Origin: Thermoplasmata archaeon
Lineage (GTDB): Archaea; Thermoplasmatota; Thermoplasmata; RBG-16-68-12; JAGMCJ01
Assembly (NCBI GenBank): GCA_046761005.1
Contig: JBHIFI010000002.1
Coordinates: forward strand, 1,914 to 65,913
Length of the DNA stretch: 64,000 bases
Direction of reading: 5' to 3'
Shown here: in pieces, positions 1-64,000 of the stretch
Layout of the letters: each line of letters starts with the position of its first letter
How positions within the stretch are numbered: the first letter of the stretch is position 1
The notes under the pieces: model-generated
Database searches by the model: none
Told to the model about the DNA's origin: nothing
Seen by the model: the letters and a program-made list of their open reading frames with translations, nothing else
Translations under genes and position numbers: made by a program

Positions 1-331
1 GACCAGAAATGACTCCAATCCCGTTTCGCAGTGCCTCTTTTATGGTGGGCCTGAACTCGCTCGGAAGAAAGCCGCCAATCGTAGCGACCCCTATTATCAA
101 CCAGTCTGGCTCCTTTCCCGCTTCAAGAGCATCTTTTAGTGAGGAATGAACATCTATACCTTTCGGTTTTCCATCCAAAACTACACCGGCATCCTCTCCG
201 GCATGACTGCTGTCTATCACTCCAATTATCTTGTACTTCTTGGAAAATCTCACAAGACCGTTTGCTGTTTTGCCCACGTTTTGACCGAAGCCTTCTTCGC
301 AGAGTATTATCGCTGTTTCCATCGCCATCAT
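1..331 (-). CDS. DUF1611-like (Rossmann/CoA-binding-type N-terminal domain) protein, 5' portion only; gene continues past the window start
   Basis: The minus-strand frame is open from ATG (reverse complement of 329-331) down to position 1. Translation MMAMETAIILCEEGFGQNVGKTANGLVRFSKKYKIIGVIDSSHAGEDAGVVLDGKP... resembles N-termini of DUF1611-family proteins. It is absent from the ORF track because the window edge truncates it. Divergent TATA-like boxes lie at 361-384. Confidence 0.5.
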   Translation of the reverse strand, partial: MMAMETAIILCEEGFGQNVGKTANGLVRFSKKYKIIGVIDSSHAGEDAGVVLDGKPKGIDVHSSLKDALEAGKEPDWLIIGVATIGGFLPSEFRPTIKEALRNGIGVISG

Positions 332-387
332 CGCTGGTTGGCTCAATAATGAGAGCGATAGATATTTAAGAAGCTATTTATAACTGC

Positions 388-1122
388 GTGGCGATTGAAG
401 TCAAAAGGGGGAGAATCAACAGCGTGTCCGCTAGTCGTAGGTTGAAGGTTGAAAGCAATCGCGCCGTCTCCTTGGGGAATGAGCTCTTTGCAAGAGGTCA
501 ATACGGAAAAGCGATGAAGGAATTCAACAGGGCTCTGAAGGCCAATCCAAAGAACGCCGTGGCATGGAATAACCGGGGAATCATACTCTGGAGAGCAGGA
601 AAACATCTCGAATCCATTCAATGTTTCAATAAGGCGATAAAGATTCATCCTAACTATTCCGATGCCTGGATGAACAAGGGTCTTGCGCTTTCCAAGATCG
701 CCAAGTATCAGAGAGCAATGAGATGTTATGACAGAGCCATGGAGATTGACCCTAATCATGAGATTGCCTGGAACAACAAAGGAAACATGCTGGCTAGGAG
801 AGGGAAATACAACGAAGCGCTGAAATGCTTTGACAAAGCACTCGACATAGACAGTGAGTACGTAGCGGCCTGGAACAATAGAGGCGCCACACTACTCAAG
901 GTAGGCAAATATCACGAGGCCCTGAGATGCTTCAATAGGGTTTTGAGAAGGCGGCCGAACTTCGCTGAAGTTTGGCTCCAAAAAGGCAGGGCTCTCATGC
1001 AACTTGGCCGTCCCAGGCACGCGATAATCTGTTTCGAGAAGGCTCTCTACTACCGAGAAACGTATCCCGCGGCTGAGAGGGCGCTGAAGGAGGCAATAGA
1101 AGCAAAGGAGGCAGTCGAATAG
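388..1122 (+). CDS. TPR-repeat protein (about 6 tandem TPR units); probably the N-terminal part of the downstream gene
   Basis: Repeated 34-aa TPR pattern (AWNNRGIILWRAGK..., AWMNKGLALSK..., AWNNKGNMLARRGK..., AWNNRGATLLKVGK..., VWLQKGRALMQLGR...). The GTG at 388 sits only about 4 nt after TATTTATAA (376-384), so the true start may be internal (for example GTG 424). The stop at 1120-1122 overlaps an open downstream frame (see findings). Confidence 0.7.
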   Translation: MAIEVKRGRINSVSASRRLKVESNRAVSLGNELFARGQYGKAMKEFNRALKANPKNAVAWNNRGIILWRAGKHLESIQCFNKAIKIHPNYSDAWMNKGLALSKIAKYQRAMRCYDRAMEIDPNHEIAWNNKGNMLARRGKYNEALKCFDKALDIDSEYVAAWNNRGATLLKVGKYHEALRCFNRVLRRRPNFAEVWLQKGRALMQLGRPRHAIICFEKALYYRETYPAAERALKEAIEAKEAVE

Positions 1123-1586
1123 TCGAGATAGAGCAGGACAGGTGCTCCCTGTGTGGGGCAACGATTCAACCCTATCTCAGATGCTCTCAGTGTGGATTCA
1201 CGTTAAGGAGAGACATCGAAGATCTAGTCGGGCCTTCCGAGACATGCCAGAGATGTAACCAAAGAGCTCGGATACAGTTCATTTGCTCCTCTTGCGGCTC
1301 GAAGTTCAGCTATAGTACGATAGTAAAAGAAGAGATTCAAGTCTGTCCTCTCTGTGGCTCCGAAGTCGAGAAGGGGGCGAAACAGTGCTCCTCTTGCGGA
1401 GCGATTCTCGTCAAGGAGAAGAAACCCAAGGAGATCATAATCGAGAAGACAAGGGAAAAGAGGAAGATTCTTGGAAGGATCTATGATGGGGATATCAAGG
1501 GGCTCAAAACCAGGCTCAAGATAGACGAGGATACCGCTGAGCTACTCTGTGGGAATGGGTACAATTCAGTTTGGAAGCTCAAACGT
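1077..1586 (+). other. Coding-like 5' extension of ORF 1587..5192: an array of about five CxxC...CxxC zinc ribbons with no in-frame ATG/GTG/TTG
   Basis: The frame of 1587..5192 is open back to the TGA at 1074-1076. It translates to ...DRCSLCGATIQPYLRCSQCGF...CQRCNQRARIQFICSSCGSKF...CPLCGSEVEKGAKQCSSCGAIL.... No canonical start codon occurs in these 170 codons. Confidence 0.6.
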
Positions 1587-4500
1587 GTGACTATATCCGA
1601 GCTGATGAAAACAGGACTCAGTAGGTCCGATGCGAGAAAGATAAAGGCGGCTGCGAAGAAGGTGCCAACCAAGCTGGCAGACGTGAAGAAGCGGATGGAG
1701 GAGATAGTTGAGCGGGAGTATGAGTGTCCCGTATGTTCCATGGTCGTGAGCGGTTTCGACGATTTCTGCTACAGCTGTGGGACACTCTTCATTACCGAGG
1801 TTGACGAGCGTATCATTCCCTATGATATCAGTAGGATAAGGGAGGGCATATCCACGCTCGCTTTCTTCGACGATAAGCTCCTCGCATATCCCGAAGATCC
1901 AATGCTCTGGTTCTCCAGAGGAGTTCTCCTCCGGTCAATGAGGAAGTATGAGAAGGCTCTCGATTCCATTGACAGGGCCCTTGAGCTTAATCCGTTTCTG
2001 AGGAATGCCTGGGTAATCAAGGCCGATATTCTCACAAAGATGAGAAGGTTCGACGAGGCGGCCTTCTGCTACAAGAAAGGAGTGGAGGAAGAGATTGGCA
2101 TAACCGATGAGGAACTTCGGGAGAGGAGGGAAGAGTTGAGAAGGTTCCTCAGCAGACTCAGCGAGGAAAGATGTCCTAATTGCGGTGCCACAGTTTTCGT
2201 TGGAACTGAAGTCTGTCCACTGTGCGGACAATCTCTCATCGAAGTTGAGAAGCTAGAGGTTCCAGAAGAGGAACTTCCCAAACTCCTTCCGCTCGAATAT
2301 AGAAAGGAATTTCCCAGATTGAAGCCTCTTGGCCTTGTCAATGGCCGTGGCCTCGTTAACGGAAGGGGGAAGGTAAACGGCCTAATCAATGGGAATGGTC
2401 TGATAAACGGTAGCGGCCTCACGAATCTCAGGGTGCTGAAACCTAGACCCGTCGTTTCCAGACTTTCTGCCATTGGAATCGCAGTCGTTATCCTACTCTC
2501 CGTTATATGGATGATGTATCCGGTTGAAAAGGTCGAAGTTGGAATAACCATAGATGGCAGTTTCGAGGACTGGTCTGGCGTTCGCTCATTCTCTGATCCA
2601 TTTCAGTCAGTGACGAATCCGAACATTAACATGTCCAAATACGCCATCGATCTTGAGGACGGAGTTCTCTCCTACCTCATCGAAGTTGAAGGCCTGCCTT
2701 TCCTTGATCCTTCAATCCCAGATTCATTCTTCGTTTTCATCGACAGTGATGCCAATCCTCAGACAGGCTACATCCTGCCAGAGCTTGGCGCAGACTACAT
2801 GGTAGACCTCTCAGGTTACAACGGCTCGCTCACGATGCACCGCCTCCTCAAGTTCAATATATCCCGCGAAAGGAATGATTGGGCTGGTTGGATCGGTGTG
2901 GGCGGTGCAAGAGCCGCCTTCAGAGATAACCGAATCGAACTCCAACTCAGCGGCCTAGTAATTGGCAACCTTTCCGACGACTTCCGCACCGTCCTATATG
3001 CAGATGACAACTCCGGAAATCTCACACATTCCTCGATAACCTTCGGAATGAGGGACAATCCCTCCCTTCTTGTCGTCCAGAGGGGATCTTCTGACGATGT
3101 AATCCCCCTGAGCCCAGAGGTTTCCGTTTTGAGGGTGGAACTCAAAGCAATTGAGAAGACAAGAGTGGGATCGATATCTCTCAGGGACTCCTTTTCAAAT
3201 CCCTATGAGTCAGTTTTGGAAACATCCCTTAATCTTGACAGTGGTGACAGACGCTCAATAAATGTTCCTGTGAATACTACACTTCTCGCTTCCCGTGTGG
3301 GCGAGCTTGTCACATTCTCTGTCTCAGGGCTTAGCGACAATCGTGGGAATGCAATCAAGTTCGACCTAACGGGTCGGCCCACCGTATGCTATATTGGCAA
3401 TCCACCCGCCGAAGAATTGATCGACGGGTGGTTCGGAAGTTGGAAAAACAAGACTCTAAGAGCGGATACCGATATGGTTGCGCCTAGGAACAGAAATCTA
3501 AACATTGAGAACTATTTTGCATTTCATAATCAGTCTGATAATTTTGCTTATTTCTACTTCAACGTCGAAGGAGAGGTCCTTGCAGGATTCGCCATTCCAC
3601 AGGTGAAAAAGAAGATAGTTCCCGCCGCACCGACGATTCCAGGGCCTCCTGGGATTCCCCCGCCGAACATGGGCGAAGACATAGCTAGAATCTATTTGGA
3701 CTCCAACTCCTCTATCCCATCTGAGTGTTTCATACACGAGATATATGCAGATGCACTGATTGACATCCGTGGGAAGTATGGGGAGATTACAAACCACACG
3801 GTTTATACGTGTCAGGGAGGTCTCTGGAGGCCCATCGATGATGCTGACTCTTACTCTGCGAACGATGAAACGCAAGTGGAAATCTCCTTGAGCCTTGCAT
3901 ACACACCCGATATAAGCAACACGAAGATATTTTTCACAATGACAGATTGGAAGAAAGATGTGGACAATGCAACCCTTGAGACGTCATGGGGGACTAAGAG
4001 CAGGACAAGAGCAATCTACACAATCGAGAGTACAACGAACTCGTTGACAACTACTGCGTTTTCCACGCAGAGGAAGCTTTTCTATGACGGAACGAACTTT
4101 TGGGCGATTTACTATGACGGAGGAGAAGGTGATACGCGCTATGAGTGGAGCGAGGACGGCGAAAGCTGGGATAATATCGCCTATAGCGTGTTCACTACCT
4201 CAGGAGTGATACACTCCTCGCTTTGGTATGATTACTCAAACCAGATCGTATATGTCGTCGGAGATGATTCTGCTTCTGACACTTCCGTGTTAGTGAGAAG
4301 GGGGACGGTATCACCCGGCACGAAAACGATCTCCTGGGGAACCGAGCAAACTGTTGTTATCTCAGCACTCGGTCTGCCAGCTAAGGTTCCCTTCATATGC
4401 AAGGTAGCTGATGAAAGGCTCTGGATTATTTCCAACACGAATGAGTCAGGGATACCCCCATTCAATGTCGCCGCCCGAAGGTCTACCAGTCCAGATGACA

Positions 4501-5192
4501 TACAAGAATGGGACGAGAGAACGGTTCTTAGAGACAGCGCGGTCGACGATAACTGGGTCTATCCAATAATATTGCCATTGTCTTCGAATGCCGAAGATGC
4601 GGATGCCTATGCGCTCTGGTACGCAGACGGGAATATAGAGGGAAAGAAATGGGAGAACAGCTCGAGTTCCTGGGAAAGCCAGGAGGACATTACAACGACG
4701 ACCGGTGATGTGGACTACAAGTCTCCATCTGCTGTTGTCGATGCGGATAATCAGGTTCATCTGATATATAGCGATTTGAGCGGTTACATGAGCTATATGT
4801 ACAGGGAGATCACGGGAACCTGGCAGACGGGACCGCAAATCGAAGGTACCGAAGCGGACAACCGGTATCCAACATTGACTCTACTGAATTCAACAGACCC
4901 AGAACAGCTCTATTCCTTCTATATAAGAAGCAATCAGATTTACTGCAAATACATGAGCATTGGCGGAGCGGAATGGTCATCAATAACTCTCACACAGAAC
5001 ACAGATACGAAGACGAATCTCACTTCAATATACTCTGTCTCATCGACAAGTCGTATTTCTTGGGAATGGCTCAACATTACTGGGTCCAATTACAATATCG
5101 ACTTTGAGAGGATCCCCGAGTTCCAAGACATCCTTGCACCCATTACTTTCGCCCTCCTGATACCCATAATTTTAAGGCGGAGAAAGAAGTAG
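1587..5192 (+). CDS. Large two-TM membrane protein with cytoplasmic TPR and zinc ribbons, an NG-repeat linker, a TM helix, an ~850-aa extracellular BNR/Asp-box beta-propeller-like region, and a C-terminal TM anchor with RRRKK tail
   Basis: The ORF track starts at GTG 1587. Elements seen: zinc ribbons CPVCS..CYSCG and CPNCG..CPLCG; TPR motifs at about residues 90-170; (L/I)VNG(R/N)G repeats at nt 2335-2430; TM helix AIGIAVVILLSVIWMMY (about 2464-2520); Asp-box motif WSEDGESWDN and related BNR-like S-x-D/G-x-T-W stretches; many N-x-S/T sequons; C-terminus IPEFQDILAPITFALLIPIILRRRKK. Confidence 0.75.
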   Translation: MTISELMKTGLSRSDARKIKAAAKKVPTKLADVKKRMEEIVEREYECPVCSMVVSGFDDFCYSCGTLFITEVDERIIPYDISRIREGISTLAFFDDKLLAYPEDPMLWFSRGVLLRSMRKYEKALDSIDRALELNPFLRNAWVIKADILTKMRRFDEAAFCYKKGVEEEIGITDEELRERREELRRFLSRLSEERCPNCGATVFVGTEVCPLCGQSLIEVEKLEVPEEELPKLLPLEYRKEFPRLKPLGLVNGRGLVNGRGKVNGLINGNGLINGSGLTNLRVLKPRPVVSRLSAIGIAVVILLSVIWMMYPVEKVEVGITIDGSFEDWSGVRSFSDPFQSVTNPNINMSKYAIDLEDGVLSYLIEVEGLPFLDPSIPDSFFVFIDSDANPQTGYILPELGADYMVDLSGYNGSLTMHRLLKFNISRERNDWAGWIGVGGARAAFRDNRIELQLSGLVIGNLSDDFRTVLYADDNSGNLTHSSITFGMRDNPSLLVVQRGSSDDVIPLSPEVSVLRVELKAIEKTRVGSISLRDSFSNPYESVLETSLNLDSGDRRSINVPVNTTLLASRVGELVTFSVSGLSDNRGNAIKFDLTGRPTVCYIGNPPAEELIDGWFGSWKNKTLRADTDMVAPRNRNLNIENYFAFHNQSDNFAYFYFNVEGEVLAGFAIPQVKKKIVPAAPTIPGPPGIPPPNMGEDIARIYLDSNSSIPSECFIHEIYADALIDIRGKYGEITNHTVYTCQGGLWRPIDDADSYSANDETQVEISLSLAYTPDISNTKIFFTMTDWKKDVDNATLETSWGTKSRTRAIYTIESTTNSLTTTAFSTQRKLFYDGTNFWAIYYDGGEGDTRYEWSEDGESWDNIAYSVFTTSGVIHSSLWYDYSNQIVYVVGDDSASDTSVLVRRGTVSPGTKTISWGTEQTVVISALGLPAKVPFICKVADERLWIISNTNESGIPPFNVAARRSTSPDDIQEWDERTVLRDSAVDDNWVYPIILPLSSNAEDADAYALWYADGNIEGKKWENSSSSWESQEDITTTTGDVDYKSPSAVVDADNQVHLIYSDLSGYMSYMYREITGTWQTGPQIEGTEADNRYPTLTLLNSTDPEQLYSFYIRSNQIYCKYMSIGGAEWSSITLTQNTDTKTNLTSIYSVSSTSRISWEWLNITGSNYNIDFERIPEFQDILAPITFALLIPIILRRRKK

Positions 5193-5197
5193 CGATA

Positions 5198-6394
5198 ATG
5201 CTAATGGAAATGGGCATCGTCGGGAAGCCAAACGTTGGGAAGAGCACCTTCTTTTGCGCAGCCACCCTAGCGCCCGCTGAAATTGCAGAGTATCCCTTTA
5301 CGACAATTGAAGCGAACAGAGGAATCACTTATGTGAGGGCCAAATGTCCTCACACGGAGCTAGGTGTCGAGTGCAATCCTAACAATGCGCCATGTGAGAA
5401 CGGAACCAGGCTTGTGCCAGTAGAAATGCTTGACGTTGCAGGTCTCGTTCCAGACGCTCACAAGGGAAGAGGACTCGGTAACAAGTTCTTGGACGACCTT
5501 AGGCAGGCCAAGGCCCTGATTCATATCGTAGATGCCAGCGGAGGGACGGACCACGAAGGAAACATCGTGGAGCTTGGAAGCCACGACCCTCTGTCGGATG
5601 TACAATTCCTCGATACCGAGATATCCCAATGGATGAAGGGCATTTTGGAGAAAGGATGGAAGAAGGTCGTCAGACAAATTCAATTGGAGGGGCTAAAGCT
5701 CGAGAAAGCAATTCAAGAGAGAATGACTGGCCTTGGATTCACTGATTCGATGGTTCTAGAAGCACTCAGGCAGACGGAGATAAATGAGAAGCCAATGAAC
5801 TGGTCAGAGGACGATGTGCTGCGGCTTGCGGATAGTCTGCGCAGGGTTGGCAAGCCCATGATAATTGCAGCAAACAAATGTGATATCACCCCAGATGAGA
5901 ACATAAGAAGACTGACGTCCTTGAAGGAAAAGATCGTGGTTCCGACGTCTGCAGAATCGGAGCTTGCGCTTCGGCGTGCAGCAAAGTCTAACCTCATATC
6001 ATACAATGTAGGGGACGATCATTTTGAGATTCTGGATGAGAGCAAGCTAAACGAGAAGCAGTTGAAGGGACTGAGATTCGTGAGCAATGTTCTGAAGAGA
6101 TTCGGAAACACCGGAATCCAGAAATGTGTAGAGGATGCCATTTTCAATCTTTTGAACATGATTGTCGTATATCCCGTTGAGGATGAGAACAAGTGGACCG
6201 ATAAGGACGGAAGAGTACTACCAGACGCCTACCTTCTCCCCAGGGGTAGCAATGCAAAGGATTTAGCCTACGAGGTGCATACCGAACTAGGAGACAACTT
6301 CATTCGTGCAATCGATGGTAGAACCAAGAGGGTCGTTGGTGCCGATCACGAGCTGAAGGATGAAGACATCATGACTATAGTGGCAAGGGCGTAA
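5198..6394 (+). CDS. Obg-like GTPase (YchF/OLA1/Ygr210-type) with C-terminal TGS domain
   Basis: G1 motif GKPNVGKST, G2 YPFTTIEANRG, G3 DVAGLV, G4 NKCD. The C-terminal ~75 aa (VVYPVEDE...RVVGADHELKDEDIMTIVA) look like a TGS domain. ATG 5198 lies 5 nt after the upstream stop. Confidence 0.75.
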   Translation: MLMEMGIVGKPNVGKSTFFCAATLAPAEIAEYPFTTIEANRGITYVRAKCPHTELGVECNPNNAPCENGTRLVPVEMLDVAGLVPDAHKGRGLGNKFLDDLRQAKALIHIVDASGGTDHEGNIVELGSHDPLSDVQFLDTEISQWMKGILEKGWKKVVRQIQLEGLKLEKAIQERMTGLGFTDSMVLEALRQTEINEKPMNWSEDDVLRLADSLRRVGKPMIIAANKCDITPDENIRRLTSLKEKIVVPTSAESELALRRAAKSNLISYNVGDDHFEILDESKLNEKQLKGLRFVSNVLKRFGNTGIQKCVEDAIFNLLNMIVVYPVEDENKWTDKDGRVLPDAYLLPRGSNAKDLAYEVHTELGDNFIRAIDGRTKRVVGADHELKDEDIMTIVARA

Positions 6395-6395
6395 G

Positions 6396-8765
6396 ATGGG
6401 AAGTTGGGATGTCAGATTGCTCAATGCCTCATACAAAGAGGAAAGCAAGGGTGTAGTCGTCGAACTCTTCGGCAAGACTCGTGATGATAGGTCCATCTCC
6501 ATAAGGTATGAGGGCTTCTATCCTTACTTCTATGTAGTCGACCCGCCCAAGATTCTTATAGATACGTTTGAGCATGACTCAGAGGTCAAAGAGATGCAAA
6601 GTGTCCAGCTCTGGGCGGATGGCGAGATGAGGAACTGCAAGCAGGTAATCCTGCATCATCCTTGGAAAACACCTGAGTATAGGGCACGTGCCAAGAGGTA
6701 TTGTGGTATTCTAGCCGCCGACATACCGTTTGCACTCCGCTTCATCTTTGACAAAGACCTGGGGTCATGTGTCAGGGTCGTGGGAGAAGAGGTGGAGGGT
6801 CCCTACAGCACAGAACTCGCTGTCAAGGCAGAGGGGTTTGAGCAGATAGAACCCTTCAATCCTTGGCTGAAGATCATGAGCTTTGACATTGAGAATAGCA
6901 TCAAGGATGGGAAAATATTCACGATATGTTGCGTCACAAGGGAGAACGGAGAGCTCCAAGATAAGTGCTTTGAGGGTTCAGAAAGGGAGATCATAGAGGG
7001 CTTCGTAGACTATGTAAAGGAAAAGGACCCTGACGTGATCACCGGATACAACATAGATGGATATGATATTCCCCTTCTTCGTGACAGGGCCAGAAAGAAC
7101 GCTATTCCCGAACTCTACCTTTCAAGAAACGATGTCCCCCTGCGGGAAGGTGGGGCGAGATTCTGGAGAATCTATGGGAGGATAGTCGCAGATGCATGGT
7201 GGAACGCCAAGAGAGAGCTCAGGCCGAAGCAAGAAACGCTGGATCACGTTGCAAGACTCGTTCTCGGCGAAGGCAAGAGGGACGTTGATCCAAGCAAGAT
7301 AGATGAGGAATGGGAGAAGGACAAAGAGAAGGTGATGAGATACTGCAAGAAGGATGCCCAGCTCGCATTGAGAATTCTGGAAAGCATTGGAGTTCTAGAG
7401 AAATCGATGGATTTGGCTATCGTTTCAAAGCTTCCAGTTGACTATGTTCTGAATGGCAGGACATCCACACTGATAGACTCCATACTCATCAGGACAGCCG
7501 ACCGCGCAAATGTCGGGGTCCCAATGACCCGCACAGGCCGCAGGGGCGAGTCCATAGAGGGAGGTTACGTTCACACTATTCCTTCTGGGCTCTACCATTG
7601 GGTCTGCGTTCTTGATTTCAAGGCGATGTATCCAAATCTCATAATCGCGAACAACATCTGTTTCACGACCCTTTCAGATGAGGGAACCATTTCCAGTCCT
7701 ACGGGGGCGAAATTCCTGAGCAAGGATGAAAAACTGGGGCTTCTGCCAAACATACTGAGTAACCTGATGAAGCAACGTGATGAGGCAAAGGCCCAGATGA
7801 GGGAGGCAGAGGGAGACAAAAGGAAGTACTATGACGGACTGCAGGATGCCATCAAGATATTGATGAACGCCTTCTACGGTGTCTTCGCCTCGAGCTTCTA
7901 CAGATTTACCAATCCCAAAATCGGAGCAACAATAACTGCAATCGCTAGAGAAAATACGAAAAGCGTTATCTCCCAACTAGAGGACGAGGGTCTGAGGGTG
8001 ATATACGGTGATACCGACAGCGTCTTTTTCCAATCACCTGAGGAAGGTGTGGATTCGTCCGTCAGAATCGGAGAGGGAATCGCGGAAAGATTTTCTAAGG
8101 GCGGGGCAATCCTGGAATTCGAGAAGGTCCTGGAGCCGTTCTTCTCTCACGGAAGGAAGAAGAGATACGTGGGCAAGGTTGTGTGGCCGGAGGAGGATCT
8201 TCTTGTTCGAGGCTATGAGTTGAGGAGAACGGATGCCTTTGATCTCCAGAGCGAAGGGCAGGCGATGCTGTTCGAGAGAATAATGGAAAACGACATAGAC
8301 GGTGCCATTCGCATCGCAAGAGATCTGGTTTCCGATGCTAGAGAGGGAAAGGTTCCTTTCGAGAAACTTGTCATATCCCGCACGGTGCGGGATGAGAAAA
8401 GCTACGTCAGTCCTGATGCACTTCCCAATGTTCAGGCGGCCCGCAAGTTGAGGGAGTGGGGGTATGAGGTCGTTCCCGGAATGAAGGTCTCCTGGATTGT
8501 GACAGATGGGAAGAAGGCTCCACAGCAAATCTCACCCTATGTCAGCGGAAGAGAGTTCGAGGATACGCCAGACTGGAACTACTACGCCCGCAGGTTGGCG
8601 CACACACTCGGCTACGTCACTGAGGTCTTCGGATGGGATGAGAAGAGTCTTTTGGCGGGAAGTCAGCAGGTCACTCTTTTCCACGAGGATTTCGGTACCA
8701 AGAGGAACACTGATGTGAAGGTCAAGAAGACAGAAAAGAAGCTCACTCTGGAAGATTTCATGTGA
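6396..8765 (+). CDS. polB: DNA polymerase, family B (archaeal PolB)
   Basis: Exonuclease motif FDIE (MSFDIENS), polymerase motif A DFKAMYPNLI, motif C YGDTDS (VIYGDTDSVFF), KKRY motif (GRKKRYVGK). 789 aa. Confidence 0.9.
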   Translation: MGSWDVRLLNASYKEESKGVVVELFGKTRDDRSISIRYEGFYPYFYVVDPPKILIDTFEHDSEVKEMQSVQLWADGEMRNCKQVILHHPWKTPEYRARAKRYCGILAADIPFALRFIFDKDLGSCVRVVGEEVEGPYSTELAVKAEGFEQIEPFNPWLKIMSFDIENSIKDGKIFTICCVTRENGELQDKCFEGSEREIIEGFVDYVKEKDPDVITGYNIDGYDIPLLRDRARKNAIPELYLSRNDVPLREGGARFWRIYGRIVADAWWNAKRELRPKQETLDHVARLVLGEGKRDVDPSKIDEEWEKDKEKVMRYCKKDAQLALRILESIGVLEKSMDLAIVSKLPVDYVLNGRTSTLIDSILIRTADRANVGVPMTRTGRRGESIEGGYVHTIPSGLYHWVCVLDFKAMYPNLIIANNICFTTLSDEGTISSPTGAKFLSKDEKLGLLPNILSNLMKQRDEAKAQMREAEGDKRKYYDGLQDAIKILMNAFYGVFASSFYRFTNPKIGATITAIARENTKSVISQLEDEGLRVIYGDTDSVFFQSPEEGVDSSVRIGEGIAERFSKGGAILEFEKVLEPFFSHGRKKRYVGKVVWPEEDLLVRGYELRRTDAFDLQSEGQAMLFERIMENDIDGAIRIARDLVSDAREGKVPFEKLVISRTVRDEKSYVSPDALPNVQAARKLREWGYEVVPGMKVSWIVTDGKKAPQQISPYVSGREFEDTPDWNYYARRLAHTLGYVTEVFGWDEKSLLAGSQQVTLFHEDFGTKRNTDVKVKKTEKKLTLEDFM

Positions 8766-8981
8766 GGCTCTGGAAGGCCAGTCATCATCTCGTTTCAAGA
8801 GAGTTCCATGCTCTACCTACATTCTTTTGGCAAAGCCATTTATATCCGACGAATACTTATGAGGGTCAAGTCGCGAGATCATATCTCGCTGGAGATGTGC
8901 CAAAGGTGAATCCACAAACGCCCGGGAGGGCTGCGAATGAACGAGGAAACAGAAGAGAAGAAATCGACTCGACACAGGAAC

Positions 8982-9560
8982 ATGTATCATTATGTTAGGG
9001 ATGCGTGGAAGAAACCCGATGAGGGATACCTCAAAGAATTACAGTGGCAGAGATTGATTGAGTGGAGGAGAGGGCCCTCGTTCCAGAGGGTTGAGAGACC
9101 CACGAGGATAGACCGCGCTCGAGCACTGGGATACAAGGCGAAGCAGGGCTACGTCATCGTAAGGGCAAGGGTGAGAAGAGGAGGCCTACGAAAACCAACG
9201 ATCAGAGGAGGCCGAAGAGCGAAGAGGAAGGGAATAAAGAAGATAACGATGGCAAAGAGCATTCAGAGAATCGCAGAAGAGAGAACCGCCAAGAGGTACC
9301 CTAACCTGGAGGTTCTCAACTCCTATTGGATTGGTGAGGATGGGAGGCACAAATACTACGAAGTCATACTCGTTGACCCGCATCATCCTGTGATAAAGAA
9401 CGATCCCAAGATTTCCTGGATAGGAGAAGGGTCCCACAAAAGAAGGGTTTATCGGGGACTGACGTCCGCTGGAAAGAAGAGTCGCGGTCTAAGGAAGAAA
9501 GGAAAGGGGGCGGAAAAGGTCCGACCGTCCGCAGGAACTCATGACCGTAAGGGGAAGTAG
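8982..9560 (+). CDS. rpl15e: 50S ribosomal protein L15e
   Basis: [68 protein letters not shown] is typical L15e. I start at the internal ATG 8982 (193 aa) rather than the ORF-track 8937, because L15e normally begins M-x-x-Y-(I/V)-R-(D/E)-A-W. Confidence 0.8.
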
Positions 9561-9561
9561 C

Positions 9562-10413
9562 TCACTCCCTTATTCTCTTCAGTAGATTATCTAATTCCTC
9601 TTTGCTCAGCCCGATTGTGGGGTAGAATACTGGAATCCCCTTCGCGGGTGTGTACTTATCCCGGTCCTCCCATGTCGTTACGAATCCTTGACAGCGGGAT
9701 TTATCAATGAGAGGATCTAGGTCAGACCAACTGTCCGGAGAATAGGCTTTCAGGCGGATGTCCCAATTCCTGAGCGGGTCAAAGGTCTCCGACTCGTCAA
9801 AACGCGAGATGTGAACCTTGCATCCCCTCTTCATCATCAGCCATGCTCCTACGAGACCCTCAGAAGAGTCTACAACCGCAAGCACCGCTCCCTGCGTGCC
9901 GAGCGGCATCCCGCCAGGTGCAGGAATTCTCTCGCTGAATACATAGGCGCCTTTTCCCCTCACTTCAATGAAGACCTCAATATCGGGCTGGCTCAAATCT
10001 ACCTCGAGATTCTCGATGCGGGACTGTATCGCCCTTCCTACATAGCTCGCAAGCTCCTGACTCGTGTACTTGTGATCTCCAGTCCTCCTCGTTCTAACGG
10101 CAAATTTCTTTCCCGGTTTCAATTCTGAGCGAAACCTCTTGATCGCGACTTGCGCTATGTCCTCCATGTCAGAACTCGTAGTTTCCGCAACGCTAAATGA
10201 CGTAATACCGAATATTCTGCTCAGAATCTCTGAGGCGTGTCGAATCTCATCTGTATCCAGATAGATTCTTCCATATTCGGACCTCATCATGCACTCCACG
10301 CCCCTATGAAGGAAATAATCCTGTATGTTTGTGACAAGCCTATCCTGAAATTTTCGCCTCACCCAGTTGCTTTTCAGAGCGATTTCACCATATCTTATCA
10401 GGAATCTTGGCAT
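9562..10413 (-). CDS. THUMP-domain protein, ThiI-like with degenerate PP-loop (short tRNA sulfurtransferase paralog)
   Basis: N-terminal ferredoxin-like + THUMP pattern (RYGEIALKSNWVRRKF... KKFAVRTRRTGDHKYTSQELASYVG). The region that aligns to the ThiI PP-loop (GG.P.G..G.VLLLSGGIDSPVAAYLMMKRG) reads GGMPLGTQGAVLAVVDSSEGLVGAWLMMKRG, so the SGGxDS motif is lost. The protein is only 283 aa versus about 380+ for ThiI. Confidence 0.6.
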   Translation of the reverse strand: MPRFLIRYGEIALKSNWVRRKFQDRLVTNIQDYFLHRGVECMMRSEYGRIYLDTDEIRHASEILSRIFGITSFSVAETTSSDMEDIAQVAIKRFRSELKPGKKFAVRTRRTGDHKYTSQELASYVGRAIQSRIENLEVDLSQPDIEVFIEVRGKGAYVFSERIPAPGGMPLGTQGAVLAVVDSSEGLVGAWLMMKRGCKVHISRFDESETFDPLRNWDIRLKAYSPDSWSDLDPLIDKSRCQGFVTTWEDRDKYTPAKGIPVFYPTIGLSKEELDNLLKRIRE

Positions 10414-10484
10414 GTGTCCTCCCCTATGCCATGCTTGGATAATATCTTTCTCGGTAGTTTAATAGTGCTCATATCTATTTCCGC

Positions 10485-11288
10485 GTGATGGAAACTTGGA
10501 CGGCGGCCATCCTTATCACGATGGTCTTCGGTGTAGCCTTCATTTATTCCAACCTAGGTCTAGGCGGAGGTCTTCTGTTCGTCCCCATCCTTCTCTCGCT
10601 CACAACCTATCCCAAGGAAGTCGTCGTGCCGATCTCACTGACCTTCACGATTGCAACATCACTTTCAGCCACGCTGAACCATCAAAGAAAGGGTCTGGTT
10701 GACTTCAATCTCGCTCTCGCTCTCCTTTCCGGAGCGCTTGTCGGTGCAGTTTTCGGAGTACTATTCAATCTCAATGTGCCAAAAGAGGTATTCTACGCGG
10801 TTTTCATTGCCGTCGTCCTTGTCATGGCGTCAAAGATGCTCAGAGACTGGATGCAGAAGGCGAGGGACGAGGATAGCGACGATGTATCCAAGGTGACGAG
10901 GCCTAGAAAGTTTCTGAGTTCCACTGGAACACTTGCCTCAGGATTCACATCAGGGAGTCTCGGCATCGGTGGCGGTCTTGTCAATGTTCCACTCATGGAA
11001 TATGTCTTGGGTTTGGGGGCGAGGAGGGCCATAGGAACGTCAAGCCTGATGATAATATTCACCGGAGCCTTTGGCTTCTTCACTTATCTTCTTCTTGGAA
11101 CTCCGGAGCCAATCGATTTGAATCTGGTGCTAATGCTATGGCCCTTTGTTTTCGTGGGCGCATTCGTCGGCTCCAGATGGGGTCTCGAAAAGCTGAAGAG
11201 CAGGGTCGTGGCTCTTATTTTCATAGTCGTGGTTTTCCTAGCCGCCCTCAAAATGGCACTCGATCTCTATTTCTTCCTTCTGCTGTGA
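10485..11288 (+). CDS. TauE/SafE (DUF81) family membrane transporter (sulfite/anion exporter-like)
   Basis: Two internal repeats, each with the glycine-rich signature (LGLGGGLLFVPILLSL; GSLGIGGGLVNVPLMEYVLGL). About 8 predicted TM helices. Confidence 0.75.
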   Translation: MMETWTAAILITMVFGVAFIYSNLGLGGGLLFVPILLSLTTYPKEVVVPISLTFTIATSLSATLNHQRKGLVDFNLALALLSGALVGAVFGVLFNLNVPKEVFYAVFIAVVLVMASKMLRDWMQKARDEDSDDVSKVTRPRKFLSSTGTLASGFTSGSLGIGGGLVNVPLMEYVLGLGARRAIGTSSLMIIFTGAFGFFTYLLLGTPEPIDLNLVLMLWPFVFVGAFVGSRWGLEKLKSRVVALIFIVVVFLAALKMALDLYFFLLL

Positions 11289-11371
11289 TGTTGGGAGAGT
11301 CAAGTCTTTCTGCCTTCCAGAACTCATGATTCCAAAGGATGTTAGAATGACACCTCTGAGCCTTGCCAGAA

Positions 11372-12034
11372 TCATGCGAACATGGTCCTCGGTGTTGCCG
11401 AAAAGGTCCACTTTTCCTTGTTTTTGTAAAGGTCGCGAAGAAGATTCGTGGCAACTTTTGTCTCCAACTTACTTAGGAGTCTTGCGACATGCTTGCACAT
11501 CAGCTTCTCCGACATCCAAGCTATCCAGTCACCGCAATCATGAGCGAATATTCTTGACTTGAGATCTACTTTAATGAGATACTCCTTGACTCTGGAAACG
11601 ATGTACTCGTCCGTTACCTTATCTATTCTCACTCTGTCATCGAGAATCTCTCTTGAACTCTGGATCCTCTTCCTTCCCACGAAATGGAGCAAGAGGTTAT
11701 CTAGCGAGAGGTTCTCAGGATCTGCATCTTCAGCAAATACAAGATCAGGCGTTCTCTCAGAACCGCCGATAGCCTCCTGAAACTCCTTCGGATCTATTCC
11801 GAATCTCTCAAGGGCCGAATCGATTCTTTGGTCGATGTATAGGCACTCCTCCTCAGTGTATTTCCTTCGGCTCCTGTCCATGCTGAAGAACCTCCGCGCG
11901 AGCTTCGCTCTTCTTGGAGTGTCCAACGGATACTTCCAGTTTTCAGGATCAGCGTACAGTTCTGGATCAGTGGGGAAGCCTGGAGGAGGCCTCATCCATG
12001 CACCTCCCCTTCGGACAGGCCTTTTCCCCTTCAT
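11372..12034 (-). CDS. Hypothetical protein (no recognisable domain); lies immediately downstream of the transposase
   Basis: Uninterrupted 220-codon ORF with plausible composition. The basic/proline-rich N-terminus (MKGKRPVRRGGAWMRPPPGFP) may precede the true start. Confidence 0.4.
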   Translation of the reverse strand: MKGKRPVRRGGAWMRPPPGFPTDPELYADPENWKYPLDTPRRAKLARRFFSMDRSRRKYTEEECLYIDQRIDSALERFGIDPKEFQEAIGGSERTPDLVFAEDADPENLSLDNLLLHFVGRKRIQSSREILDDRVRIDKVTDEYIVSRVKEYLIKVDLKSRIFAHDCGDWIAWMSEKLMCKHVARLLSKLETKVATNLLRDLYKNKEKWTFSATPRTMFA

Positions 12035-12102
12035 CAGAAATCAAACTGCCAACAACTATTCAAAACTTCTTGCAGAAAAGGCTTTGAGACGAAATTACCC
12101 TA

Positions 12103-12987
12103 TCATCCTAGCTGGGAGGAGAAGCCGGGCTTGATTCCGAATAGGTACCTCAGATAGCACAGTCTCTTCAGGTTGTGGCAGCAGGCCCTTGTGAAGGCCT
12201 CCGTGCGTCTTCTCCATCTCAATCTCCGACGAAGGGGGAGAGGGAAATCCCTCTTGAAGATGGAATACCCGCTTTCTGCAATGGATCGGGAGTGATACTC
12301 CCTCAACCATTCCTGAGTGTCACGAATGAAGGAATGAAGCATGTGAATCCACGCATCGCTCCCTTTCCTCTTGAGGGTTATTCCCCTCTTAGGGAAGAGC
12401 CTGGGAGCGGCTCCCAAATCCTCTATGGCAGTGCAGTTCTCTCTTGATAGGAATCCCGCATCCCCGCTGACGACCTCTAGGAAAGAATATCCCTTCGAGT
12501 CCTCCATCATGGAGGGAAGCATTGGAGACTCGTTCCCATCTGGGTTCTCCATCACATGAAAGGAGGAGAAGAGCTTGTATCTCCTTCCTATGGCCGTGAC
12601 TATCTTCTCATACCTTTTAGTCTTCTTTCCTCCCTTCTTGTCCGACTCGTAGTTCCTCTCCATGGACCTCGAGAGTCCTGTGCCGTCAACTGCAATCTCT
12701 TTCTCCACATCTCTGACTGCATCCTGAGTAAGGGAGAAGAGCATATCCAGGAGTTTCCTCACATCGTGATTCTCATACGCTCTTTCGACCGTCTTGTAGG
12801 AGAACACCCTCGATAGGTCAAGCTTCTCCTTGAAGAGAAGGAGGAGGCCCTCCGCCTTCCTGTTGGGCACACCGGAGCCCAAGCAGAGAAAACGAAGCTT
12901 TTCGTAGAGGCCACACGGTGCCAGCTTCCGGCATATACTAATATCCTCTTCTACGTCTGAAAGCCTCCTCAACGAGAACCTGATCAT
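12103..12987 (-). CDS. DDE transposase, IS4/IS5-superfamily-like (DDE_Tnp_1 type)
   Basis: Candidate DDE triad: AVDGTGLS (D1), SGDAGFLSREN (D2), and the C-terminal block YHSRSIAESGYSIFKRDFPLPLRRRLRWRRRTEAFTRACCHNLKRL, which matches the Y..R..IE..F..K ... R-rich ... YNL.R signature of IS5-like transposases. The annotated ATG 12987 overlaps the relE 3' end in another frame; the true start may be the internal TTG/GTG. Confidence 0.7.
   Translation of the reverse strand: MIRFSLRRLSDVEEDISICRKLAPCGLYEKLRFLCLGSGVPNRKAEGLLLLFKEKLDLSRVFSYKTVERAYENHDVRKLLDMLFSLTQDAVRDVEKEIAVDGTGLSRSMERNYESDKKGGKKTKRYEKIVTAIGRRYKLFSSFHVMENPDGNESPMLPSMMEDSKGYSFLEVVSGDAGFLSRENCTAIEDLGAAPRLFPKRGITLKRKGSDAWIHMLHSFIRDTQEWLREYHSRSIAESGYSIFKRDFPLPLRRRLRWRRRTEAFTRACCHNLKRLCYLRYLFGIKPGFSSQLG
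12103..12987 (-). mobile_element. Insertion sequence (transposase ORF span; terminal inverted repeats not identified, ends undetermined)
   Basis: Single DDE transposase ORF. I could not locate terminal IRs or a TSD by eye in 12035-12102 or 12988-13060. Confidence 0.45.
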
Positions 12988-13198
12988 CCTTTATTACGTA
13001 TAGGAATCTGTTATTCCCCAGACGGAGCCGATAGAACGGTTTCTTACCTCTCATCTTCTTGATATCACATCCAGACCGGGTTTTGTATGGGTCATCTGAC
13101 AGTCTTTTCAAACTCTCATAGCATCTTTTTCTCTCACCCTTAGGAAGGGAATCCAGATATTTTTCAACATCTGGATGAAGAAAAACAGAATAACTCAT
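12938..13198 (-). CDS. relE: RelE/ParE-family toxin (type II toxin-antitoxin mRNA interferase)
   Basis: 86 aa. ...KKPFYRLRLGNNRFLYVIKDDQVLVEEAFRRRRGY matches the archaeal RelE fold signature (YR.R.GdyR.iY.v..d..v.il.i..RgraY). It overlaps the upstream RHH gene by 4 nt. Confidence 0.7.
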   Translation of the reverse strand: MSYSVFLHPDVEKYLDSLPKGERKRCYESLKRLSDDPYKTRSGCDIKKMRGKKPFYRLRLGNNRFLYVIKDDQVLVEEAFRRRRGY

Positions 13199-13422
13199 TC
13201 CAAACCTCTAGATCTACCGTATTCTTCAAGAGAGATGTGCTTATCTCTATCCCTCTCCGCCTTTTCGTGCAAGTAGGAAGAAAAATCATCGAATTTCTCA
13301 CGTAATAGTTCTCGAATAAATTCCCCCTTAGAGGTATATTCTCCCCTTTCCACAAGTTCTTCTAGCTCCTCGTATTGAGTTTCCGTCACTCTAACGTTCA
13401 ATGTTCTTGTTTTCGCCGTCAC
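13195..13422 (-). CDS. Ribbon-helix-helix (CopG/ParD-like) antitoxin
   Basis: The translation from the internal GTG (VTAKTRTLNVRVTETQYEELEELVERGEYTSKGEFIRELLREKF...) is a typical RHH antitoxin N-terminus. The ORF-track start is 13452; I prefer GTG at 13422. Confidence 0.6.
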   Translation of the reverse strand: MTAKTRTLNVRVTETQYEELEELVERGEYTSKGEFIRELLREKFDDFSSYLHEKAERDRDKHISLEEYGRSRGLE

Positions 13423-13573
13423 GTGTACCACTGTGTTGCTAATGTAACACACGATTCATATAACTTTCGGTTAGCCAACCATTTACCGCCTACCAAGAAA
13501 ACGAGGGAGGTACGGCTAGGATTTCACTTAACGTTCTATGGGTATCAACTGCGTTGAATGATTCTTGATAGTC

Positions 13574-14455
13574 TCAACGATTCCGAACCGACCAACAGCA
13601 TTTCTTATATTTCTTCCCACTTCCACAAGGACACGGTTCGTTCCGACCTATCTTTTTTCGTTTGGATTTCTTTGGCGTGGTTCTTGACCTTACTTTCTTC
13701 TCGGGTTTAAAACATGCCCACCATTCCATGCAACGTATGGTATCGTCTATGAATTGGTAATGTTCATCGTCTTCAAGACGGATAAGATTTTCTTCCCATT
13801 CCATAGAGAGATGTTCGTTCACATCTTCTAAATTGATGAAGAACGGATCGACTAGACCTTCTTCATGGGCCTTCTTCATATCCTCAAAAACCTCTCTAGC
13901 GCATAGGTCCGAACTACATGCTACCAGTCCGGTCCAAACGAATGAGTATGTTCTTTCAAGTTTTCCTGTAAAGAGACTCTTGTAATAAGCAATTATTTCA
14001 TCCCGTGTTTTCTCACCATTGACTACCAACGTCAAAAGCGCTCTTAAGCCTGCATCTCTCACATATCCATCTGCGTCTCTGCTCTCTATGAGTTGTTCTA
14101 TCAAGGTTGTATCACCTTGGCATACGGATGCGAGAACACGCGGCAAGTCCTCACACACGAACTCCCCGGCAATGCTATCAGAAGTATCCCCCGGGTGAGA
14201 AAAAAGGTCAACTATTAGAGGGTAGGCACGTTTTTCCCTAAACTGTGCAAGCAGAAACATCGAATATATGTGTGCAAAGTAGTCAGGTCTCTCTTTGATG
14301 TAATCAATGTTCCTTTCGGCGTTTTCCAAAATCCTCAGAAGCTCAGGTATGATAACCTCTTTCTGTTTGATGGCCTCCTGGACGGCCTCATAGGGAAATG
14401 AACCTGTATTGTATTCCAATTTTGACAAGATTTCCTGGGTTTCCAGAATAACCAC
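13574..14455 (-). CDS. DUF1186-like protein with C-terminal SEC-C metal-binding motif (YecA/SecA-C-like)
   Basis: The C-terminus [18 protein letters not shown] is the SEC-C motif (the zinc-binding motif at the SecA C-terminus). The gene is about 40% GC versus about 50-55% for neighbouring core genes (hand-counted 60-nt samples). Confidence 0.6.
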
Positions 14456-14563
14456 CTCTTAAGTGCCGGATTCAGCGTAACGGGATGCAGAAGGAGATTG
14501 AATTGCTATACTAAGTAATTTCTCGGTCATGCGCGTTCCGCTGCCTTAGGAAGACACTGGGTA

Positions 14564-14648
14564 TGCGGAGGCGAGGATTCGAACCCCGGAACTCCTTCGA
14601 GACTAGACCCTGAATCTAGCGCCGTTGACCAGACTTGGCTACCTCCGC
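14564..14648 (-). tRNA. tRNA-Leu (anticodon CAG), 85 nt, no encoded CCA
   Basis: Cloverleaf derived by hand: acceptor GCGGAGG/CCTCCGC; D arm GCCA-AGTCTGGTCAA-CGGC; anticodon stem CTAGA/TCTAG with loop TTCAGGG; 14-nt variable arm (class II); T arm CGGGG-TTCGAAT-CCTCG; discriminator A. A TTTTTATT TATA-like box lies about 33 nt upstream. Confidence 0.85.
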
Positions 14649-14718
14649 ATCGAGCGTTTGCTCTAATACGGTGGCGAATAAAAAGCTTGTGAGCGGGAAT
14701 TGAAGAAAAGAAAGTGGT

Positions 14719-14943
14719 TTATCTCTTCCTCTTCATTATTTTCATCCAGCCGCCAGATTCATAGACCTGGAGCCTTCTTCTCTTAAGTGTCGACTCAAAC
14801 TCGTCCCAGGTTATGATTTCCAAGCGGGCATTCTTTCCCTTAGTGAACTGGATGCCGTCCGTTCCTTTTACTCTTCCCGGCTTCAGTCCCTTCTTCTTCG
14901 CTATCTCCATCGCCTTTTCGGGTGTTATTGGTTGCATCACCAT
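14719..14943 (-). CDS. Small basic hypothetical protein (74 aa)
   Basis: Compact ORF (MVMQPITPEKAMEIAKKKGLKPGRVKGTDGIQFTKGKNARLEIITWDEFESTLKRRRLQVYESGGWMKIMKRKR) with coding-like composition. No domain recognised. Confidence 0.4.
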   Translation of the reverse strand: MVMQPITPEKAMEIAKKKGLKPGRVKGTDGIQFTKGKNARLEIITWDEFESTLKRRRLQVYESGGWMKIMKRKR

Positions 14944-15098
14944 TTCTTTCCCTCCGATCTTTCGGTCCTATCTCTGGCTTATAGCCAGACGGTAATTATG
15001 TTATCCATATAAATACTTTTTCGAGCCAGGCTCTCACCAGAGGCAGTTTTAGGGAGCCAAATGAATAAAAATAACTATATGAAATATGATAGGGATTC

Positions 15099-16406
15099 AT
15101 GGGTCTATTCGGTACTTCTGGAATCCGCGGAAGGGTTGGCCGGGAGATCACTATCAATCTCTTCCAGGACGTTGGCCGTGCGGTCGGCACCGACTTCCAG
15201 GATTGCGTTGTGGGACATGACCCCAGGACTTCGAGCGAGATGCTAGAATGTGCTTTCATATCCGGTTTTCTTTCTGCAGGTGGTGATTGCTTTTTGGCGG
15301 GAATGGTTCCCACACCCACACTAGCTTGGGCGGCGAGAAACCACTCCTGCGGAGCAATGATAACCGCTTCGCATAACCCCCCTGAGTACAACGGAATCAA
15401 GCTCTGGAACCCAAACGGGCTTTCATTTGTATCCCGCCAGAGAGCGAGGATCGAGGAACTTATTGAGAAGGGCGACTTTGCCAAAGCCTCGTGGAAGAAT
15501 GTGGGAAGAACAGAGGCAGTAGAGAACGCCATCTCGGAACACGTCGAATCGATATTGAGGAAGGTCAGTGAGTGCACAATCCGAGTCGTCGTGGATTGTG
15601 GTGGGGGTGCAACGTCGGAAACCACGCCTCTGGTTTTGGAAAAAATGGGCTGCGATGTCATGCCATTGAATTGTGAGCCCGATGGGCACTTTCGCAATAG
15701 AAGCCCAGAGCCTATTGAGGAGAATCTGACATCGCTCAAGGAGGCGGTTCTTTCTAGGAAGGCCGATTTAGGAATCGCACACGATGGTGATGGGGACAGG
15801 ATGGTTGCAATCGACGAAAAGGGACACTATGTTGGAGGAGATGTCCTTCTATCAATCTTTGCGACGGAGGAAGTAGAAAACTCTCTTACCGTTCCCATAA
15901 ACGCCTCGATGGCCTTGGACGACATCCTACCTGACGCAAAGATATGGAGGACGAAGGTGGGCGATGTCTATGTCGGAGAGGAGGTGCAAAGGCGCGGGGC
16001 TGATTTTGGCGGGGAACCTTCGGGAACATGGATATTTCCAAAGCACTTCCTGTGTCCAGACGGTGTGTTCGCTGCCGCGAAGCTGGTTAATATCGTCGCT
16101 CGCAAACCATTGTCGGAACTGATAGAAAGCATTCCAAGATATCCCATGATCGAAAGATCGATCTCCTTTGAACCCTCAAGAAAGCAGGAGATAATCTCCA
16201 AACTCAAAGAGGGTATTGAGTGCATTGAATGTATCTCGACTGACACGATTGATGGTTGGCGGCTCGATTTTAAGGATGGTTGGGTTTTGATCAGACCAAG
16301 TGGTACGGAACCCAAGATAAGAATCACTGCTGAGGCCAGGGAAGAGAGTAGAGCAAAAGAAATATACGGCTCGATGATTTCTCTAGCAAGGGAAGTGATT
16401 TCTTGA
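15099..16406 (+). CDS. glmM: Phosphoglucosamine/phosphomannose mutase (alpha-D-phosphohexomutase family, archaeal GlmM-like)
   Basis: N-terminal MGLFGTSGIRG, catalytic TASHNPPEYNGIK (phosphoserine loop), metal-binding DGDGDR. A TATA-like ACTATATGAAATAT lies about 26 nt upstream (leaderless). Confidence 0.85.
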   Translation: MGLFGTSGIRGRVGREITINLFQDVGRAVGTDFQDCVVGHDPRTSSEMLECAFISGFLSAGGDCFLAGMVPTPTLAWAARNHSCGAMITASHNPPEYNGIKLWNPNGLSFVSRQRARIEELIEKGDFAKASWKNVGRTEAVENAISEHVESILRKVSECTIRVVVDCGGGATSETTPLVLEKMGCDVMPLNCEPDGHFRNRSPEPIEENLTSLKEAVLSRKADLGIAHDGDGDRMVAIDEKGHYVGGDVLLSIFATEEVENSLTVPINASMALDDILPDAKIWRTKVGDVYVGEEVQRRGADFGGEPSGTWIFPKHFLCPDGVFAAAKLVNIVARKPLSELIESIPRYPMIERSISFEPSRKQEIISKLKEGIECIECISTDTIDGWRLDFKDGWVLIRPSGTEPKIRITAEAREESRAKEIYGSMISLAREVIS

Positions 16407-17626
16407 AGGCGTTCATACTGGCTGCGGGTGAGGGAACGAGAATGAGACCACTCACGGCTAACATCCCCAAGCCCTTGTTGCCAGTGGCAGGGAAGCCATT
16501 CATTGTCCATATGATCGATGGACTCAGGGAGGCGGGAATCAAAGAAGCCACCATCCTCATAGGTTGGAGGGGAAGGAGGGTAAAGGAACACCTTAAGGAT
16601 GGAAAAAATCTTGGCATCAGGATAAGATACGAGGAGCAGGAGAAGAGGCTTGGGACAGCTCATGCAATAGGACTTGCCGAGAAGCACATGAAGCAGAAGT
16701 TCCTATGCATGAATGGTGACATAATTCTCCCCCCAGAACCGCTTCGAGATTTCATAGAATTCTCTCGAGGCAAAGGAAATGTTGTGGGCCTGACGAGGGT
16801 GGAGGATTCCCGCAGTTTTGGTGTGGTCGACCTTAAGGGAGACATCATTCAGGGAATAGAGGAAAAGCCTGAAAGGCCCAAATCCGATCTCATAAATGCT
16901 GGTATCTACGTTTTCCAGCGAGAAATCTTTGAGGTGATTTCGAAGACGAAAAAATCACCCCGCGGGGAGTATGAGATAACCGATTCTCTGAAGATACTTA
17001 TGAAGAAAAAGAAGGTTTATGGTTTTGTCGTTCCCAACGATTGGATCGATGTCGGAAGACCATGGGACCTTCTTAGTGCGAACTCCATTCTTATGAAAAG
17101 TATAGAGTCAAAAACGGACGGAGAATTGGAGAAGAATGTCATCGTTGAAGGTGAGGTCCGAATTGGAAAGGGAACGAGAGTGAGAAGTGGGACAATGATT
17201 CAAGGACCCGTGGTGATAGGGGAAGACTGCAGCATCGGTCCGAATTCTGTTATTAGGGGAAGCACCTACATAGGGAACGGATGCAAGGTGGGTGCTGGCT
17301 GTGAGGTGAAGAATTCAATCATCATGAACGACACCCACATTCCCCATCACAATTATGTTGGGGATAGCATCATCGCAGAAAGGTGCAACTTGGGCTCAGG
17401 AACGAAGATAGCCAATCTCCGACTGGATGAGGGTAACATCCGAGTCTTCATCAAGGGAAGGAAAATCGATACCGGCCTAAGAAAGCTCGGTACCATAATG
17501 GGCGATGATGTCAAGACAGGAATAAACGCCTCCATTGACGCAGGAACAATCATAGGCGAGGGATCTTTCGTCGGCCCTGGAGCTCTTGTGGGAGGCTTCA
17601 TATCTTCAAATAGCAGGATATACTGA
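16403..17626 (+). CDS. glmU: Bifunctional sugar-1-phosphate nucleotidyltransferase / acetyltransferase (archaeal GlmU-like)
   Basis: N-terminal nucleotidyltransferase motif ILAAGEGTRMRPLT...KPLLPVAGKP. The C-terminal half carries left-handed beta-helix hexapeptide repeats (IGEDCSIGPNSVIRGSTYIGNGCKVGAGCEV...). TTG start overlaps the glmM stop (TTGA). Confidence 0.8.
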   Translation: MKAFILAAGEGTRMRPLTANIPKPLLPVAGKPFIVHMIDGLREAGIKEATILIGWRGRRVKEHLKDGKNLGIRIRYEEQEKRLGTAHAIGLAEKHMKQKFLCMNGDIILPPEPLRDFIEFSRGKGNVVGLTRVEDSRSFGVVDLKGDIIQGIEEKPERPKSDLINAGIYVFQREIFEVISKTKKSPRGEYEITDSLKILMKKKKVYGFVVPNDWIDVGRPWDLLSANSILMKSIESKTDGELEKNVIVEGEVRIGKGTRVRSGTMIQGPVVIGEDCSIGPNSVIRGSTYIGNGCKVGAGCEVKNSIIMNDTHIPHHNYVGDSIIAERCNLGSGTKIANLRLDEGNIRVFIKGRKIDTGLRKLGTIMGDDVKTGINASIDAGTIIGEGSFVGPGALVGGFISSNSRIY

Positions 17627-17631
17627 GGGAA

Positions 17632-18753
17632 ATGAAAGTTCTGCAGGTTGCTCCATACTTCCATCCCCACGTCGGGGGAGTTGAGTCGCATGTTCTCGAC
17701 TTATCCAGAAAGCTTGCCGAGTTTGGTTTTCAAATCGAAATTGTTACGAGCATGTATGAGAGAATGAAGGAAAGGGAAAGGGTCTTCAGACTGGATGTCG
17801 TTAGACTAAAGCCTATCGCTATCCGATGGAAAACACCTATCACTTTCAAGCTGCGAAAGTACGTCGCCTCAAGTGACGCTGATATTGTTCATGCGCACAG
17901 TCCTCCTCCTCTAGACTCCTATTTCGCTGCGAGAGCGTGCGAGTCCTCAGGCAAACCTTTCGTCATCACGTATCACTGTGATCTCGAAATCCCAGGAATC
18001 CTGGGACCACTTATTGTATGGATGTATGAGAAGACCTTTGGCTCCTATACTGTGAGCTCTGCTGACAAGATCATAGTGACCACGGGCACCTATGCGGCAA
18101 CGTCAAGGACTGTCTGGAAATACCTCCCGGCGGTTATCCCGAATGCTGTGGACTCAAAGATGTTCAATCCATCTCTTGACGGGTCGGAAATCAGGGAAAT
18201 GCACAACATCGGAAATGATGAGAAGTTGGTCCTATTCGTGGGAAGGCTTGTGAGCCACAAAGGGATTGAGCACCTTCTGGATGCAGCAAAGCTCGTCTCG
18301 GATGCAAGATTCGTCATTGTGGGAGGAGGGGAATTCGCAGAGGAATTCACGAGAAGATCTCACCATCTAGGAACAGCTGGAAATGTGATATTCGCTGGGA
18401 GGGTTCCCTACTCTGATCTTCCGAAATACTATGCGGCTTGCGACCTCTCTGTCCTTCCATCTGTTTCCAGATTGGAGGCGTTTGGCATTGCGGCACTCGA
18501 GGCGATGTCCTCGGGAAGGCCTGTGGTCGTCAGTGACATCCCTGGTGTGAGAGAAGTTATTACAGACGGAGAGGAGGGATTGCTCTGTGAGCCAATGAAT
18601 CCTGAGGACCTGGCAAAGAAGATCTCTCTCCTTCTGGAGGACGATGCAACCCGCCTGAGGATGGGTTCAAAAGGCAGAGAGAAAATAGAGAAATGCTTTG
18701 ACATTGGGACGGTCGCCAAAAAGGTAGCAGAGGTCTACGAATCCCTGCTCTAA
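17632..18753 (+). CDS. Glycosyltransferase, GT4 family
   Basis: Starts MKVLQVAPYFHPHVGGVESHV. The C-terminal E(A/G)FG..LEAM..G.PVV motif (EAFGIAALEAMSSGRPVVVSDIPG) is typical of GT-B GT4 enzymes. Confidence 0.8.
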   Translation: MKVLQVAPYFHPHVGGVESHVLDLSRKLAEFGFQIEIVTSMYERMKERERVFRLDVVRLKPIAIRWKTPITFKLRKYVASSDADIVHAHSPPPLDSYFAARACESSGKPFVITYHCDLEIPGILGPLIVWMYEKTFGSYTVSSADKIIVTTGTYAATSRTVWKYLPAVIPNAVDSKMFNPSLDGSEIREMHNIGNDEKLVLFVGRLVSHKGIEHLLDAAKLVSDARFVIVGGGEFAEEFTRRSHHLGTAGNVIFAGRVPYSDLPKYYAACDLSVLPSVSRLEAFGIAALEAMSSGRPVVVSDIPGVREVITDGEEGLLCEPMNPEDLAKKISLLLEDDATRLRMGSKGREKIEKCFDIGTVAKKVAEVYESLL

Positions 18754-19136
18754 TCTATCACTTCAAGGTCCATGGGTTCTCCATAGAGATCGAAAGCCCG
18801 CCAAGAATTCTCATCGAATGGAACGCCTGTTATGATGTGAATGTATCCAAACTTCTGAAAGAGGAAGATATCTGCCCCAGAGGGTGTTATACTACCAGTG
18901 GGATGCGAATGGGCGGTCCCAACGACAGAGAAATCGATTGGGAGCATGTGCAATCGAAATATCGCAGATTTCGAACCTGAGAGGGTGCCTGGAAGCAGCA
19001 TTATCTCCATTATCACCCCCTCTTCAGCCCTGAGAATAGCTCCAAACTCGTTCGGATAGGTTTCCCGCGAAGCCTCCAATATCATTTGAAGAGTTTCCCT
19101 CTTTATCGCACTTGCCCTTTTCCTTTTGAATGGCAT
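18750..19136 (-). CDS. JAB/MPN (JAMM) metalloprotease-domain protein
   Basis: JAMM motif E-x(n)-H-S-H-P-x(7)-S-x(2)-D, seen as AHSHPTGSITPSGAD. The true start is possibly the internal Met (MILEASRE, about 19085). Confidence 0.7.
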   Translation of the reverse strand: MPFKRKRASAIKRETLQMILEASRETYPNEFGAILRAEEGVIMEIMLLPGTLSGSKSAIFRLHMLPIDFSVVGTAHSHPTGSITPSGADIFLFQKFGYIHIITGVPFDENSWRAFDLYGEPMDLEVID

Positions 19137-19143
19137 CTCCTCA

Positions 19144-19947
19144 CTATACCATCAGCTTCTCTCTGATTCTTTGATAGAAATCCTCGTGGAAACGAACGAA
19201 CCTCGCCTTCTTTTCCGAGACCCCAAGCTTGACCTCTTCCTTTCCATCGAGGTCGATCTCAACTTGACCGTCGAGGACCAGTTTGCACGGTTTTGGATCG
19301 GAGATTCTCAATGAAATCTCGCTCTGTACTGGAACAATCAGCGGTCTAGCCGAGAGCTTGAATGGGGCTATGGGAACCACGACGACAGCCTCGACCCTTG
19401 GGTCTATGATCGGTCCGCCAGCACTCATCGCGTAGCAGGTGGATCCTGTAGGTGTTGCAATTATCACCGCATCTGCTCTTATGCTCTCGGCGGGCTGTCC
19501 ATCGATCTCTATGTCAAAGGCTCTCATCTTTGCTATGTGTGCCGTATTGAGGACCGCCTCATTCGTGCAATCTGGAACCCTTTTTCCATTCACCGAAGCC
19601 TTCAATTTGAGCCTTTCGTCAATCGCGTAGTCTCCTCTGATTATCCTCTCGAGGGCGCTTTCTATTTCGTTGACCTGAATCTCTGTCAGGAAACCCAGAA
19701 CACCAGCATTTATCCCGAATATCGGAGAGGAATTTCTTTGAAGAGCGGAAAGGATTGTGCCGTCACCCCCAATTGTGATTAGAACATCTGTATCAACATC
19801 CTCCAAAGGAGACCCCTTCAATCCGATCTTTTTCGCAAGATTCTCCTCCAACAATATTTCGTGGTCTGGCTTCAAATATTCTGTGATGCGGCTAACTACG
19901 GTGATTCTCCCCTCCTTCTCAGTGCTGCAGAAAATCCCAAATTTCAT
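19144..19947 (-). CDS. nadK: NAD+ kinase
   Basis: GGDGT motif (ITIGGDGTILSAL) and NxGxLGFL (NAGVLGFLTE). The conserved C-terminal domain is present. Confidence 0.85.
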   Translation of the reverse strand: MKFGIFCSTEKEGRITVVSRITEYLKPDHEILLEENLAKKIGLKGSPLEDVDTDVLITIGGDGTILSALQRNSSPIFGINAGVLGFLTEIQVNEIESALERIIRGDYAIDERLKLKASVNGKRVPDCTNEAVLNTAHIAKMRAFDIEIDGQPAESIRADAVIIATPTGSTCYAMSAGGPIIDPRVEAVVVVPIAPFKLSARPLIVPVQSEISLRISDPKPCKLVLDGQVEIDLDGKEEVKLGVSEKKARFVRFHEDFYQRIREKLMV

Positions 19948-20705
19948 CTCAGAACCTCCAATACCCTCTTATCTCCTACGGCCATGAAGTTTGATCTTTC
20001 GGTAATGTCGAACTTCATCTCAAGTTCCTTGCCCTCCATATCCAGAACTTCCCCGCCAGCTTCTCTTACGATAAGTGTGCCTGCGGCGATATCGATGATT
20101 CTTAACATTGCCTCGCACTCCACATAGTATAGATCGGCCTGACCGCTGGCGACCATGCACATTTCGAGAGAGGCAGCACCATAGGAACGCGCTCGTCTAG
20201 CCCTAGAGGCAATTTCAAACGAGCGTGGACTTGCTAGTTTCCCCATGTAAACGATGAATAGCGATTTTTCTGGGTCGAAAACAGCAGTTCTTATTCTCCC
20301 GCCATTTTGGAAGGCACCTTTGCCCTTTTCAGCATAGCATACGTCACCGTTGGAGAGACTCTTGACCAGTCCGTATCTAACATTCGAGAGACAGCTCTCG
20401 CCAATTGCCATGGAAATCGCGTAGAAAGGCGTCCCCAACAAGGCATTGAACGTCCCGTCTACAGGATCTAGGACGAGCGTCAGATCCGATCCATTGTCGA
20501 TGAAATCTGCCTCTTCGCTCAATATGTTCAGGGGGACATCCTCCCGTTCGACCTTGTTGATGATAACGCTCTCAGCAATCTCATCAATTTTTGATGTCGG
20601 TGTACCGTCTGCACCAAGACCCACTTCTTCTGAGAAATTCTTTCGCAAGGATGAGTTGAGTGTCTTGTAGACTTCCTCAGCTGCCTCGAATAGGAACTTC
20701 TTCAC
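19944..20705 (-). CDS. suhB: Inositol monophosphatase / fructose-1,6-bisphosphatase family protein (archaeal IMPase/FBPase/NADP phosphatase-like)
   Basis: Metal-binding motifs ...DPVDGT (LVLDPVDGTFNA) and ...WD.AAG-like C-terminal block (IIDIAAGTLIVREAGG). It overlaps nadK by 4 nt. Confidence 0.8.
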   Translation of the reverse strand: MKKFLFEAAEEVYKTLNSSLRKNFSEEVGLGADGTPTSKIDEIAESVIINKVEREDVPLNILSEEADFIDNGSDLTLVLDPVDGTFNALLGTPFYAISMAIGESCLSNVRYGLVKSLSNGDVCYAEKGKGAFQNGGRIRTAVFDPEKSLFIVYMGKLASPRSFEIASRARRARSYGAASLEMCMVASGQADLYYVECEAMLRIIDIAAGTLIVREAGGEVLDMEGKELEMKFDITERSNFMAVGDKRVLEVLR

Positions 20706-20963
20706 ATTCTCAGTAATCGACTCCGTCCTTAAAGTTTTATTTAGTCCTGCAGTCGAGGTGCAACCTCAAGGGGCGAATCCTTTGCATATTGGTGATATGG
20801 ACTGTGTTTGTGGAAGCCATTCAGTAGCGGGCGTTCTTGCCGGGTGTACGGTGATGTAGAATGGATAGTCGATCCTGTCCCTTTGCCCCTTCTCCTAGAA
20901 ACTTTGACATGGTGCTGGCTTTGCTAGCTAACAAGGTCCAAAAGGTATCTCTTTGGCCACTTA

Positions 20964-21159
20964 GACCAACGATTCTACATCACCCGGGTGTACGGCCATG
21001 TAGAAAAAGAAGTGTAGAGACAGAAGTCGATTATTATAAGAGATTTCGAAATATAAAACTGAAAGAGTAGCAAGAAATCCGAGAATTCGGCGATTTTGAG
21101 ACAATACACCGACTTTTCTACACCGCCCGGGTGTACTTTCAGTAGGTTTATATAGAAGA
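20964..21159. repeat. MITE-like element copy A. It has a 20-nt conserved flank (20964-20983), the 11-nt CGGGTGTACGG, a 133-nt core (20995-21127) 100% identical to 55595-55727, the CGGGTGTAC direct repeat, and then TATA TTTATATAGAAGA (21147-21159)
   Basis: I aligned the two loci by hand and found the core identical over 133 nt. Core ends are GTAGAAAAAG ... CTTTTCTAC (an imperfect TIR). In this locus the core is flanked by a perfect 9-bp direct repeat (20984-20992 and 21128-21136). Confidence 0.8.
21147..21159 (+). promoter_or_regulatory. TATA box TTTATATAGAAGA for the thermosome gene (string)
   Basis: Consensus archaeal TATA about 46 nt upstream of ATG 21205, with a GGAGGTGA Shine-Dalgarno at 21191-21198. 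The same 13-mer precedes gene 55791. Confidence 0.6.
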
Positions 21160-21204
21160 ACAAACATAGCGATTAAGAACATATCAACCGGGAGGTGAGA
21201 GATT

Positions 21205-22836
21205 ATGATGACAGGAACGACACCTGTATTGGTGTTGAAGGAAGGAACGAGAAGAGAAAGGGGAAAAGGAGCGAAGGTAAACAACATCGCCGCTGCCAAG
21301 GCCGTCGCTGATGCAGTTCGTTCAAGCCTCGGACCACGAGGAATGGACAAGATGCTGGTGGATAGCATGGGAGATGTTGTCATCACCAATGATGGTGTGA
21401 CAATACTGAAAGAGATAGACATAGAGCATCCGGCGGCGAAGATGGTTGTGGAAGTAGCAAAGACGCAAGATGAAGAAGTCGGAGACGGAACAACCACCGC
21501 AGTAATTCTTGCAGGCGAGCTGCTGAAGAAATCAGAAGACCTGATAGAGCAGAACGTTCACCCAACAATAATAGCTGGCGGATACAGGATGGCTGCTGAC
21601 AAGTCGGTCGAGATACTGACAAAGATTGCGAAGAGGGTCAACATAAGAGATAAGAAGCTGCTGAGGGAGATAGCGGCTACGGCGATGATAAGTAAGGCCG
21701 TTGGATCGCACAGGGACCTTCTGGCCGACATCGCGGTTGAAGCAGTCACTACGGTTGCTGAAAAAGCCGAAGACGGAAGGCATGTAATTGATGAGGACAA
21801 TATCCAGGTTGTGAAGAAGCAGGGAGCGGGCATTGCCGACACCGAGCTGATTCCAGGAATAATCGTGGACAAGGAGAGAGTACATCCTGGCATGCCAAAG
21901 AATGTGAAGAAGGCAAAGATTGCACTAGTCGATTCCGCCATGGAAGTCAAGAAAACGGAGATAGACGCAAAGATTGAGATTACAGACCCGACGCAACTTC
22001 AGGCATTCCTAAAGGAAGAAGAAAGGATGCTGAAGGACATGGTGGACAGGGTCAATAAGTCAGGGGCAAACGTCCTCTTCTGCCAGAAGGGCATTGACGA
22101 TTTGGCACAGCACTATCTAGCTAAAGAGGGAGTCTATGCAGTTCGCAGGGTCAAGAAGTCAGACATGGAGAAATTGGCCAAGGCGACCGGAGCGACGATA
22201 ATCTCGAAGATCGACGAGCTGAGAAAGGTAGACCTGGGATCAGCGAGTGAGGTCTATGAGAAGAAGATAGGCGACGATGAGATGACATTCGTCACCGGGT
22301 GCAAGAACCCAAAGGCCGTGTCTGTACTTCTCAGAGGCGGAACAGAACACGTCGTCGATGAACTGGAGAGATCCTTTGAGGACGCCGTATGCGTCTCGAG
22401 TGTTACAATCGAGGACGGAAAGATGATAACTGGCGGAGGTTCCGCGGCAACGGAAATCGCGCTTGGACTCAGGGAATTTGCCGCTTCCGTTGGCGGAAGA
22501 GAACAGATAGCCATCGATGCTTTTGCTGATGCTATGGAGGTTATTCCAAGAACACTCGCAGAAAACGCAGGTATGGATCCGATAGATACCCTGATAAACC
22601 TCAGGAAAGAGCACAAGAAAGGAAAGAAGACAACCGGGGTAAATGTCTTTACTGGGAAGCTGTCGGATATGAGGAGAGGGAGCGTCCTTGAGCCAATACG
22701 CGTTGGGACGCAGGCAATCCAGTCAGCAACAGATGCCGCAGTAATGATTCTGAGAATCGATGATGTTATCGCATCGAAGGGAGTAGAACCAACGCCACCT
22801 GGTGAAGGACCCGGTGGAGAAGAGGAAGAGTTCTAG
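21205..22836 (+). CDS. ths: Thermosome subunit (group II chaperonin)
   Basis: [18 protein letters not shown] and GDGTTT motifs, and a GGGS...ATE-type C-terminal region. 543 aa. Confidence 0.92.
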
Positions 22837-22889
22837 CCTCCCGTTTCGAGCAAAGTCAACCGGCTCAACTACGATAGGGAGTAGCTTCG

Positions 22890-23414
22890 ATGCCGAATCC
22901 GACTAAGAAGACCAGGAAGCAGACTACGAAGACTCTGCAGTCGAAAATCAGAAAGCTCAAGAAAGATCTGAAAAAGCAAAAAGAGGAAGCTCATGATTGG
23001 CACTCAAAGCTGGTATATCTTCAAGCCGAGCTCGAGAACTTCAAGAAGCGGGCCGATAAGGAAAGAGAAGAATTCACAAGATATGCGAATCGACAACTAT
23101 TTGAAAAGCTTCTCCCAATATTGGATGACTTGGATTCCGCGGTCGAGTCGTTAAAGAATAGCGAGGGTGAGGCTAGCCAGGGCGTTGAGATGATAAGGAG
23201 TAATCTTCTTGAGCTACTTAAGAGTGAGGGACTCGAAGAAATTGAATGCCTGGGAGAGATCGTGGACCCATATAAGCATGAGGTTGTTCATACAATCTCA
23301 GATGATTCGGTTGAAGACAACACTGTGGCGGAAGTTGTCCAAAAAGGATATGTTTACAATCATCGGGTAATTAGGCCGTCTAGGGTCGTTGCCGTTAAGA
23401 ATACGGAGGAATGA
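22890..23414 (+). CDS. grpE: GrpE nucleotide exchange factor
   Basis: Coiled-coil N-terminus ([19 protein letters not shown]) followed by the GrpE beta-sheet domain ([22 protein letters not shown]). Confidence 0.85.
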
Positions 23415-23416
23415 GG

Positions 23417-25264
23417 ATGGCGAAAATCATCGGTATTGATTTGGGAACAACAAACTCGGAAGCAGCATATTTGGAAGCAGGAAGGCCCAAAATCATACCT
23501 AGTGCGGAGGGAAGTACCTTCGGTGGAAAGATGTTTCCCTCTGTCGTAGCCTTCACGAAGGAGGGCGAGAGAATCGTCGGTGAACCCGCCAAGAGACAGG
23601 CGGTTCTCAATCCTGAACGGACAATAATGAGAATCAAGAGGAAGATGGGGACCGATTACAGCGTCAAAATCGATGATAAAGAGTTCACAGCACAAGAGAT
23701 CTCAGCGATGATACTCCAGAAAATCAAGACAGATTCTGAAGCCTTTCTTGGCGAGGAGGTCAAGCGGGCAGTCATAACTGTTCCTGCATATTTCAATGAC
23801 AATCAGAGGACAGCTACAAAGGATGCAGGAAAGATCGCAGGTTTGGATGTGCTGAGGCTGATAAACGAGCCCACAGCTGCTTCTCTTGCCTACGGACTCG
23901 ATAAGGCTCAAGAACAGAAACTTCTAGTTCTGGACCTCGGTGGAGGAACGTTTGATGTGACAGTTATGGAGATGGGTGAAGGCGTTTTCGAGGTGGTGGC
24001 AACAAGCGGGGATACCCATCTTGGCGGAACTGATATGGACAACGAGTTGATAGATTGGGTTCTGAAGGAATTCAAGGAAAAGGAGGGCATTGATTTGTCT
24101 GATGACAGAAATGCCATGCAAAGGATTCGCGATGCGTGTGAGAGGGCCAAGATAGAATTGAGTAGCACTCTCTCAACAACGATAAATCTTCCTTTCATCG
24201 CTCAGAAAGATGACCAGCCCAGGCATTTGGAGATGAAACTAACGCGTGCCAAACTAGAAGAGCTGGTGGAACCTATTCTTAAGAGATGTGAGAATCCCAT
24301 TCATCAGGCTCTCAGTGATGCAAAGCTGAAGTTAGGGGAGATCGGCAAGGTCATTCTTGTGGGCGGTCCAACGAGAATGCCAATCGTCCGTGAGAGATTT
24401 GAGAAAATCCTGGGTAAGAAGGCGGAAAGGGGAGTGGATCCCATGCAGTGTGTTGCTATGGGAGCAGCCATACAGGCTGGAGTTCTCGCGGGCGAAGTCA
24501 AGGACCTCGTTCTCCTAGATGTTACTCCCCTCTCTCTCGGAGTGGAGACCCTCGGTGGCATTACAACACGATTAGTAGATCGAAACACGACCATTCCGAC
24601 GAAGAAAACACAAATATTCACGACGGCCGCCGACGGACAACCGAGCGTAGAAATCCATGTTCTTCAGGGAGAGAGGGAAATGGCAGTCGACAATACCACA
24701 CTGGGAAGATTCCATCTTGTGGGTATACCTCCCGCTCCAAGAGGCATTCCGCAGATTGAGGTTTCATTCGACATTGATGCTAACGGCATCCTTAATGTCT
24801 CAGCGAAGGACCTCGGAACTGGAAGGGAGCAGAAGATAACCATAACCGCAAGCACAAAGCTTTCGCAGGAGGAAATCGATAGAGCGATGAAGGAAGCCGA
24901 GAAATACGCTGAGGAGGATGTGAAGAAGAGGGAAGCAGTCGAGGCCAGGAATCAGGCCGATTCACTCATATATGCGACCGAGAAGACGCTCAAGGAGATG
25001 GGCGACAAGCTGAGTGAGGACACAAAGAAGGCCGTTCAAGCTGCTGTAGAGGATCTCAAGAAGGCCCTCGAAGGGGATGATATCTCCGAGATCAAGTCCA
25101 AAACGCAGAAACTGATCGAGGAATCCCAGAAGATTGGTGCGGAGGTATATCAACAGGCGGCGGCTCAACAAGCCACATCTGCTGAGACACCTCCCGAGGA
25201 TGAAAAGAAAGAAGAAGCGGACAATGTGGTGGACGCTGACTACAGGGTTGTGGACGAAGAATAA
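23417..25264 (+). CDS. dnaK: Chaperone DnaK (Hsp70)
   Basis: Starts [14 protein letters not shown] (ATG 23417, which sits 9 nt after GGAGG; the ORF track begins at 23411). Also DLGGGTFD and the EEVD-like acidic C-terminus. Confidence 0.92.
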
Positions 25265-25296
25265 GGTTTAATATTTTGGCCGTTCTTATGTAAACC

Positions 25297-26439
25297 GTGG
25301 CCAAGAGAGACTATTACGAGGTTCTCGGGGTCGATAGGTCAGCACCCAAAGAGGAGATCAAGAGAGCTTATAGAAGACTCGCAAAGAAATATCATCCAGA
25401 CATGAACAAGGACAACCCCAAGGCCGCAGAGGAAAAGTTTAAGGAAATATCGGAAGCTTACGAGGTCCTCGCGGATGAGCAAAAGAGGCTGGCATATGAT
25501 CAGTTTGGCTTCGCAGGAGTAGAATCCCAATTCACCAGAGGCGGATTTAGCTGGTCAGATTTCACGCATTTTAATGATATAGAAGACATTTTTGGAAGGG
25601 ACCTCTTTAGGGATTTTTTTGGTGAAGGCATATTCGACAGTTTCTTTGGCGGGCGACGGGTGAGAAGAGGGCCACGGAGGGGCCGGGACCTCAGAATAGA
25701 TGTGGAAATCGATTTGGAGGATGTGTTGAGTGGAGTTACCAAGAATCTGAGGGTTCCTCACACAACCAAATGCGGTGAGTGCAAGGGAACAGGGGCAGAA
25801 AGCGGGAAGACTAGAACGTGCAGCCTATGCAATGGTTCGGGTCAAATTCAGAATGTCTCGAGGCAAGGTTTCAGTCAGTTCATAAGGATAACGACATGTC
25901 AGCGATGCAATGGATCCGGATCGGTTTTTGAGAGGAAATGCAAGGAGTGTGGCGGAAGCGGGTTGGCTCATAAAACGAGTTCGATTGACATCAACATTCC
26001 GAAAGGCGCGTATACGGGCCTCAGGCTCAAAGTCCCAGGGGAGGGTGAGGCGGGGGATCATGGAGCGGCTCCCGGGAATCTCTATGTCGTTGTGCATTTG
26101 AAGCCTCATGAGATCTTTGAGAGGGAGGGGGATGACCTCTGGGTGCAAGTTCCCATAACCTTTTCGCAGGCAGCCCTGGGGGCTAAGATTAGAGTGCCAA
26201 CGTTGAATGGGAAGGCCGAGTTGAAGATTCCGAGCGGGACTCAGACTCACACGACATTCCGCCTAAGAGGAAAGGGCCTGCCCCGCATTGATGGATATGG
26301 CCGGGGAGATCAGCTAGTTCAAGTAGTCGTTGCGGTACCTGGTAAGCTCACATCAGAACAGAGAAAACTCTTGGAGGCCTTCCAGAAGCTGGCGGGAGAC
26401 TACACATTATCGCGAGGGTTTTTCAAGAGGAAAAAATAG
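25297..26439 (+). CDS. dnaJ: Chaperone DnaJ (Hsp40)
   Basis: J domain (DYYEVLGV...KKYHPD), G/F-rich linker, four CxxCxGxG zinc-finger repeats ([32 protein letters not shown]). GTG start. Confidence 0.9.
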
Positions 26440-26442
26440 ACC

Positions 26443-27549
26443 TCACCAAAGAAGATGGATGTTTCCGATGTTAACGTTGGAGAGTCCGGAGTTCTTTGCC
26501 GCCAAATAGCATTCATCGGCGATTTTTCTAGAAGTAGTGGGAATATCCATCATTTCATAGGCACCATAAAAGGCGAGAAGAGAGTACGGAATATCTGGGT
26601 TGAGCCCAGCCAGAAAGGAAGCAATCTTCTTCACTTCGTCCGACCCAACATAGCCAGGAATCATCAATGTACTGGCGATGAGAAAAGGAAAACCTCTCTC
26701 TCCTCTCTCCTTTTCGTAATTGACAAGCCATTTGAAATTCTTGAGCGTGTTTTTGTTGCTAGTCCCGCACAACGCAACATTGAGACCCTCATTCCAGGTT
26801 TTCAGATCAAATTTCATGCAGCCTCCGCTATCGTATGAGAGTTCGGCGACTTCCCTGAGATAGCGTCTCGACATTGAGCCATTTGTCTCAAAGCATATTC
26901 TCGTTATCGCATCCCGCTCCAAAGCGATTCTCGAAGTGCGAATTGCGTGCTCTATTTGCGGGGTTGGGTCTCCTCCGAAATAGCATATGCAGGATGTCTT
27001 TTTGTCGACCTTTGAGGCAAGGGTCTTGGCCGATATGACGGGTTTTTGATCGCGAGTCAAAGACCTATATGTCCAGTTCTGGCAAAAGAGACAATCATAG
27101 GAACAAGCACCATAGAAGACTGCGAGATTCTTGAAGCCATACTCAGGACCCTTCGCGTGGGCGAATTTCGGATAGCCAGCTCCAGTCCCGCCGGGACAAA
27201 CGAAGGTTGCTACGCAGTTTGTCGGGAGTGGATCATAATACCATTCAGCCACTGCTCCATCAACAAGGGCTCTAACCTCCTCGTCAATATTTCCTCGTAT
27301 TCCACAGAAGCCCCTTTCCCCGATGGGTATCTTGCACCTGTTGACGCAGTGGCCACATGACTTACCCTCCATCGGGATTTCGAGAGGAAGGTCAAATCGA
27401 GCCTTACTTCTTCTGTGGGCCTCAGCAATTCTCTCCTTTCCTCTTCCTTCAATTATGCACTCTCTACACACACCCAGAAAGGAGGATACGATTCTCGATC
27501 TGTTCTCGCATACTTCGCAAGTTCCGGTCTTTCTCGGTCCAAATATCAC
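26443..27549 (-). CDS. Radical SAM enzyme, AmmeMemoRadiSam-system-type / PFL-activase-like, with an extra N-terminal Cys cluster
   Basis: Radical SAM motif CSYDCLFCQN (CxxxCxxC). The N-terminal CEVCENR...CREC ribbon and CGHCVNRCKIPIGERGFCGIRGN match the characteristic N-terminus of AmmeMemoRadiSam radical SAM proteins. Confidence 0.6.
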   Translation of the reverse strand: MIFGPRKTGTCEVCENRSRIVSSFLGVCRECIIEGRGKERIAEAHRRSKARFDLPLEIPMEGKSCGHCVNRCKIPIGERGFCGIRGNIDEEVRALVDGAVAEWYYDPLPTNCVATFVCPGGTGAGYPKFAHAKGPEYGFKNLAVFYGACSYDCLFCQNWTYRSLTRDQKPVISAKTLASKVDKKTSCICYFGGDPTPQIEHAIRTSRIALERDAITRICFETNGSMSRRYLREVAELSYDSGGCMKFDLKTWNEGLNVALCGTSNKNTLKNFKWLVNYEKERGERGFPFLIASTLMIPGYVGSDEVKKIASFLAGLNPDIPYSLLAFYGAYEMMDIPTTSRKIADECYLAAKNSGLSNVNIGNIHLLW

Positions 27550-27660
27550 GAATTTGGATTGTTAGACCCGCTAGAAAAACTTTGGCATGAGCAAGCCAGG
27601 CAATTTTAATTCTCGAAAAACATTTTAATACCAGAATTCTATTGCGAATGGAGGGCCAAC

Positions 27661-28107
27661 ATGACTTATCAACCGCCACCAGGGACGGCACCGCCGCCAG
27701 CCCCGGAAGGATATCCACAGCAAGTCCCACCACCAGCCTACGCCCCTCCAGTCAAGCCAAGGAAAAAACGTGAGGAAATCATCAGCAACGGCCTCATCAT
27801 TGCAATGGTGATGCTAGCCGGCATCCTCATTTTGGTCAGTGCAATAATAGCACACTCTACGAGATTCTTGGACGATGCTGAGCTCATAAAGAATATGGGA
27901 ACCGTATCTCTCATATTGTTGGATGTTGCTATGTTCCTACTCGTCGTCTTCCTAGTGCTTGCGGCCGTTATGAGGAGCGATATTCATCACTGGGTTCGAG
28001 CCGCTCTCGTTGTTCTAGCAGCATTCATACTATCGTTCTATCTTGCAATCATATACTACGAGGTTATGGTTTCGTTGATAACTGGTATGCTTCCCTCGTA
28101 TCCCTAG
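27661..28107 (+). CDS. Small membrane protein with a proline-rich cytoplasmic N-terminus and 3 TM helices
   Basis: N-terminus MTYQPPPGTAPPPAPEGYPQQVPPPAYAPPVKPRKKR, then three hydrophobic helices. GGAGGG Shine-Dalgarno 6 nt upstream. Confidence 0.55.
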   Translation: MTYQPPPGTAPPPAPEGYPQQVPPPAYAPPVKPRKKREEIISNGLIIAMVMLAGILILVSAIIAHSTRFLDDAELIKNMGTVSLILLDVAMFLLVVFLVLAAVMRSDIHHWVRAALVVLAAFILSFYLAIIYYEVMVSLITGMLPSYP

Positions 28108-28188
28108 GGGCATCGAACACATAGCAAGGGATGAGCGACAGCTACCTCCCCAAAATCGTTATCTATAGCCACAGCCATCAACTTCAAC

Positions 28189-28938
28189 GTGCGAAAGCTG
28201 ATAGGCGTCTACACTAGAGACTTCAGATTTTTTCATGAAGCTCGAGAATTCCTGAAAGCCAAAGGAGTACCTTTTGTTGGCATTTCTGTGGGAGAGGAGA
28301 TCCCCGAGCGGGTTGGAGTCGTACTCACATCGAGCAATGAGATAGACGATATTGATTTCGAGCCTAAGGTCGCTTCCGAATCGATTGAGGAAGCGATTGG
28401 AAAGGCGCTCTGCATATTGGCGGGAAAGACAGAGTTTAGTTGGTTGACGATAGGGATAGATCCAGGACCAAAGCCAGGCCTCGTAGCTGTCGGGGACGGA
28501 GAGATTCTTGAGACCCGCACTGCCGAATCACCAGAACATGTCGTTGAATTGGTTGGGAAACTAGTTAGGATATATGCACCTCGTGATTCGAGAATTAGGA
28601 TCGGACATGGAGACCCGCTAAATAGGAACAGGATAATCAATTCCCTTCTTGACCAGAACTACCTGGTTGAAATAGTTGATGAAAAGGGAACGACGAGAAA
28701 AACCGGGAAGTCGGACTTGGAATCTGCCAAACAGATAGCTGCCTCCAAGGGAAACCGCATTAGAGAAAAACTCCGTGTTGTTCCCACAGCCAAACAGCTC
28801 AGGGAGATTCAGAGGCAAAGCAGGATTGCGAGTGAGAACAGAATCACAATCTCGACCGACTTGGCAAGAGAAGTCGCGATTGGAAAGATCACGTTAGCAG
28901 AGGCGTTGCAGAGGCAAGAGAGATTAAAGAAGACCTAG
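28189..28938 (+). CDS. RuvC/YqgF-like RNase H-fold (resolvase-like) domain protein with extra N- and C-terminal regions
   Basis: The central block IGIDPGPKPGLVAVGDGEIL...IVDEKGTTRKT follows the RuvC/YqgF pattern (IGID.G.k..G.Av.d...; ...DEr.TT). It is flanked by about 85 aa on the N side and about 70 aa on the C side. Confidence 0.4.
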   Translation: MRKLIGVYTRDFRFFHEAREFLKAKGVPFVGISVGEEIPERVGVVLTSSNEIDDIDFEPKVASESIEEAIGKALCILAGKTEFSWLTIGIDPGPKPGLVAVGDGEILETRTAESPEHVVELVGKLVRIYAPRDSRIRIGHGDPLNRNRIINSLLDQNYLVEIVDEKGTTRKTGKSDLESAKQIAASKGNRIREKLRVVPTAKQLREIQRQSRIASENRITISTDLAREVAIGKITLAEALQRQERLKKT

Positions 28939-29016
28939 AATCCTTCAGGTTACCCGCTCCTTCACTGATATTCTCAAGATAAGGTTTATAACCAAGCTTG
29001 TTCTATCAAGAAAGAT

Positions 29017-31242
29017 ATGCCAGAAAAGGTTATGTTGAAGGTTGCCGAGGCCCCCCAATCAGACGTTGGATTGGGAAGAGCGAGGGTTGACACTCAAACT
29101 AGAGCGGCTCTCGGCATAGATGTTGGAGAGATTGTCGAAATAGTCGGAAAGAAGAGGACAGGGGCCAAGCTGTTCCGTGTTATGCAGGAAGACGAGGGTA
29201 AGGGCATAGTTCGTATTGATGGTCTAGTCCGAAAGAACGCTGGAGTTTCCATAGGTGACAGGGTGGAAGTTGCCAAGGCTGACGTGCAACCCGCAGAGAG
29301 GGTCATGATCGCCCCCATAATATCCGAGGGACACAGGATTAGTTTTGGCGAAGGCATTGAGAGCTTTGTCAAGAGAGGACTTCTTAAGCGGCCCGTGACA
29401 AAGGGTGATGTCGTCATTGTGCCAGGCATTGCTCTGATGGGGGGTGCCCTTCCGTTCATGGTTGTTAAGGGTGTTCCTCGCGGTATCGTCCAGATAACGG
29501 ATGATACGTTTGTCGAGATTAAGGAAGAACCTGTTTCCGAAGCTGAAATGGTGGCTCCGACGGTAACGTACGATGATATAGGCGGGCTCCAGGAGGAACT
29601 CCTGAGGGTGAGGGAGATGATTGAGCTACCACTGAAGCACGCCGAACTCTTCGAGAGACTCGGAATCGACCCTCCGAAAGGGGTGCTTCTCTATGGACCT
29701 CCCGGAACCGGAAAGACGATGATTGCCAAGGCAGTGGCCAATGAGGCAGGCGCCCACTTCTCCTCGATTCAGGGTCCTGAAATCATGTCAAAATACTACG
29801 GCCAGAGCGAGGAGAGGCTGAGAGAGAAGTTTGAAGAGGCAGAGAAAAACGCGCCATCTGTTCTTTTCATCGATGAGCTGGATTCGATTGCCCCGAAGAG
29901 AGAAGAAGTCACGGGTGAAGTCGAAAGAAGGGTCGTCGCTCAGCTTCTGACATCGATGGACGGGTTGAGTGGCAGAGGAAATGTGATAGTCATTGCAGCC
30001 ACTAACAGAGAGGAGGCCATTGATCCGGCGCTGAGGAGGCCAGGCAGATTTGATAGAGAAATCGAGATAGGGGTTCCAGATAGAAAAGGAAGGAAGGAGA
30101 TTCTGCAGATTCACACTCGTGGTATGCCCATAGAGGGTTCGGACGAGGAAAGGGATGCCATTCTCACCGGTCTAGCCGATATCACCTACGGGTTCGTCGG
30201 AGCGGACCTGGCAGCACTGGCAAGAGAAGCAGCGATGAAGGCCCTGAGGAGGTATCTTCCAGAAATAGACCTCGAAAAGCCAATTCCTCCCGAGGTTCTG
30301 GAAAAGATGAAGGTTATCAAGGACGACTTCAAAGAAGCCCTCAAGGAAGTAGAGCCCAGTGCGATGAGGGAGGTTTTGGTGGAGATTCCAAAGATTACGT
30401 GGGAGGATGTTGGCGGCTTGGAAGACGTTAAGGAGGTATTGAGGGAGACGATAGAGCTTCCACTCAAGGACCCCGAGATGTTCAACAGAATGGCAATCAC
30501 TCCTCCTCGTGGGATACTTCTCTACGGTCCTCCCGGCTGCGGGAAGACTTTGCTTGCAAAGGCGGTGGCGAACGAGTCCCAGGCCAATTTTATCTCAATC
30601 AAGGGTCCTGAGGTCATGTCCAAGTGGGTAGGCGAAAGTGAAAAGGCCGTCAGGCAGATTTTCAAGAAAGCAAAGCAGGTTGCCCCTGCAATTGTCTTCC
30701 TCGATGAAATTGATGCTATTGCTCCCCGACGAGGAACATCAATGGCGGATTCTGGAGTCACAGAGAGACTTGTCAACCAGTTGCTCACTTCCATAGACGG
30801 TCTGGAATCCCTTGAAGGCGTTGTCGTTGTTGGCGCAACGAATCGACCTGACATCGTGGACCCAGCGCTTCTTCGGGCGGGAAGGTTTGGTAGACTCGTT
30901 CTGATTCCCGTTCCGGACAGGGATGCGCGCCTTGAGATATTCAAAGTCCATACGCGAGAGATGCCATTGAAAGATGTGGACCTCGAGACATTGGCCGATA
31001 GGACAGAGAACTTCTCTGGTGCTGACATAGAGTCTCTCTGCAAAGAAGCGGGACTTAATGCACTCAGAAAAGATCCGAACACCTCAGCGGTAACAATGGA
31101 GGAGTTCGAAGAAGCCTTGATGACCGTCCGTCCTTCTGTCGATAAGGAGACAATGGAATTCTACAAATTGGTTGGAGAAGTGCTTGAAAAGGGAGCGATG
31201 ACAAAGAAAGAGAGGCAAGACATTCAATCGATGTTCCGATAG
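29017..31242 (+). CDS. cdc48: CDC48/VCP-like AAA+ ATPase (VAT)
   Basis: N-terminal CDC48 double-psi barrel; two AAA modules, each with [11 protein letters not shown] or [11 protein letters not shown] Walker A and DELD/DEID Walker B. TATA GTTTATAA at 28984-28991, 26-33 nt upstream (leaderless). Confidence 0.92.
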
Positions 31243-31325
31243 GTGTCATTCCCGCGTTGGCCATCCTCTAATGCTAAATATTAGGAGGTAGATATAGGAA
31301 AGGCTTAAGCCCTAGGAGGTGTGGG

Positions 31326-31565
31326 ATGAAGAAATTTGCAACGGAGTTGAGGGGAAAGACTGTTATGACAAACGATGGTCAAATCCTTGGCATGATAGAG
31401 AATTTCATCATAGATACCAATACCGGGAAGTTGCACGATGTTCTCGTGATTCCAGCTGAGGAGATTGAAACTCGTCTCTTCAAAACGGATCCACAGGGAA
31501 GAATTGTTCTGCCCTTTACTGGGATGAAGGCTATCAAAGATGTCGTTGTGATGGATATCGAATAG
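31326..31565 (+). CDS. PRC-barrel domain protein
   Basis: 79 aa. L.GK.V....G..LG.I.....D...G....VL pattern typical of small archaeal PRC-barrel proteins. Confidence 0.7.
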   Translation: MKKFATELRGKTVMTNDGQILGMIENFIIDTNTGKLHDVLVIPAEEIETRLFKTDPQGRIVLPFTGMKAIKDVVVMDIE

Positions 31566-31669
31566 GTACTTCTCTTATCAACAGAGGAGCGCTTCCACCA
31601 CTTCTTTTCTCAACTTGCGCTCTATGAGCATACGGATTGGGGGATGTCTTGATAAGCGTTCTCTGATAG

Positions 31670-31679
31670 TTTATATATT
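31670..31679 (+). promoter_or_regulatory. TATA box TTTATATATT upstream of glnA
   Basis: Lies about 53-62 nt before TTG 31732. GGAGGG Shine-Dalgarno at 31719-31724. Confidence 0.5.
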
Positions 31680-31731
31680 CCTCTCCACATACTCCTCCTC
31701 ATTCCCAATTCCCTAAAGAGGAGGGCGGGTT

Positions 31732-33066
31732 TTGTCTGAAGAACAGAAGGATGTGATATTGAAGAAGGTGGAGAAAGAGGGCGTCAAATTCGTTCTGATG
31801 CAGTTTGTGGATATCTTGGGAGTCGTCAAGAACATCACACTCCCGAGTAATCAGCTGGAGAAGGCCTTGGATGATGGCGTCATATTTGATGGATCTTCCA
31901 TTGTTGGCTATGCGACAATCGAGGAATCTGATATGAGGGCCATTCCTGACATGTCCACATTTCGCATACTTCCATGGACCTCGGGCGATACGAAGTGCGC
32001 AGGTCTAGTGTGCAACATTCACGAGGCAGGAGGTGAGAGATTCAGTGGGGACCCAAGGTATATATTGGAGCTGATGATGAAAAAGGCTTTCGACAAAGGA
32101 TATGTCTTCAACACGGGTCCAGAGTATGAGTTTTTTCTCTTCAAGACAGATGAAGACGGTAACCCCACGACAACTCCGTGTGACGCTGGAGGATACTTTG
32201 ATCTGCTTCCTCTCGACGAGGGCGACATGGTCCGGAAGAAAACCACTCATTTACTTAATGCCCTAGGATTCGAGGTGGAAGCATCACACCATGAAGTCGC
32301 TCCGGGTCAGCATGAGATAGATTTGAGGTTCACCGATGCAACGACCTCAGCGGACAGGGTCCTGACCCTCAAGAACGCCATAAGGACAGTTTCTCTGGAA
32401 CACGGGCTTCACGCAACGTTCATGCCCAAGCCAATATTCGGAATCAATGGAAGTGGAATGCACACTCATCAGTCCCTTACAACGATGGATGGAAAGAATG
32501 CATTCTACGATCCCGACGGTGAATATCAGCTTAGCGATGTAGCGAGGTGGTTCATTGGTGGGGCTCTTGCACATGCGCGGGAGACATGTGCAATCCTAGC
32601 TTCCTGGGCAAATTCCTATAAGAGGCTCGTTCCAGGATATGAGGCTCCTGTTCACATCTCCTGGGCCAATAGGAATCGGAGCGCGCTCATACGCGTTCCA
32701 CCGGACAGAGAGATGAAGACAAGAATAGAGGTCAGAAATCCCGATCCTGCAGGCAATCCTTACTTGCAGTATGCAGTTATGCTCGCGGCGGGCTTTCATG
32801 GAGTTGAGAGGAAAATCGAACCTCCAGATCCTGTCGAGGTGGACATCTTCAAACTCCCTTCTAAGGAGAGGAAGAGACTAGGTATAGGGTCTCTGCCTGT
32901 AAGCCTGGAGGAAGCGCTAAACGAGCTTGAGGGCAGCGAACTGATGAGGGAGACCCTTGGCGCTCATATAATGACCCACTTTCTATACATAAAAAGGGAG
33001 GAGTGGGACAAGTACAGGACCCAAGTCACGAAGTGGGAAATAGAAAATTTCCTCAGAATTCTCTAG
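31732..33066 (+). CDS. glnA: Glutamine synthetase, type I
   Basis: GS beta-grasp and catalytic domains (GSSIVGYATIEESDM, NTGPEYEFFLF, the HxHxS region MHTHQSL, and the adenylylation-loop region). TTG start. Confidence 0.9.
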   Translation: MSEEQKDVILKKVEKEGVKFVLMQFVDILGVVKNITLPSNQLEKALDDGVIFDGSSIVGYATIEESDMRAIPDMSTFRILPWTSGDTKCAGLVCNIHEAGGERFSGDPRYILELMMKKAFDKGYVFNTGPEYEFFLFKTDEDGNPTTTPCDAGGYFDLLPLDEGDMVRKKTTHLLNALGFEVEASHHEVAPGQHEIDLRFTDATTSADRVLTLKNAIRTVSLEHGLHATFMPKPIFGINGSGMHTHQSLTTMDGKNAFYDPDGEYQLSDVARWFIGGALAHARETCAILASWANSYKRLVPGYEAPVHISWANRNRSALIRVPPDREMKTRIEVRNPDPAGNPYLQYAVMLAAGFHGVERKIEPPDPVEVDIFKLPSKERKRLGIGSLPVSLEEALNELEGSELMRETLGAHIMTHFLYIKREEWDKYRTQVTKWEIENFLRIL

Positions 33067-33938
33067 ATCTCCTTGGCGAGATCTTTCAGACGCTTTATTC
33101 TCTCCTTGGTAGGAGGATGCGTTGAAAAGATCGATGCGAGTCCGCCTCCCCTGAATGGATTAACGATGAAGAGCGATGAGGACGCAGGATTCCCCCTATC
33201 GATGGGCTTTCTTTTGTTTGCTCTTTCAAGCTTGTCCAGGGCACTTGCAAGTGCGAGCGGTTTCTTGATGGTCAAGCTTCCCACCCTATCAGCCTTGTAC
33301 TCCCTGCTTCTTGAAATTGCGAAGTGAATGAGCATCGCTGCGATAGGAGCAGTTATTGCTACGATGAGGAGGATTATCCAGTTGCCCTGTCCGCGCCCTC
33401 CTCTCCCGAAAAGAGCGTTGAACCAGAACATTCTAGCCATAAAGGCGATCGCACCCGCCATCGTGGCGGCAACAGTCATAACCAGAATATCCCTGTCCTT
33501 CACGTGAGCCATCTCGTGCGCCAGGACGCCCTCAAGCTCCGTCCTTGAGAGTGCATCCATTATCCCCTCCGTGACAGCAACTACCGCGTTTTTTGGGTTT
33601 CTCCCAGTAGCGAAGGCATTGGGTGTTTTTGTGGGAATGATTGCGACCTTGGGCTTGGGAACCCCAGCCTTTTCTGCAATCTTGGAAACCGTATCATGCA
33701 ACCACGGAAACTCCTGCTCTTTCAATATCCTGGCCTTGTATGACCACAGGATGATTTTGGAGCTGTAGAAGTAGCTTATCGCGTTGAATATCCCCGCTAG
33801 AATCAGAAAGAACATTGCACCGAGTATCCAGTTTCCGCCAGCGAAGAAGCCGCCAAGGACCCAGCCTATCACTGCGAACAAACCTGCAAGTAAGATAAAC
33901 AGGCCTATTACTGTCAGCTTTGGATGCATCTCTCCCAA
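33063..33938 (-). CDS. htpX: HtpX-like M48 zinc metalloprotease
   Basis: HEXXH motif (LAHEMAHVKDRD) plus the downstream E. Four TM helices. Starts 18 nt after the upstream NFACT gene stop. Confidence 0.85.
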   Translation of the reverse strand: MGEMHPKLTVIGLFILLAGLFAVIGWVLGGFFAGGNWILGAMFFLILAGIFNAISYFYSSKIILWSYKARILKEQEFPWLHDTVSKIAEKAGVPKPKVAIIPTKTPNAFATGRNPKNAVVAVTEGIMDALSRTELEGVLAHEMAHVKDRDILVMTVAATMAGAIAFMARMFWFNALFGRGGRGQGNWIILLIVAITAPIAAMLIHFAISRSREYKADRVGSLTIKKPLALASALDKLERANKRKPIDRGNPASSSLFIVNPFRGGGLASIFSTHPPTKERIKRLKDLAKEI

Positions 33939-33956
33939 TATGTACGTGAGGAGATA

Positions 33957-35816
33957 TTAAGCTTTACGCCGTGGAGGCTCGCCTTTCTCCAAGCCACCAG
34001 GTGGGAGTACCCTCAAGACCTCTTCCATAGGAACGTCAAAAACGTCGCCTAAATCCTTTGCCACTTTGTTCGGGTTCCCCTTCCCAGGCCTGAAAATAAT
34101 CGTTGTTTTTGAGTATCTGCTGAGCGCCTCTAGCGGTGCACAGACGATCTTCCTTGTTCCCTCATAGCTGATTTCTCCAACAGCGACCTCGAGAGGAAGC
34201 TTGTGACAGTAGTTCCTCTTCCCCCTAACCATGAATCCTCCTTTTGGAAGATACTCCCCACTCTCCGCCCGCTTGCTCACTTGTTCGGGAGTGACCCAGT
34301 AGGCCGATCCTGATGCCATACCCTTCGACCATGCCTTAGAGAAACAGAGGGCGAACTGACAAGCCTCTCTGAGCGTATCCTCACTCGCCTGAGAACCCTT
34401 TTTTATCACAACACTGGGGGCACCTGAGATCTCAGCATGGACATATCTATCGCCTGGCTCGAGATGCTTTTTGACGACCTTTTCATTGCTCTTGGCATCT
34501 CTTCCTCCCAAGACAAGAAAGCCTTCGCTTGAGAGAAACCATCGGAATCTGTCGAGCCACAGTTTCTTGGTTGGTACTCGTTTCTCTATCCTCTTCTTCT
34601 CCTTTTCCTCCACAAGTGCGAGTTCTCTCTCTGTCTCCTCAATAGCAATCTCAAGACTTTGAATTTTTGACCTCGCCGCCTTTTCCCTTTCATAGTATCT
34701 CTGAGCGTTCGCGTTCAAGCCCTCATCATATTGAATTTCGATTTCTCTATCCTCGATCTTGAGAATGGCGGTCTTTCTTTTCGGATCTTTCGAGACGACA
34801 TGAATTCCACTCGGAGCCTCGCCCGAACGTATGGTCCGGATAGCTCGATCGATTAACTCATAGTGGGTGTAGAAGAACTCTGCAAGTTCATGTGATTTTC
34901 TTGCCTTCTCTCCGTGCTTCTGCAAAGCCTCTTCCTGCTGCCTTTTTCTTCTTTCCAGTTTCCCGACCCGCTCATCTTTGACTTCCTTTGGCTGACTTCT
35001 GATATACTCAAGTAAGGCCTCACTGAAGGTGTCCCTCCCTTCTTGTTTGAGATTCTCGTACCTTTTCAGTTTGATTGGGACAACATCGGTGGGAATATTG
35101 TTGTCGAAGACGATTATCGGGCTCGGATGTGAAATCTCATCCATAAGCTCAGCTAAGGATGACAGCAGAGATTCCAGAACCTCCTCATCCAAATCCCTCG
35201 CAGGGGTATTCTTTTCCACGCCTGCCCGAAGACATATCTCTTCGGCATACAGGCCTCCAAGGTTCAGGTCAACCGCCAAGGCTCTGACAGCATCCCTCTC
35301 CGAAGAGGAAATAATGGAGAGAATCTCCTCTTTGCTCAACCTCGGTGCGTCCACCCTTTCTGGCGGGTAGCGATATTCCCTATGTGCCCGCAGTTCTCTC
35401 TCACTCCAAGACCTCGAATGGAGGGGCTGAAGTATTATTCCATCCTTTACGAGAATGATGTTGCCCTTGCCGAACATCTCAAAGATTAGATGAAACACAT
35501 CTCTTCTATCAATAACAACTTCAACTACTCTATCGAATCTATGTTGCTGGATGCGAAGGACCCTTCCATTTGTGAGATACTTCCTCAAGAACATACCATA
35601 TGAGAGGGCTTTCCCGGAAGGTTCCGCAGCGGGATCCAGGTAAACCCACTTTCCCACCTCGACAATCAAGTTTTCCTTGCCGCTACCAGGAACGTTGAAT
35701 CTGAAATGAAAGTGATTTGTCTTAGGCTGGTATATCTTATCGATATAGCCACCAATGAGCTTTTGGAGCTCGGCAGACATTGCCATGATATCGAAACTGG
35801 TTATCTCTCTCTTCAT
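33957..35816 (-). CDS. NFACT-family protein (archaeal Rqc2/NEMF/FbpA homolog; ribosome quality control)
   Basis: NFACT-N start (FDIMAMSAELQKLIGGYIDKIYQPKTNHFHFRF), central coiled coil (QQEEALQKHGEKARKSHELAEF...), NFACT-R/DUF814 region (WLDRFRWFLSSEGFLVLGGRDAKSNE), and a basic C-terminal extension. Confidence 0.8.
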   Translation of the reverse strand: MKREITSFDIMAMSAELQKLIGGYIDKIYQPKTNHFHFRFNVPGSGKENLIVEVGKWVYLDPAAEPSGKALSYGMFLRKYLTNGRVLRIQQHRFDRVVEVVIDRRDVFHLIFEMFGKGNIILVKDGIILQPLHSRSWSERELRAHREYRYPPERVDAPRLSKEEILSIISSSERDAVRALAVDLNLGGLYAEEICLRAGVEKNTPARDLDEEVLESLLSSLAELMDEISHPSPIIVFDNNIPTDVVPIKLKRYENLKQEGRDTFSEALLEYIRSQPKEVKDERVGKLERRKRQQEEALQKHGEKARKSHELAEFFYTHYELIDRAIRTIRSGEAPSGIHVVSKDPKRKTAILKIEDREIEIQYDEGLNANAQRYYEREKAARSKIQSLEIAIEETERELALVEEKEKKRIEKRVPTKKLWLDRFRWFLSSEGFLVLGGRDAKSNEKVVKKHLEPGDRYVHAEISGAPSVVIKKGSQASEDTLREACQFALCFSKAWSKGMASGSAYWVTPEQVSKRAESGEYLPKGGFMVRGKRNYCHKLPLEVAVGEISYEGTRKIVCAPLEALSRYSKTTIIFRPGKGNPNKVAKDLGDVFDVPMEEVLRVLPPGGLEKGEPPRRKA

Positions 35817-35888
35817 TACCGCTTAGAACAGGGAACCAGTACTTAAATATGGCATAGCTGATAACGAGAAAAAGATAGCAGAAGTTGT

Positions 35889-35960
35889 GCCGTTGTGGCT
35901 TAGCGGTATAGCGACACCTTGGTAAGGTGTAGGTCGGGGGTTCAATCCCCCCCAACGGCT
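35889..35960 (+). tRNA. tRNA-Thr (anticodon GGU), 72 nt, no encoded CCA
   Basis: Acceptor GCCGTTG/CAACGGC; D arm GCTT-AGCGGTA-TAGC; anticodon stem ACACC/GGTGT with loop TTGGTAA; T arm GGGGG-TTCAATC-CCCCC; discriminator U. TATA-like ACTTAAATATGG about 40 nt upstream. Confidence 0.85.
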
Positions 35961-36288
35961 CTTTGTTGACAATTTGAGGGACGACTAGAATGCAAAATGC
36001 GTTCTCCTATGCCAAAGGAAATTTCTCGAATCTCTCGCGGGGGGCCTTGCAAATAGGGCACACATTTGGTGGGTATTTCCTAGCACAGAGATAGCCGCGG
36101 ACGGAGCACTCAGCGCGTAGAGAATCACCTCATGACTCTTGTTATTTCCTTCGATGTGTAACATAGAATTCTTCACTCAGAAGAACACGTCCGTATAAGT
36201 CATTTTAGCTCGTGGAATCCTCATCTATCGCCCCCTCATCTGGCTACGCACATACTCACTTTCACTCGCCTCCCAAAACAAGTTATTT

Positions 36289-37320
36289 ATGATTGGAGGA
36301 CGTACTAAGAACGTGGATCTTCGAACATTGGCGAGGTATCCCTTCCTTAGGTATGCCTCAGAGCTCATTAGGGAAGAAGGACCGTCTCTGGAGGACCTCC
36401 TTCTGCATCCCGCATATGAGGAGTCCAGACTTCAGGGAGCGGAAAGAGTGAGGCAGGCCTTGGAAGAAGGCCTAATTTTTGAAGGGAAAATCCTTACAGA
36501 AGCTGACTATTGGCGGGAGCTTCTTTCCTATCCAATCGCCAGAATGATTGTTTCTGGTGTTGGTGATGCCTATCTCATACGTAGGTATTCGTTTGCAGAG
36601 GCTGAGAGAGCAACGAGAGAATTGCCCTCTATGGAGAATGATTTCATTTCACAAGTGGCAAATGATTTGAGAATGGACTTCGAGATGGATGGGCCGGTCT
36701 TCCTTCATTTTTCTGACTACCTAAGGTATTCCGCGCAGATGAAGAGCAAGGACTGGAAGCTCGTCAATCAACGACTCAGAAATGGATATGTTCAACTCAG
36801 CCGCGCAAGGTTTCTAAGAATCATCAAAGAAGCCATACAAAGAAAAACGGAATCTGAACTTCCCCTCGCCGTGAATGACCAGATACTGAGTGCACTTGGA
36901 GACCAGATAGAGGAAATAAGGGACCTTACAGAGAAGAAGAAAGAGAAGTACAAGATGGAGGATATGGGAAGGATTAGGATCACGCGGGTACCCCCCTGCA
37001 TGCGGGACCTTATCCGTGCTGTTCAGCTGGGAAAGCACATCCCACATACCGGAAGATTTGCTCTGACCGCTTTTCTTCACAACATTGGCCTCTCATCTGA
37101 CGATATCTTCAAGCTCTACTCGCTTTCTCCTGATTTTCAGGAGGGCAAGACAAAATATCAAATAGGCCACATAAGTGGTGAAATCTCTGGAACTGAGTAT
37201 ACGCCACCGGAATGCAGCACAATGCAGTCCTACGGACTCTGTCCTGGCCCTGATGAGCTCTGCAAGAAGGTAAAGCATCCCCTAAGCTATTATCGCATTA
37301 AGGGTAAGAAGAGGAGCTAG
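36289..37320 (+). CDS. priL: DNA primase large subunit PriL
   Basis: The C-terminal Fe-S domain has the PPCM motif (RVPPCMRDLIRAVQLGKHIPH) and conserved Cys residues (C..C...C). The N-terminal helical domain is also present. Confidence 0.8.
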   Translation: MIGGRTKNVDLRTLARYPFLRYASELIREEGPSLEDLLLHPAYEESRLQGAERVRQALEEGLIFEGKILTEADYWRELLSYPIARMIVSGVGDAYLIRRYSFAEAERATRELPSMENDFISQVANDLRMDFEMDGPVFLHFSDYLRYSAQMKSKDWKLVNQRLRNGYVQLSRARFLRIIKEAIQRKTESELPLAVNDQILSALGDQIEEIRDLTEKKKEKYKMEDMGRIRITRVPPCMRDLIRAVQLGKHIPHTGRFALTAFLHNIGLSSDDIFKLYSLSPDFQEGKTKYQIGHISGEISGTEYTPPECSTMQSYGLCPGPDELCKKVKHPLSYYRIKGKKRS

Positions 37321-37955
37321 ATTCTCTTCCAAGCTAGAACGGCTCTCTGCATAGCTGTTGCATGGCCGAGAATGGCGAAGATAATCATCGTGTATTCCAG
37401 AATGGTGAAGCCGAAATAGCCCTCAATCCCTATTCTGAAGGTGCCTATCGACAGAAAAACGATCTGAATAACGACAGCGACTACGAGTATGACAAGTCTG
37501 TCAGCCCTGCCCATAATTCCCGCATATATCCTTCCAGCGCCCGTTGCCTCTGCTTGAGTGCCCATATAGCTAGTCATCAGCACGCCAAGAAGGGCGAGAA
37601 ATCCTATGAATACATCACAGTACGGGGAGAGCGCTATCCCGCCAATCATAAAGATGTCGGCATATCTGTCCAAGAAATGATCGAGGAAGTCACCCCGCTT
37701 CGTCTCTTTCTTCCAGAGCTTCGCAACGCGTCCATCCAGTGCATCGAAAAGCGCATTGGAACAGAGGAAGACGAGGGCCACAAACATATAGGCAGGACGC
37801 AAGTTCTCTGGTTCATGCATGAAGAAGAACAACCCAGCGAGAACAGCGCAAAGGAATGCATAGAGGGTAAGGGTGTTCGGACTAATGTTCCTCATCTTTC
37901 TGGCCAACGGGAGGAGGACGAAATCTGCTCTGTCTCTCTTCGCGTCTAGTACCAC
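37317..37955 (-). CDS. CDP-alcohol phosphatidyltransferase family enzyme (archaetidyl-inositol-phosphate / -serine synthase-like)
   Basis: Signature D-G-x2-A-R-x8-G-x3-D-x3-D (DALDGRVAKLWKKETKRGDFLDHFLDRYAD). Six TM helices. Confidence 0.8.
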   Translation of the reverse strand: MVLDAKRDRADFVLLPLARKMRNISPNTLTLYAFLCAVLAGLFFFMHEPENLRPAYMFVALVFLCSNALFDALDGRVAKLWKKETKRGDFLDHFLDRYADIFMIGGIALSPYCDVFIGFLALLGVLMTSYMGTQAEATGAGRIYAGIMGRADRLVILVVAVVIQIVFLSIGTFRIGIEGYFGFTILEYTMIIFAILGHATAMQRAVLAWKRI

Positions 37956-38470
37956 CCCAGGATCACCTCACTCCAGTCAACACTTCCCGTCTGAAAATCT
38001 GAGACTTTTCCGTCGACTATGCTCAGGATGCTCCTTGCGACAGCCTCTGGTCCTTCATCTGTTGTATCGATTTCAAAGGTCTTGCGACCCATTTCAAGGG
38101 ACTCGACCAGGATATAGTCTATAGCCTCTGCTTCCACATTTTCTGAAATCTTTCGATCACTCCACCCTAAAGAAGCGAGTCGCTCCCTCAGCCTGTTAGG
38201 ATTGCATCTCAGAACAATCGAGACATCAACATCCAAAAGATGGGATATGTGCCCATCAAGAAACATCAAATCGCTCCCAAGAGACTTGACGAGGGTATTC
38301 ATTTGATAGGTGTCAATTATTGTTGCGTCTCTAACTTCATCCCTCCCTTGGATAAGACCTCGTTCGAGAGCAATCCTGTTGAGGTTGAGAACCCTGTATC
38401 CTCTCTTCTCTAGGATTTTGCATGCCGAACTCTTGCCAACTCCAGGGGTGCCTGTGATTGCTACTAGCAC
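37946..38470 (-). CDS. Fap7/adenylate-kinase-6-like NTPase (archaeal putative adenylate kinase)
   Basis: From GTG 38470 the protein reads MLVAITGTPGVGKSSACKILEKRGY... (P-loop; about 175 aa, the typical size). The ORF-track upstream extension (MVGFLHRKRHDRHE..., Arg-rich) is not coding-like. The AT-rich 38471-38529 region carries an AAATATATT TATA. Confidence 0.7.
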   Translation of the reverse strand: MLVAITGTPGVGKSSACKILEKRGYRVLNLNRIALERGLIQGRDEVRDATIIDTYQMNTLVKSLGSDLMFLDGHISHLLDVDVSIVLRCNPNRLRERLASLGWSDRKISENVEAEAIDYILVESLEMGRKTFEIDTTDEGPEAVARSILSIVDGKVSDFQTGSVDWSEVILGWY

Positions 38471-38529
38471 ATGGAAAGGATTGGTTTTTGGAATATATTT
38501 GTTGTGTAAAAAAGAAAAAAGATGGGAGA

Positions 38530-40806
38530 CTACTTCTCCCTTCTTCTGAAAGATGCTATCACTAGAACTGCCAGTAGGGTGACCGCAACTACTGCGAATG
38601 TGCCGATATCGGGAATAGGTTCGGTCGTGACTACTTCTTTTGGCACAACACCGCCCCAGCCCCTCACGGCGATGTTTGCGAATCCGCTTCCTTCCTGGTA
38701 TCCCTCCTTTTCTGCTGTCACCGTAACCCTGAAGTTCGTGTCGGTCGTGACGTTTCCGGTGAAGGAAGCCGACCATTCTCCATCAGATACCTCTGTGAGC
38801 GTTCCAAGTGTTGTGCCCGCCAAATCCACAGACATGTGAACTGTGCAATTGGCAACGGGAAGTAGGTCCTTATCCGTTATGACTACCGTGACTGTCGTTG
38901 TCTCACCAGAGTTGATTATTGGTGCCGTTCCAGTGACATCGACATCAAGGGGATTGACAGCTGGATGCACTGTTAGCTTGATACTGTCTGAGGCTCCTTC
39001 GTATGTCTGCAGGAATACTGTTGCCTCAATCTCAACATCTGTTGAATCCGAGACGTCTGGAGCAACGTATTTGGTTTCGAAAACGCCCAGTGAATCCGTC
39101 GTCCCACTCGGAGATTCGAAGATCCCGATATCAGCAGAGAGTTCGACATTCACCCCTTCCACACTTGATTCACTTTCGTCAAGCACAAGCACAGTCACAG
39201 TGACGTTGCCACCAGATTCCACGGAAGACTCGGATGTAGACAGCGTTTTTAGCACGAGCGGGCCCACTTGTATCTTGTGGAGGTTTGTGAAAGACCAGAA
39301 GTTGTTTATTCCTCCAGCCATGTCTACCCAGCCCCCATAGACCGTTCTGTTGTAGGCCTCGATTGCATCGTACGAAAGGACGGGAGCAAACAGAACTTTC
39401 TCTGAGATGAGCCCGAGGGCTTGATGAACGTATGTCTGCCTGGTTGCCATGTCTATTGCATCATCCGCCGCATCGAGTGCCGCCGTTATCTCAGGATCGC
39501 TGTAATCAGCAAGCATAGGAATTTCCCTAATGGTAGCGGGCTCGAGGGGAAGCCTTTCCATTGCTAGGTAGATGTCAAAGCCAGAGGGATCCGTGGCCGT
39601 TGTGTTTAGGGAGACGCTAAGCCCGAGCCTATTGAGGAGTCCACTGTAAGCGATTGCTATGTTGGATTTCGTTATGTCCTCTGCAATTGAGGGTCCTAAC
39701 ATTGTCATCTGAAGTGCACTGCCATCTGGTTTTTCTCTCCATCCATCTCCGTCCCTGTCACTATAGTTCAGCCTTTCAAGTTCGAGAAGGCTGGGCACAT
39801 AGTTGGTGTCAGTTTCTCCAGCAGGATTGAGGAATGACCCTGCATTATACTTCACTATGGATCGATTGTACCAGGGCTCATTTTGGGAACTCATCGGTGA
39901 GTGGACTATGATTGTATTTGGCTCCAAAGAGAGGAACAGCTCCTTGTTTATGGCCATGGCCAGAGCCTTCCTAAGTTCTGGGGTTGCCAACTCGTCGATT
40001 GGATTGAAACCAATGAAGAGGTATTCAAGTCCGTAAGTGTAGGAAATCGCGAGCTTTCCTACTTCTGCTTCAGTCATTATACTCTTGTTCTCATATCTGG
40101 CATCGGTCGTATCAGTAGGAGCGAGGGTCCAGCCTATGAAATCAACGGTCCCATTGATTAGCGCATTTGCCGCCGCATCGATGTCTTGATAGACCTTGAA
40201 TTCTATGGTGTCAAGATAGGGTCTGCCATGGAAGTACTCGCTGTAGGCACCAATGGTGACGCTTTCCGCCGTGGTGCCGATGAACTCGAAAGGACCGCAC
40301 CCCTCAGTGGGAGCGGCATCGTCGGACTTAACAAGGGGCTTCTGCAGGCCCTCCGTCATGAACTTCCCTCCGCCACCACCAGAGAAGTCAAAGCGAACCT
40401 CTGTCGGGGAGAGAATGCTCACGTCATAGCCGCCATAGTAAGTTCCGAAGGTGTATTCCACATCCGTCGCAGTAACTGGAGTGTCGTCATGCCAGAGGAC
40501 ATCGGTTCTCAAGACAACGGTCACCGTCTGATTCTCCTGATCCACTGACCAGCTTTCGGCAACCCAAGGCTTTACCTGAAGAGTGACCGGGTCGAGACGT
40601 CCAAGAGAGTCGTACAGAAGGTCAATCATGTGCAAACTAGCTTCATCTGATGCTGTCTTGGGATTCAAATCCAGTGCAGTATCCTTCACAGCAACCCGGA
40701 AGTCTCCTCCGTACAGTCCGGAGATCTCTTCTGGAGTGGCGGCAAAGGCAGAGACAGCGAAACTCAGGACGAAGAGCATCGTCAGTCCGAATGCTAGTGT
40801 TCTCAT
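38530..40806 (-). CDS. Extracellular solute-binding protein, family 5 (oligopeptide/dipeptide OppA/DppA-like), with two C-terminal Ig-like domains and a C-terminal TM anchor
   Basis: Signal peptide MRTLAFGLTMLFVLSFAVSAFA. SBP_bac_5 core (DFRVAVKDTALDLNP..., WHDDTPVTATDVEYTF). About 180 extra C-terminal residues of beta-rich repeats end in a TM plus RRREK. ATG overlaps the subtilase stop (ATGA). Confidence 0.8.
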   Translation of the reverse strand: MRTLAFGLTMLFVLSFAVSAFAATPEEISGLYGGDFRVAVKDTALDLNPKTASDEASLHMIDLLYDSLGRLDPVTLQVKPWVAESWSVDQENQTVTVVLRTDVLWHDDTPVTATDVEYTFGTYYGGYDVSILSPTEVRFDFSGGGGGKFMTEGLQKPLVKSDDAAPTEGCGPFEFIGTTAESVTIGAYSEYFHGRPYLDTIEFKVYQDIDAAANALINGTVDFIGWTLAPTDTTDARYENKSIMTEAEVGKLAISYTYGLEYLFIGFNPIDELATPELRKALAMAINKELFLSLEPNTIIVHSPMSSQNEPWYNRSIVKYNAGSFLNPAGETDTNYVPSLLELERLNYSDRDGDGWREKPDGSALQMTMLGPSIAEDITKSNIAIAYSGLLNRLGLSVSLNTTATDPSGFDIYLAMERLPLEPATIREIPMLADYSDPEITAALDAADDAIDMATRQTYVHQALGLISEKVLFAPVLSYDAIEAYNRTVYGGWVDMAGGINNFWSFTNLHKIQVGPLVLKTLSTSESSVESGGNVTVTVLVLDESESSVEGVNVELSADIGIFESPSGTTDSLGVFETKYVAPDVSDSTDVEIEATVFLQTYEGASDSIKLTVHPAVNPLDVDVTGTAPIINSGETTTVTVVITDKDLLPVANCTVHMSVDLAGTTLGTLTEVSDGEWSASFTGNVTTDTNFRVTVTAEKEGYQEGSGFANIAVRGWGGVVPKEVVTTEPIPDIGTFAVVAVTLLAVLVIASFRRREK

Positions 40807-43800
40807 GGCTCACCCTCCTCTGGTGGCGGGATTTCCTCAGTTGGCTCTTCAGGAGGGACCTCTTCGGCAGGAGGCTCTTCCGGAATCTCAATCTCCTCCA
40901 GTGCTTCCTCCTCTTCCGGAACCTCCTCAACGACCTCTTCTTCAACGGGTGGGATCTCTTCCTCCGGAACTTCCTCCTCAGGCACTGCAGGCTTCTTTCC
41001 CAACGTGAGGCCAATGACAAAGCCAATTACGAGGAGAACGATAGCAAGAGCAGTGAGTATCAATGTTGTCCATGTTTGCTTCGTAACCTTCATCTCCGGA
41101 GACCATGTAATGGATATAGCTTCCGAAGCAACATTTCCCGCCTCGTCCTTTGCTATGACTGTGATTTCGTTGGCGCCGTAGCTGAGGGTAACCTCTTTGC
41201 TGAAGGCTCCGTTCGACGGAACTACTGGAAGACCATTTACCGTCACGATTTCCACGTCGCCTGACACTGTTCCTGTAATGTTAATTCTTGAAACCAAAGC
41301 TTCCCCGGTTATCGGGTCAACGTTGTCCTCAGGAATAGAGACCGTCAGGGTAGGAATGACGGTGTCTCTAATCATGACTGTGTCATTACTGTAGAATGTA
41401 TGGCCTGCGGCGTCAACCGCCTCTATTTCAATAGTGTTCGTGCCTTCCTCCAGCGCTACGGTCGTTTCAAAGCTTCCGTCCTCGTTCACTGGAACAATCC
41501 TCCCAGCGATGGTCAACTCCACAGTCTCGTTGAACTTCCCAGAGATTATGATGGATTCTGCGTTTGTTGGCCGGGCCTGCGACTCAGATGTAATCAGGTA
41601 TTCCAGTACGGGCGGATTCGTGTCAACTGTTATGAGTCTTGTCACAACAGCGGTGTTGCCAGCTTGATCTTGGGCTTCAACGATAAGTGGATTGAGCCCC
41701 TCTGTCAATTGGTCAAACAGATAGGAGAAGGAACCGTCTGGGCTTACGGGCACCTCCTCAGTGCGAATTAGGACAGTCGCTTCAGGCTCGGTGGTTCCAG
41801 TTATCATAGTATAGTTTGTCGGAACGGTGATGTCCGTTGATGGGTAATCAATTTCAAGCAATGGCGCGGTCGTATCTACGTAGAAATGCCATGTCATTTC
41901 TTCTATATTGCCTGCGTAATCTCCAACCTGCGTCTTCACCGTATGCATTCCATCGGCAAGAGGTGCATTTGGAGCATAGCTGACTGTTCCTATTGCATAA
42001 CCACCGAGATCTGAATCGAAGGTTACTGTGACCAACGACATAGCAGTTATGTCAACACCATCCAACCACAAGCCTATCGTTGTTGAATCCATCTCTCCTT
42101 GGCTGTCAGAAAAGCCTGCGAGTATTGGAGGCATGTTATCCGACGTTACTGAACCATCTGGAGGAGTCATTTGGATAACCTCTGGAGGAGTGGTGTCGTA
42201 GTTCAGTTCGACGGGAACGAGAAGCGTCAACGAGAATGGCGTGTTCCCTGGTGATGCAAAGAAGGCTGCTTTAATCACTCCCTCAGGGGTATCCACTGGA
42301 AGGTCCCATTCAAGATTGAGGATTTCGCTGGAGTACCTCTGAATGATATCCGCAGTGTATGTAACTTGGAAGGGCGATGGTCCCACCTTAAGTTCTGTGA
42401 TTATCATGTCCGCAAGTGAGCCGACCCTCCAGATGTCGAAGCCAGCCATCTTGATAATGTATCTACCTGGCGTTGGAAGGACCAGGACTACAGTCTCATC
42501 TGCGTCTGCGTCGGCATCGTACTTGACAAATTCGTCTGCTTGAGCCTCATCATCGCCGTTCTCGTCGAGGAATATTCCGAGGTCCATATCTGGGCAGCAG
42601 TCGACATGTCCCATCAGATGGAACTCTATCGTTATGACTGAAGCATCGACGTCCCAAAGCATGGTGTTCTTTGAACTAGCAAGGTATTCCTGGAAAGTTA
42701 TTTCGCCGGACGTATAGGGCTCCGGGTCATCAAATTCAACTGGAATGTCGAGGAACTCGTGGGTTTCTGAACCAGCAACAGTGACGCCTATCGGCTTGCC
42801 AAAGAACTCGTGGAAAGGATCTGGATTGGGTAACCACGGTAGAGTCGTCGAAAAAATCATCTCGGTTGAGCCCTGCAACTGACTCGTAGCAACATCAATC
42901 GGATAGGGTGTCATGCTAAGAAGACCTGTTTCTCCGGAGATGACATCAGCGGCTTCCTCCCCTTCGACTGTGACTGTTTGCACGATTAGGACGTTAAGAC
43001 CTGCACTAACACTGAGACCCTTGAAGAGACCATTTCCGACTCCCGCCCAGTCTGGAGTCTTCTTGAAGTATCCTGGAGCTCCAACATCCGTTTCGACGGC
43101 CACGAACGGCCCATATCTGCTCTCATTCAGCTTAGAGAAGACAAGGTCGCCAAAAGCAGAAGAACCTTCCTCAGTCGCCTGAGCGAGATGCCGCATATCG
43201 CCATAGGTGTTGTTCCCATCCATACCTATGTCAATTGTGAACTTCATCCCCTCTCTGAATACGAATGTATCAGGAACGTCGAAGAAGTAGTACCTCAAGT
43301 CATACGCGCCTCCGTAACCTCTAAGAGCATTGTTATCGTACAGTGTATCGGAAATAGCGGTTCCTCCGAACTGGAAGTTTGTGGAACCCTCGTGAGCCAC
43401 ATTTATTACCACTGGAATGGTTGTGACATTGTTCTCGTTTGTTAGGCGGATTGCACCCTCATAGAGTCCTATGTCCGTACCTGGCAGCACAGTTGCAGTT
43501 GCTACGAAATCAAATGAGCCGCCTGCGGTTATGTCGATGGTCGGTCCAAGAGGTGTGACACCATCATCCTCATAAAGAGTAACCATCGGCCAGTTCTGGT
43601 GCTCGAAGAACTCAATTGTCACAGTGACGGGTCCGGGTACAGGGGCACCGGCGAGATGCCTCCACCAGATGATTAGTCCATCATGAGTTCTTGCTGCGGG
43701 ATCGTAGACTCTGACCTCGAAGGAGTTCTCACCCAAGTAGACTCCCATCCTGTTTCTTTCAAACCAAGCTCCTGTCACTCCGAAGGGCAGATCTGGATCG

Positions 43801-46800
43801 ACTAGCATCGCTCCTGTGGAGGTCCACCACAGGTCTATCTCACCTCCATAGCTCACCGCCCAGAACCAGTCATAACCAGGTGCGAAACCTACGTCTGTAA
43901 TTCCATAATCATATGTAGGAGTGACAGACGTTATGACTGAATCGGCTAGAATGTCCCAGATTGCCACATCCGTTGCATTGGCAACCGCCAGATACATGTT
44001 GGCCACATCAAAGTCTACACACATTGGATATTCCTGTAACATCGTATATGTTGGCGGGAGATAATCGTACTCAACCGTAACGTTTGCCCCCAACGCGAGT
44101 GTGCCAATGTAGAGCAATATGCCATTAGCGGTATACATGATATAGTCACCCATGCCACTCGCGATGTCAAGCTCGTAGACTGGCGAACCGTCCACCCAAA
44201 CCTGGTATGAGAATGGAACGACGCTCGTGTTCCCTAGGAAGAACACTGGGAAACCTGTGTAGTTGAAGGTGTCATTCCCCGTTGAAGGCGCCAGGGTCAT
44301 ATCCCAGACATTCACCGTTCCAGTGCCAGCCATGCTCCAGTCAGATCCCAATCCTACCGAAGCGAGCCACATGCTGTCAGAGCTGAACCTAAGGTCCATG
44401 ACTCCGTCAGCGTCAGCAGACCAATCGCCATCCTCATGGCCACTAAATCCTCCAATGTATGCACTTGTGGTCGGATCCCAGAGCATTATGTAGTTATCCC
44501 AGATACCGAAGGCGCCGCCGGAACCCGTTGCGATGACGGACCCATCTGGGCTCCATGCAATGGTGTTGACGACTTCAAGATGGCCGCACATCGTTGAAAG
44601 CACATTCCCTGCGAGGTCCATGACAAAGACGTCTCCCAAGAATCCGGGGAGGCAAAAGTCTCGCGGGAGTCCATTTAACCATCTGATGGCTGAGTTGAGA
44701 CTCGAGACATACGCTATCTGACTCTCATTCGCCGGATTGAACTCCACTCCATTGATCGAGTAGCCGAAGAGGAGGTCATCCGAGACTACGATTCGTGAGC
44801 GGGTAGGTACATCCCAGACTGCAACTGCGCCAGAATCGATGGGCCACCCACCCGAAGAGGCCGCTAGCATGCTGCAGTTGGATGAGAAGTCTATGTCATT
44901 GATCATCGTGCCTTCCAACCCTCTTAGCCTGTCAATCGGATAACCGGTTGCATTGTCCCATAGAATGATGATGCCATCCTCCGCACCGGTTGCGAAAATC
45001 GTGCCATCGGAGCAGAAATCCATGGCGGTAACGTTCGCGGAATGCCCAAAGAACCGTTCATTCATGTTGACATCGGTCCAGTCATGCGGTTCTACGTATA
45101 TCATCTGGTTGGTCAGCAGGTCGATATCGAAATGGGCGGTAATTCTGAGAAGGTCCGCATTGTTCCATCTTGTAGCATCCATGTTGGGTCCAAACTTCCT
45201 TCCTAAGAAGTCGTAGAATCCTGTCTCGTTGATGATAGTCCAGTTGTTACCCACGGGCTCTGGCGGTGCTTGAATGGAGGGCTCGAATGCATATTCTATG
45301 GTGCCCATCCTCTTCAGGTAGTCAGCAGAAACTCCAACGTTGGTCAAGTCTGCCGGTCCGCGATTCTCCACCGTAATCATTTCGGAATCAGACTCACCAA
45401 CCGTAAGGAAGTGGACGAAGGCCACATAGTCCTCTCCCCTGTAGTCGCCTGGATACCAGACCTCAGGATCGGCGAGAATACCTCCTCTGTTGCCAGCTAG
45501 ATCAGTGGCGCGCAGGGCATTACCGTACCCATGACCCTGAGTGAAGACATCATAGTTCATATCATCAGCACTTGACAGCAGAATCTTCTGAGCTTCAAAA
45601 GCATCCATGTAATATCCGTGCTCCTGCTCATATGCATCCTGCATGAGTGCGATTACGGCTGTTGCGTGCGGTGCAGCCATACTTGTGCCTGCATCTATGT
45701 CCCATGCAGCAGTCCCATCACGGAATGGGTTCAACGGATAAGCATCATAGACCCAACCACCAGCAAAGCAGATATCAGGACCTAGTTGACCAGTTGCGGA
45801 GGGTCCCCAAGAGGAGAGATAGGCTATCCCGCCGTAGTGGGGATTCGGTCCTCCATCGTATTCAAACTCTGGTTGCACCCTGTAGAAGAGGTCCCACGCC
45901 GCGCAAGCGCTGATGGTTCCTGGTGTGACCGAGTTTCCGGAGGTCCCATAGCCGGTACCCTCATTTCCAGCGGCTTTCACATGGATTGTCTTGCCCTCTG
46001 CGTACTGGGTTGTGACCCAATCTCCATATCTCTCGCCAAGAGTCCATCCTGTTTCAATCGGATTGGAACCGAAACTCCAACTCAATACGAGGCCTTCATC
46101 GCCGGTCCCTGGCACTCCATCATAACCCTCTACACCGAAGAGGAATCCGTGATACTGGGTGAATGCGCCATGCGAAGTCCCCCCGGGTATCGAAATAACC
46201 TTCGCATCAGGTGCCAATCCCATCAGCTTCGGTATACCACCGATAGGAGTCACGCCCTGACCCACGATACTCGTGGCTACAGCTGTTCCATGCGAGCCGT
46301 ATATCGCACCGCTGAAGGCAACCATATCACCGGCGCCCCAGTAGTAGTTGTCCACTCCCAGGCGTCCTGCGACGATATCCGAATAGGGTATTGGTACAAC
46401 ACCGTAGGAATAATTCACAGTGATGACATCGAAGCTTTCAAGTGGATATGTGAATGTGAAGTTCCCCGTCACCCTGTTCAGAATCCATGGGTGGTACTCG
46501 TAGGTCGCTCTGGCAATACCGCCAGGCGGCAGTCCATTGGACAAAGTAATGAGACCTTCTGTGTAGTCAACTGTGTAATCATCTCCCGTCACCAATTTGC
46601 CCTCAGCATCGTTCCAATCATTTCCTTCAATAAGAACTCCATCGTAACTGTAGTTAGCCCAGAAGGTATCTCCTGGCATATTGACTATGAGGGGGTCCGG
46701 ACTACTCAGAAGTTCAGCTCCAAGCACGACCTCGCCCGTTCCTGCATCAGCGGCGTAATTGCCGGGATCGATTTCTGTAATCACAGGTCCAAACCAGTCC

Positions 46801-49061
46801 TGCTCTTCATCGCCATCAAAGTCAGTAAGACGGACTCTGTAGAGAACAATATCAGTGAATCCCGTATGCGTGAGATTGAAACGGTCATCGGTGGCGGGAT
46901 CGACGACCACGAATTGTTTGGTCATGTCGGTTGGGTCTCTTCCAGTCTCATTTAGCACAGCGCCTGTTACAGTGAGCACAATGGTATCTTCAACGACATT
47001 CTTGTTCGCAAGTTGCAGTTCCTTAGTCAGTTCTGTGGCGTCGAGAACCAACTCATCGACGATGGGTATCGTATTCCATGGTATGGAATTCTTACTCACA
47101 TCCACAACGTCGCTTACGGTCACATTTCCGTTGGCTAGTTGACCCCAAGTCTCACCGCCGATTGCAGTGGTGCCTGTAATGTTGGTTTCATTGCCTAGAA
47201 CGAGCTGTTCGCCTGTGATATTTGTGGCATTACTTATGAAGTAGAGAAGACCGCCAGAAACGTCCGCGAGACCATCAAGGTCCAGGTCCTTCCATAAGTT
47301 CGGGCTAGCCTTCGTGGCAGCCATCTCATTTGTGAAATTGAAGTCATTGTCCAGGTCTACATATACTGTGTCGTATACTCCATTCCATGTCGAGTCAACC
47401 ACAAGCACCGCAGGCGCCATGAAGTATGCAGCTTTCAAGCTAGAATCCCAGTGAAGACCTACATGGTACTTTCCACTTACGCTCGCAATTCCTGTCACAT
47501 CGTAGTCGGTATCCTGCATGACAATGCTGACGAAATCGATGTAGATATCGGCAAGTGTTGGGTTGGAGGTCGCGTATCCAAGAATCACCAGTATGTAGTC
47601 GTTCTCTGTTTCTGGATTGTATATCGGTGAGAACACCTCAGGATTGGCTCCAGTGCTTGTTTCTTGGTAAGAAACCAGTTCCGACTGGTCTATGTCATTG
47701 TCTCCGTTTGCATCGTAGTAAAGTGCCAGGTCCAAGTCATCACCGGGCGTGAATGCGACCAAAATATTCATCTGGACTGTTCCGACAGGAACCGCGAATG
47801 GTAGTCTATATCCAGCGGTCAAGAACACATCTGGAAATCCAGCACTCAGATCATCATCATATATCTCCACGCCAAGATAGGAGGTCGGTGTCAGGAGAGG
47901 AGCATCCCTGTAGTAAGTGATTATGTCCCCCACGGCCTGGAGTTCTGTTGAAGTATCGACAAACATACCTGATAGTTTGCCCTCCTCGGAGAGATAGGTA
48001 TCAATCGCCGGCGGTTCGAACGAAATGGGCCATCCGGCGTACGGTGAGCTGTACTTGTAGGTGGCAGTTACAACATCATTGAGTACCAAGGGCGTCACAA
48101 AGGTTATCACGCCAGTCGCTGAATCAAAGGTGTAGTTAGCAGGGGGCATCAGATTGCCGTTCAGATAGAAGGAATAGTCAGTAACATCCATATGCATGAG
48201 GGTGGCATTCGTCTCACCACCAACAGCTTTGATGACAGTTATGTTATCTATCGTGGTATTATCGGGCTGGACGGCCCAAGTCCCCTGGAGGTCAGAATGT
48301 CCGAAATCTATTCCCTGATCGAGGACTACGACGACCTCTCCAGCTCCCGTGTACCCATTGGCCCAGGCTTGATCCGCCATATGAGTTACCACGGAGATCC
48401 AATCATTTGTTGTCGGAGGATCTTCTCCCATTGGCTGAGGTCCCTCCGAACCACGCATCGAACCCATCGGTTGGGATGGAGAGTCAATGACAACAGGATC
48501 CAGTTTTATGCCCTTTTCCCTTGCCTTTCTTTCTATCCATCGATTCTGGTCCAGTGGTTGGCGGTTGAGTGGAACGTCTCCACCAACAACCTCTTCTTGC
48601 ACCTCCAACATGTCAGGGGTGTAGACTTCCTGCCGTCCTATCAACAGAACCTCATCAATCGCGCTCAGTACTGGGAGAACGTAAGCGGGAACCTCAAGAA
48701 TTATCGGTGTTGGTATCGTCTTTATTGTCGCTTTCTCACCAATCAATCCCCGATATTCATACTTCTCGAGAGCCCTAGCTACTGCGGAGACATCCGAGAC
48801 TATGAGGACCACGCCTACCATCTCTTTGCCTCCGCTCTTCGCCAAATCTAGCAGAGCAGGATCGATTTTCCCTAGTGCGAGCTCCTCCGGCTGAGGAAAT
48901 GAAGGTTCCTCCGCTAAGAGAAATTCTTCACCTTGCCCGACGGGCTTCTCGTCGAACGCCTCACCACCTGAAGATGTTGCGAGTGTGGTGCTGACGAAAA
49001 GCGATAGGGCAAGCAGCCCTACAACGATTCCACTAATCCACTTGACACTTTTTTTGGACAT
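40803..49061 (-). CDS. Giant (2752 aa) secreted/membrane-anchored S8 subtilisin-like serine protease with WD40 beta-propeller repeats, multiple Ig-like/beta-sandwich domains, a C-terminal TM helix and an acidic (PEE)n tail
   Basis: Signal peptide MSKKSVKWISGIVVGLLALSLFVSTTLATSS. Catalytic motifs in D-H-S order: VVVLDQGIDFGHSDL, HGTAVATSIVGQG, GTSMAAPHATAVIALM. WD40-like units (FGHSANVTAMDFCSDGTIFATGAEDGIIILWD; CGHLEVVNTIAWSPDGSVIATGS). C-terminus ...LILTALAIVLLVIGFVIGLTLGKK followed by PEEEVPEEEIPP.... Promoter TATA at 49118-49125 and a GGAGG Shine-Dalgarno. Confidence 0.85.
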   Translation of the reverse strand: MSKKSVKWISGIVVGLLALSLFVSTTLATSSGGEAFDEKPVGQGEEFLLAEEPSFPQPEELALGKIDPALLDLAKSGGKEMVGVVLIVSDVSAVARALEKYEYRGLIGEKATIKTIPTPIILEVPAYVLPVLSAIDEVLLIGRQEVYTPDMLEVQEEVVGGDVPLNRQPLDQNRWIERKAREKGIKLDPVVIDSPSQPMGSMRGSEGPQPMGEDPPTTNDWISVVTHMADQAWANGYTGAGEVVVVLDQGIDFGHSDLQGTWAVQPDNTTIDNITVIKAVGGETNATLMHMDVTDYSFYLNGNLMPPANYTFDSATGVITFVTPLVLNDVVTATYKYSSPYAGWPISFEPPAIDTYLSEEGKLSGMFVDTSTELQAVGDIITYYRDAPLLTPTSYLGVEIYDDDLSAGFPDVFLTAGYRLPFAVPVGTVQMNILVAFTPGDDLDLALYYDANGDNDIDQSELVSYQETSTGANPEVFSPIYNPETENDYILVILGYATSNPTLADIYIDFVSIVMQDTDYDVTGIASVSGKYHVGLHWDSSLKAAYFMAPAVLVVDSTWNGVYDTVYVDLDNDFNFTNEMAATKASPNLWKDLDLDGLADVSGGLLYFISNATNITGEQLVLGNETNITGTTAIGGETWGQLANGNVTVSDVVDVSKNSIPWNTIPIVDELVLDATELTKELQLANKNVVEDTIVLTVTGAVLNETGRDPTDMTKQFVVVDPATDDRFNLTHTGFTDIVLYRVRLTDFDGDEEQDWFGPVITEIDPGNYAADAGTGEVVLGAELLSSPDPLIVNMPGDTFWANYSYDGVLIEGNDWNDAEGKLVTGDDYTVDYTEGLITLSNGLPPGGIARATYEYHPWILNRVTGNFTFTYPLESFDVITVNYSYGVVPIPYSDIVAGRLGVDNYYWGAGDMVAFSGAIYGSHGTAVATSIVGQGVTPIGGIPKLMGLAPDAKVISIPGGTSHGAFTQYHGFLFGVEGYDGVPGTGDEGLVLSWSFGSNPIETGWTLGERYGDWVTTQYAEGKTIHVKAAGNEGTGYGTSGNSVTPGTISACAAWDLFYRVQPEFEYDGGPNPHYGGIAYLSSWGPSATGQLGPDICFAGGWVYDAYPLNPFRDGTAAWDIDAGTSMAAPHATAVIALMQDAYEQEHGYYMDAFEAQKILLSSADDMNYDVFTQGHGYGNALRATDLAGNRGGILADPEVWYPGDYRGEDYVAFVHFLTVGESDSEMITVENRGPADLTNVGVSADYLKRMGTIEYAFEPSIQAPPEPVGNNWTIINETGFYDFLGRKFGPNMDATRWNNADLLRITAHFDIDLLTNQMIYVEPHDWTDVNMNERFFGHSANVTAMDFCSDGTIFATGAEDGIIILWDNATGYPIDRLRGLEGTMINDIDFSSNCSMLAASSGGWPIDSGAVAVWDVPTRSRIVVSDDLLFGYSINGVEFNPANESQIAYVSSLNSAIRWLNGLPRDFCLPGFLGDVFVMDLAGNVLSTMCGHLEVVNTIAWSPDGSVIATGSGGAFGIWDNYIMLWDPTTSAYIGGFSGHEDGDWSADADGVMDLRFSSDSMWLASVGLGSDWSMAGTGTVNVWDMTLAPSTGNDTFNYTGFPVFFLGNTSVVPFSYQVWVDGSPVYELDIASGMGDYIMYTANGILLYIGTLALGANVTVEYDYLPPTYTMLQEYPMCVDFDVANMYLAVANATDVAIWDILADSVITSVTPTYDYGITDVGFAPGYDWFWAVSYGGEIDLWWTSTGAMLVDPDLPFGVTGAWFERNRMGVYLGENSFEVRVYDPAARTHDGLIIWWRHLAGAPVPGPVTVTIEFFEHQNWPMVTLYEDDGVTPLGPTIDITAGGSFDFVATATVLPGTDIGLYEGAIRLTNENNVTTIPVVINVAHEGSTNFQFGGTAISDTLYDNNALRGYGGAYDLRYYFFDVPDTFVFREGMKFTIDIGMDGNNTYGDMRHLAQATEEGSSAFGDLVFSKLNESRYGPFVAVETDVGAPGYFKKTPDWAGVGNGLFKGLSVSAGLNVLIVQTVTVEGEEAADVISGETGLLSMTPYPIDVATSQLQGSTEMIFSTTLPWLPNPDPFHEFFGKPIGVTVAGSETHEFLDIPVEFDDPEPYTSGEITFQEYLASSKNTMLWDVDASVITIEFHLMGHVDCCPDMDLGIFLDENGDDEAQADEFVKYDADADADETVVLVLPTPGRYIIKMAGFDIWRVGSLADMIITELKVGPSPFQVTYTADIIQRYSSEILNLEWDLPVDTPEGVIKAAFFASPGNTPFSLTLLVPVELNYDTTPPEVIQMTPPDGSVTSDNMPPILAGFSDSQGEMDSTTIGLWLDGVDITAMSLVTVTFDSDLGGYAIGTVSYAPNAPLADGMHTVKTQVGDYAGNIEEMTWHFYVDTTAPLLEIDYPSTDITVPTNYTMITGTTEPEATVLIRTEEVPVSPDGSFSYLFDQLTEGLNPLIVEAQDQAGNTAVVTRLITVDTNPPVLEYLITSESQARPTNAESIIISGKFNETVELTIAGRIVPVNEDGSFETTVALEEGTNTIEIEAVDAAGHTFYSNDTVMIRDTVIPTLTVSIPEDNVDPITGEALVSRINITGTVSGDVEIVTVNGLPVVPSNGAFSKEVTLSYGANEITVIAKDEAGNVASEAISITWSPEMKVTKQTWTTLILTALAIVLLVIGFVIGLTLGKKPAVPEEEVPEEEIPPVEEEVVEEVPEEEEALEEIEIPEEPPAEEVPPEEPTEEIPPPEEGEP

Positions 49062-49117
49062 TCCCGTTCCTCCTATCCAAATAGAAATTCAAAGCTGTCG
49101 CAGGCATAGGATTGCCA

Positions 49118-49125
49118 TTATAAAT
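49118..49125 (-). promoter_or_regulatory. TATA box (reads ATTTATAA on the minus strand) for the giant subtilase operon
   Basis: Lies 57 nt upstream of ATG 49061. GGAGG (forward CCTCC, about 49069-49073) is 8 nt before the ATG. Confidence 0.5.
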
Positions 49126-49179
49126 GATTTTCGACATTGCAAATTTAGTCAGCATAGGGTCTTTTGGGGTGTGATAATC

Positions 49180-49992
49180 TCACCCGATACTTCGAATCCG
49201 ATTCTGCAGACTTCGGCTGAGAATAACCGATAGAATCTCTTGAGAGAGCCTGCGTTCCCATATTCTTTTCTCGAGTTGAAGGGCAAGCGTCTCCTTTATC
49301 TTGGGAGGAACTATGAAGTCGAAACCATACCTCACATCCATTAGGACGGTGGGTTCTGAAGGAGCGGTGCCGAAGCCTCCTCCTTTGCCCCTGAGCGCCC
49401 TCTCAACCTCCCTCATTGTCAACAGCCCAGAGGCAAGGTGCTCCATAGCCCATGCAATCTTGCGAATCATTCCCCTCAGAAAGCTCTCGCCTACGATATC
49501 CAAAATGGTGAAGTTTCCATTCTTTGTCACTTCAATCGTATCTATTCTTCGGATCGTTGACCTTTCATCCCGCTGTGCAAAGAGAGCGAAATTGTGCTCA
49601 CCAATGAATTGACGGGATGCACCCCTCAAAGCCTCCGAGTCAACCTCTGAAGAAAAGTAATACCTGTACCACCTCTGAGTCGCATGTCTCGGATTGAAAT
49701 CCTCTGACACAGGGGCGTAACCCCAGACCCAGATATCTTGAACTTTAGAGTTCAAAGCTTGAGGAAGAACTTCTGGCCTGAACTCCGTGTTAAGGGCGAA
49801 CACATTTCCAATCGCACTGACTCCCGAATCTGTTCTGCTGCTACTTCTGAATATGGAATTCTGGGTGGAGTCAATCGCACCGAGAGAGATGAGAGCCTTT
49901 ACCAGCTCTCCCTCCACGGTTCTCACGTCTGGCTGCCTCTGATATCCATGAAAAGACGTTCCATCGTATGCGAACTTGACGGCTACGCGCAT
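49180..49992 (-). CDS. truA: tRNA pseudouridine synthase A (TruA/Pus1-like; positions 38-40)
   Basis: From ATG 49992 the protein reads MRVAVKFAYDGTSFHGYQRQP... (the TruA motif with the catalytic Asp region RTDSGVSAIGNVFAL). The first 112 codons of the ORF-track entry are antisense to the neighbouring gene and are rejected. Confidence 0.75.
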   Translation of the reverse strand: MRVAVKFAYDGTSFHGYQRQPDVRTVEGELVKALISLGAIDSTQNSIFRSSSRTDSGVSAIGNVFALNTEFRPEVLPQALNSKVQDIWVWGYAPVSEDFNPRHATQRWYRYYFSSEVDSEALRGASRQFIGEHNFALFAQRDERSTIRRIDTIEVTKNGNFTILDIVGESFLRGMIRKIAWAMEHLASGLLTMREVERALRGKGGGFGTAPSEPTVLMDVRYGFDFIVPPKIKETLALQLEKRIWERRLSQEILSVILSRSLQNRIRSIG

Positions 49993-50029
49993 CGCAACAA
50001 TATTAGTCAGCCGATATATACCTATAATC

Positions 50030-50725
50030 ATGCCCAATTTTGAGGTAATTCTCGTTGAGCCAAAAATCGAGGGTAACATCGGAGCGGTAGCTCGTGCGAT
50101 GAAGAATTTTGGAATGGAGAAGCTTGTTCTCGTCAATCCCTGCCGCATCGGGGAGGAGGCGGTCAAACGCGCCAAGTGGGGGAAAGAAGTATTGGACTCT
50201 GCCACAATAGTTGACTCCCTCGACGAGGCACTTTCCTCAGTGGATTTTGTTATTGGGTCCTCCTCTGTCGACACGGAAAGCGAGAAGAAGTTCGCTAGAA
50301 TTTCTGTGAGCCCAGGAGAATCGATCAAGAAAATCGAAGACCTCGATGGTCTTGTTGCCCTCCTCTTTGGAAGAGAGGACTACGGGCTTCTGAAAGAGGA
50401 GATAGCCAAATGCGATCTTCTTGTCAAGATTCCCGCCAATGAGGAATACCCAGTTCTGAACATCTCACATGCTGTAGCCATAATTCTCTATGAGATATAC
50501 CGACTGAAAGCAATAAGAAAAGGAACAAGGAAAGCTTCCGGAAGGGAGAAGGAATTGCTATACAGCCATTTCAGGCAACTTCTGGATGAGATCGACTATC
50601 CAGAGCATAAGAAAGAAAGGACTTCAATAATGTTCAGAAGAATAATGGGGAGGGCGGTCCCCTCGAAATGGGAATACCACGCCCTCATGGGTGTTTTCTC
50701 GAGAACTCTGAACAACCTGAAGTGA
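50030..50725 (+). CDS. SpoU/TrmH-family (SPOUT) RNA 2'-O-methyltransferase, TrmJ-like
   Basis: MPNFEVILVEPKIEGNIGAVARAMKNFGMEKLVLVNP is the typical SPOUT N-terminal motif; the C-terminal region supplies the knot motifs. Start is either ATG 50030 or the ORF-track 49976. ATATATACCTATAAT lies just upstream. Confidence 0.65.
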   Translation: MPNFEVILVEPKIEGNIGAVARAMKNFGMEKLVLVNPCRIGEEAVKRAKWGKEVLDSATIVDSLDEALSSVDFVIGSSSVDTESEKKFARISVSPGESIKKIEDLDGLVALLFGREDYGLLKEEIAKCDLLVKIPANEEYPVLNISHAVAIILYEIYRLKAIRKGTRKASGREKELLYSHFRQLLDEIDYPEHKKERTSIMFRRIMGRAVPSKWEYHALMGVFSRTLNNLK

Positions 50726-51736
50726 TTAGCACTTTATGCCTAACGCGAGATCCGTTTTCTTGATACTTTCTATCTTGTCGCTTTCGATTCCAGTCATGGC
50801 TCTGATCGCATCAATATTTTCTGGGACGACATCGGATTCCTGATGAATCGCTTGGTAGTAGTACAGGGTATCGCCCACAACATGAGTTCCGTCTCTCCAC
50901 ACCGCTATCTCGTAAAGGTCCGTCCTGTTTCTGCACATGTCCTTTGCCATCTCCATTATCTGAGCCGTGGATTTGATTCCTTCCTCGCCATCGACGATAA
51001 GAATTCTGGGCGACTCCTCCCACAGAGTGAGGATATCTTCCCTCCTAACCTCCCGCTTGAGCTTGACCATGAGGGAATGAAGGTGCATTATCGTCGTAGG
51101 AACCTTCACAGCGGTAGTCTGAATGTTCAGGTAGGGCATGACAGTTTGAACGTCAGGACCATGATGGGAGGGCACCTTAAGAACAGGCTCTATGGCATTG
51201 ATCGGACCCCTCTTTGTGTCCCAGGGATCCGCTCCCCGCCTAACCATCACAGCCATGACATACTCGATTCCGTACTCTCGATGAAGAGGGAAAAGCGTTC
51301 TTATCAGCCCAGTTGTGTTGCACGATACCACCCTGAGGAAGTCAGCGCCGATTGCATCTTCATAGTTCGCAAGCGCGTTGAATGAGAGATTCGTCAGCTC
51401 GTGCTTCTCGCCACCTTGCCAGATGGCCTTGACGCCAGCTTTCTCATAGAGCTCCTTGTAGCCGCTTTTCTTGGGAGTTCCGTCCACGATTAAGTCGGCT
51501 TCTTGGAGAAGGTCTTGGAGAGTTCCATGAACATCGATACCCTTATCCTTGAATCTTCCAACGAATTCCTGGGATGCCGCATAGAACGGAAAACCTCTCA
51601 AGATTGCCATCTTGGCCTCATAAGTCGGCCTCGTTTTTGTCACTCCGACTATTTCCATATCATCTTGTGAGGCAACGGCATCCGCAATCCTCTTGCCTAT
51701 CGTCCCATAACCATTGATTGCAACCTTGATGGCCAT
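50726..51736 (-). CDS. gap: Glyceraldehyde-3-phosphate dehydrogenase, archaeal type (phosphorylating, type II)
   Basis: MAIKVAINGYGTIGKRIADAV, catalytic VSCNTT, PSHHGPD. 336 aa. Confidence 0.9.
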   Translation of the reverse strand: MAIKVAINGYGTIGKRIADAVASQDDMEIVGVTKTRPTYEAKMAILRGFPFYAASQEFVGRFKDKGIDVHGTLQDLLQEADLIVDGTPKKSGYKELYEKAGVKAIWQGGEKHELTNLSFNALANYEDAIGADFLRVVSCNTTGLIRTLFPLHREYGIEYVMAVMVRRGADPWDTKRGPINAIEPVLKVPSHHGPDVQTVMPYLNIQTTAVKVPTTIMHLHSLMVKLKREVRREDILTLWEESPRILIVDGEEGIKSTAQIMEMAKDMCRNRTDLYEIAVWRDGTHVVGDTLYYYQAIHQESDVVPENIDAIRAMTGIESDKIESIKKTDLALGIKC

Positions 51737-51781
51737 TCAAACTCCCGGTCATTTAAGGGCAAAAATCATATAAAGGTTTGT

Positions 51782-52762
51782 TCAGAGCGGAAAATAGAGC
51801 TCCTTGCGAATCCGCGGAATCATCGCCATCAGGACTGCGGACTCACAGAGATTTGAGCGGGTTACAATTTCATCGGAGAGATAGCCAATAGCTCCCTTGT
51901 TCTCTTTGATTCGGGCGGTCTCGAGGTCCGCCAAAGCGCCTGCGAGATCGCTCCCCATCTCTAGCTTTTCTATAATCTTGGCGGGAAGCATAAATCCCGC
52001 GCTATGTCCTACCGTAACTTTCTCAAGCTTGTCAACGACCGCACAGAATTGAATGCAGAAATGGGATTTCGACTCCTCATCCCAAACGACTCCCGACTCA
52101 ATCCCGACTCCGAAATCCGCCTCCTCCAGACTTTCGCGGGCACGGTTTGCAGCACCTTGAAGAGCCTCTTTGTTCATGGGTTGCCTGGGAACATCGGAGG
52201 GCACGGAAACTCCGTGAACCTCTACTTTACCAAAGAGCTTGAGGAATACGTCCCTGACCGCCCATATCTTGGTCTTGTTTCTTGAACCAACATTAACAAT
52301 CAGCTGACGGATCATCTTTCCATTCTCGTCTATCTCCTCGAGCCTTATTCTTCTGCAAGATATAGGGACGCAGTCCTCAGCAAGAACCATATCCACCTTA
52401 ACGATCTTCAAGGGCCTCAGACCTGCCGCCATCCTTTCTTCATTTATCTCCTCCGCAGTTCTCCTTGTTTCATGGGAAACCACGATCGCGTCAAGTGGCT
52501 CAGTCTTCGCCGGTCCAAATCTGTCCTCTATCTTGACAATTTCGAAGTTCGAATGTCCACTAGCCGTGAGGTAGTTGCTCAGAGCCGCTTTTCTCGCCTC
52601 GTAGGGGGAAACAGGATAGCTCTTCTCTGACTGGGCCATTTCATTCGAGGTGAGACCGATAAGCACCCCCTCTCCGACCTCAAATGCATTTGCCAGAAGA
52701 GCCTTGTGACCCTTGTGAATTCTATCGAACGTCCCGCCCAAACATACCTTCAGACCTGCCAC
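51782..52762 (-). CDS. Fusion protein: archaeal phosphopantetheine adenylyltransferase (PPAT, COG1019) + DUF84/YjjX/MJ0226-type non-canonical NTP pyrophosphatase
   Basis: N-terminal half: GGTFDRIHKGHKALL (HxGH nucleotidyltransferase) ... VLAEDCVPISCRRIR, typical of archaeal PPAT. C-terminal half: VNVGSRNKTKIWAVRDVF...QPMNKEALQGAANRA...GVGIESG...GYLSDEIVTRSNL matches DUF84 ITPase/XTPase. The reading frame is uninterrupted. Likely start is GTG 52762 or TTG 52768 (ORF-track 52924). Confidence 0.7.
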   Translation of the reverse strand: MAGLKVCLGGTFDRIHKGHKALLANAFEVGEGVLIGLTSNEMAQSEKSYPVSPYEARKAALSNYLTASGHSNFEIVKIEDRFGPAKTEPLDAIVVSHETRRTAEEINEERMAAGLRPLKIVKVDMVLAEDCVPISCRRIRLEEIDENGKMIRQLIVNVGSRNKTKIWAVRDVFLKLFGKVEVHGVSVPSDVPRQPMNKEALQGAANRARESLEEADFGVGIESGVVWDEESKSHFCIQFCAVVDKLEKVTVGHSAGFMLPAKIIEKLEMGSDLAGALADLETARIKENKGAIGYLSDEIVTRSNLCESAVLMAMIPRIRKELYFPL

Positions 52763-52971
52763 CCCCAACTGAGGAGGAGAATAAGGATAAGAATGATGAT
52801 GCTGCCAACATACAAGAAAAGAAGCTGGTTCTTCTTCCTCTTCAATCTTCTCTTGTGATCGTTCTCGCACTCTTTTGAACAGAAAATATCCTTTGTGGGT
52901 ATTGCCCGTCCACATCCTAGACAATGCTTGTGCTGGATTAATCTTTCGACCATTGCCTGTTCAATCATCAC
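52750..52971 (-). CDS. Small zinc-ribbon protein with C-terminal TM helix (DUF2116-like)
   Basis: 73 aa. CLGCGRAIP...FCSKEC zinc ribbon, then a KRRLKRKK basic stretch and a hydrophobic tail. Overlaps the downstream fusion-gene start. Confidence 0.5.
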   Translation of the reverse strand: MMIEQAMVERLIQHKHCLGCGRAIPTKDIFCSKECENDHKRRLKRKKNQLLFLYVGSIIILILILLLSWGWQV

Positions 52972-53109
52972 TCCGTATTAAATAATTGTCTTTGCACTCT
53001 GAGCTCAGGGTGGCGAGTTCAGCTTCTAACAGTAAAGATTTGCGAAAATATTAAATAGGGCGAGGGGTATCTAAACGTAACCAGTCAGGTTTCTCATGTC
53101 GGAGAGCAG

Positions 53110-53373
53110 ATGAAACGTTTGGGAATTGTGGCAGACGTCTCTTATCGAGGAACGCTGGTCATACGTGCTGAAACCGCTCCCAGAACGGGAGAGGAGGTCT
53201 TCACCAGTGAAGGAATGCATATCGGCAGGGTCGAAAAGGTGTTTGGCCCGGTTTCCCGCCCCTACGTTTCTGTGAGACCGACATCGAGAAAGCAGAAGCT
53301 GATCGGGATAATAGGTAAGGAACTCTACCTAGAGGAATGGGGGCGAGATATTGCCGAAGAAGAAGAAGGTTGA
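53110..53373 (+). CDS. gar1: H/ACA ribonucleoprotein complex subunit Gar1
   Basis: 87 aa. Gar1 barrel ([18 protein letters not shown]...[20 protein letters not shown]) and acidic tail. Confidence 0.8.
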
Positions 53374-54289
53374 GACGACAGCCGAGGTTACGAGGTGTCC
53401 TGAGTGTGGGAGTTCTCACCTCACAAGGGATTACGAAAGGGGAGAACTCGTTTGTGAGGAATGTGGTCTTGTTCTCGACGATCAGATGATTGATCAGGGG
53501 CCCGAGTGGCGGGCATTTGATGTTGAACAAGGTGAGAAGCGGGCGAGGACAGGGGCTCCCATGACTTATACGATGCATGACAAGGGCCTGTCAACCACGA
53601 TTGGATGGAAGAACAAGGATTCCTATGGCAAGAGCATCCCCACAAGGAACAGAGCCCAGCTGTACCGACTCAGAAAGTGGCAGAGGAGGATTCGCGTTTC
53701 CAATGCCACAGAGAGAAATCTTGCCTTCGCTTTGAGTGAGTTGGACCGTATGGCAAGCGGTATGGGTCTTCCCAGGAATGTCAGGGAGACCGCCGCGATG
53801 ATATATAGGAAAGCGGTGTCAAAGAACCTCATCCGTGGGAGGAGTATAGAGGGAGTTGTAGCCGCCTCCCTATATGCAGCATGCAGACAGTGCAATGTTC
53901 CCAGAACGCTGGACGAGATCGCTGGGTCTTCGAGAGTGGGAAGGAAAGAGATTGGAAGGACATACCGCTTTATGACGCGAGAGCTCAAACTCAAACTCAT
54001 GCCCACAAGACCTCAGGATTATGTCTCAAGATTCTGCAGTAAGCTCAGGCTGAGCGGTGAGGTCCAATCAAAGGCTGTCGAAATCTTGAAGGACGCGGCC
54101 GATAGAGAACTCACCTCGGGCCGAGGGCCGACTGGAGTTGCAGCTGCTGCTATCTACGTAGCATCCATACTTGCCAACGAAAGAAGAACGCAGAGAGAAG
54201 TTGCGGATGTAGCCGGAGTCACAGAAGTAACCATAAGAAACAGATACAAAGAGCTGACCGACAAGCTGGGAATAGAGGTAGAACTCTAG
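53351..54289 (+). CDS. tfb: Transcription initiation factor IIB (TFB)
   Basis: N-terminal zinc ribbon CPECGSS...CEECGLV, B-reader/linker, and two cyclin-fold repeats. Overlaps the gar1 3' end by 23 nt. Confidence 0.9.
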
Positions 54290-55338
54290 GGCCTTATTCG
54301 ATAGAGTCGAAGGTAATCGATTTTTCTTCCAACGCGACCGAACAGGATGTCCTTTTTCACCCCATGAGCCAGCCTGACCGCCCTACTCACCTCAGGCCAC
54401 ATGCCCTTGTAGTTGGCGGGGAGGGAATGGATTAGATACTTCGCATGGTGAGTCTCCGTATCTCCTTTATAAGCGCGAAAATGTGAACCATACTTGAATC
54501 CCGTTTTCACAACGATTCCCCTTTCTTTTAGGTCCTCGTAGACCCTAAGCCTCATTCGGAAATCGGACTGCACCTTTAGAGCTTCCTTGATGAACGTGAC
54601 ATGGGAAATCCTTCTCCCGGTTCTTCCATTCACGACTTGTATATCTCCCCTCTTCATCAGAAAGGCGGTTTCTATGAGAGAGAGCTGGAGCCTGCTGCCA
54701 ATCATTCTTCCGAAGAACTCGCTCTCGTGGATCCTCCTCGCTTTTCCTGGATCTAATACCATGGTCCTGTCGCCCAGAAAGATGGCTTCTGCGGGAGGCT
54801 TCGTCTTTTTCTTCACCGTCCGTCCCTTCGGGCTGACCTTCGATATATTGTAATAGGTCAGATCACCCTCCTCGTCCACGACAGCTGCAAGAAGCTTTTT
54901 TCGAGCCGCCGTGGCCCTCTCCAAGAGGTTGAGCAAGCCATTCAAGTCGAAAACCGTTCTTTCGGAGATTGCAGCCACCCAGTATTTCGATGGTGCACTA
55001 GCAGGACCACCTCCTCTTGGGTAAACCCGGAAATCGAGAGGCCTAACGCCTGTCTTGATAACATATCCTCTCATCCTCAGGTCTCTGTAAACAAGATACC
55101 TGATCTCGAAATTATCCTCCCTCTTGTGAGCGAGGCGGATGAGATCGTCAGCACCGACCTTCTTCCCCCTGGTCTCAACTTCAATCCTTCCGTTTTCAAT
55201 TAGGTAGAGCCCCTCAATGAGTTCCAACTTGAGGGAACCCCCGGGCTGGGGCTTGCCGAAATAACCCTTGCTGTGTATCTGGCTGGCCTCTGATTCATCA
55301 AGGATTTCTATCTCTTCATTCCTGAGAATGGCAATCAT
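54286..55338 (-). CDS. endA: tRNA-splicing endonuclease EndA, long two-repeat (alpha2 dimer) form
   Basis: 350 aa with duplicated endonuclease domains. The C-terminal catalytic unit has the Y/H/K triad context ([10 protein letters not shown]...HHAKYL). Confidence 0.8.
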
Positions 55339-55563
55339 CTTGGTCTCGATAGTGTCAGTCCTCTATAAATCTTCCCGGAGCGAGATCATCGATATCTCTA
55401 CTCAATTGGAGAACACGAGGTTTCAGGTTTGGTGTTGGTTCAGTAGCAGGTGGTGCAGAATGAATGGTTGATGCTGCTCATTTCAGAGTCCTCTCAAGAG
55501 ATCTAGCGTATTGCTGGCTTCGGTAGCTAATGAGGCTCGAAAGGTCTCTTCTTAGCCTCCCAA

Positions 55564-55758
55564 ACCATCGATTCTACATCACCTCAGTAGCAGGCCATGT
55601 AGAAAAAGAAGTGTAGAGACAGAAGTCGATTATTATAAGAGATTTCGAAATATAAAACTGAAAGAGTAGCAAGAAATCCGAGAATTCGGCGATTTTGAGA
55701 CAATACACCGACTTTTCTACACCGCCCCAGTTGCAGCGAATTATCTTTATATAGAAGA
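55564..55758. repeat. MITE-like element copy B. It has the conserved flank (55564-55583), the 11-nt TCAGTAGCAGG, the 133-nt core (55595-55727, identical to copy A), then CCAGTTGCAGCG and TATA TTTATATAGAAGA (55746-55758)
   Basis: Hand alignment with 20964-21159. In this locus the core is flanked by CAGTAGCAG / CAGTTGCAG (9 bp, 1 mismatch). Confidence 0.8.
55746..55758 (+). promoter_or_regulatory. TATA box TTTATATAGAAGA for the COG1395 regulator gene
   Basis: Identical 13-mer to 21147-21159. ATG 55791 lies 33 nt downstream of the TATA end, consistent with a leaderless transcript. Confidence 0.55.
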
Positions 55759-55790
55759 GTTTACCTATTGAAATTCGTGAATCGCCAGCA

Positions 55791-56718
55791 GATGATTGGT
55801 GAGGCTCGCGAGATTCTGGCGAAAACCGGATTCTATCTCTCACAAGAATTGGATACGAGGAGTATCAGCTTTGACTTCGTCGCTAGGCGAGACGATATGC
55901 TCTTGGTCGCGAAAGTGTTCCTGAACATAGACTCGCTGGGAAGGAAGTGCTCTCAGGAACTCAAGATTATAGCCTCCTGCTTGGAGGGAAGCCCACTCCT
56001 ATTGGGCAAGAGAAGCGGGTCGGGACAGCTCGAGGATGGTGCTATCTATTCTCGTTTTGGAATTCCAATCCTCTCCATAGGAACCCTCAGAGACTTCCTC
56101 GTCGAAGGTGTCCCCCCGTTCATGTTCTCCGCCCCTGGTGGTCTCTATGTGAAGCTTGATAGCTCTGTGATAAGAAAGGCCCGGGAAAAGAAGAACATAT
56201 CTCTGGGAACTCTCGCAGAAATGGCAGGCGTTTCTAGGCGAGCCATACAGATGTATGAGGATGGGATGGGAGCGACCATTGAGGTCGCTCTCAAACTCGA
56301 GGAATTCTTGAAAGAGCCCATAGTTCAAGCTGTCAATCCTTTCCGCATGATTCCGGATGCCGATCAGATACTGATGTCCTGGGACCAGCTCAACGCGTTC
56401 GAGAGGGACGTTTTCGAACATCTCTCCATGCTGGGGTATAGCATTATCCCAACCATCAGATGCCCATTCGATGCACTGACAAGGGATAAGAAGGTCATTC
56501 TATTGACGGGACTGGAAAGAAGGCAGGGAGACCTTTCGACGAAAGCAAAGGTAGTTGCAGACATATCCAGCGTTGTGGAAAAGGACTCCGTCATATTCGT
56601 TAGGCGTTTGACAATGAAACAAAATATCGAGGGAACACCAATTATCCGGAAAGAGGAACTCAAGAAGCTAAGAGACAGAGAGGAGATGCTGGATATGATT
56701 TCCGAGCGGAAGAAGTGA
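55791..56718 (+). CDS. HTH (XRE-type) domain transcriptional regulator, archaeal COG1395-like
   Basis: Central HTH ISLGTLAEMAGVSRRAIQMYEDG. Archaeal-specific N- and C-terminal domains. I prefer ATG 55791 over the ORF-track TTG 55768, which would sit only about 10 nt after the TATA. Confidence 0.65.
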
Positions 56719-56722
56719 TTCG

Positions 56723-57346
56723 ATGGACTCCGTGAGGAGGGGCGGTTCCTGTATTTTCGTAATGCCTGTGATAAGGGGCCTCGTCAGTGAGGCGAGGGAG
56801 GTAGATCGGGCGGTTCAGGAGACGAAACCGGATGCGCTTGGTATTTGCGTATCAAAAGAGGAACTCAAGACGTTGGACGCCCTTGGAGGTCAAAGGACAG
56901 AGCCCTCAAGCTCTCACGAGGAGGCCTATATGAGGGGACTGGAAAGATTCGGAGAGGTGAGGAAGCCACCGCCATGCTACTCTGAGGGGTTATCAATGGC
57001 AAAACGTCTGAGAATACCGTGCATCGCCTTGGACATGGATGAGAGTCTATATAGTGAGGCATACTGCACTTTCGTTTCTGTCGTTGATGTGATGAGGCAA
57101 ACGAGGGATTCTCGTGTAGTTCTGGAGAAGGAATTCCAGGCTCAGTCGCCCGAGGAATTCGTTTTGGAACTCGATGCGTACGTCAATAGGCACAAGGGTT
57201 TTGAGAGGCTGGAGCGGGAAAGGGAGAGATATATAGCTCTGAGACTGTCCAAAATGCAAGGCAAATGGTCAAGAATTCTTGCCCTTGTTGAAGTAGAAAG
57301 GGCAAATGGTGTCATCGAGAACTTGGAACGACTACTCCCTCTCTAG
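56723..57346 (+). CDS. Hypothetical protein, possibly TraB/PrgY-like; co-operonic with the upstream regulator
   Basis: 207 aa; starts 5 nt after the previous stop. A weak N-terminal resemblance to TraB-family proteins (....EVDRAVQETKPDALGICVSKEELKTL) is the only basis for the product call. Confidence 0.4.
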   Translation: MDSVRRGGSCIFVMPVIRGLVSEAREVDRAVQETKPDALGICVSKEELKTLDALGGQRTEPSSSHEEAYMRGLERFGEVRKPPPCYSEGLSMAKRLRIPCIALDMDESLYSEAYCTFVSVVDVMRQTRDSRVVLEKEFQAQSPEEFVLELDAYVNRHKGFERLERERERYIALRLSKMQGKWSRILALVEVERANGVIENLERLLPL

Positions 57347-60300
57347 CTCTATTGTCACTCCTCTGTCTACGTCACCTATGTCCAGATCGTAGATTATCGT
57401 ATCGCGACTGTCTACAATGTCCGATTTCCAGCCTGGCTGCTCATTCTTGTACCAGACGGTCTTTCCTGTGGATGTCCCTATTACGACGTCATCCCAATAG
57501 TCGCCATCAACATCGCCGGCCCTCAGCGCGTTGACATCACCATCAGTGTCCGCCACCTTGGTGCTGTTCCATGCCGTGCCGGGAAGTTCGTTCTCAAACC
57601 AGTATACCTTGTCGTCATCCGTACCTGCGACAACATCGAGGTCATCATCACCATCTATATAGGCAAGATCTACGGCGAGGACGGAACCAGTTGCTTCGAG
57701 AGTATCCCCTGAGGGGAGTTCGCCCGTGCCATCATTGTATCTCATATGGACATTCCCGCTTGAAGTGGCTAATGCTACGTCCAGGTCATCATCATCATCA
57801 ACGTCACCGATGGCGATATCGTTCACAGTGCTAACAGCGTTCCAAGCATAGTGTTCGGCGACCACTACATATCTTCTGATGAACATGTGGTCGATATAGA
57901 CAGTATCATTGTTCATGTTGCCGTTGGTGCTGTCCGTGTCTATGACCCTAACGTATATGTTACCGCTAATAGTCGTGGGAAGGCTAGCACCCGTGTATGT
58001 GTTCGGGTCTGAGGTGTAAGCGACAGTCACCATATCCGACCACGGGCCGCTCGAACTCGTCGAATACTGGAACAGAAAGTCGTCTTGCTCGCTGTTATCT
58101 GTGTGGTAGGCCTCAACAAAGAACTTGTATGCATCTCCGCCAGCAGCGATAGATTCAATTCTCCAGATGTGGTCGAGAGTGCTTGTCGTTCCGTTTTCCG
58201 TGGAGGACTCCACAAACATATAATCGATCGAGAGTGTAGTCGCCATTCCATCGGTATTACCATCATTCTTGCTGCTGTCGCTATCTCTTATCCAAATGTA
58301 GAGCTGTCCTCCATTGAATCCGGCTGTCTTCAGGTCAAACACATCCGTTCCCTTTGTCGTCCTGCTGATTGCCCACACGAAGGATGGATTTGAATCCGTT
58401 GACCATCCCACCTCGAAGGGCTCAGTGCCTGTGCTTATGTAGCTTGTAACTGAGAGCTCAATACTGTCTCCGGACGAAACATTTCCGAAGTTGTACATGT
58501 GCCCACCGGCGCCCCCAGATTCGTTCCTCAAACACCACCATTTGTTTACACCTGCTTCAGCGCACAAGTCTTCAGTCAGCGTTTCGTATGTCCCATCATT
58601 CGAATGGGTATCTTGATAATCTCCGACCACGATGTCATATACAGCCGCCTGCTCTCCATCCGCCAGATACGTGCTAACGTCATATGCAGTTCCATTCACT
58701 TCCTCTATAGATTCGTAGGTATCATCAGTGTACCAGGTATCTGTGTACTCTCCGGAAACAGTTCCGTTTCCGGATATGTCCTGATCTGCAAGATAATCGG
58801 TTGTTGTGACTGTGCCAAACATACCATCCGTGTTCGTGTATATCCAGACCTCAGTTCCTGTGGCCACAACGAGGTCATCATCATCATCGCCATCCATGTC
58901 AGCAAGCCTTATCGCCTTTATTTCTGAGCCAGTATCATCTATAGGCATGGGTGTCCAGGCATTGTCATTTGCGTACCACCACAGGTCCCCGTCCTGTGTT
59001 CCAGCAACTATGTCCAGCAGGCTATCCTTATCGACATAACCTACGTCTACGGCTGTTACAGCCACGCCTAGGTCGTCCACTTCTCTTCGCTGCCAGTAAT
59101 GACCCTCTCCGCCCTGATTTCTATACACGAATATCTTTCCGACTTCGATTCCCTCAACCAGGTCGAGGTCAGTATCATCATCAATGTCTCCATAGACTAT
59201 GGATAAGAAACCTCCTGCTCCCCATGGGGGGTCTTGGTGACCTGGGAACGGAACATAGGATTCCACCTCATACTGCTCCCATCTGAATACGAGGTTCTCG
59301 AAAAATAGCGAGTAGATTTTCAAATCGAATACCGGGTGCGAATAGTCTTCGATGGCGGTGGCTATGTCCAAGTACCATCGTGGTCCCCGGATGGTGACGA
59401 GCCTGTTGAGGGATACTTTGTATTCCTCATTGATATCCTTGAGATAGAGAATCCTCAGGGTGTAGGCGTTCTCACCAAAAAGCCAGGGATCAAAGTTTGG
59501 CTTTGACAAATCTATGCTGAATTTGTAACTGACGGAGTTGTTTACGCTTGCCTCACTGATCGGGGGATTGCCTGGCTTTGCCCAAATCTGAATACCGCCA
59601 CCGAAATCCTGAATCTTGATATTTCCAAATTCGAACGTAGCATCAGTGTCTTGGACAATAACCTTCACATACATCGTGTCTGTGTAGTTGAAGATGTCCG
59701 AGGGATGCTCATGATCAGGATCGAGGAAGGTCAGAACCTGGGGATAGTTCGTAACGTTTCCTTCCTCATCTGTGACGGTAATGAAGTCTTGAACCTCAAA
59801 CAGGTTGTCAGGTGGAGGATAGTAGCTTGATCTCAGTTTTATCCTGAGAGAATAGTGACCATAGTCTAGCAACCCATCAGTATAGCCATGGCCCGCGCTA
59901 GACGTGTTCCATCTATATTCCCATATGTAGAACTTGCCCACGTAGTCGACGAGCTCAAAGGCCTCGGTTGAAGAGGGAATCGAAGTTCGGTTCATTGGCC
60001 CGCCGCCGTAGACTATGGGTTGTGGGGAGAGACCAGACTCAGCCTTGAAGAGCCAGAACTTATTGTCCAGATCGCAGTCGGGAAGAAAGTGGCTCGCGAT
60101 GACGATAACGATTCTCTCACCTTTCACGAATGTTCTTGTTGCGTTGCCCTCCCATCTTCTCTTGTCCCACTCCGTCTCATTGAATATCTGATAGTGTTGC
60201 AGGCCGCTTCCAGGAAGGAGCTCAGGACCGAATCTCGGAGTGGTTATGTTTTCTGGATATTCATAGTAATAGTGGTAGGCGGCGCCAAGTTCCTCAATCT

Positions 60301-61144
60301 TGAGGATGAGCCTCGCGCTCGTATTGTGACCAGCATCATCCTCGGCGGTCATAATCACAAGAGCGCCATCAAAGGTTTCATCGGCAACGAATTCTGGATA
60401 GACGGCACTCCAAATGCCATCGTCTGCTTCCTCGTCACCCATTGAACCGTTGTCGTACATCTTGAAGCAGCCGTAGTCATCATAGAGAATCGTTATATTT
60501 ACATAGACGTCATTGTCGCTGTCGAAATCCCCATCCTTATCCTCAATTTTGGCGAATATTCCGAAGGACTCATTCCCACGCAAATCCTCTTTGGCGATAG
60601 TCTCGAGATTACCATCGAACCATTTCTGGACGAAAAGTGGCGGATACTCGCCTCCTGCTCCCAAAATAGTGGAACTCCAGATCACCTCACCTCTTATGGA
60701 TTCAATGACACCAACTTCGACTACATCATCCGCCTCGATTGTGTGATTCACAATACTCCAAACCTCATCTATCGTCCAGTTCTCATCATCTCTTAATCCG
60801 TAGGGATCTCCAGAATTGGGTCCATACTCAATGGTCCCCTGAGTTTTGAGAAGCTCAAAGTCCTCGTTCACTCTTATGAACACTTTCGTCCTAAAGCCAT
60901 ATAGTTTCTCTCCACCTTGGTGTGTGATGTTGATAATAGCTCCGTCCCAGACACCTTGTTCATAGATTGGAGTGAGGGCTCCCTCCATCTGTAGTTTCAC
61001 TGAAGCCTCTGGTGTTGGAATAGAGTACACCCAGATAAATATGGCCGAGAAGATGACCACTGTAATGAGCAGTATCAGTATCGTTCCCACAACTTCCGAC
61101 ACACCTTTACCATCGCGGGAGAAACGTTTCTTATAGAGTGACAT
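57332..61144 (-). CDS. Giant (1270 aa) surface protein with an archaeal class III (type IV pilin-like) signal peptide and FG-GAP/integrin-alpha-like beta-propeller repeats
   Basis: N-terminus MSLYKKRFSRDGKG|VSEVVGTILILLITVVIFSAIFIWVY matches the archaeal pilin N-terminal (Pilin_N) consensus [KR]G-VSxVIG.ILL.ITVV. Repeated Ca-binding-like DxDxDG..D..V units follow (DVDGDGDDDLVV, DIDDDTDLDLVEG, DMDGDDDDDLVVATG, DVDDDDDLDVAL, DGDDDLDVVAG, DVDGDYWDDVVIG). Many N-glyc sequons. TATA at 61182-61190 and a GGAGGA Shine-Dalgarno. Confidence 0.8.
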   Translation of the reverse strand: MSLYKKRFSRDGKGVSEVVGTILILLITVVIFSAIFIWVYSIPTPEASVKLQMEGALTPIYEQGVWDGAIINITHQGGEKLYGFRTKVFIRVNEDFELLKTQGTIEYGPNSGDPYGLRDDENWTIDEVWSIVNHTIEADDVVEVGVIESIRGEVIWSSTILGAGGEYPPLFVQKWFDGNLETIAKEDLRGNESFGIFAKIEDKDGDFDSDNDVYVNITILYDDYGCFKMYDNGSMGDEEADDGIWSAVYPEFVADETFDGALVIMTAEDDAGHNTSARLILKIEELGAAYHYYYEYPENITTPRFGPELLPGSGLQHYQIFNETEWDKRRWEGNATRTFVKGERIVIVIASHFLPDCDLDNKFWLFKAESGLSPQPIVYGGGPMNRTSIPSSTEAFELVDYVGKFYIWEYRWNTSSAGHGYTDGLLDYGHYSLRIKLRSSYYPPPDNLFEVQDFITVTDEEGNVTNYPQVLTFLDPDHEHPSDIFNYTDTMYVKVIVQDTDATFEFGNIKIQDFGGGIQIWAKPGNPPISEASVNNSVSYKFSIDLSKPNFDPWLFGENAYTLRILYLKDINEEYKVSLNRLVTIRGPRWYLDIATAIEDYSHPVFDLKIYSLFFENLVFRWEQYEVESYVPFPGHQDPPWGAGGFLSIVYGDIDDDTDLDLVEGIEVGKIFVYRNQGGEGHYWQRREVDDLGVAVTAVDVGYVDKDSLLDIVAGTQDGDLWWYANDNAWTPMPIDDTGSEIKAIRLADMDGDDDDDLVVATGTEVWIYTNTDGMFGTVTTTDYLADQDISGNGTVSGEYTDTWYTDDTYESIEEVNGTAYDVSTYLADGEQAAVYDIVVGDYQDTHSNDGTYETLTEDLCAEAGVNKWWCLRNESGGAGGHMYNFGNVSSGDSIELSVTSYISTGTEPFEVGWSTDSNPSFVWAISRTTKGTDVFDLKTAGFNGGQLYIWIRDSDSSKNDGNTDGMATTLSIDYMFVESSTENGTTSTLDHIWRIESIAAGGDAYKFFVEAYHTDNSEQDDFLFQYSTSSSGPWSDMVTVAYTSDPNTYTGASLPTTISGNIYVRVIDTDSTNGNMNNDTVYIDHMFIRRYVVVAEHYAWNAVSTVNDIAIGDVDDDDDLDVALATSSGNVHMRYNDGTGELPSGDTLEATGSVLAVDLAYIDGDDDLDVVAGTDDDKVYWFENELPGTAWNSTKVADTDGDVNALRAGDVDGDYWDDVVIGTSTGKTVWYKNEQPGWKSDIVDSRDTIIYDLDIGDVDRGVTIELERE

Positions 61145-61181
61145 CCTTCGTCCTCCTGTGCTACAGAAAGAAGCATCTGAG

Positions 61182-61190
61182 TTTATATAA
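61182..61190 (-). promoter_or_regulatory. TATA box (TTATATAAAC on the minus strand) for the pilin-like giant gene
   Basis: Lies about 40-46 nt upstream of ATG 61144. Shine-Dalgarno GGAGGA is the reverse complement of 61151-61156. Confidence 0.5.
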
Positions 61191-61278
61191 GTCTTATGTG
61201 GTAGTTACCATGTTTTGCACCATCCAATAGTCGGATGCGCACCGTCATGATTAAATAACGACTGCTCGATGATATCGC

Positions 61279-62430
61279 ATGGCAAAACTCACAGTCAACG
61301 ACAGGATACTGCTTCATCTTTTTGATTACAGGAAGATTCGGAATGACTTTCCCCCAGACATCACTCAGGCTGGGATGGCCTCTGCGATAGGTATTCAGAG
61401 AAGCCATATTCCTCGGTCTGTGAAGAAGCTTGAGGAAGAGGAGGCCATTGAGGAGAAAAGGGAGCGGATTCACGGTGCGGGAAGGCGGCTCAAGATGTAT
61501 TTTCTCACTGAGAGAGGGTATAGACGAGCAGCAATGATAAGAAGGAGGGTCGGTCGAAAGAGGATTCGAGTCCAATCTAGTGGAGGGGAGACAGAGCTTC
61601 CCATCTCGGAAGCCTCAAGACTTTACGAAATGAGCTATTCAGAGATCCTCGCAAATCTTGACCGTGAGGACGTGCTTGATATTCAAGGAATTCTTCGAAA
61701 GACACTGCTGGAGAAGAAGGAATTCGTAAACAGACAGACCGAGCTTCTTCGTGTCCGCGAGTGGCTCGCCAGCAAGAAGCCAGTTCTCGCCCTCTATGGT
61801 CATGTCGGCTACGGAAAGACCTCGCTCGTAAGGGGATTCCTCGAAATGACTGAAGGTTGGAGAGTTTTCTGGAAGGATCTTACTGAGGATGATGAAACAA
61901 CGGATGTTCTTAGACCGCTTGTGCGCTTCGTAGCAAAGAAGCGTGGTGACAGGGCCAGAAAGTGGCTCGAGGAAGGAAACATAGATAGTACGATATCCTC
62001 GCTCGGGAAGGATCTGAACGATTCTTGTTCGTTACTCATATTCGATAACTATAACATCGTTGGCGAGGACTTAGTCGACGCTTTTAACACACTTACTCAT
62101 CTGCTTTCTGGAATACAGAGGGCGAAAATGATAGTGATAGCGCAAGAGGCAACTCCCGCCTACTGTCGCTTCTATGATAGGAAAATGGTTGAGCGCGGAA
62201 TGGTCGACGAAATCCATCTCAAGGGTCTGAGCCAGGAGGATTCCAAGAGGCTATTGGGGAACCCTCGAATAGAGGACGAAGCGATGCGGCGTATATATCT
62301 TTTGACGAAGGGAAATCCACTATTCCTGACCCTCATACGGGAAGGCAAGGCGGACGAACTCAAGAAGAGATCTAGATTCACAACCCCAGAAATACAACTC
62401 CTTATGTTCTCAAAGACGGTGGAAGGCTAG
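61279..62430 (+). CDS. Winged-HTH DNA-binding domain fused to an AAA/archaeal-ATPase (PF01637-like) domain - putative transcriptional regulator
   Basis: N-terminus DRILLHLFDY...TQAGMASAIGIQRSHIPRSVKKLEEEEAIEE (wHTH). Then P-loop ALYGHVGYGKTSL and Walker B LLIFDNYN. Confidence 0.65.
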   Translation: MAKLTVNDRILLHLFDYRKIRNDFPPDITQAGMASAIGIQRSHIPRSVKKLEEEEAIEEKRERIHGAGRRLKMYFLTERGYRRAAMIRRRVGRKRIRVQSSGGETELPISEASRLYEMSYSEILANLDREDVLDIQGILRKTLLEKKEFVNRQTELLRVREWLASKKPVLALYGHVGYGKTSLVRGFLEMTEGWRVFWKDLTEDDETTDVLRPLVRFVAKKRGDRARKWLEEGNIDSTISSLGKDLNDSCSLLIFDNYNIVGEDLVDAFNTLTHLLSGIQRAKMIVIAQEATPAYCRFYDRKMVERGMVDEIHLKGLSQEDSKRLLGNPRIEDEAMRRIYLLTKGNPLFLTLIREGKADELKKRSRFTTPEIQLLMFSKTVEG

Positions 62431-62957
62431 AAGTCCACTCCCAGTCTTGAATGCATCCCCCTCTTAAATGGATGTTTGACCTCCCTTATCTCACTGACTA
62501 GGTCCGCCATATCAATGATCTCCTTTCTTGCATATCTCCCCGTGAGAATGATCTCCACGTTCTTGGGCTTTCTATTCAGGAGGTCGATAACATCTCCAAG
62601 CTCGACGAGATTCCATTCTATTGCCACGTTGATCTCATCCAGGATTACTATGTCGTATTCTCCGCTCAGTATGACCTCTTTCGATTTCTGAAGAGCCTTT
62701 CTTGCCAGCTTGACATCCTCCTCGGCCGGATTGTCTTTGTCCACGAACTCTGGTCTTCCGAACTGCTCGATGGTCAAACCCTCTATCTTTTCCGCAGCTC
62801 TTAACTCTCCATAGTCTATCTTTCCCTTCATGAACTGAATCATATAGACCTTCAAGCCATGACCGCATGCCCTCATTGCTAGACCCAGTGAGGCCGTTGT
62901 CTTGCCTTTTCCGGTACCAGTGTAAACCTGTATTAACCCAAGATCGCTCACGTGCAT
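62427..62957 (-). CDS. cobA: Corrinoid (cob(I)alamin) adenosyltransferase CobA/CobO/BtuR type
   Basis: IQVYTGTGKGKTTASLGLAMRA P-loop and VILDEINVAIEW motif. 176 aa. Confidence 0.85.
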   Translation of the reverse strand: MHVSDLGLIQVYTGTGKGKTTASLGLAMRACGHGLKVYMIQFMKGKIDYGELRAAEKIEGLTIEQFGRPEFVDKDNPAEEDVKLARKALQKSKEVILSGEYDIVILDEINVAIEWNLVELGDVIDLLNRKPKNVEIILTGRYARKEIIDMADLVSEIREVKHPFKRGMHSRLGVDF

Positions 62958-63006
62958 CCAATCCCAATGTCATTATTTAATCTTCTGCGAATTGTCCGAG
63001 GGTCTA

Positions 63007-64000
63007 TTATCTCAACGGAAAGATGGGATCCAACTTCCTCAATCTCCGATTCGGAATCACTGCCATTACGTCAGTGTAACCAGGAAGGCCCCCGCTCTTG
63101 GCCATGAATCTCTCTTCGTTTCCTCCTAGGGCATACTGAATGTAAGCGATCCTGCATTCTCTTCTGTATTTTCTCTTCGCGAAGTCTATCAAATCGTAAC
63201 AAGCCATTTCCTCTCCTGGAACATAAGAGAGATCGGAGAGGTCAAGAATCTTCAGAAGAGAACCCTCCCTTATTCCCAGTCGAAAAAAAAGGTTGGCGAG
63301 TTTCACTTTCCAGGAAAGTCTCGTGATAATCATCTTGGTGATATACCATTGTCTCACAGCTCTCAATGTTGCGACTATTCCTTCATTTCTCTCTGCAACG
63401 TAGAAGCTACCAAGCGACCTCTTCTTAATCTTGTAACGACTCATGAGCCACTTCTCTGTCACTTCGGGTTTGAAGTTATGTTTATCGTAGAATGATGAGA
63501 TAATCTCGGTCATATCTTCAAGGTCGTTCTCTGTGGCCTCTCTCAGCAATGCGCCAGAGGCCATCTTGCGCCTTCTCATTGTCAGGATCCTGAATCCGAA
63601 CCCACCCACTCTGGAGAAACCGCACTTCTGGAATGTTCTGAGTGAAGCCAGGTTCTTCCCAATAACAACAGCCCAGAAGATTTCTGCCCCCTCCTCCATT
63701 CCCCTGTCGATGGCGCGAGATATGAGAGAACTCCCAATCCCCTTTTTTCTGTATTGCGGATGGACTCGTAGGCTTGAGATGTAACCACACCTGCGATGGT
63801 TCCCGTTCACATATAGATTGTCGAGAGTGCAAAAAACCGCTCCCACTACCCTACCGTCTTCTTCTGCCACATAGGGGAAGAAATTCTCCGAGTCAGGGCG
63901 GCGTATGTAGGTCGGCCTCCTGTCAACGTAATATGAAACTAGACCCTCCTCAGGAGCTATTCTATCAAGCTCAATGAGTTCCTCATTGTCTTCTGGTTTA
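63007..64000 (-). CDS. GNAT-family N-acetyltransferase with a second GNAT-like C-terminal half; 5' end lies beyond the window
   Basis: Motif A RRCGYISSLRVHPQYRKKGIGSSLISRAI. The frame remains open upstream of the ORF-track GTG (63870) through to nt 64000 (...KPEDNEELIELDRIAPEEGLVSYYVDRRPTYIRRPDSENFFPYVAEEDGRVVG...), which supplies the expected N-terminal beta-strands. Confidence 0.65.
   Translation of the reverse strand, partial: KPEDNEELIELDRIAPEEGLVSYYVDRRPTYIRRPDSENFFPYVAEEDGRVVGAVFCTLDNLYVNGNHRRCGYISSLRVHPQYRKKGIGSSLISRAIDRGMEEGAEIFWAVVIGKNLASLRTFQKCGFSRVGGFGFRILTMRRRKMASGALLREATENDLEDMTEIISSFYDKHNFKPEVTEKWLMSRYKIKKRSLGSFYVAERNEGIVATLRAVRQWYITKMIITRLSWKVKLANLFFRLGIREGSLLKILDLSDLSYVPGEEMACYDLIDFAKRKYRRECRIAYIQYALGGNEERFMAKSGGLPGYTDVMAVIPNRRLRKLDPIFPLR

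Follow-up and report, generated by a model that had tools for sequence, protein, structure and literature searches.

The window (the whole 64-kb stretch of DNA that was analysed, from an uncultured sediment archaeon of the Thermoplasmata) carries a pair of adjacent genes which encode a giant, membrane-anchored S8 peptidase and a family-5 substrate-binding protein (SBP) with an anchor of its own. The pair is conserved over deep divergence, and the best reading, which we hold to be probable, is that the two proteins serve surface proteolysis and the capture of peptides that feed a distal Opp importer.

The product of the first gene would be a type-I membrane protein with a large, extracellular, insert-bearing subtilase of a pyrolysin-like kind, held off the membrane by an Ig-like stalk and carrying lineage-specific nested domains (an expanded Asp–His insert and a WD40 propeller). 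The second gene would encode an Opp/App-type peptide-binding protein, with its own two-Ig stalk and its own C-terminal anchor. Working at the cell surface, the protease would break down detrital protein from outside, and the co-produced SBP would catch oligopeptides at the site of production and pass them to an Opp-type ABC importer encoded elsewhere in the genome. We assume that the genome from which the window comes encodes this partner importer; likewise, we infer that the protease is active, that the SBP is specific for peptides and passes them to a transporter, and that the two proteins make any contact.

Layout of the locus

The two open reading frames form a two-gene operon on the minus strand, the giant S8 gene coming first, and they have exactly the coordinates and lengths given in an earlier note on this DNA (Table 1). 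The stop codon of the giant ORF and the start codon of the SBP gene share four nucleotides (ATGA), an overlap which had also been described; the junction reads ...GAGGAGGGTGAGCCATGAGAACA, and a GGAGG lies 5' of the SBP start at this TGA/ATG junction. Judged by its sequence, the pair is a translationally coupled operon.

Table 1. Features of the locus, with positions in the window
Feature	Position	Strand	Basis or remark
Giant S8 peptidase gene	40803-49061	-	2752 aa; Pfam Peptidase_S8
Signal peptide / N-terminal hydrophobic segment, aa 1-30	48972-49061	-	hydropathy peak aa 5-30
N-terminal region, aa 31-204	48450-48971	-	partly conserved in orthologue and wider-family consensus
S8 domain, N-terminal piece, with Asp248 (codon 48318-48320)	48282-48449	-	aligns to Tk-SP Asp box
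Asp–His insertion, about 650-660 aa, aa 261-910	46332-48281	-	sequence comparison
S8 domain, C-terminal piece	45492-46331	-	Pfam, profile-PDB alignment, model fold
WD40 beta-propeller, aa ~1310-1735	43857-45134	-	Pfam WD40 and Beta-prop families
Conserved middle region, aa 1741-2290	42192-43841	-	common to wider large-subtilase family
Ig-like stalk, aa 2291-2660	41082-42191	-	Pfam Big_13, Big_6, Glucodextran_B x3
C-terminal TM helix, aa ~2664-2686	41004-41072	-	hydropathy (aa ~2662-2693)
Acidic Pro/Glu-rich tail, 66 aa	40806-41003	-	predicted cytoplasmic; 29 D/E, 16 P
Family-5 (Opp/App/Dpp-type) SBP gene	38530-40806	-	758 aa; SBP_bac_5
Bilobal cluster-C SBP core, aa ~30-512	39271-40719	-	profile-PDB, Foldseek
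Two Ig-like beta-sandwiches, aa 515-715	38662-39264	-	Big_1 x2, Invasin_D3; AF2
SBP C-terminal TM helix and RRREK tail	38533-38619	-	AF2, hydropathy, conservation
TATA-box-like element TTTATAAT	49117-49124	-	63 nt 5' of giant-ORF ATG
Shine-Dalgarno-like GGAGG before giant ORF	49069-49073	-	position and conservation
T6-C-T6 tract	38508-38520	-	10 nt past SBP stop codon
Promoter-like box AAATATAT	38493-38500	-	between T-tract and Fap7 GTG at 38470

The regulatory elements were judged by intergenic alignments of archaeal orthologous loci. A single promoter had been proposed ahead of the pair: the TATA-like element, preceded by an A-rich, BRE-like stretch, lies at most 1 nt from the earlier coordinates, and its core is the sole invariant block in the TruA–S8 intergenic region of eight orthologous loci, seven of which also keep AGGAGGA before the giant ORF. 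The T6-C-T6 tract downstream of the SBP gene is kept in six of seven loci and resembles an archaeal oligo-T terminator, which it probably is. Beyond it, a separate promoter-like box is conserved among the orthologous loci, and the next gene encodes a Fap7-like kinase, as had been proposed (Pfam AAA_18).

The giant ORF shows no interruption over 2752 aa, and its product is 100% identical to an NCBI entry, 'MAG: S8 family serine peptidase [Thermoplasmata archaeon]'. The possibility that this 8.3-kb ORF is a misassembly or a chimera was rejected, because colinear, full-length and stop-free orthologues are found in independent assemblies (L001, L002, L004, L009/L010) and the GC content is even across the ORF. 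The continuity that had been claimed for it is thus supported.

The giant subtilase

The S8 domain is recognized by Pfam (PF00082) with 67.4 bits against a cut-off of 21.8, over residues 922–1180 and profile positions 54–288. The remainder of the domain lies far upstream, where a box around Asp248 aligns to residues 122–160 of Tk-SP in profile-PDB comparison. The catalytic residues follow one another in the order Asp–His–Ser, in the motifs D248 VLDQGID, H924 HGTAVA (codon 46290–46292), N1033 AGNEG (the oxyanion Asn, codon 45963–45965) and S1127 GTSMAAP (codon 45681–45683). All four residues are invariant in seven orthologues, down to 35% identity, and two more relatives (P0136 and P0137) keep them as well. 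When the family profile is aligned to Tk-SP, it finds its match in two segments which adjoin in the Tk-SP sequence, and in the AF2 model the split catalytic domain comes together as a complete subtilisin fold. By these motifs the giant protein is an S8 subtilase with intact catalytic residues and a predicted peptidase activity, in agreement with the S8 assignment made in the earlier note. That note also described a triad split by large inserts, which holds for only one of the two intervals: 675 residues separate D248 from H924, while H924 and S1127 are 203 residues apart, near the family norm. The expansion is therefore confined to the Asp–His interval, and a model with two large inserts was rejected.

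Upstream of the Asp box, residues 31–204 match no Pfam family, including the I9 propeptide; this region is possibly a propeptide. Hydropathy and composition agree with the N-terminal signal peptide, the C-terminal TM helix and the poly-acidic tail that had been reported. The tail is kept among orthologues, with invariant E/P columns.

The Asp–His insertion is a composite. It contains a core module of about 100 residues (aa ~516–616, YDTVYVDLDND...SGGLLYFIS) which is common to the wider subtilase family, a jelly-roll-like DxDLxLxYDxNGD motif (aa ~446–500), and small recurring 'DYTxDxxTGxITF' beta units. Among 1.84 billion cluster representatives, only about 6 contain the insert at full length.

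Downstream of the catalytic domain, Pfam detects WD40 repeats (PF00400) with 66.4–75.5 bits for a cut-off of 27, together with many Beta-prop_* matches at residues ~1310–1540. The WD40-like blades that had been noticed are thus real by this measure, and seven of them (GH...WD-like) can be counted by eye in the sequence. The propeller sits inside a post-catalytic beta domain and has an extra insertion after blade 5. It is absent from sister lineages whose proteins have 2203–2243 residues; in the orthologues L006 and L007 (2203–2206 aa), gaps take up most of it (residues 1334–1367, 1370–1483 and 1520–1617). From these alignments, the propeller is a lineage-specific nested insertion and not a core part of the machine. 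The middle region that follows has a jelly-roll-like DMDLGIFLDENGD motif at about residue 2158, and KP-43 and Tk-SP match it weakly in their C-terminal domains. The beta-sandwich repeats that had been claimed are matched by the stalk families listed in Table 1. A domain scan for S8, PA, WD40 and CARDB, which the earlier note had called for, thus returned S8 and WD40, and the Pfam scan found no PA (PF02225) or CARDB domain in the giant protein.

More than 60% of the giant protein consists of non-catalytic beta-sandwich and propeller, which would fit a protein with a mainly structural, adhesive or envelope role, in which the subtilase only serves self-processing or envelope maturation and not nutrition. 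Paralogues with the same architecture have lost the catalytic residues (P0005, P0006, P0060, P0007, P0139 and P0148), which indicates that the scaffold has a function without catalysis, and the locus lies among housekeeping genes in conserved synteny. However, the triad and the oxyanion Asn are strictly retained in every SBP-paired orthologue, and the pairing with a peptide-type SBP and the linkage to Opp genes described below point to nutrition. A mainly structural role is very improbable.

The substrate-binding protein

The second gene product matches SBP_bac_5 (PF00496) with 106.8 bits, the cut-off being 32.4. Its closest solved relative is the peptide binder AppA (1XOC, E 2.7e-36 in profile-PDB comparison), and the peptide binders Lmo0135 and DppA are also among the best. 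With Foldseek, the model aligns over 510 columns to AppA (504 residues), so that the whole fold is present. The AF2 model places two beta-sandwiches at residues 515–615 and 620–715 and a TM helix at residues 735–757, the latter preceded by a conserved IPD(V/I)G motif. Pfam and the model thus bear out the description of an SBP extended by two Ig-like domains, with its own C-terminal TM helix and RRREK tail. A C-terminal TM anchor is a known trait of archaeal family-5 SBPs. The C-termini were also considered as signals for an archaeosortase or exosortase (PGF-CTERM and similar); this was rejected, since NCBIfam models of sorting signals gave only chance matches in the C-terminal 42–60 residues (E <= 10).

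Binders of nickel and sugars rank close behind the peptide binders (NikZ, NikA, the mannoside binders TM1223/TM1226 and a chitin-oligosaccharide binder), so the ligand class of the SBP is not fixed by these comparisons. The best NCBIfam match is Opp4A, with 82.5 bits against a cut-off of 650, and no equivalog model reaches its cut-off. Many archaeal and Thermotoga 'Opp/Dpp' proteins bind an oligosaccharide or a metal complex, and the archaeal SBPs of the di/oligopeptide class which have C-terminal anchors include sugar binders in Sulfolobus. The ligand of the SBP might likewise not be a peptide but, for instance, one of these two, and the pairing could serve, for example, the scavenging of glycoproteins or glycans. 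Although the sugar and nickel binders score only slightly under the peptide binders, the top matches in both sequence and fold (AppA, Lmo0135, DppA) and the best NCBIfam model are on the peptide side. The coupling to a protease gene, and the oligo_HPY-type ATPases of the related locus L001, are most simply explained by peptides, and there is no glycoside hydrolase in the neighbourhood. This leaves a non-peptide ligand only a slim chance.

Conservation of the pair and its link to an Opp transporter

The S8–SBP pair and its 4-nt overlap are kept in eight distinct lineages (the window, L001, L002, L004, L006, L007/8, L009/10 and L074/75), down to 31–34% identity, and usually in the same synteny of housekeeping genes. 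The pair is not universal: a syntenic giant S8 gene stands without an SBP gene in the MAG JAJSAE01 (L073).

The absence of oppBCDF-like genes near the pair, which the earlier note had pointed out, extends to the whole window, in which neither tblastn nor Pfam scans of all large ORFs detect an ABC permease or ATPase. A cognate permease just beyond the window would have spoken against an isolated SBP, and no Opp genes are present in the 6.5 kb past its 3' end, as read from a near-identical Logan contig. In the distant relative L001, the pair lies directly downstream of a complete Opp-type ABC operon, in the order SBP, two permeases, two ATPases (oligo_HPY), two small ORFs, giant S8, SBP. Its Opp genes (L001, 2253–8459) include a long OppB and an OppC that bears a propeller. 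The SBP that heads this Opp operon is colinear with that of the window, Ig domains included (24% identity over 604 aa, E 7e-20). An Opp operon followed by an S8 gene is also found in L012, L013, L014, L017 and L023, and in JAJSAE01 the Opp operon (L044) and the giant S8 gene are on different contigs. The linkage in relatives favours a distant transporter, one of the two options first suggested, over a true orphan SBP. A search of the window-clade MAGs JAJISE, JAJISF and DAOVOM for Opp gave no match, a result which is uninformative as it relied on a single distant permease query and perhaps on non-representative assemblies.

Another reading is that the SBP is not a transporter component but a dedicated partner of the protease (as a subunit that binds substrate or product, as a sensor or receptor, or as a factor for maturation or scaffolding), the two forming one surface complex; PrtM offers a loose parallel, in its role for lactococcal PrtP. 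The SBP accompanies the protease and not the permeases, with an overlap that is kept over deep divergence, and in the window clade it is more conserved than the protease (54–65% against 33–44% identity). The C-terminal anchor and tail are conserved in each of the two. The Opp operon of L001 is already headed by its own, different SBP (24% identical), while the second SBP stays tied to the protease, which may just as well mean that its partner is the protease and not the transporter. On the other hand, several SBPs per Opp transporter are common (Streptococcus AmiA/AliA/AliB, Borrelia OppA1-5), the SBP fold is a complete, ordinary cluster C most like that of transport SBPs, and the physical linkage of Opp operons in relatives fits transport. 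The protease of L073 persists without an SBP and therefore has no strict need of it. A role as dedicated partner appears unlikely. It is rather doubtful that protease and SBP-like protein make up one surface machine, with the SBP binding products or substrates as a subunit or acting as a sensor, and with the extracellular WD40 propeller and the conserved acidic tail used for docking or signalling; an ABC-type binding protein would then have become, in archaea, the obligate partner of an extracellular protease. Surface proteolysis coupled to peptide capture for a distal Opp importer remains the reading we prefer.

Comparison with known systems

The lactococcal protease PrtP (lactocepin) is a large surface S8 enzyme whose oligopeptide products are caught by the membrane-tethered OppA for the Opp importer. 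The division of labour proposed here is the same, and the S8–SBP pair elaborates on a strategy that was known before, without amounting to a novel type of system. The details differ. Unlike PrtP, the window protein has no PA-domain insert, no A/B domains and no LPXTG anchor (the NCBIfam model for LPXTG-anchored peptidases gives 41 bits, for a cut-off of 1400); its anchor is a C-terminal TM helix, and its insert separates Asp from His. The SBP is encoded in translational coupling with the protease and not within an opp operon, no PpiC/PrtM-like gene is found near the pair, and the host is an archaeon.

In Sulfolobus and Thermococcales, binding proteins consist of an N-terminal signal peptide, an SBP core, a linker and a C-terminal TM anchor. 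The window SBP has the same layout as the archaeal anchored family-5 SBPs, and the SBP of the L001 Opp operon is likewise an SBP with Ig domains; what sets the window SBP apart is that it is encoded away from permeases and coupled to a protease gene.

The pyrolysin group of S8 peptidases includes PrtP, Tk-SP, KP-43, Vpr, TPP II and site-1 protease (PMC9549277). By profile and fold, the nearest structures to the S8A core of the window protein are those of Tk-SP (3AFG/9UES), KP-43 (1WMD) and Vpr (8JMW), and TPP II (3LXU) and site-1 protease are also among its closest solved relatives. With its large insert, its long C-terminal extension and these relatives, the giant protein looks pyrolysin-like. 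The archaeal pyrolysin and the STABLE protease of Staphylothermus marinus have long C-terminal extensions too; the latter, an archaeal subtilase that likewise sits on the cell surface, is believed to provide peptides for metabolism (PMC9549277). The solved structures of Tk-SP, KP-43 and Vpr lack the 660-aa Asp–His insertion of the window protein; in Tk-SP the two matched segments adjoin. TPP II also has an Asp–His insert, but homology between the two inserts is not demonstrable by profile or fold comparison, and TPP II is cytosolic, whereas the window protein has an N-terminal signal segment and a C-terminal TM anchor. The nested WD40 propeller, the TM anchor with its acidic tail and the coupled SBP gene further distinguish the window protein from its pyrolysin-group relatives.

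A wider family consists of S8 peptidases of 1200–1900 residues with an Asp–His insert of about 200–300 residues (P0038–P0135, from Chloroflexota, Gaiellaceae, Thermoplasmata and others). It shares with the window protein the S8 core, the post-catalytic domains, the jelly-roll-like domain and the insert module of about 100 residues (YHxGxHPD...VLVVD...YDTVYVDLDxDxDF...SGGxxYFI). To this, the window clade adds nested domains which triple the insert, the WD40 propeller, the Ig stalk, a TM anchor that is followed by the tail, and the SBP gene coupled to it all. Literature searches turned up nothing specific on a pairing of S8 with WD40, or of S8 with an SBP.

Significance

Isotope probing has shown that sediment Thermoplasmata with S8A peptidases and peptide ABC transporters catabolise protein, and few other archaea have been shown in this way to subsist on detrital protein (PMC9123169). 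Their molecular hardware for protein use is known only from gene lists, under the names 'S8A peptidase' and 'peptide ABC transporter'. The locus provides a concrete, conserved and testable unit, in which the gene of a surface-tethered giant subtilase is translationally locked to that of a peptide-type binding protein, and from which a genomic trail leads to one particular Opp importer of unusual complexity. The locus also illustrates how a subtilase grows by nested domain insertions: its Asp–His insert is tripled, and an extracellular WD40 propeller is nested within another of its domains. Sister paralogues have turned into pseudo-enzymes. If the SBP docks on the protease, an ABC binding protein would have been put to a novel use; if it simply feeds Opp, the pair would be an archaeal counterpart, and a well-documented one, of lactococcal PrtP/Opp.

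Organization of the locus and its conservation

The window is archaeal, with genes for TFB, family-B DNA polymerase, PriL, thermosome, tRNA-intron endonuclease and L15e. The giant protein has 100% identity with an NCBI protein, 'MAG: S8 family serine peptidase [Thermoplasmata archaeon]', encoded on a 68-kb contig. Its ORF and that of the family-5 substrate-binding protein (SBP) are as the earlier note gave them: the TGA of the first and the ATG of the second share 4 nt (junction ...GAGGAGGGTGAGCCATGAGAACA, with GGAGG in front), and a TATA-type element and a GGAGG precede the pair. When the TruA-S8 spacers of eight orthologous loci are compared, only the TATA core forms an invariant block; the SD is present in seven of the eight. 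The T6CT6 tract and the AAATATAT box are both kept in 6/7 orthologous loci. Based on these conserved flanking elements, the pair looks like a discrete bicistronic unit.

Features of the window and of the related loci discussed in the text
Feature	Position (strand)	Remarks
Giant S8 gene	40803..49061 (-)	2752 aa
SBP gene	38530..40806 (-)	758 aa
TATA-like element TTTATAAT	49117-49124	upstream of giant ORF
GGAGG SD	49069-49073	before giant ORF
Acidic Pro/Glu-rich tail of giant protein	40806-41003 (-)	…EEALEEIEMPEEPP…PEEGEP
T6CT6 tract	38508-38520	downstream of SBP stop codon
AAATATAT box	38493-38500	5' of GTG of Fap7-like gene
AAATATAT box to apparent GTG start of Fap7-like gene	38470-38500 (-)	
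M48-family membrane metallopeptidase gene	33063-33938 (-)	near NFACT, glutamine synthetase
Pilin_N/FG-GAP protein	57332-61144 (-)	1270 aa
DDE-family transposase ORF (PF01609)	12103-12987 (-)	adjoins DUF1186/SEC-C protein and tRNA-Leu
L001 Opp operon, SBP		943 aa (SBP_bac_5 + Big_1 + Invasin_D3)
L001 Opp operon, two permeases	L001:3896-6160 (OppC-type)	547 and 754 aa (OppC-type, 754 aa)
L001 Opp operon, two ATPases		with oligo_HPY
L001 Opp operon, two small ORFs		
Candidate pseudo-subtilases	L005:10001-20203, L003:1163-11131	up to 3400 aa

The pair and its 4-nt overlap are found in the window and in the related loci L002, L004, L006, L007/L008, L009/L010 and L074/L075, which all share the order (GAPDH)-SpoU-TruA-[S8]-[SBP]-Fap7-CDP-alcohol transferase-PriL; the gene after the SBP is Fap7-like, as proposed. 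Both are also present in a different neighbourhood in the distant relative L001. In identity to the window, the protease goes down to 31–39% and the SBP to 34%; in the window clade, the SBP is better conserved than the protease (54–67% vs 33–78%). The acidic tail of the protease is conserved, and so is IPDVG-TM-RRRE(H/K) at the SBP C-terminus, which agrees with the C-terminal TM and basic tail ascribed to it. The S8 protein of L073 (3133 aa, with WD40 and SpoU-TruA synteny) has no SBP gene downstream.

The apparent GTG start of the Fap7-like gene is about 25 nt past the conserved AAATATAT box and no SD-like motif is evident in the spacer, hence its transcript may have no leader or only a very short one. 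The M48 gene lies a few kb downstream of the pair, in conserved synteny (also in L006 and L007). The contig also encodes a further very large surface protein, which combines the N-terminal domain of archaeal type IV pilins with FG-GAP repeats.

Catalytic domain and anchor of the giant protein

The Pfam Peptidase_S8 match (aa 922–1180) covers profile positions 54–288 only. The Asp box which it lacks is at aa 243–258 (VVVVLDQGIDFGHSDL). When a profile built from seven orthologues is aligned with the archaeal subtilase Tk-SP, the Asp box falls on Tk-SP residues 122–160 and the His-to-Ser part on residues 166–416. These stretches are contiguous in Tk-SP and about 580 profile positions apart in the giant protein, so that the catalytic domain is broken once, directly behind the Asp strand, by about 660 aa. 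The earlier note had described a triad split by large inserts: this holds for the Asp–His interval, but the H924–S1127 interval (203 aa) is close to normal.

None of D248, H924, N1033 and S1127 varies among seven full-length orthologues, with identities down to 35%, and two further relatives keep all four. In the AF2 model of aa 205–1300 (pLDDT 74.9, pTM 0.70), both catalytic pieces join to form a complete subtilisin fold, with a Foldseek TM of 0.68 to subtilisin BPN'. The Pfam match, these residues and the alignment of both pieces to Tk-SP confirm the assignment to the S8 peptidases; a mainly structural role of the giant protein is a further rival to the nutritional reading.

Hydropathy supports the predicted signal peptide and anchor: the N-terminus has a signal-like segment, and the only TM helix at the C-terminus (aa ~2662–2693) is followed by a 66-aa tail containing 29 D/E and 16 P. 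The ectodomain is strongly acidic (D/E 372 vs K/R 102), has 33 N-x-S/T sequons and matches Big_13, Big_6 and Glucodextran_B (x3) at aa 2350–2650. The tail, predicted to be cytoplasmic, is conserved among orthologues with an ectodomain identity of only ~33%, which suggests an intracellular interaction, even if its low-complexity composition may inflate the similarity.

Asp–His insert and WD40 propeller

A search with aa 205–1300 gave about 100 large S8 proteins (1200–1900 aa, bacterial and archaeal), in which the Asp–His distance is 196–302 residues where the motifs could be located. A core module of ~100 aa (window aa ~516–616; YHxGLHxD...VLVVD...YDTVYVDLDND...SGGLLYFIS) and the flanking GWPI and GDMVAF segments are common to this wider family and the window protein. 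Since the wider family has a shorter insert with the same core, the window clade has about tripled a pre-existing insert through nested additions. A full insert-only HMMER search against 1.84 billion cluster representatives gave 209 matches with E <= 1e-3 (137 with E <= 1e-10, 8 with E <= 1e-30), most of which cover the core module alone; the full-length insert is found in ~6 representatives. One nested addition (aa ~446–500) contains a jelly-roll-like DxDLxLxYDxNGD motif, which is also found in the wider family, in its C-terminal domains; these weakly match the C-terminal domains of KP-43 and Tk-SP.

Some giant paralogues keep the insert and the C-terminal architecture and have lost catalytic residues: in P0005, P0006 and P0060, His is replaced by A, W or D and Ser by A or G; in P0007, P0139 and P0148, Ser is replaced by E or D and Asn by D or S. 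These six proteins are probable pseudo-subtilases, judging from the substitutions.

The WD40-like blades that had been noticed correspond to Pfam WD40 and beta-propeller families at aa ~1310–1540; seven blades are counted by eye, with an extra small insertion behind blade 5. The propeller is optional: same-synteny orthologues have 2591–2773 aa with it and 2203–2206 aa (L006, L007/8) or 2243 aa (L074) without it, and the alignment of the short forms L006 and L007 has gaps at aa 1334–1367, 1370–1483 and 1520–1617. Comparison of the wider-family consensus with the window sequence suggests that the propeller takes the place of a loop, 'YDWTDxNGDGxLWxDxNGNGVV', of the post-catalytic beta domain, and would therefore be a domain nested within a domain. 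That it binds or gates substrates is speculation.

The SBP and its proposed link to a transporter

The SBP matches SBP_bac_5 (106.8 bits), then Big_1 (x2) and Invasin_D3, and in its AF2 model (pLDDT 70.9) an SBP core is followed by two beta-sandwiches and a helix at the end, in agreement with the family-5 SBP with two Ig-like domains described before. The fold is complete, since 510 columns of the model align to the 504-residue AppA (Foldseek). The best match of a profile of 21 homologues is B. subtilis AppA, a nonapeptide binder (E 2.7e-36), followed by Lmo0135, by a peptide SBP and by DppA. However, nickel and mannoside binders score only slightly below peptide binders in Foldseek, so that the fold alone leaves the ligand class unfixed, and a non-peptide ligand is a further rival. 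The SBP has no lipobox, and its C-terminus matches none of the known sorting-signal models.

In line with the earlier note, no ABC permease or ATPase is encoded in the 64-kb window, nor in the 6.5 kb past its 3' end, which are covered by a Logan contig with identical genes. In L001, the pair immediately follows a complete Opp-type operon. The SBP of this operon and the window SBP are colinear, also in their Ig domains (24% identity over 604 aa, E 7e-20), which makes the latter a diverged paralogue of a transporter SBP. With the L001 permease as query, species-representative genomes gave 61 loci; five close relatives (L012, L013, L014, L017, L023) have the same operon, then the start of a same-family S8 gene. 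In the MAG JAJSAE01, the Opp operon (L044) and the syntenic giant S8 that lacks an SBP (L073) are on separate contigs, which shows that genomes of the group do have distant importers of this kind. In the main rival reading, the SBP would work for the protease rather than for a transporter, and indeed it remains coupled to the protease even where the adjacent transporter owns a separate SBP.

The OppC-type permease of L001 has a PQQ_2/BamB-like beta-propeller between the first TM segment of OppC_N and the BPD_transp_1 core; an extracytoplasmic propeller within an ABC permease is unusual. The homologous perm2 genes are ~2.0–2.3 kb long in L012–L045, with similarly long matches in many Thermoplasmata loci. 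Two small conserved ORFs (h1, h2) behind the ATPases in several clades match no Pfam family.

Proposed role of the pair

The components and the strategy are already known; a conserved translational coupling between subtilase and OppA-like genes, an Asp–His insert of such size and nested build, and a canonical WD40 propeller within an extracellular archaeal protease are apparently undescribed, as far as the literature was searched. In the simplest model, external protein would be cut by the active, surface-tethered subtilase, the products would be captured by the co-translated, surface-tethered peptide-type SBP, and uptake would occur via an Opp importer encoded elsewhere. This arrangement is functionally the same as that of lactococcal PrtP/Opp and resembles the STABLE protease of Staphylothermus, which is likewise surface-bound (PMC9549277). 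The model fits the isotope-probing evidence of protein catabolism by sediment Thermoplasmata, which possess S8A peptidases as well as peptide ABC transporters (PMC9123169; see also PMC12220078).

Follow-up and report, generated by a model that had tools for sequence, protein, structure and literature searches.

A gene on the minus strand of the window (the whole 64-kb stretch of DNA analysed here) encodes a single protein in which a pantetheine-phosphate adenylyltransferase (PPAT) is followed by a YjjX/DUF84-type non-canonical purine NTP phosphatase. This PPAT-DUF84 fusion is already catalogued, common in the Thermoplasmatota and known at the annotation level, and the window gene is of value mainly as an annotation note, carrying little weight as a discovery. 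The under-described part is the conserved order DUF2116, PPAT, NTPase. Taking the evidence together, we consider it very probable that the protein is a divergent member of the catalogued bifunctional family, that it has both activities, and that the fusion had a single origin and was kept for co-expression or association of its two halves.

A continuous reading frame encodes both enzymes

The fusion gene and its landmarks are as follows:

51782..52762, minus strand: PPAT and YjjX-type NTP phosphatase fusion gene, continuous ORF, 326 aa
52762-52760, minus strand: GTG start codon of the fusion gene (stop codon at 51782-51784)
52307..52762, minus strand: N-terminal domain, residues 1-152, archaeal/eukaryotic-type PPAT with a nucleotidyltransferase Rossmann-like fold
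52706-52717, minus strand: HKGH (HxGH), residues 16-19, codons CAC AAG GGT CAC, nucleotide-binding signature of the nucleotidyltransferase superfamily
52343-52363, minus strand: ISCRRIR, residues 134-140, second PPAT signature (ISSTRIR-like), read from the DNA
51785..52306, minus strand: C-terminal domain, residues 153-326, YjjX/DUF84 (NTPase_I-T) non-canonical purine NTP phosphatase
52091..52105, minus strand: GIESG, residues 220-224, codons GGG ATT GAG TCG GGA, in the NTPase domain

In the ORF list the longest version starts at the TTG furthest upstream and has 380 aa (51782..52924), with no internal stops. The single uninterrupted ORF described in the initial annotation, which named no strand, is thus borne out as a continuous frame on the minus strand. 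No homologues match the first 54 codons of the 380-aa version, which overlap the preceding gene. The 326-aa protein from GTG 52762 begins MAGLKVCLGGTFD (MAGLKV), and this GTG is almost certainly the real start, judging from its agreement with the GenBank protein MFQ6127415.1 and with the N-termini of homologues. MFQ6127415.1 (P0001), from a metagenome-assembled genome (MAG) of a Thermoplasmata archaeon, is identical to the window protein over 326 aa and is named by PGAP as 'inosine/xanthosine triphosphatase' only.

Both domains retain their family signatures

Profile searches matched both halves, as the initial annotation had expected, and its division of the ORF into a PPAT part at about residues 55-215 and a remainder of about 170 residues agrees with the domain matches in 380-aa numbering. 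In Pfam, residues 62-194 of the 380-aa ORF match the cytidylyltransferase-like family PF01467 (E = 5.6e-14), and residues 213-372 match the full profile of PF01931 (NTPase_I-T/DUF84; E = 9e-49), with 165.9 bits against a cut-off of 25. The NCBIfam PPAT model NF001985 aligns with residues 59-206 (E = 4.5e-54; profile positions 6-154 of 157) and scores 182.8 bits, well over its curated cut-off of 104. The equivalog model for inosine/xanthosine triphosphatase, TIGR00258, covers residues 212-377 with 134.7 bits (cut-off 117.1), while the narrower NF003039 gives 156.8 bits, under its cut-off of 199.

The DNA encodes the motif GGTFDRIHKGH, which contains the HKGH signature, and ISCRRIR pairs with ISSTRIK of the Archaeoglobus fulgidus PPAT (PDB 3do8) in the alignment. 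Conservation was assessed in an alignment (A1) of 12 fusion proteins that are 44-79% identical to the query. In the PPAT domain G10, T11, F12, H16, G18 and H19 are invariant in these 12 sequences, and R138 and I139 of the second motif are at least 90% conserved. In the NTPase domain S160, N162, K165, G220, I221, E222, G224, D244, R302 and E307 are invariant, E222 being the invariant acidic residue within GIESG. Conservation is about equal in the two halves: by tblastn, most loci have 40-51% identity in PPAT and 34-49% in the NTPase. Neither the motifs nor these identities gave any sign of decay in either domain. Given the retained signature motifs and the similar conservation of the two domains, two active sites are likely, and each domain likely keeps a complete active site of its own.

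The C-terminal domain belongs to the YjjX family

The initial annotation had called the C-terminal half 'DUF84/MJ0226-type'. The assignment to DUF84/YjjX is right; the reference to MJ0226 does not hold, as MJ0226 is a Ham1 protein and shares only the fold. PF01931 was the sole Pfam match of the C-terminal domain, with no match to a Ham1 family at E ≤ 0.01, and the PDB sequence matches at E ≤ 10 comprised only YjjX and VC0702, with no MJ0226 or other Ham1 entry. Membership in the Ham1/MJ0226 ITP pyrophosphatases was accordingly rejected. The Ham1/RdgB/MJ0226 proteins form a separate sequence family whose resemblance to the window domain lies at the level of the fold superfamily. Escherichia coli YjjX and Vibrio cholerae VC0702 differ from the window protein in being stand-alone proteins, whereas the window DUF84 domain is fused to PPAT.

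The products of YjjX-type enzymes are given in UniProt as NDP + Pi, and the same products were reportedly obtained by Zheng in 2005. The enzymes are termed pyrophosphatases in PMC3899018, which lists MJ0226 (PDB 1B78), as a Ham1/RdgB-type ITPase, apart from YjjX.

The two domains are joined by a rigid junction

In a PDB sequence search, residues 4-150 matched 3do8 (E = 7.8e-23) and residues 151-323 matched V. cholerae VC0702 and E. coli and Salmonella YjjX (E = 3e-19 to 2.5e-11). The alignments of the two halves abut, indicating that there is no linker between the domains: the NTPase domain starts where the last PPAT element ends. AlphaFold2, supplied with an alignment of 12 sequences, gave a confident model (pLDDT 88.5, pTM 0.79). 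When the PDB was searched with this model, 3do8 and YjjX/VC0702 were the top matches for the two halves, and the DUF84 chains of YjjX and VC0702 reached target-normalised Foldseek TM-scores of 0.83-0.86; the C-terminal domain has the YjjX fold.

At least 214 of the homologues fetched have the identical two-domain architecture. PPAT is N-terminal in 214/214 of these proteins, and the spacing at the junction equals that of the query in 194/214 and lies within two residues of it in 206/214. The junction is rigid and near-invariant in length.

The fusion is widespread in the Thermoplasmatota

The initial annotation knew of no description of this fusion. A curated NCBIfam model for it exists, NF002250/PRK01170, named 'bifunctional pantetheine-phosphate adenylyltransferase/NTP phosphatase', and the identical protein was already in GenBank. 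Domain content and order are the same in the NF002250/PRK01170 family, the length is similar (322 vs 326 aa), and the model aligned to the window protein end to end, from position 3 to 321 of its 322 (E = 3.9e-97). The score, 325.6 bits, lies below the curated cut-off of 489, which none of 20 other fusion representatives reached either (best, 375 bits; 364 bits for the Thermoplasmatales archaeon A-plasma relative). The window protein falls short of this cut-off because the model is narrow, and it represents another lineage within this fusion family.

An exhaustive HMMER search of 1.84 billion representatives at 50% identity returned 5274 matches at E ≤ 1e-3, and both domains were present in 97 of the best 150. 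Among the best 120 clusters at 90% identity, 119 carry both domains; these clusters bear the names Thermoplasmata, Methanomassiliicoccales and 'Thermoplasmatota' MAGs. The relatives that are 71-79% identical to the query have its length. In contigs from one genome per species, full-length fusions made up 27 of the best 80 loci. All 27 are labelled Thermoplasmatota, including a DHVE2 MAG, except for one in a generic 'archaeon' MAG (L022) and one in a MAG labelled 'Proteobacteria' (L013), probably through mis-binning. A distant fusion representative clusters with the A-plasma protein, and the fused gene has been called in that organism too. The taxa with the fusion therefore comprise Thermoplasmata, Methanomassiliicoccales, DHVE2 and Thermoplasmatales A-plasma. 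By the reasoning of the initial annotation, a wide spread of the fusion among annotated archaeal genomes would remove the novelty, and such a spread was found across the Thermoplasmatota.

Most members are named by PGAP and IMG for one activity, either 'inosine/xanthosine triphosphatase' or 'pantetheine-phosphate adenylyltransferase'. Owing to these one-activity names, automated metabolic reconstructions of Thermoplasmatota could wrongly report a gap at step four of CoA synthesis or a lack of the house-cleaning enzyme. No enzyme assay or experimental paper on any member of the fusion family was found in the literature searched, and full-text searches for DUF84, COG1986 or PRK01170 together with PPAT gave nothing relevant.

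Split loci and stand-alone relatives

The initial annotation had asked whether relatives encode the two enzymes separately. Two loci have separate PPAT and NTPase genes. In these loci, NTPase representatives that had appeared as 'stand-alone' sit in clusters of DUF2116, PPAT (157-160 aa) and NTPase (176-185 aa), in that order, and the PPAT and NTPase genes, which differ in frame, share 26-44 nt. In one of them (L080) the frame changes at an A5 run. The split loci could be natural unfused versions or frameshift errors.

Such loci are what might be expected if the fusion were an artefact, that is, a missed stop or frameshift that merged two adjacent genes in a MAG contig. Against this, the frame in the window is continuous, the identical 326-aa protein occurs on two contigs, its 71-79%-identical relatives are equally long, the junction is common to 214 independent sequences, and a curated model spans the full length of the fusion. 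The continuous frame and the recurring junction effectively refute an assembly artefact, the probability of which we regard as negligible.

Other stand-alone DUF84 genes lie in unrelated contexts, in bacteria beside smpB and in archaea beside an adenosine-specific kinase. Neighbour-joining trees for each domain did not cleanly split fused from stand-alone sequences, a 'stand-alone' class that is confounded by fragments of fusions. An AA_kinase was a neighbour in one split locus and was also seen in one fusion (P0262); it did not recur in the fetched loci or in the window. PPAT was also observed fused to a HIT-domain nucleotide hydrolase in one protein (P0227), and two PPAT-DUF359 fusions were present among the matches (P0258 and P0264).

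Proposed function and comparison with known systems

By homology, the N-terminal ~150 residues would carry out step four of CoA synthesis (ATP + 4'-phosphopantetheine → dephospho-CoA + PPi), and the C-terminal 174 residues would act as a YjjX-type, Mg/Mn-dependent phosphatase on the non-canonical purine NTPs ITP and XTP. From the retained sequence features, we infer adenylyl transfer by the PPAT half and ITP/XTP hydrolysis by the NTPase half. Most likely a single event in an ancestor of the Thermoplasmatota fused two neighbouring genes that overlapped, and the fusion has probably been kept because it holds the two activities together physically or ensures their co-expression in fixed stoichiometry.

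The PPAT domain shares its fold and its HxGH and ISSTRIR-like motifs with the stand-alone archaeal PPATs (COG1019; 3do8 and the enzymes of Pyrococcus abyssi and Thermococcus kodakarensis, TK2128), with 38% identity to 3do8 over the whole domain. The stand-alone enzymes stop after the GEID..G element, whereas the window chain runs directly into the second enzyme. In joining a nucleotidyltransferase to a second nucleotide-handling enzyme, the window protein resembles eukaryotic CoA synthase (PPAT fused to dephospho-CoA kinase, DPCK), archaeal PPAT-DUF359 and NadM-Nudix (PDB 2qjt). In CoA synthase and PPAT-DUF359 the partner catalyses the next step of the pathway, whereas no role in CoA synthesis is known for the partner in the window protein.

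The fused NTPase might serve PPAT directly, as the initial annotation proposed, by destroying ITP and XTP in its vicinity and so preventing the formation of inosine and xanthosine analogues of dephospho-CoA. The stability of the association, with a rigid junction and with the fusion kept in over 90 clusters at 50% identity, is consistent with such protection, as are the split loci, in which the unfused PPAT and NTPase are still overlapping neighbours. The fusion of PPAT to a HIT nucleotide hydrolase in P0227 points the same way, and NadM-Nudix offers a precedent for pairing a nucleotidyltransferase with a hydrolase. However, no DUF84 gene was found within 3 kb of PPAT at any of 45 stand-alone archaeal PPAT loci, which implies that any coupling is lineage-specific, the link of PPAT with DUF84 being limited to a single phylum, and that PPAT in general needs no such partner. 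In addition, ITP and XTP diffuse freely, and without channelling the local benefit of a fused hydrolase is not obvious. On balance, we think protection of PPAT rather unlikely.

By analogy with PPAT-DPCK, the C-terminal domain could instead have been recruited to a step of CoA synthesis, either the phosphorylation of dephospho-CoA or the processing of a nucleotide in the pathway. Fusion partners of PPAT are often its pathway neighbours, as in the PPAT-DUF359 proteins among our matches, and it was through PPAT-DUF359 fusions that the archaeal DPCK was discovered (PMC6650551). That DPCK family (arCOG04076/DUF359), however, has been reported from almost all archaea (PMC6650551), which leaves no gap to fill, and the NTPase domain was set aside as a missing DPCK on this ground. 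The C-terminal domain also scores above the TIGR00258 equivalog cut-off and has retained every residue that is invariant in the family, and its closest stand-alone relatives, in bacteria and archaea, occur in unrelated contexts. Recruitment to the CoA pathway thus appears highly improbable. A fusion in which each domain would keep the activity of its own family is the reading that we prefer.

A DUF2116 gene precedes the fusion in many genomes

The following features lie at the upstream end of the fusion gene:

52750..52968 (to 52971 if read from GTG), minus strand: DUF2116 gene, treble-clef Zn-ribbon and C-terminal transmembrane helix
52750..52762, minus strand: 13-nt overlap of the DUF2116 stop (TGA 52750-52752) with the fusion start (GTG)
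52976..52985, minus strand: TATA-like box TTATTTAATA, centred ~27 nt upstream of ATG 52953

The upstream gene for a small zinc-ribbon and transmembrane protein, which the initial annotation had described as overlapping the start of the fusion, was confirmed by a match to PF09889 (DUF2116; 55.1 bits against a gathering cut-off of 26.8) and by the 13-nt overlap. Its candidate starts are GTG 52971 (73 aa), ATG 52968 (72 aa, the version in GenBank, P0326) and ATG 52953 (67 aa), the last of which corresponds to the N-termini of most DUF2116 homologues. The family pattern consists of H-x-H-C-x2-C...C-x3-C, a basic KKK(R/N)QL stretch and a C-terminal hydrophobic helix, and H13, H15, C16, C19, C30, C34 and K46 are invariant in an alignment of the family (A2). 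From these features, the product resembles a membrane protein anchored by its C-terminal tail, with a treble-clef zinc finger on the cytosolic side.

The 13-nt overlap is an arrangement typical of translational coupling, and the fusion gene would be co-transcribed, and probably translationally coupled, with the DUF2116 gene. The TATA-like box TTATTTAATA is a possible promoter of a leaderless transcript of the two genes.

In 17 of the 27 fusion loci the gene immediately upstream encodes DUF2116, is on the same strand and either abuts the fusion start or overlaps it, as counted by jackhmmer over all six-frame ORFs of the fetched loci (one of the 17 is cut by a contig end). The same search found DUF2116 at none of the 45 stand-alone PPAT loci and at none of 7 NTPase-only loci. 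It is also absent beside the fusion in one high-GC lineage from soil and in that of A-plasma, which has an aminotransferase gene upstream. A single-sequence search with the DUF2116 protein retrieved close relatives only, and the best 120 matches of a profile search all appeared to be Thermoplasmatota. A full-text search returned no relevant literature on DUF2116 or on its association with PPAT and NTPase.

The recurrence of this gene order, fused or unfused, in several orders of Thermoplasmatota leads us to propose, tentatively, that DUF2116, PPAT and NTPase form a functional module, in which the Zn-ribbon protein tethers the enzyme at the membrane and the NTPase has a PPAT-specific task. We hold this proposal to be doubtful, and improbable as a whole. 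If it were true, a late step of CoA synthesis would be placed at the membrane by the bound DUF2116 protein, and the YjjX-type domain would remove wrong nucleotide donors or side products, as opposed to cleaning the general nucleotide pool.

No second PPAT gene, second DUF84 gene or DUF359 (DPCK) gene was found elsewhere in the 64-kb window. The neighbourhood consists of core housekeeping genes, among them those for TruA, a SpoU methyltransferase, Gar1, TFB and a tRNA-splicing endonuclease, and the gene for an archaeal GAPDH (50726-51736) lies directly downstream of the fusion gene on the same strand.

Fused and split forms of the PPAT–NTPase module

The module of the DUF2116 zinc-ribbon membrane protein, phosphopantetheine adenylyltransferase (PPAT) and NTPase also occurs in a split form, in which the three components are encoded by separate genes. 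This arrangement is present in the related locus L080 and in the locus encoding the homologue P0209:

L080, 22-1256: DUF2116, PPAT and NTPase as three separate genes
P0209 locus: the same three separate genes

In these loci the PPAT is 157-163 aa and the NTPase 176-185 aa in length, and the two genes overlap by 26-44 nt in differing frames. The change of frame in L080 is located at an A5 run; the split in this locus could be a natural fission, the ancestral state or a frameshift error. At the P0209 locus, DUF2116 is directly preceded by an AA_kinase gene, which does not recur in the remaining fetched loci or in the window. A separate homologue, P0262 (379 aa), is an AA_kinase–PPAT fusion.

The nearest stand-alone relatives of the NTPase domain share 42-50% identity with it and are from bacterial MAGs:

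L026-L029, L035, L052: stand-alone NTPase; Bipolaricaulota, Fraserbacteria and Thermotogae

Many fused archaeal members are no nearer than these bacterial relatives, which hints at transfer of the NTPase gene between bacteria and archaea. The archaeal fusion itself (44% identity) is present in L013 (JAJPHT010000049.1), a MAG contig labelled 'Proteobacteria bacterium', which is probably a mis-binned Thermoplasmatota contig. Two further homologues, P0222 (347 aa) and P0244 (376 aa), are made up of two NTPase_I-T (DUF84) domains in tandem.

Besides DUF84, the HIT domain is a second nucleotide hydrolase associated with archaeal PPAT. P0227 (276 aa) is a PPAT–HIT fusion, and several loci, for the most part from Bathyarchaeia, have a HIT-domain gene located upstream of stand-alone PPAT at a distance of ~2.4-2.9 kb:

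L034, L036, L038, L042, L048, L057, L062, at about 70-690: HIT-domain gene near stand-alone PPAT

Genes flanking the fusion

The neighbourhood of the fusion in the window contains the following genes:

40803-49061, minus strand: very long ORF, 2752 aa
50726-51736, minus strand: archaeal-type GAPDH
53110-53373, plus strand: Gar1-like gene, 87 aa
53351-54289, plus strand: TFB gene
57332-61144, minus strand: very long ORF, 1270 aa

The two very long ORFs flank the housekeeping cluster. The Gar1-like gene, which overlaps the TFB start by 23 nt, is divergent from the DUF2116 operon, and the AT-rich 140-nt spacer between them includes two TATA-like boxes. A 45-nt spacer with a TTTATAT-like box separates the fusion from GAPDH, which follows it on the same strand and is also the downstream neighbour in eight related fusion loci (L001-L004, L006, L009, L024 and L030).

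Follow-up and report, generated by a model that had tools for sequence, protein, structure and literature searches.

Is a very large surface protein that begins like a pilin a genuine type IV pilin, and is its gene controlled by the one transcribed away from it? The question is raised by one locus in the window (the whole 64-kb stretch of Thermoplasmata archaeon DNA that was analysed). We identified an ORF (57332..61144, minus strand; stop codon 57332-57334) for a 140-kDa surface protein of 1270 aa. In agreement with the first-pass annotation, a Pfam search places both Pilin_N (40.9 bits, residues 13-92; cut-off 25.2) and FG-GAP_3 (39.2 bits, six stretches; cut-off 26.9) above their thresholds. 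We consider it fairly probable that the protein is a modular type IV pilin that acts as an adhesin, and that its gene is switched on when the neighbouring regulator binds a site upstream. This would be a surface adhesin of a largely expected kind; databases already label the protein a pilin (the identical protein at NCBI is named 'MAG: type IV pilin [Thermoplasmata archaeon]').

The N-terminus has the features of an archaeal pilin. A leader peptide of 14 residues (MSLYKKRFSRDGKG; 61103..61144, minus strand) has K at -2 and G at -1 of the junction, and prepilin-peptidase cleavage is predicted after G14. The leader precedes the pilin alpha-1 helix, or H-domain (residues 15-45, VSEVVGTILILLITVVIFSAIFIWVYSIPTP; 61010..61102, minus strand; helix predicted at 13-41), and a pilin beta-sandwich with the ITHxGG motif (residues 46-165; 60650..61009, minus strand). 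The Pilin_N alignment spans 75 of the 78 model positions, including both helix and beta domain. G14 is invariant in an N-terminal alignment of 15 sequences and conserved at 90% or more in an alignment of 46, and in the family G14, S16 and E17 vary little or not at all. A phmmer search with the single sequence matched no PDB pilin. The family profile, however, is in register with the solved archaeal pilins 8fj5 (E 9e-6), 8gi2 and 9myg as far as the ITHxGG strand, with the G14 site aligned to DDSA/VSPVIG of the H. volcanii pilin 8fj5 (slashes mark cleavage junctions). The structural match spans the entire pilin (120 residues aligned against a 133-residue chain). Among distant homologs the N-terminal helix is 76% identical, compared with 18-34% for the other domains. 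A charged -2 residue has been reported as critical for archaeal prepilin peptidases (PMC4371748). The K-G/V of the window protein agrees with this published rule, whereas many relatives have S, N or Y at -2, which weighs against a modular pilin. Residues 12-45 are the only hydrophobic, TM-like segment, and no C-terminal anchor was found in the protein. The other large surface proteins of the window have Sec-type signals and C-terminal anchors; the 1270-aa protein has neither, and thus its export route appears distinct from theirs.

The remainder of the protein (all on the minus strand) is a series of beta-rich domains. A second beta-sandwich (D2, residues 166-285; 60290..60649; AF2 strands 170-280) ends the part shared with other pilins, and choice_anch_X (NCBIfam) matches in this region (25.1, cut-off 25). 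A flexible linker follows (residues 286-310; 60215..60289; pLDDT <50 at residues 286-304), where conservation is lowest and gaps are most numerous in the family alignment. Paralogs have a G/S-rich linker in the same place. Next are two family-specific beta-sandwiches (D3, residues 311-460, and D4, residues 461-590; 59375..60214). The FG-GAP propeller proposed earlier is present, but its blades 1-3 (residues ~591-777; 58814..59374) are separated from blades 4-7 (residues ~1096-1270; 57335..57859) by a two-domain insert of ~320 aa. This insert, a beta-sandwich/jelly-roll pair (residues ~778-1095; 57860..58813), is indicated by AF2 strands between the blades (179-496 of the C-half model). It is the least conserved folded region of the family; in one relative (P0015) the corresponding part contains DUF2341 and Laminin_G_3. 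Profile matches of the head are to FG-GAP proteins and integrin alpha (for blades 4-7, the calcium-loop blades of integrin alpha-6 and alpha-IIb), and the best PDB match is the FG-GAP 'secreted esterase' 8w20, restricted to the FG-GAP repeats. Six acidic loops were found (from residues 653, 703 and 749 in blades 1-3 and from 1114, 1162 and 1211 in blades 4-7), although their pattern is Dx[DN]x[DN]xxxD and not the strict DxDxDG..D initially described. Ligand positions are near-invariant in the family for the loops at 749, 1114 and 1211 (D1211, D1215 and D1219 hardly vary, if at all) and less strict for that at 653. Neither Pfam nor NCBIfam detected a solute-binding or catalytic domain. Sequons (N-X-S/T) are indeed abundant (22, compared with 8.5 +/- 2.8 in shuffles), and the pI of the mature protein is 4.05. 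Overall, a surface protein that unites a genuine type IV pilin module with a calcium-loop beta-propeller is well supported.

The first ~292 aa, with the promoter, form a cassette common to shorter pilins encoded beside T2SSE/T2SSF genes in related MAGs. Similarity to these T4P-locus pilins stops at about residue 283-292 (tblastn, blastp). At L009 and L010, pilins with the same ~292-aa start adjoin two T2SSF genes and one T2SSE gene. The pilus locus L010 and an FG-GAP member, L007, are in one MAG; their cassettes are 65% identical and their promoters homologous. The cassette is N-terminal in 163 representative clusters (96-3280 aa), in which the sampled heads are FG-GAP, CARDB+Big_5, or lack a Pfam match. 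Pilin_N+FG-GAP proteins are common in metagenomes. The order of cassette, linker and ~1000-aa head, and the use of the same cassette in shorter, true pilus-locus pilins, fit the earlier suggestion of an adhesin rather than a major pilin. T2SSE, T2SSF and Peptidase_A24 are absent from the 64-kb window, consistent with the statement that it holds no FlaI/FlaJ-like genes. Genes for prepilin peptidase, PilB and PilC were identified neither in the window nor within 10 kb of any family member, which weighs against a modular pilin, and a pilus locus could not be demonstrated for the clade to which the window belongs.

The pilin-like gene is single-copy and vertically inherited amid housekeeping genes (PolD small subunit, EndA, TFB). 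This setting would be equally natural for a constitutive envelope protein and for an accessory adhesin. The convergent neighbour (207 aa; 56723..57346, plus strand), which shares 15 bp at its 3' end with the pilin-like gene, always occupies the same position, and its counterparts in distant loci are 36-42% identical. It matches nothing in Pfam or the PDB, and is in place at L014-16 although the FG-GAP gene there is replaced; any functional link between the two genes is conjectural.

On the other side, a divergent gene (61279..62430, plus strand) encodes a 383-aa protein with a wHTH and a P-loop NTPase (Walker A GHVGYGKTS, Walker B LLIFD). Both parts of the original wHTH-AAA ATPase assignment were recovered with changes: the NTPase is of the ATPase_2/AAA_16 type (ATPase_2 34.5 bits, cut-off 33.2) and not classical AAA+ (PF00004), and wHTH matches fall below Pfam cut-offs (HTH_Crp_2 26.0 against 27, MarR likewise slightly under; SlyA E 0.01). 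JGI names relatives of this protein MarR- or PadR-family regulators. The family is lineage-restricted (34 clusters), and its members share contigs with FG-GAP members. Divergent pairing is kept in 12 distinct loci (the window, L001/2, L004-L008, L012, L017-L019 and L022) at protein identities down to 25%, the divergent NTPase homologs being 30-69% identical. Gene order as a whole is conserved, so this adjacency counts for less than it would amid shuffled genes. The wHTH and NTPase fusion, its lineage restriction and its fixed pairing with a pilin-like gene are not described in the papers searched.

Recomputed spacing agrees with the 134 bp given previously for the shared intergenic region, and both TATA boxes inferred there are conserved in relatives. 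For the pilin-like gene, we identified (all on the minus strand) a Shine-Dalgarno-like GGAGG ending 7 nt upstream of the ATG (61152..61156; AGGAGG is invariant in five aligned relatives), a TATA box, TTATATA, ~43 nt upstream of the ATG (61184..61190; CTTATATA is invariant in the alignment), and, 7 nt farther upstream, the semi-palindrome TGGTAACTACCAC (TGGTA-N2-TACCA; 61198..61210), a candidate site for the wHTH-NTPase. Distant loci have a TATA-like box at the same relative place. For the NTPase gene, the TATA-like box TTAAATAA (61251..61258, plus strand) is ~25 nt upstream of the ATG, a distance that suggests a leaderless or near-leaderless transcript. It is part of a conserved block, GTTATTTAA(T/C)CATGACGGT, kept in four close relatives; L018 has the similar CTTATTTAATCGTGACGGT.

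The semi-palindrome is present as a single exact copy in the window, and its position is kept in loci whose proteins are just 25-30% identical. It is intact in loci with the NTPase gene and partly diverged in L006, where the NTPase is degenerate; in all three loci that lack the NTPase gene (L003, L020 and L021) it is degenerate or absent. These three belong to one subclade, and thus the correlation may reflect a single evolutionary event. In L022 the half-sites are retained around an inverted central dinucleotide (AC to GT), the pattern expected of a symmetric dimer site. This co-variation, together with the pairing and the lineage restriction, is in line with the dedicated regulator envisaged before. 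T4P-locus pilin genes also have the semi-palindrome upstream, without an adjacent NTPase gene, so another factor could bind it.

From these observations we propose the following. A PibD-type prepilin peptidase would remove the 14-residue leader after G14, and the alpha-1 helix would then anchor the protein in the membrane or be inserted into a filament by type IV pilus machinery encoded elsewhere. In a filament it would be a low-abundance or tip subunit because of its size. The cassette (helix, pilin beta-sandwich and second beta-sandwich) would carry, via the flexible linker, an acidic and probably glycosylated head of two beta-sandwiches and a predicted seven-bladed propeller whose two-domain insert varies. 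Three to four of the propeller's calcium-type loops are strongly conserved and may bind calcium, and the head would be the ligand-binding (adhesion) part. Transcription of the adhesin gene would start from the TATA/SD promoter, and the semi-palindrome, directly upstream of the BRE/TATA region, is in a position typical of activator sites. By comparative evidence, the MarR-like wHTH-NTPase most likely binds it as a dimer. It would thereby act on the adhesin gene and perhaps on its own; in relatives its control would extend to the pilus-locus pilin gene that bears the same element.

Alternatively, the protein may be a constitutive component of the cell coat (an 'exterior protein layer' or S-layer substitute), with the pilin-type helix, cleaved or not, serving only as an N-terminal anchor and the protein not a pilus subunit. 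We regard this as possible but doubtful. The single-copy gene in one chromosomal place between housekeeping genes down to 25% identity, the enriched sequons and acidic pI, and the lack of pilus genes nearby are as expected for an envelope protein. Thermoplasmatales are reported to have a ~20-nm unordered protein layer in place of an S-layer, with S-layer genes not found (PMC12448462), and membrane-associated pilins of H. volcanii can promote adhesion without pili (PMC4371748). However, a plain anchor has no need of 76% identity over 31 residues and an invariant G-V-S-E junction, the same cassette and promoter serve pilins inside pilus loci, and ordinary anchored surface proteins of this organism are built differently, as noted above. 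A regulated promoter with a dedicated regulator would also be unexpected for a bulk coat protein.

An uncleaved type II signal-anchor, with the Pilin_N match reflecting the composition of a hydrophobic helix and not function, is improbable: the uncharged -2 residues of relatives and the negative phmmer search point this way, but the match takes in the beta domain, the profile alignment and structural match extend well beyond the helix, and the window protein's own junction follows the published rule. Equally hard to favor, and if anything slighter in our estimation, is a bindosome-like function, in which the class III signal would place a substrate-capturing or catalytic head outside for nutrient uptake, not adhesion, as for Sulfolobus sugar-binding proteins. 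Such signals do occur on non-pilus surface proteins, e.g., bindosome subunits (PMC4371748; PMC4858521), and the best PDB profile match of the head is annotated as an esterase. That match is confined to the repeats, however, the expected domains were not detected by Pfam or NCBIfam, and there are no adjacent transporter genes.

The modular pilin that we favor has counterparts among known systems. Its putative regulator resembles MarR/SlyA proteins in its N-terminal winged helix and archaeal ATPase_2 (PF01637)/STAND-like NTPases in its Walker A and B motifs; it joins these modules in one protein and differs from classical AAA+ proteins. Integrin alpha-type propellers (integrin alpha, CRTAC1, ITFG2, PVL lectin) share with the head seven blades, FG-GAP repeats and the Dx[DN]x[DN]xxxD loops. 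The large insertion recalls the I-domain of integrin alpha, but separates blades 3 and 4 and is built of two beta-sandwiches, whereas that of integrin is a vWA domain; the archaeal protein is pilin-anchored and has no beta-subunit partner. PilY1/PilC tip adhesins and, in euryarchaeal T4P loci, the large proteins with DUF2341 (Makarova et al., 2016, PMC4858521) likewise have a beta-propeller head with a calcium-type site, which in them is displayed by type IV pili, and DUF2341 recurs in the insert of P0015. PilY1, however, is not a pilin, docks on minor pilins and has a propeller of another family (IPR008707), and the window protein, unlike the euryarchaeal proteins, has no DUF2341 match and is outside a pilus locus.

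Haloarchaeal pilins (H. volcanii PilA1-6, 8fj5; Natrinema PilA2, 8gi2) are members of the same Pilin_N family, and the junction (A/VSPVIGVILMVAITV compared with G/VSEVVGTILILLITV), the ITHxGG strand and the fold, a helix plus a beta-sandwich, are alike. H. volcanii has pilin paralogs with a conserved H-domain and genes away from pilB/pilC (PMC4371748), as does the window family. These pilins are major subunits of 130-165 aa with P at +3, whereas the window protein has E at +3, six further folded domains plus a propeller, and no known assembly genes in its genome. The bacterial modular pilins (Streptococcus sanguinis PilB with a vWA module and PilC with a lectin module; also CofB/TcpB) have a metal-binding effector that mediates adhesion, and a tip location is predicted for them (PMC8179133). 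The survey that described them used the bacterial N-methylation motif (PMC8179133), whereas the pilin module here is archaeal Pilin_N, and the head, with an FG-GAP propeller as its putative effector, is far larger. Both nevertheless consist of a pilin 'carrier', a short linker and a bulky effector module, and in both one cassette is combined with many different heads (PMC8179133).

The 1270-aa FG-GAP protein is probably a modular type IV pilin that serves as an adhesin, under the control of the neighbouring winged-helix NTPase (wHTH-NTPase) through a palindromic promoter element. The prepilin would be exported and then cleaved, its conserved helix would either retain it in the membrane or allow its display on a type IV filament, and the head so presented would be a calcium-loop FG-GAP propeller. 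Transcription of the pilin-like gene would be controlled by the wHTH-NTPase via the palindromic element.

The FG-GAP pilin gene (57332..61144, minus strand, 1270 aa) and the wHTH-NTPase gene (61279..62430, plus strand, 383 aa) diverge across a gap of 134 bp, and these ORF coordinates agree with the pairing and spacing given in the first-pass annotation. NCBI holds sequence-identical entries for both products, named "MAG: type IV pilin" and "MAG: ATP-binding protein" (Thermoplasmata archaeon). The window is a chromosomal housekeeping stretch (with PolB, thermosome, DnaK/DnaJ/GrpE, glutamine synthetase, primase, TFB and tRNA-splicing endonuclease, among others). A DDE_Tnp_1 transposase ORF (294 aa, 12103..12987, minus strand), about 1.6 kb from a tRNA-Leu gene (14563-14649), is the sole mobile-element signature in the window.

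Both Pilin_N (PF07790; 40.9 bits, curated threshold 25.2) and FG-GAP_3 (39.2, threshold 26.9, six stretches) match above their Pfam thresholds, as expected from the earlier description of an FG-GAP protein with an archaeal pilin N-terminus. The Pilin_N match aligns residues 13-92 with model positions 1-75 of 78. We identified a class III signal, MSLYKKRFSRDGK(-2)G(-1)/VSEVVG... (the slash marks the predicted cleavage site), followed by a hydrophobic stretch of ~30 residues; residues 12-45 are the only hydrophobic segment of the protein. By the published rule, archaeal prepilins carry G, A or S at -1, preceded by a charged residue, with cleavage ahead of the H-domain (PMC4371748). The window protein follows this pattern (K13-G14/V15), and it alone within the window has a class-III-like N-terminus. 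Within the family G14 is fully or almost fully invariant, but as a caveat S, N or Y occupies -2 in numerous members. Like solved archaeal pilins, it has a long N-terminal helix followed by a beta-sandwich. A profile built from residues 1-175 could be aligned in register with three haloarchaeal pilins of solved structure (8fj5, E 9e-6; 8gi2; 9myg), pairing "desG/VSEVvGtiLiLaiTV" with "DDSA/VSPVIGVILMVAITV" and "itHeGg" with "ITHESG". Matches in the PDB were obtained with family profiles; single-sequence phmmer queries of the PDB with the whole protein or its first 166 aa gave no match. The mature pI is 4.05, and the abundance of N-glycosylation sequons remarked on before is borne out by the count (22, against 8.5 +/- 2.8 expected).

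Domain order was predicted from two AlphaFold2 models built on a 46-sequence family alignment (residues 1-640, pLDDT 79.7; residues 600-1270, pLDDT 88.4). A leader (residues 1-14) is followed by the helix (13-41), the pilin beta-sandwich (~46-165), a second beta-sandwich (~166-285), a low-confidence linker (286-304; poorly conserved to 310) and two further beta-sandwiches, D3 (~311-460) and D4 (~461-590). The propeller comes last, and is split by a two-domain beta insert (~778-1095) into blades 1-3 (~591-777) and blades 4-7 (~1096-1270). The structure prediction called for by the first-pass annotation returned a seven-bladed propeller. The family profile matches an FG-GAP esterase in the PDB (5e-10) along with CRTAC1, ITFG2 and integrin alpha-6 (3e-7), and a Foldseek search of the PDB with the model of the C-terminal half retrieved only multi-propeller eukaryotic proteins (TM-scores ~0.2), nothing beyond "propeller". 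We describe D3, D4 and the inserted domains as generic beta-sandwiches. There are six Dx[DN]x[DN]xxxD loops; ligand positions of the loops at residues 749, 1114 and 1211 are kept in 41-46 of the 46 sequences, and those of the loop at residue 653 are less strictly conserved. The loops are of calcium type, and calcium binding is predicted. One relative, P0015 (L021:6001-10824; 1607 aa), has 340 additional residues, with DUF2341 and Laminin_G_3 placed among its FG-GAP repeats. The former domain has been noted in PilY1-like adhesins of euryarchaeal type IV pilus loci (PMC4858521).

The other large surface proteins of the window, a 2752-aa subtilase/WD40 protein and a 758-aa SBP/Big_1 protein, have Sec-type signals and C-terminal anchors. 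The former (40803..49061, minus strand) combines its Sec-type signal with Peptidase_S8, a WD40 propeller, Big_13/Big_6 and three Glucodextran_B domains, and ends in a TM segment and a Pro/Glu-rich acidic tail. In two homologous loci from related MAGs (L001, L002), a large gene is kept at its place after PseudoU_synth_1, with a faint Peptidase_S8 match in L002. The latter (38530..40806, minus strand), encoded directly downstream of the 2752-aa gene, joins an SBP_bac_5 solute-binding domain to Big_1/Invasin_D3 Ig-like domains, and has both a Sec signal and a TM anchor at the C-terminus.

The divergent gene had been described as a winged HTH fused to an AAA ATPase domain. A P-loop NTPase is indeed encoded (Walker A GHVGYGKTS, Walker B LLIFD), although ATPase_2 (PF01637) passes its cut-off narrowly (34.5 vs 33.2 bits). 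Classical AAA+ (PF00004) gave no match, and AAA_22 and AAA_16 appear only under their cut-offs; "AAA ATPase" was therefore loose wording. Winged-helix scores fall just under threshold (HTH_Crp_2, 26.0 vs 27; MarR, 21.4 vs 24.6); SlyA structures match at E 0.01, and relatives have precomputed HTH_Crp_2 matches. The NTPase family comprises 34 clusters only, several of which share contigs with FG-GAP members.

The co-occurrence of the putative regulator and adhesin genes, suggested earlier as a check, is found throughout the lineage. The recurring order is CobA, wHTH-NTPase (reverse), FG-GAP pilin (forward), a 207-aa gene (reverse), PDDEXK_19-HTH_3 (reverse) and EndA (forward), and it was identified in the window and in 11 relative-locus entries (L001/2, L004, L005, L006, L007, L008, L012, L017, L018, L019 and L022). 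NTPases of these syntenic loci share 30-69% identity with that of the window. In the L006 homolog (L006:8720-9604, minus strand) the Walker A lysine is gone (SNRGYGSS) and ~90 residues are missing from the C-terminus, and its partner is the most divergent FG-GAP member. The 207-aa protein (56723..57346, plus strand, in the window) is 36-42% identical in every lineage and more conserved than the pilin-like protein; it has no Pfam match and no PDB match. Its gene is always convergent to the pilin-like gene (with a 3' overlap of 15 bp in the window), and is retained even at loci where the FG-GAP gene is replaced. A GAF (sometimes GAF-PAS) protein of ~315-340 aa is a conserved upstream neighbour in L003, L020, L021, L004 and L005. 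Where the NTPase gene is missing, the GAF gene is the immediate co-directional upstream gene of the pilin-like gene.

In the aligned intergenic regions AGGAGG is invariant and is accompanied by a CTTATATA box; the block ATGGTAACTACCAC, 7 nt upstream of this box, contains the semi-palindrome TGGTA-N2-TACCA (61198..61210, minus strand, in the window). Its position relative to TATA is the same in L004, L005, L007, L008 and L012 (weaker in L006), where the proteins are 25-30% identical. The exact 13-mer is single-copy in the window, and outside these promoters a degenerate pattern of the element occurs twice in the 369.5 kb of sequence examined. In L022 the half-sites are kept and the central AC is replaced by its reverse complement GT, a pattern that a symmetric dimer site would allow. 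The loci without the NTPase gene (L003, L020, L021), in which the GAF gene abuts the pilin gene, have no element or a half-site only, and the most diverged copy, TGGTAATTATC, is that of L006. In archaeal promoters the spot just upstream of BRE/TATA is an activator-like position. By its placement there, the element suggests a candidate activator site. It lies between two divergent TATA boxes (61184-61190 and 61251-61258), and could thus also serve autoregulation.

The full-length family consists of 57 clusters (1180-1600 aa, identity down to 25%), all from Thermoplasmata/Thermoplasmatota MAGs. A scan of genome contigs (at least seven loci) and a search using residues 1-285 also identified shorter pilins, of 448-620 aa, in which the similarity is confined to the first ~292 aa and gives way to a G/S-rich linker and unrelated C-terminal parts. 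This N-terminal cassette (helix and two beta-sandwiches) was identified in 163 clusters (E <= 1e-10; 96-3280 aa) in an exhaustive search of 1.84 billion representatives, and is always N-terminal. The heads behind it, where sampled, are FG-GAP, CARDB with Big_5, or have no Pfam match. The large protein therefore has the layout of a modular pilin, with an N-terminal pilin module, a low-confidence and poorly conserved linker, and unrelated heads in its paralogs.

In two loci of related MAGs (L009, L010), a cassette pilin is encoded within a pilus locus that also specifies two T2SSF proteins, one T2SSE ATPase and a CARDB/zinc-ribbon protein of 1532 aa; an MFS transporter is encoded between the ATPase and CARDB genes. 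The L010 locus and the FG-GAP member of L007 belong to one MAG (EA_11). Their cassettes are 65% identical, far closer than FG-GAP members are across lineages, and their promoters are homologous. The element is also present upstream of the pilus-locus pilins in L009 and L010 and of the pilins of L014-16. Promoter, signal and pilin module thus travel together as one cassette. No pilus genes were found within 10 kb of any FG-GAP member, and no PilB-type ATPase, PilC-type platform or Peptidase_A24 gene within the 64-kb window, in keeping with the earlier statement that the window lacks a pilus assembly ATPase and platform. A prepilin peptidase was likewise not found in the pilus loci L009, L010 and L015.

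In three independent assemblies (L014:1768-8201, L015, L016), a 448-aa cassette pilin and the CARDB/zinc-ribbon protein known from the pilus locus (here 1531 aa) hold the position of the wHTH-NTPase/FG-GAP pair. The pilin has the same cassette and the same promoter element, and its replacement of the FG-GAP gene suggests recombination through the shared cassette. We rejected the idea that it is a deletion derivative of the FG-GAP protein, as its last 150 residues show no match to the FG-GAP family or to the L010 pilin. Also in the window is a 1201-aa protein (1587..5192, plus strand) that combines TM-like segments with a TPR repeat and a double zinc ribbon; tblastn gave no similarity to the pilus-locus CARDB/zinc-ribbon protein, and we discarded it as a counterpart.

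The large protein may instead belong constitutively to the glycoprotein coat of the cell, anchored by its pilin module, a possibility to which we give distinctly less credence. It draws on the fixed housekeeping location of the gene, on the heavy glycosylation potential of the protein and on a report that Thermoplasmatales have an unordered protein layer, not an S-layer (PMC12448462), but sits poorly with the machinery-grade conservation of the helix, with a cassette shared with pilus-locus pilins, and with the other way in which ordinary surface proteins are anchored. Over residues 15-45 the relatives share 76% identity, compared with 18-34% in their other domains; this exceeds by far the constraint that a plain membrane anchor requires, and is the level seen in pilin H-domains. 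An uncleaved signal anchor is quite unlikely, and slightly less probable again is a bindosome-like or enzymatic role.

A broader, rather unlikely proposal is that in this S-layer-poor lineage the ~292-aa cassette and its promoter are a general export and anchoring module for giant surface proteins, with the lineage-specific wHTH-NTPase as master switch acting via TGGTA-N2-TACCA. If so, a repertoire of proteins of up to ~3300 aa, whose heads are FG-GAP, CARDB or of unknown type, would be attached to pili or to the cell as a "pilin-anchored surfaceome", and the FG-GAP member, fixed at its housekeeping locus, would be a core envelope component, not an accessory adhesin.

The protein class itself is expected and already annotated as pilin, and Pilin_N plus FG-GAP architectures are common in metagenomes; current views are not overturned by this locus. 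We found no description of the FG-GAP pilin family or its regulator in the literature searched. New are the domain map of the large protein, the promoter-plus-cassette module that it shares with pilus-locus pilins, the lineage-wide pairing with the wHTH-NTPase and the conserved operator-like element. Attachment of uncultured Thermoplasmata, many of which have no S-layer, to particles or partners is little understood, and the locus offers a defined unit of a 140-kDa pilin-borne propeller head, a 13-bp candidate operator and a cognate wHTH-NTPase.

The platform of the L009 and L010 pilus loci (L009:58-3537, L010:66-3534) is split, with two T2SSF products of 252 and 306 aa encoded before the ATPase, and resembles the split CdiPFa/CdiPFb of Cuniculiplasma (PMC12448462). 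The cassette-plus-head architecture is in keeping with a proposal that archaeal type IV pili include large adhesin-like pilins (PMC4858521). The design of the large protein is that of bacterial modular pilins (PMC8179133), and an idea documented so far for bacteria is thereby carried over to archaea.
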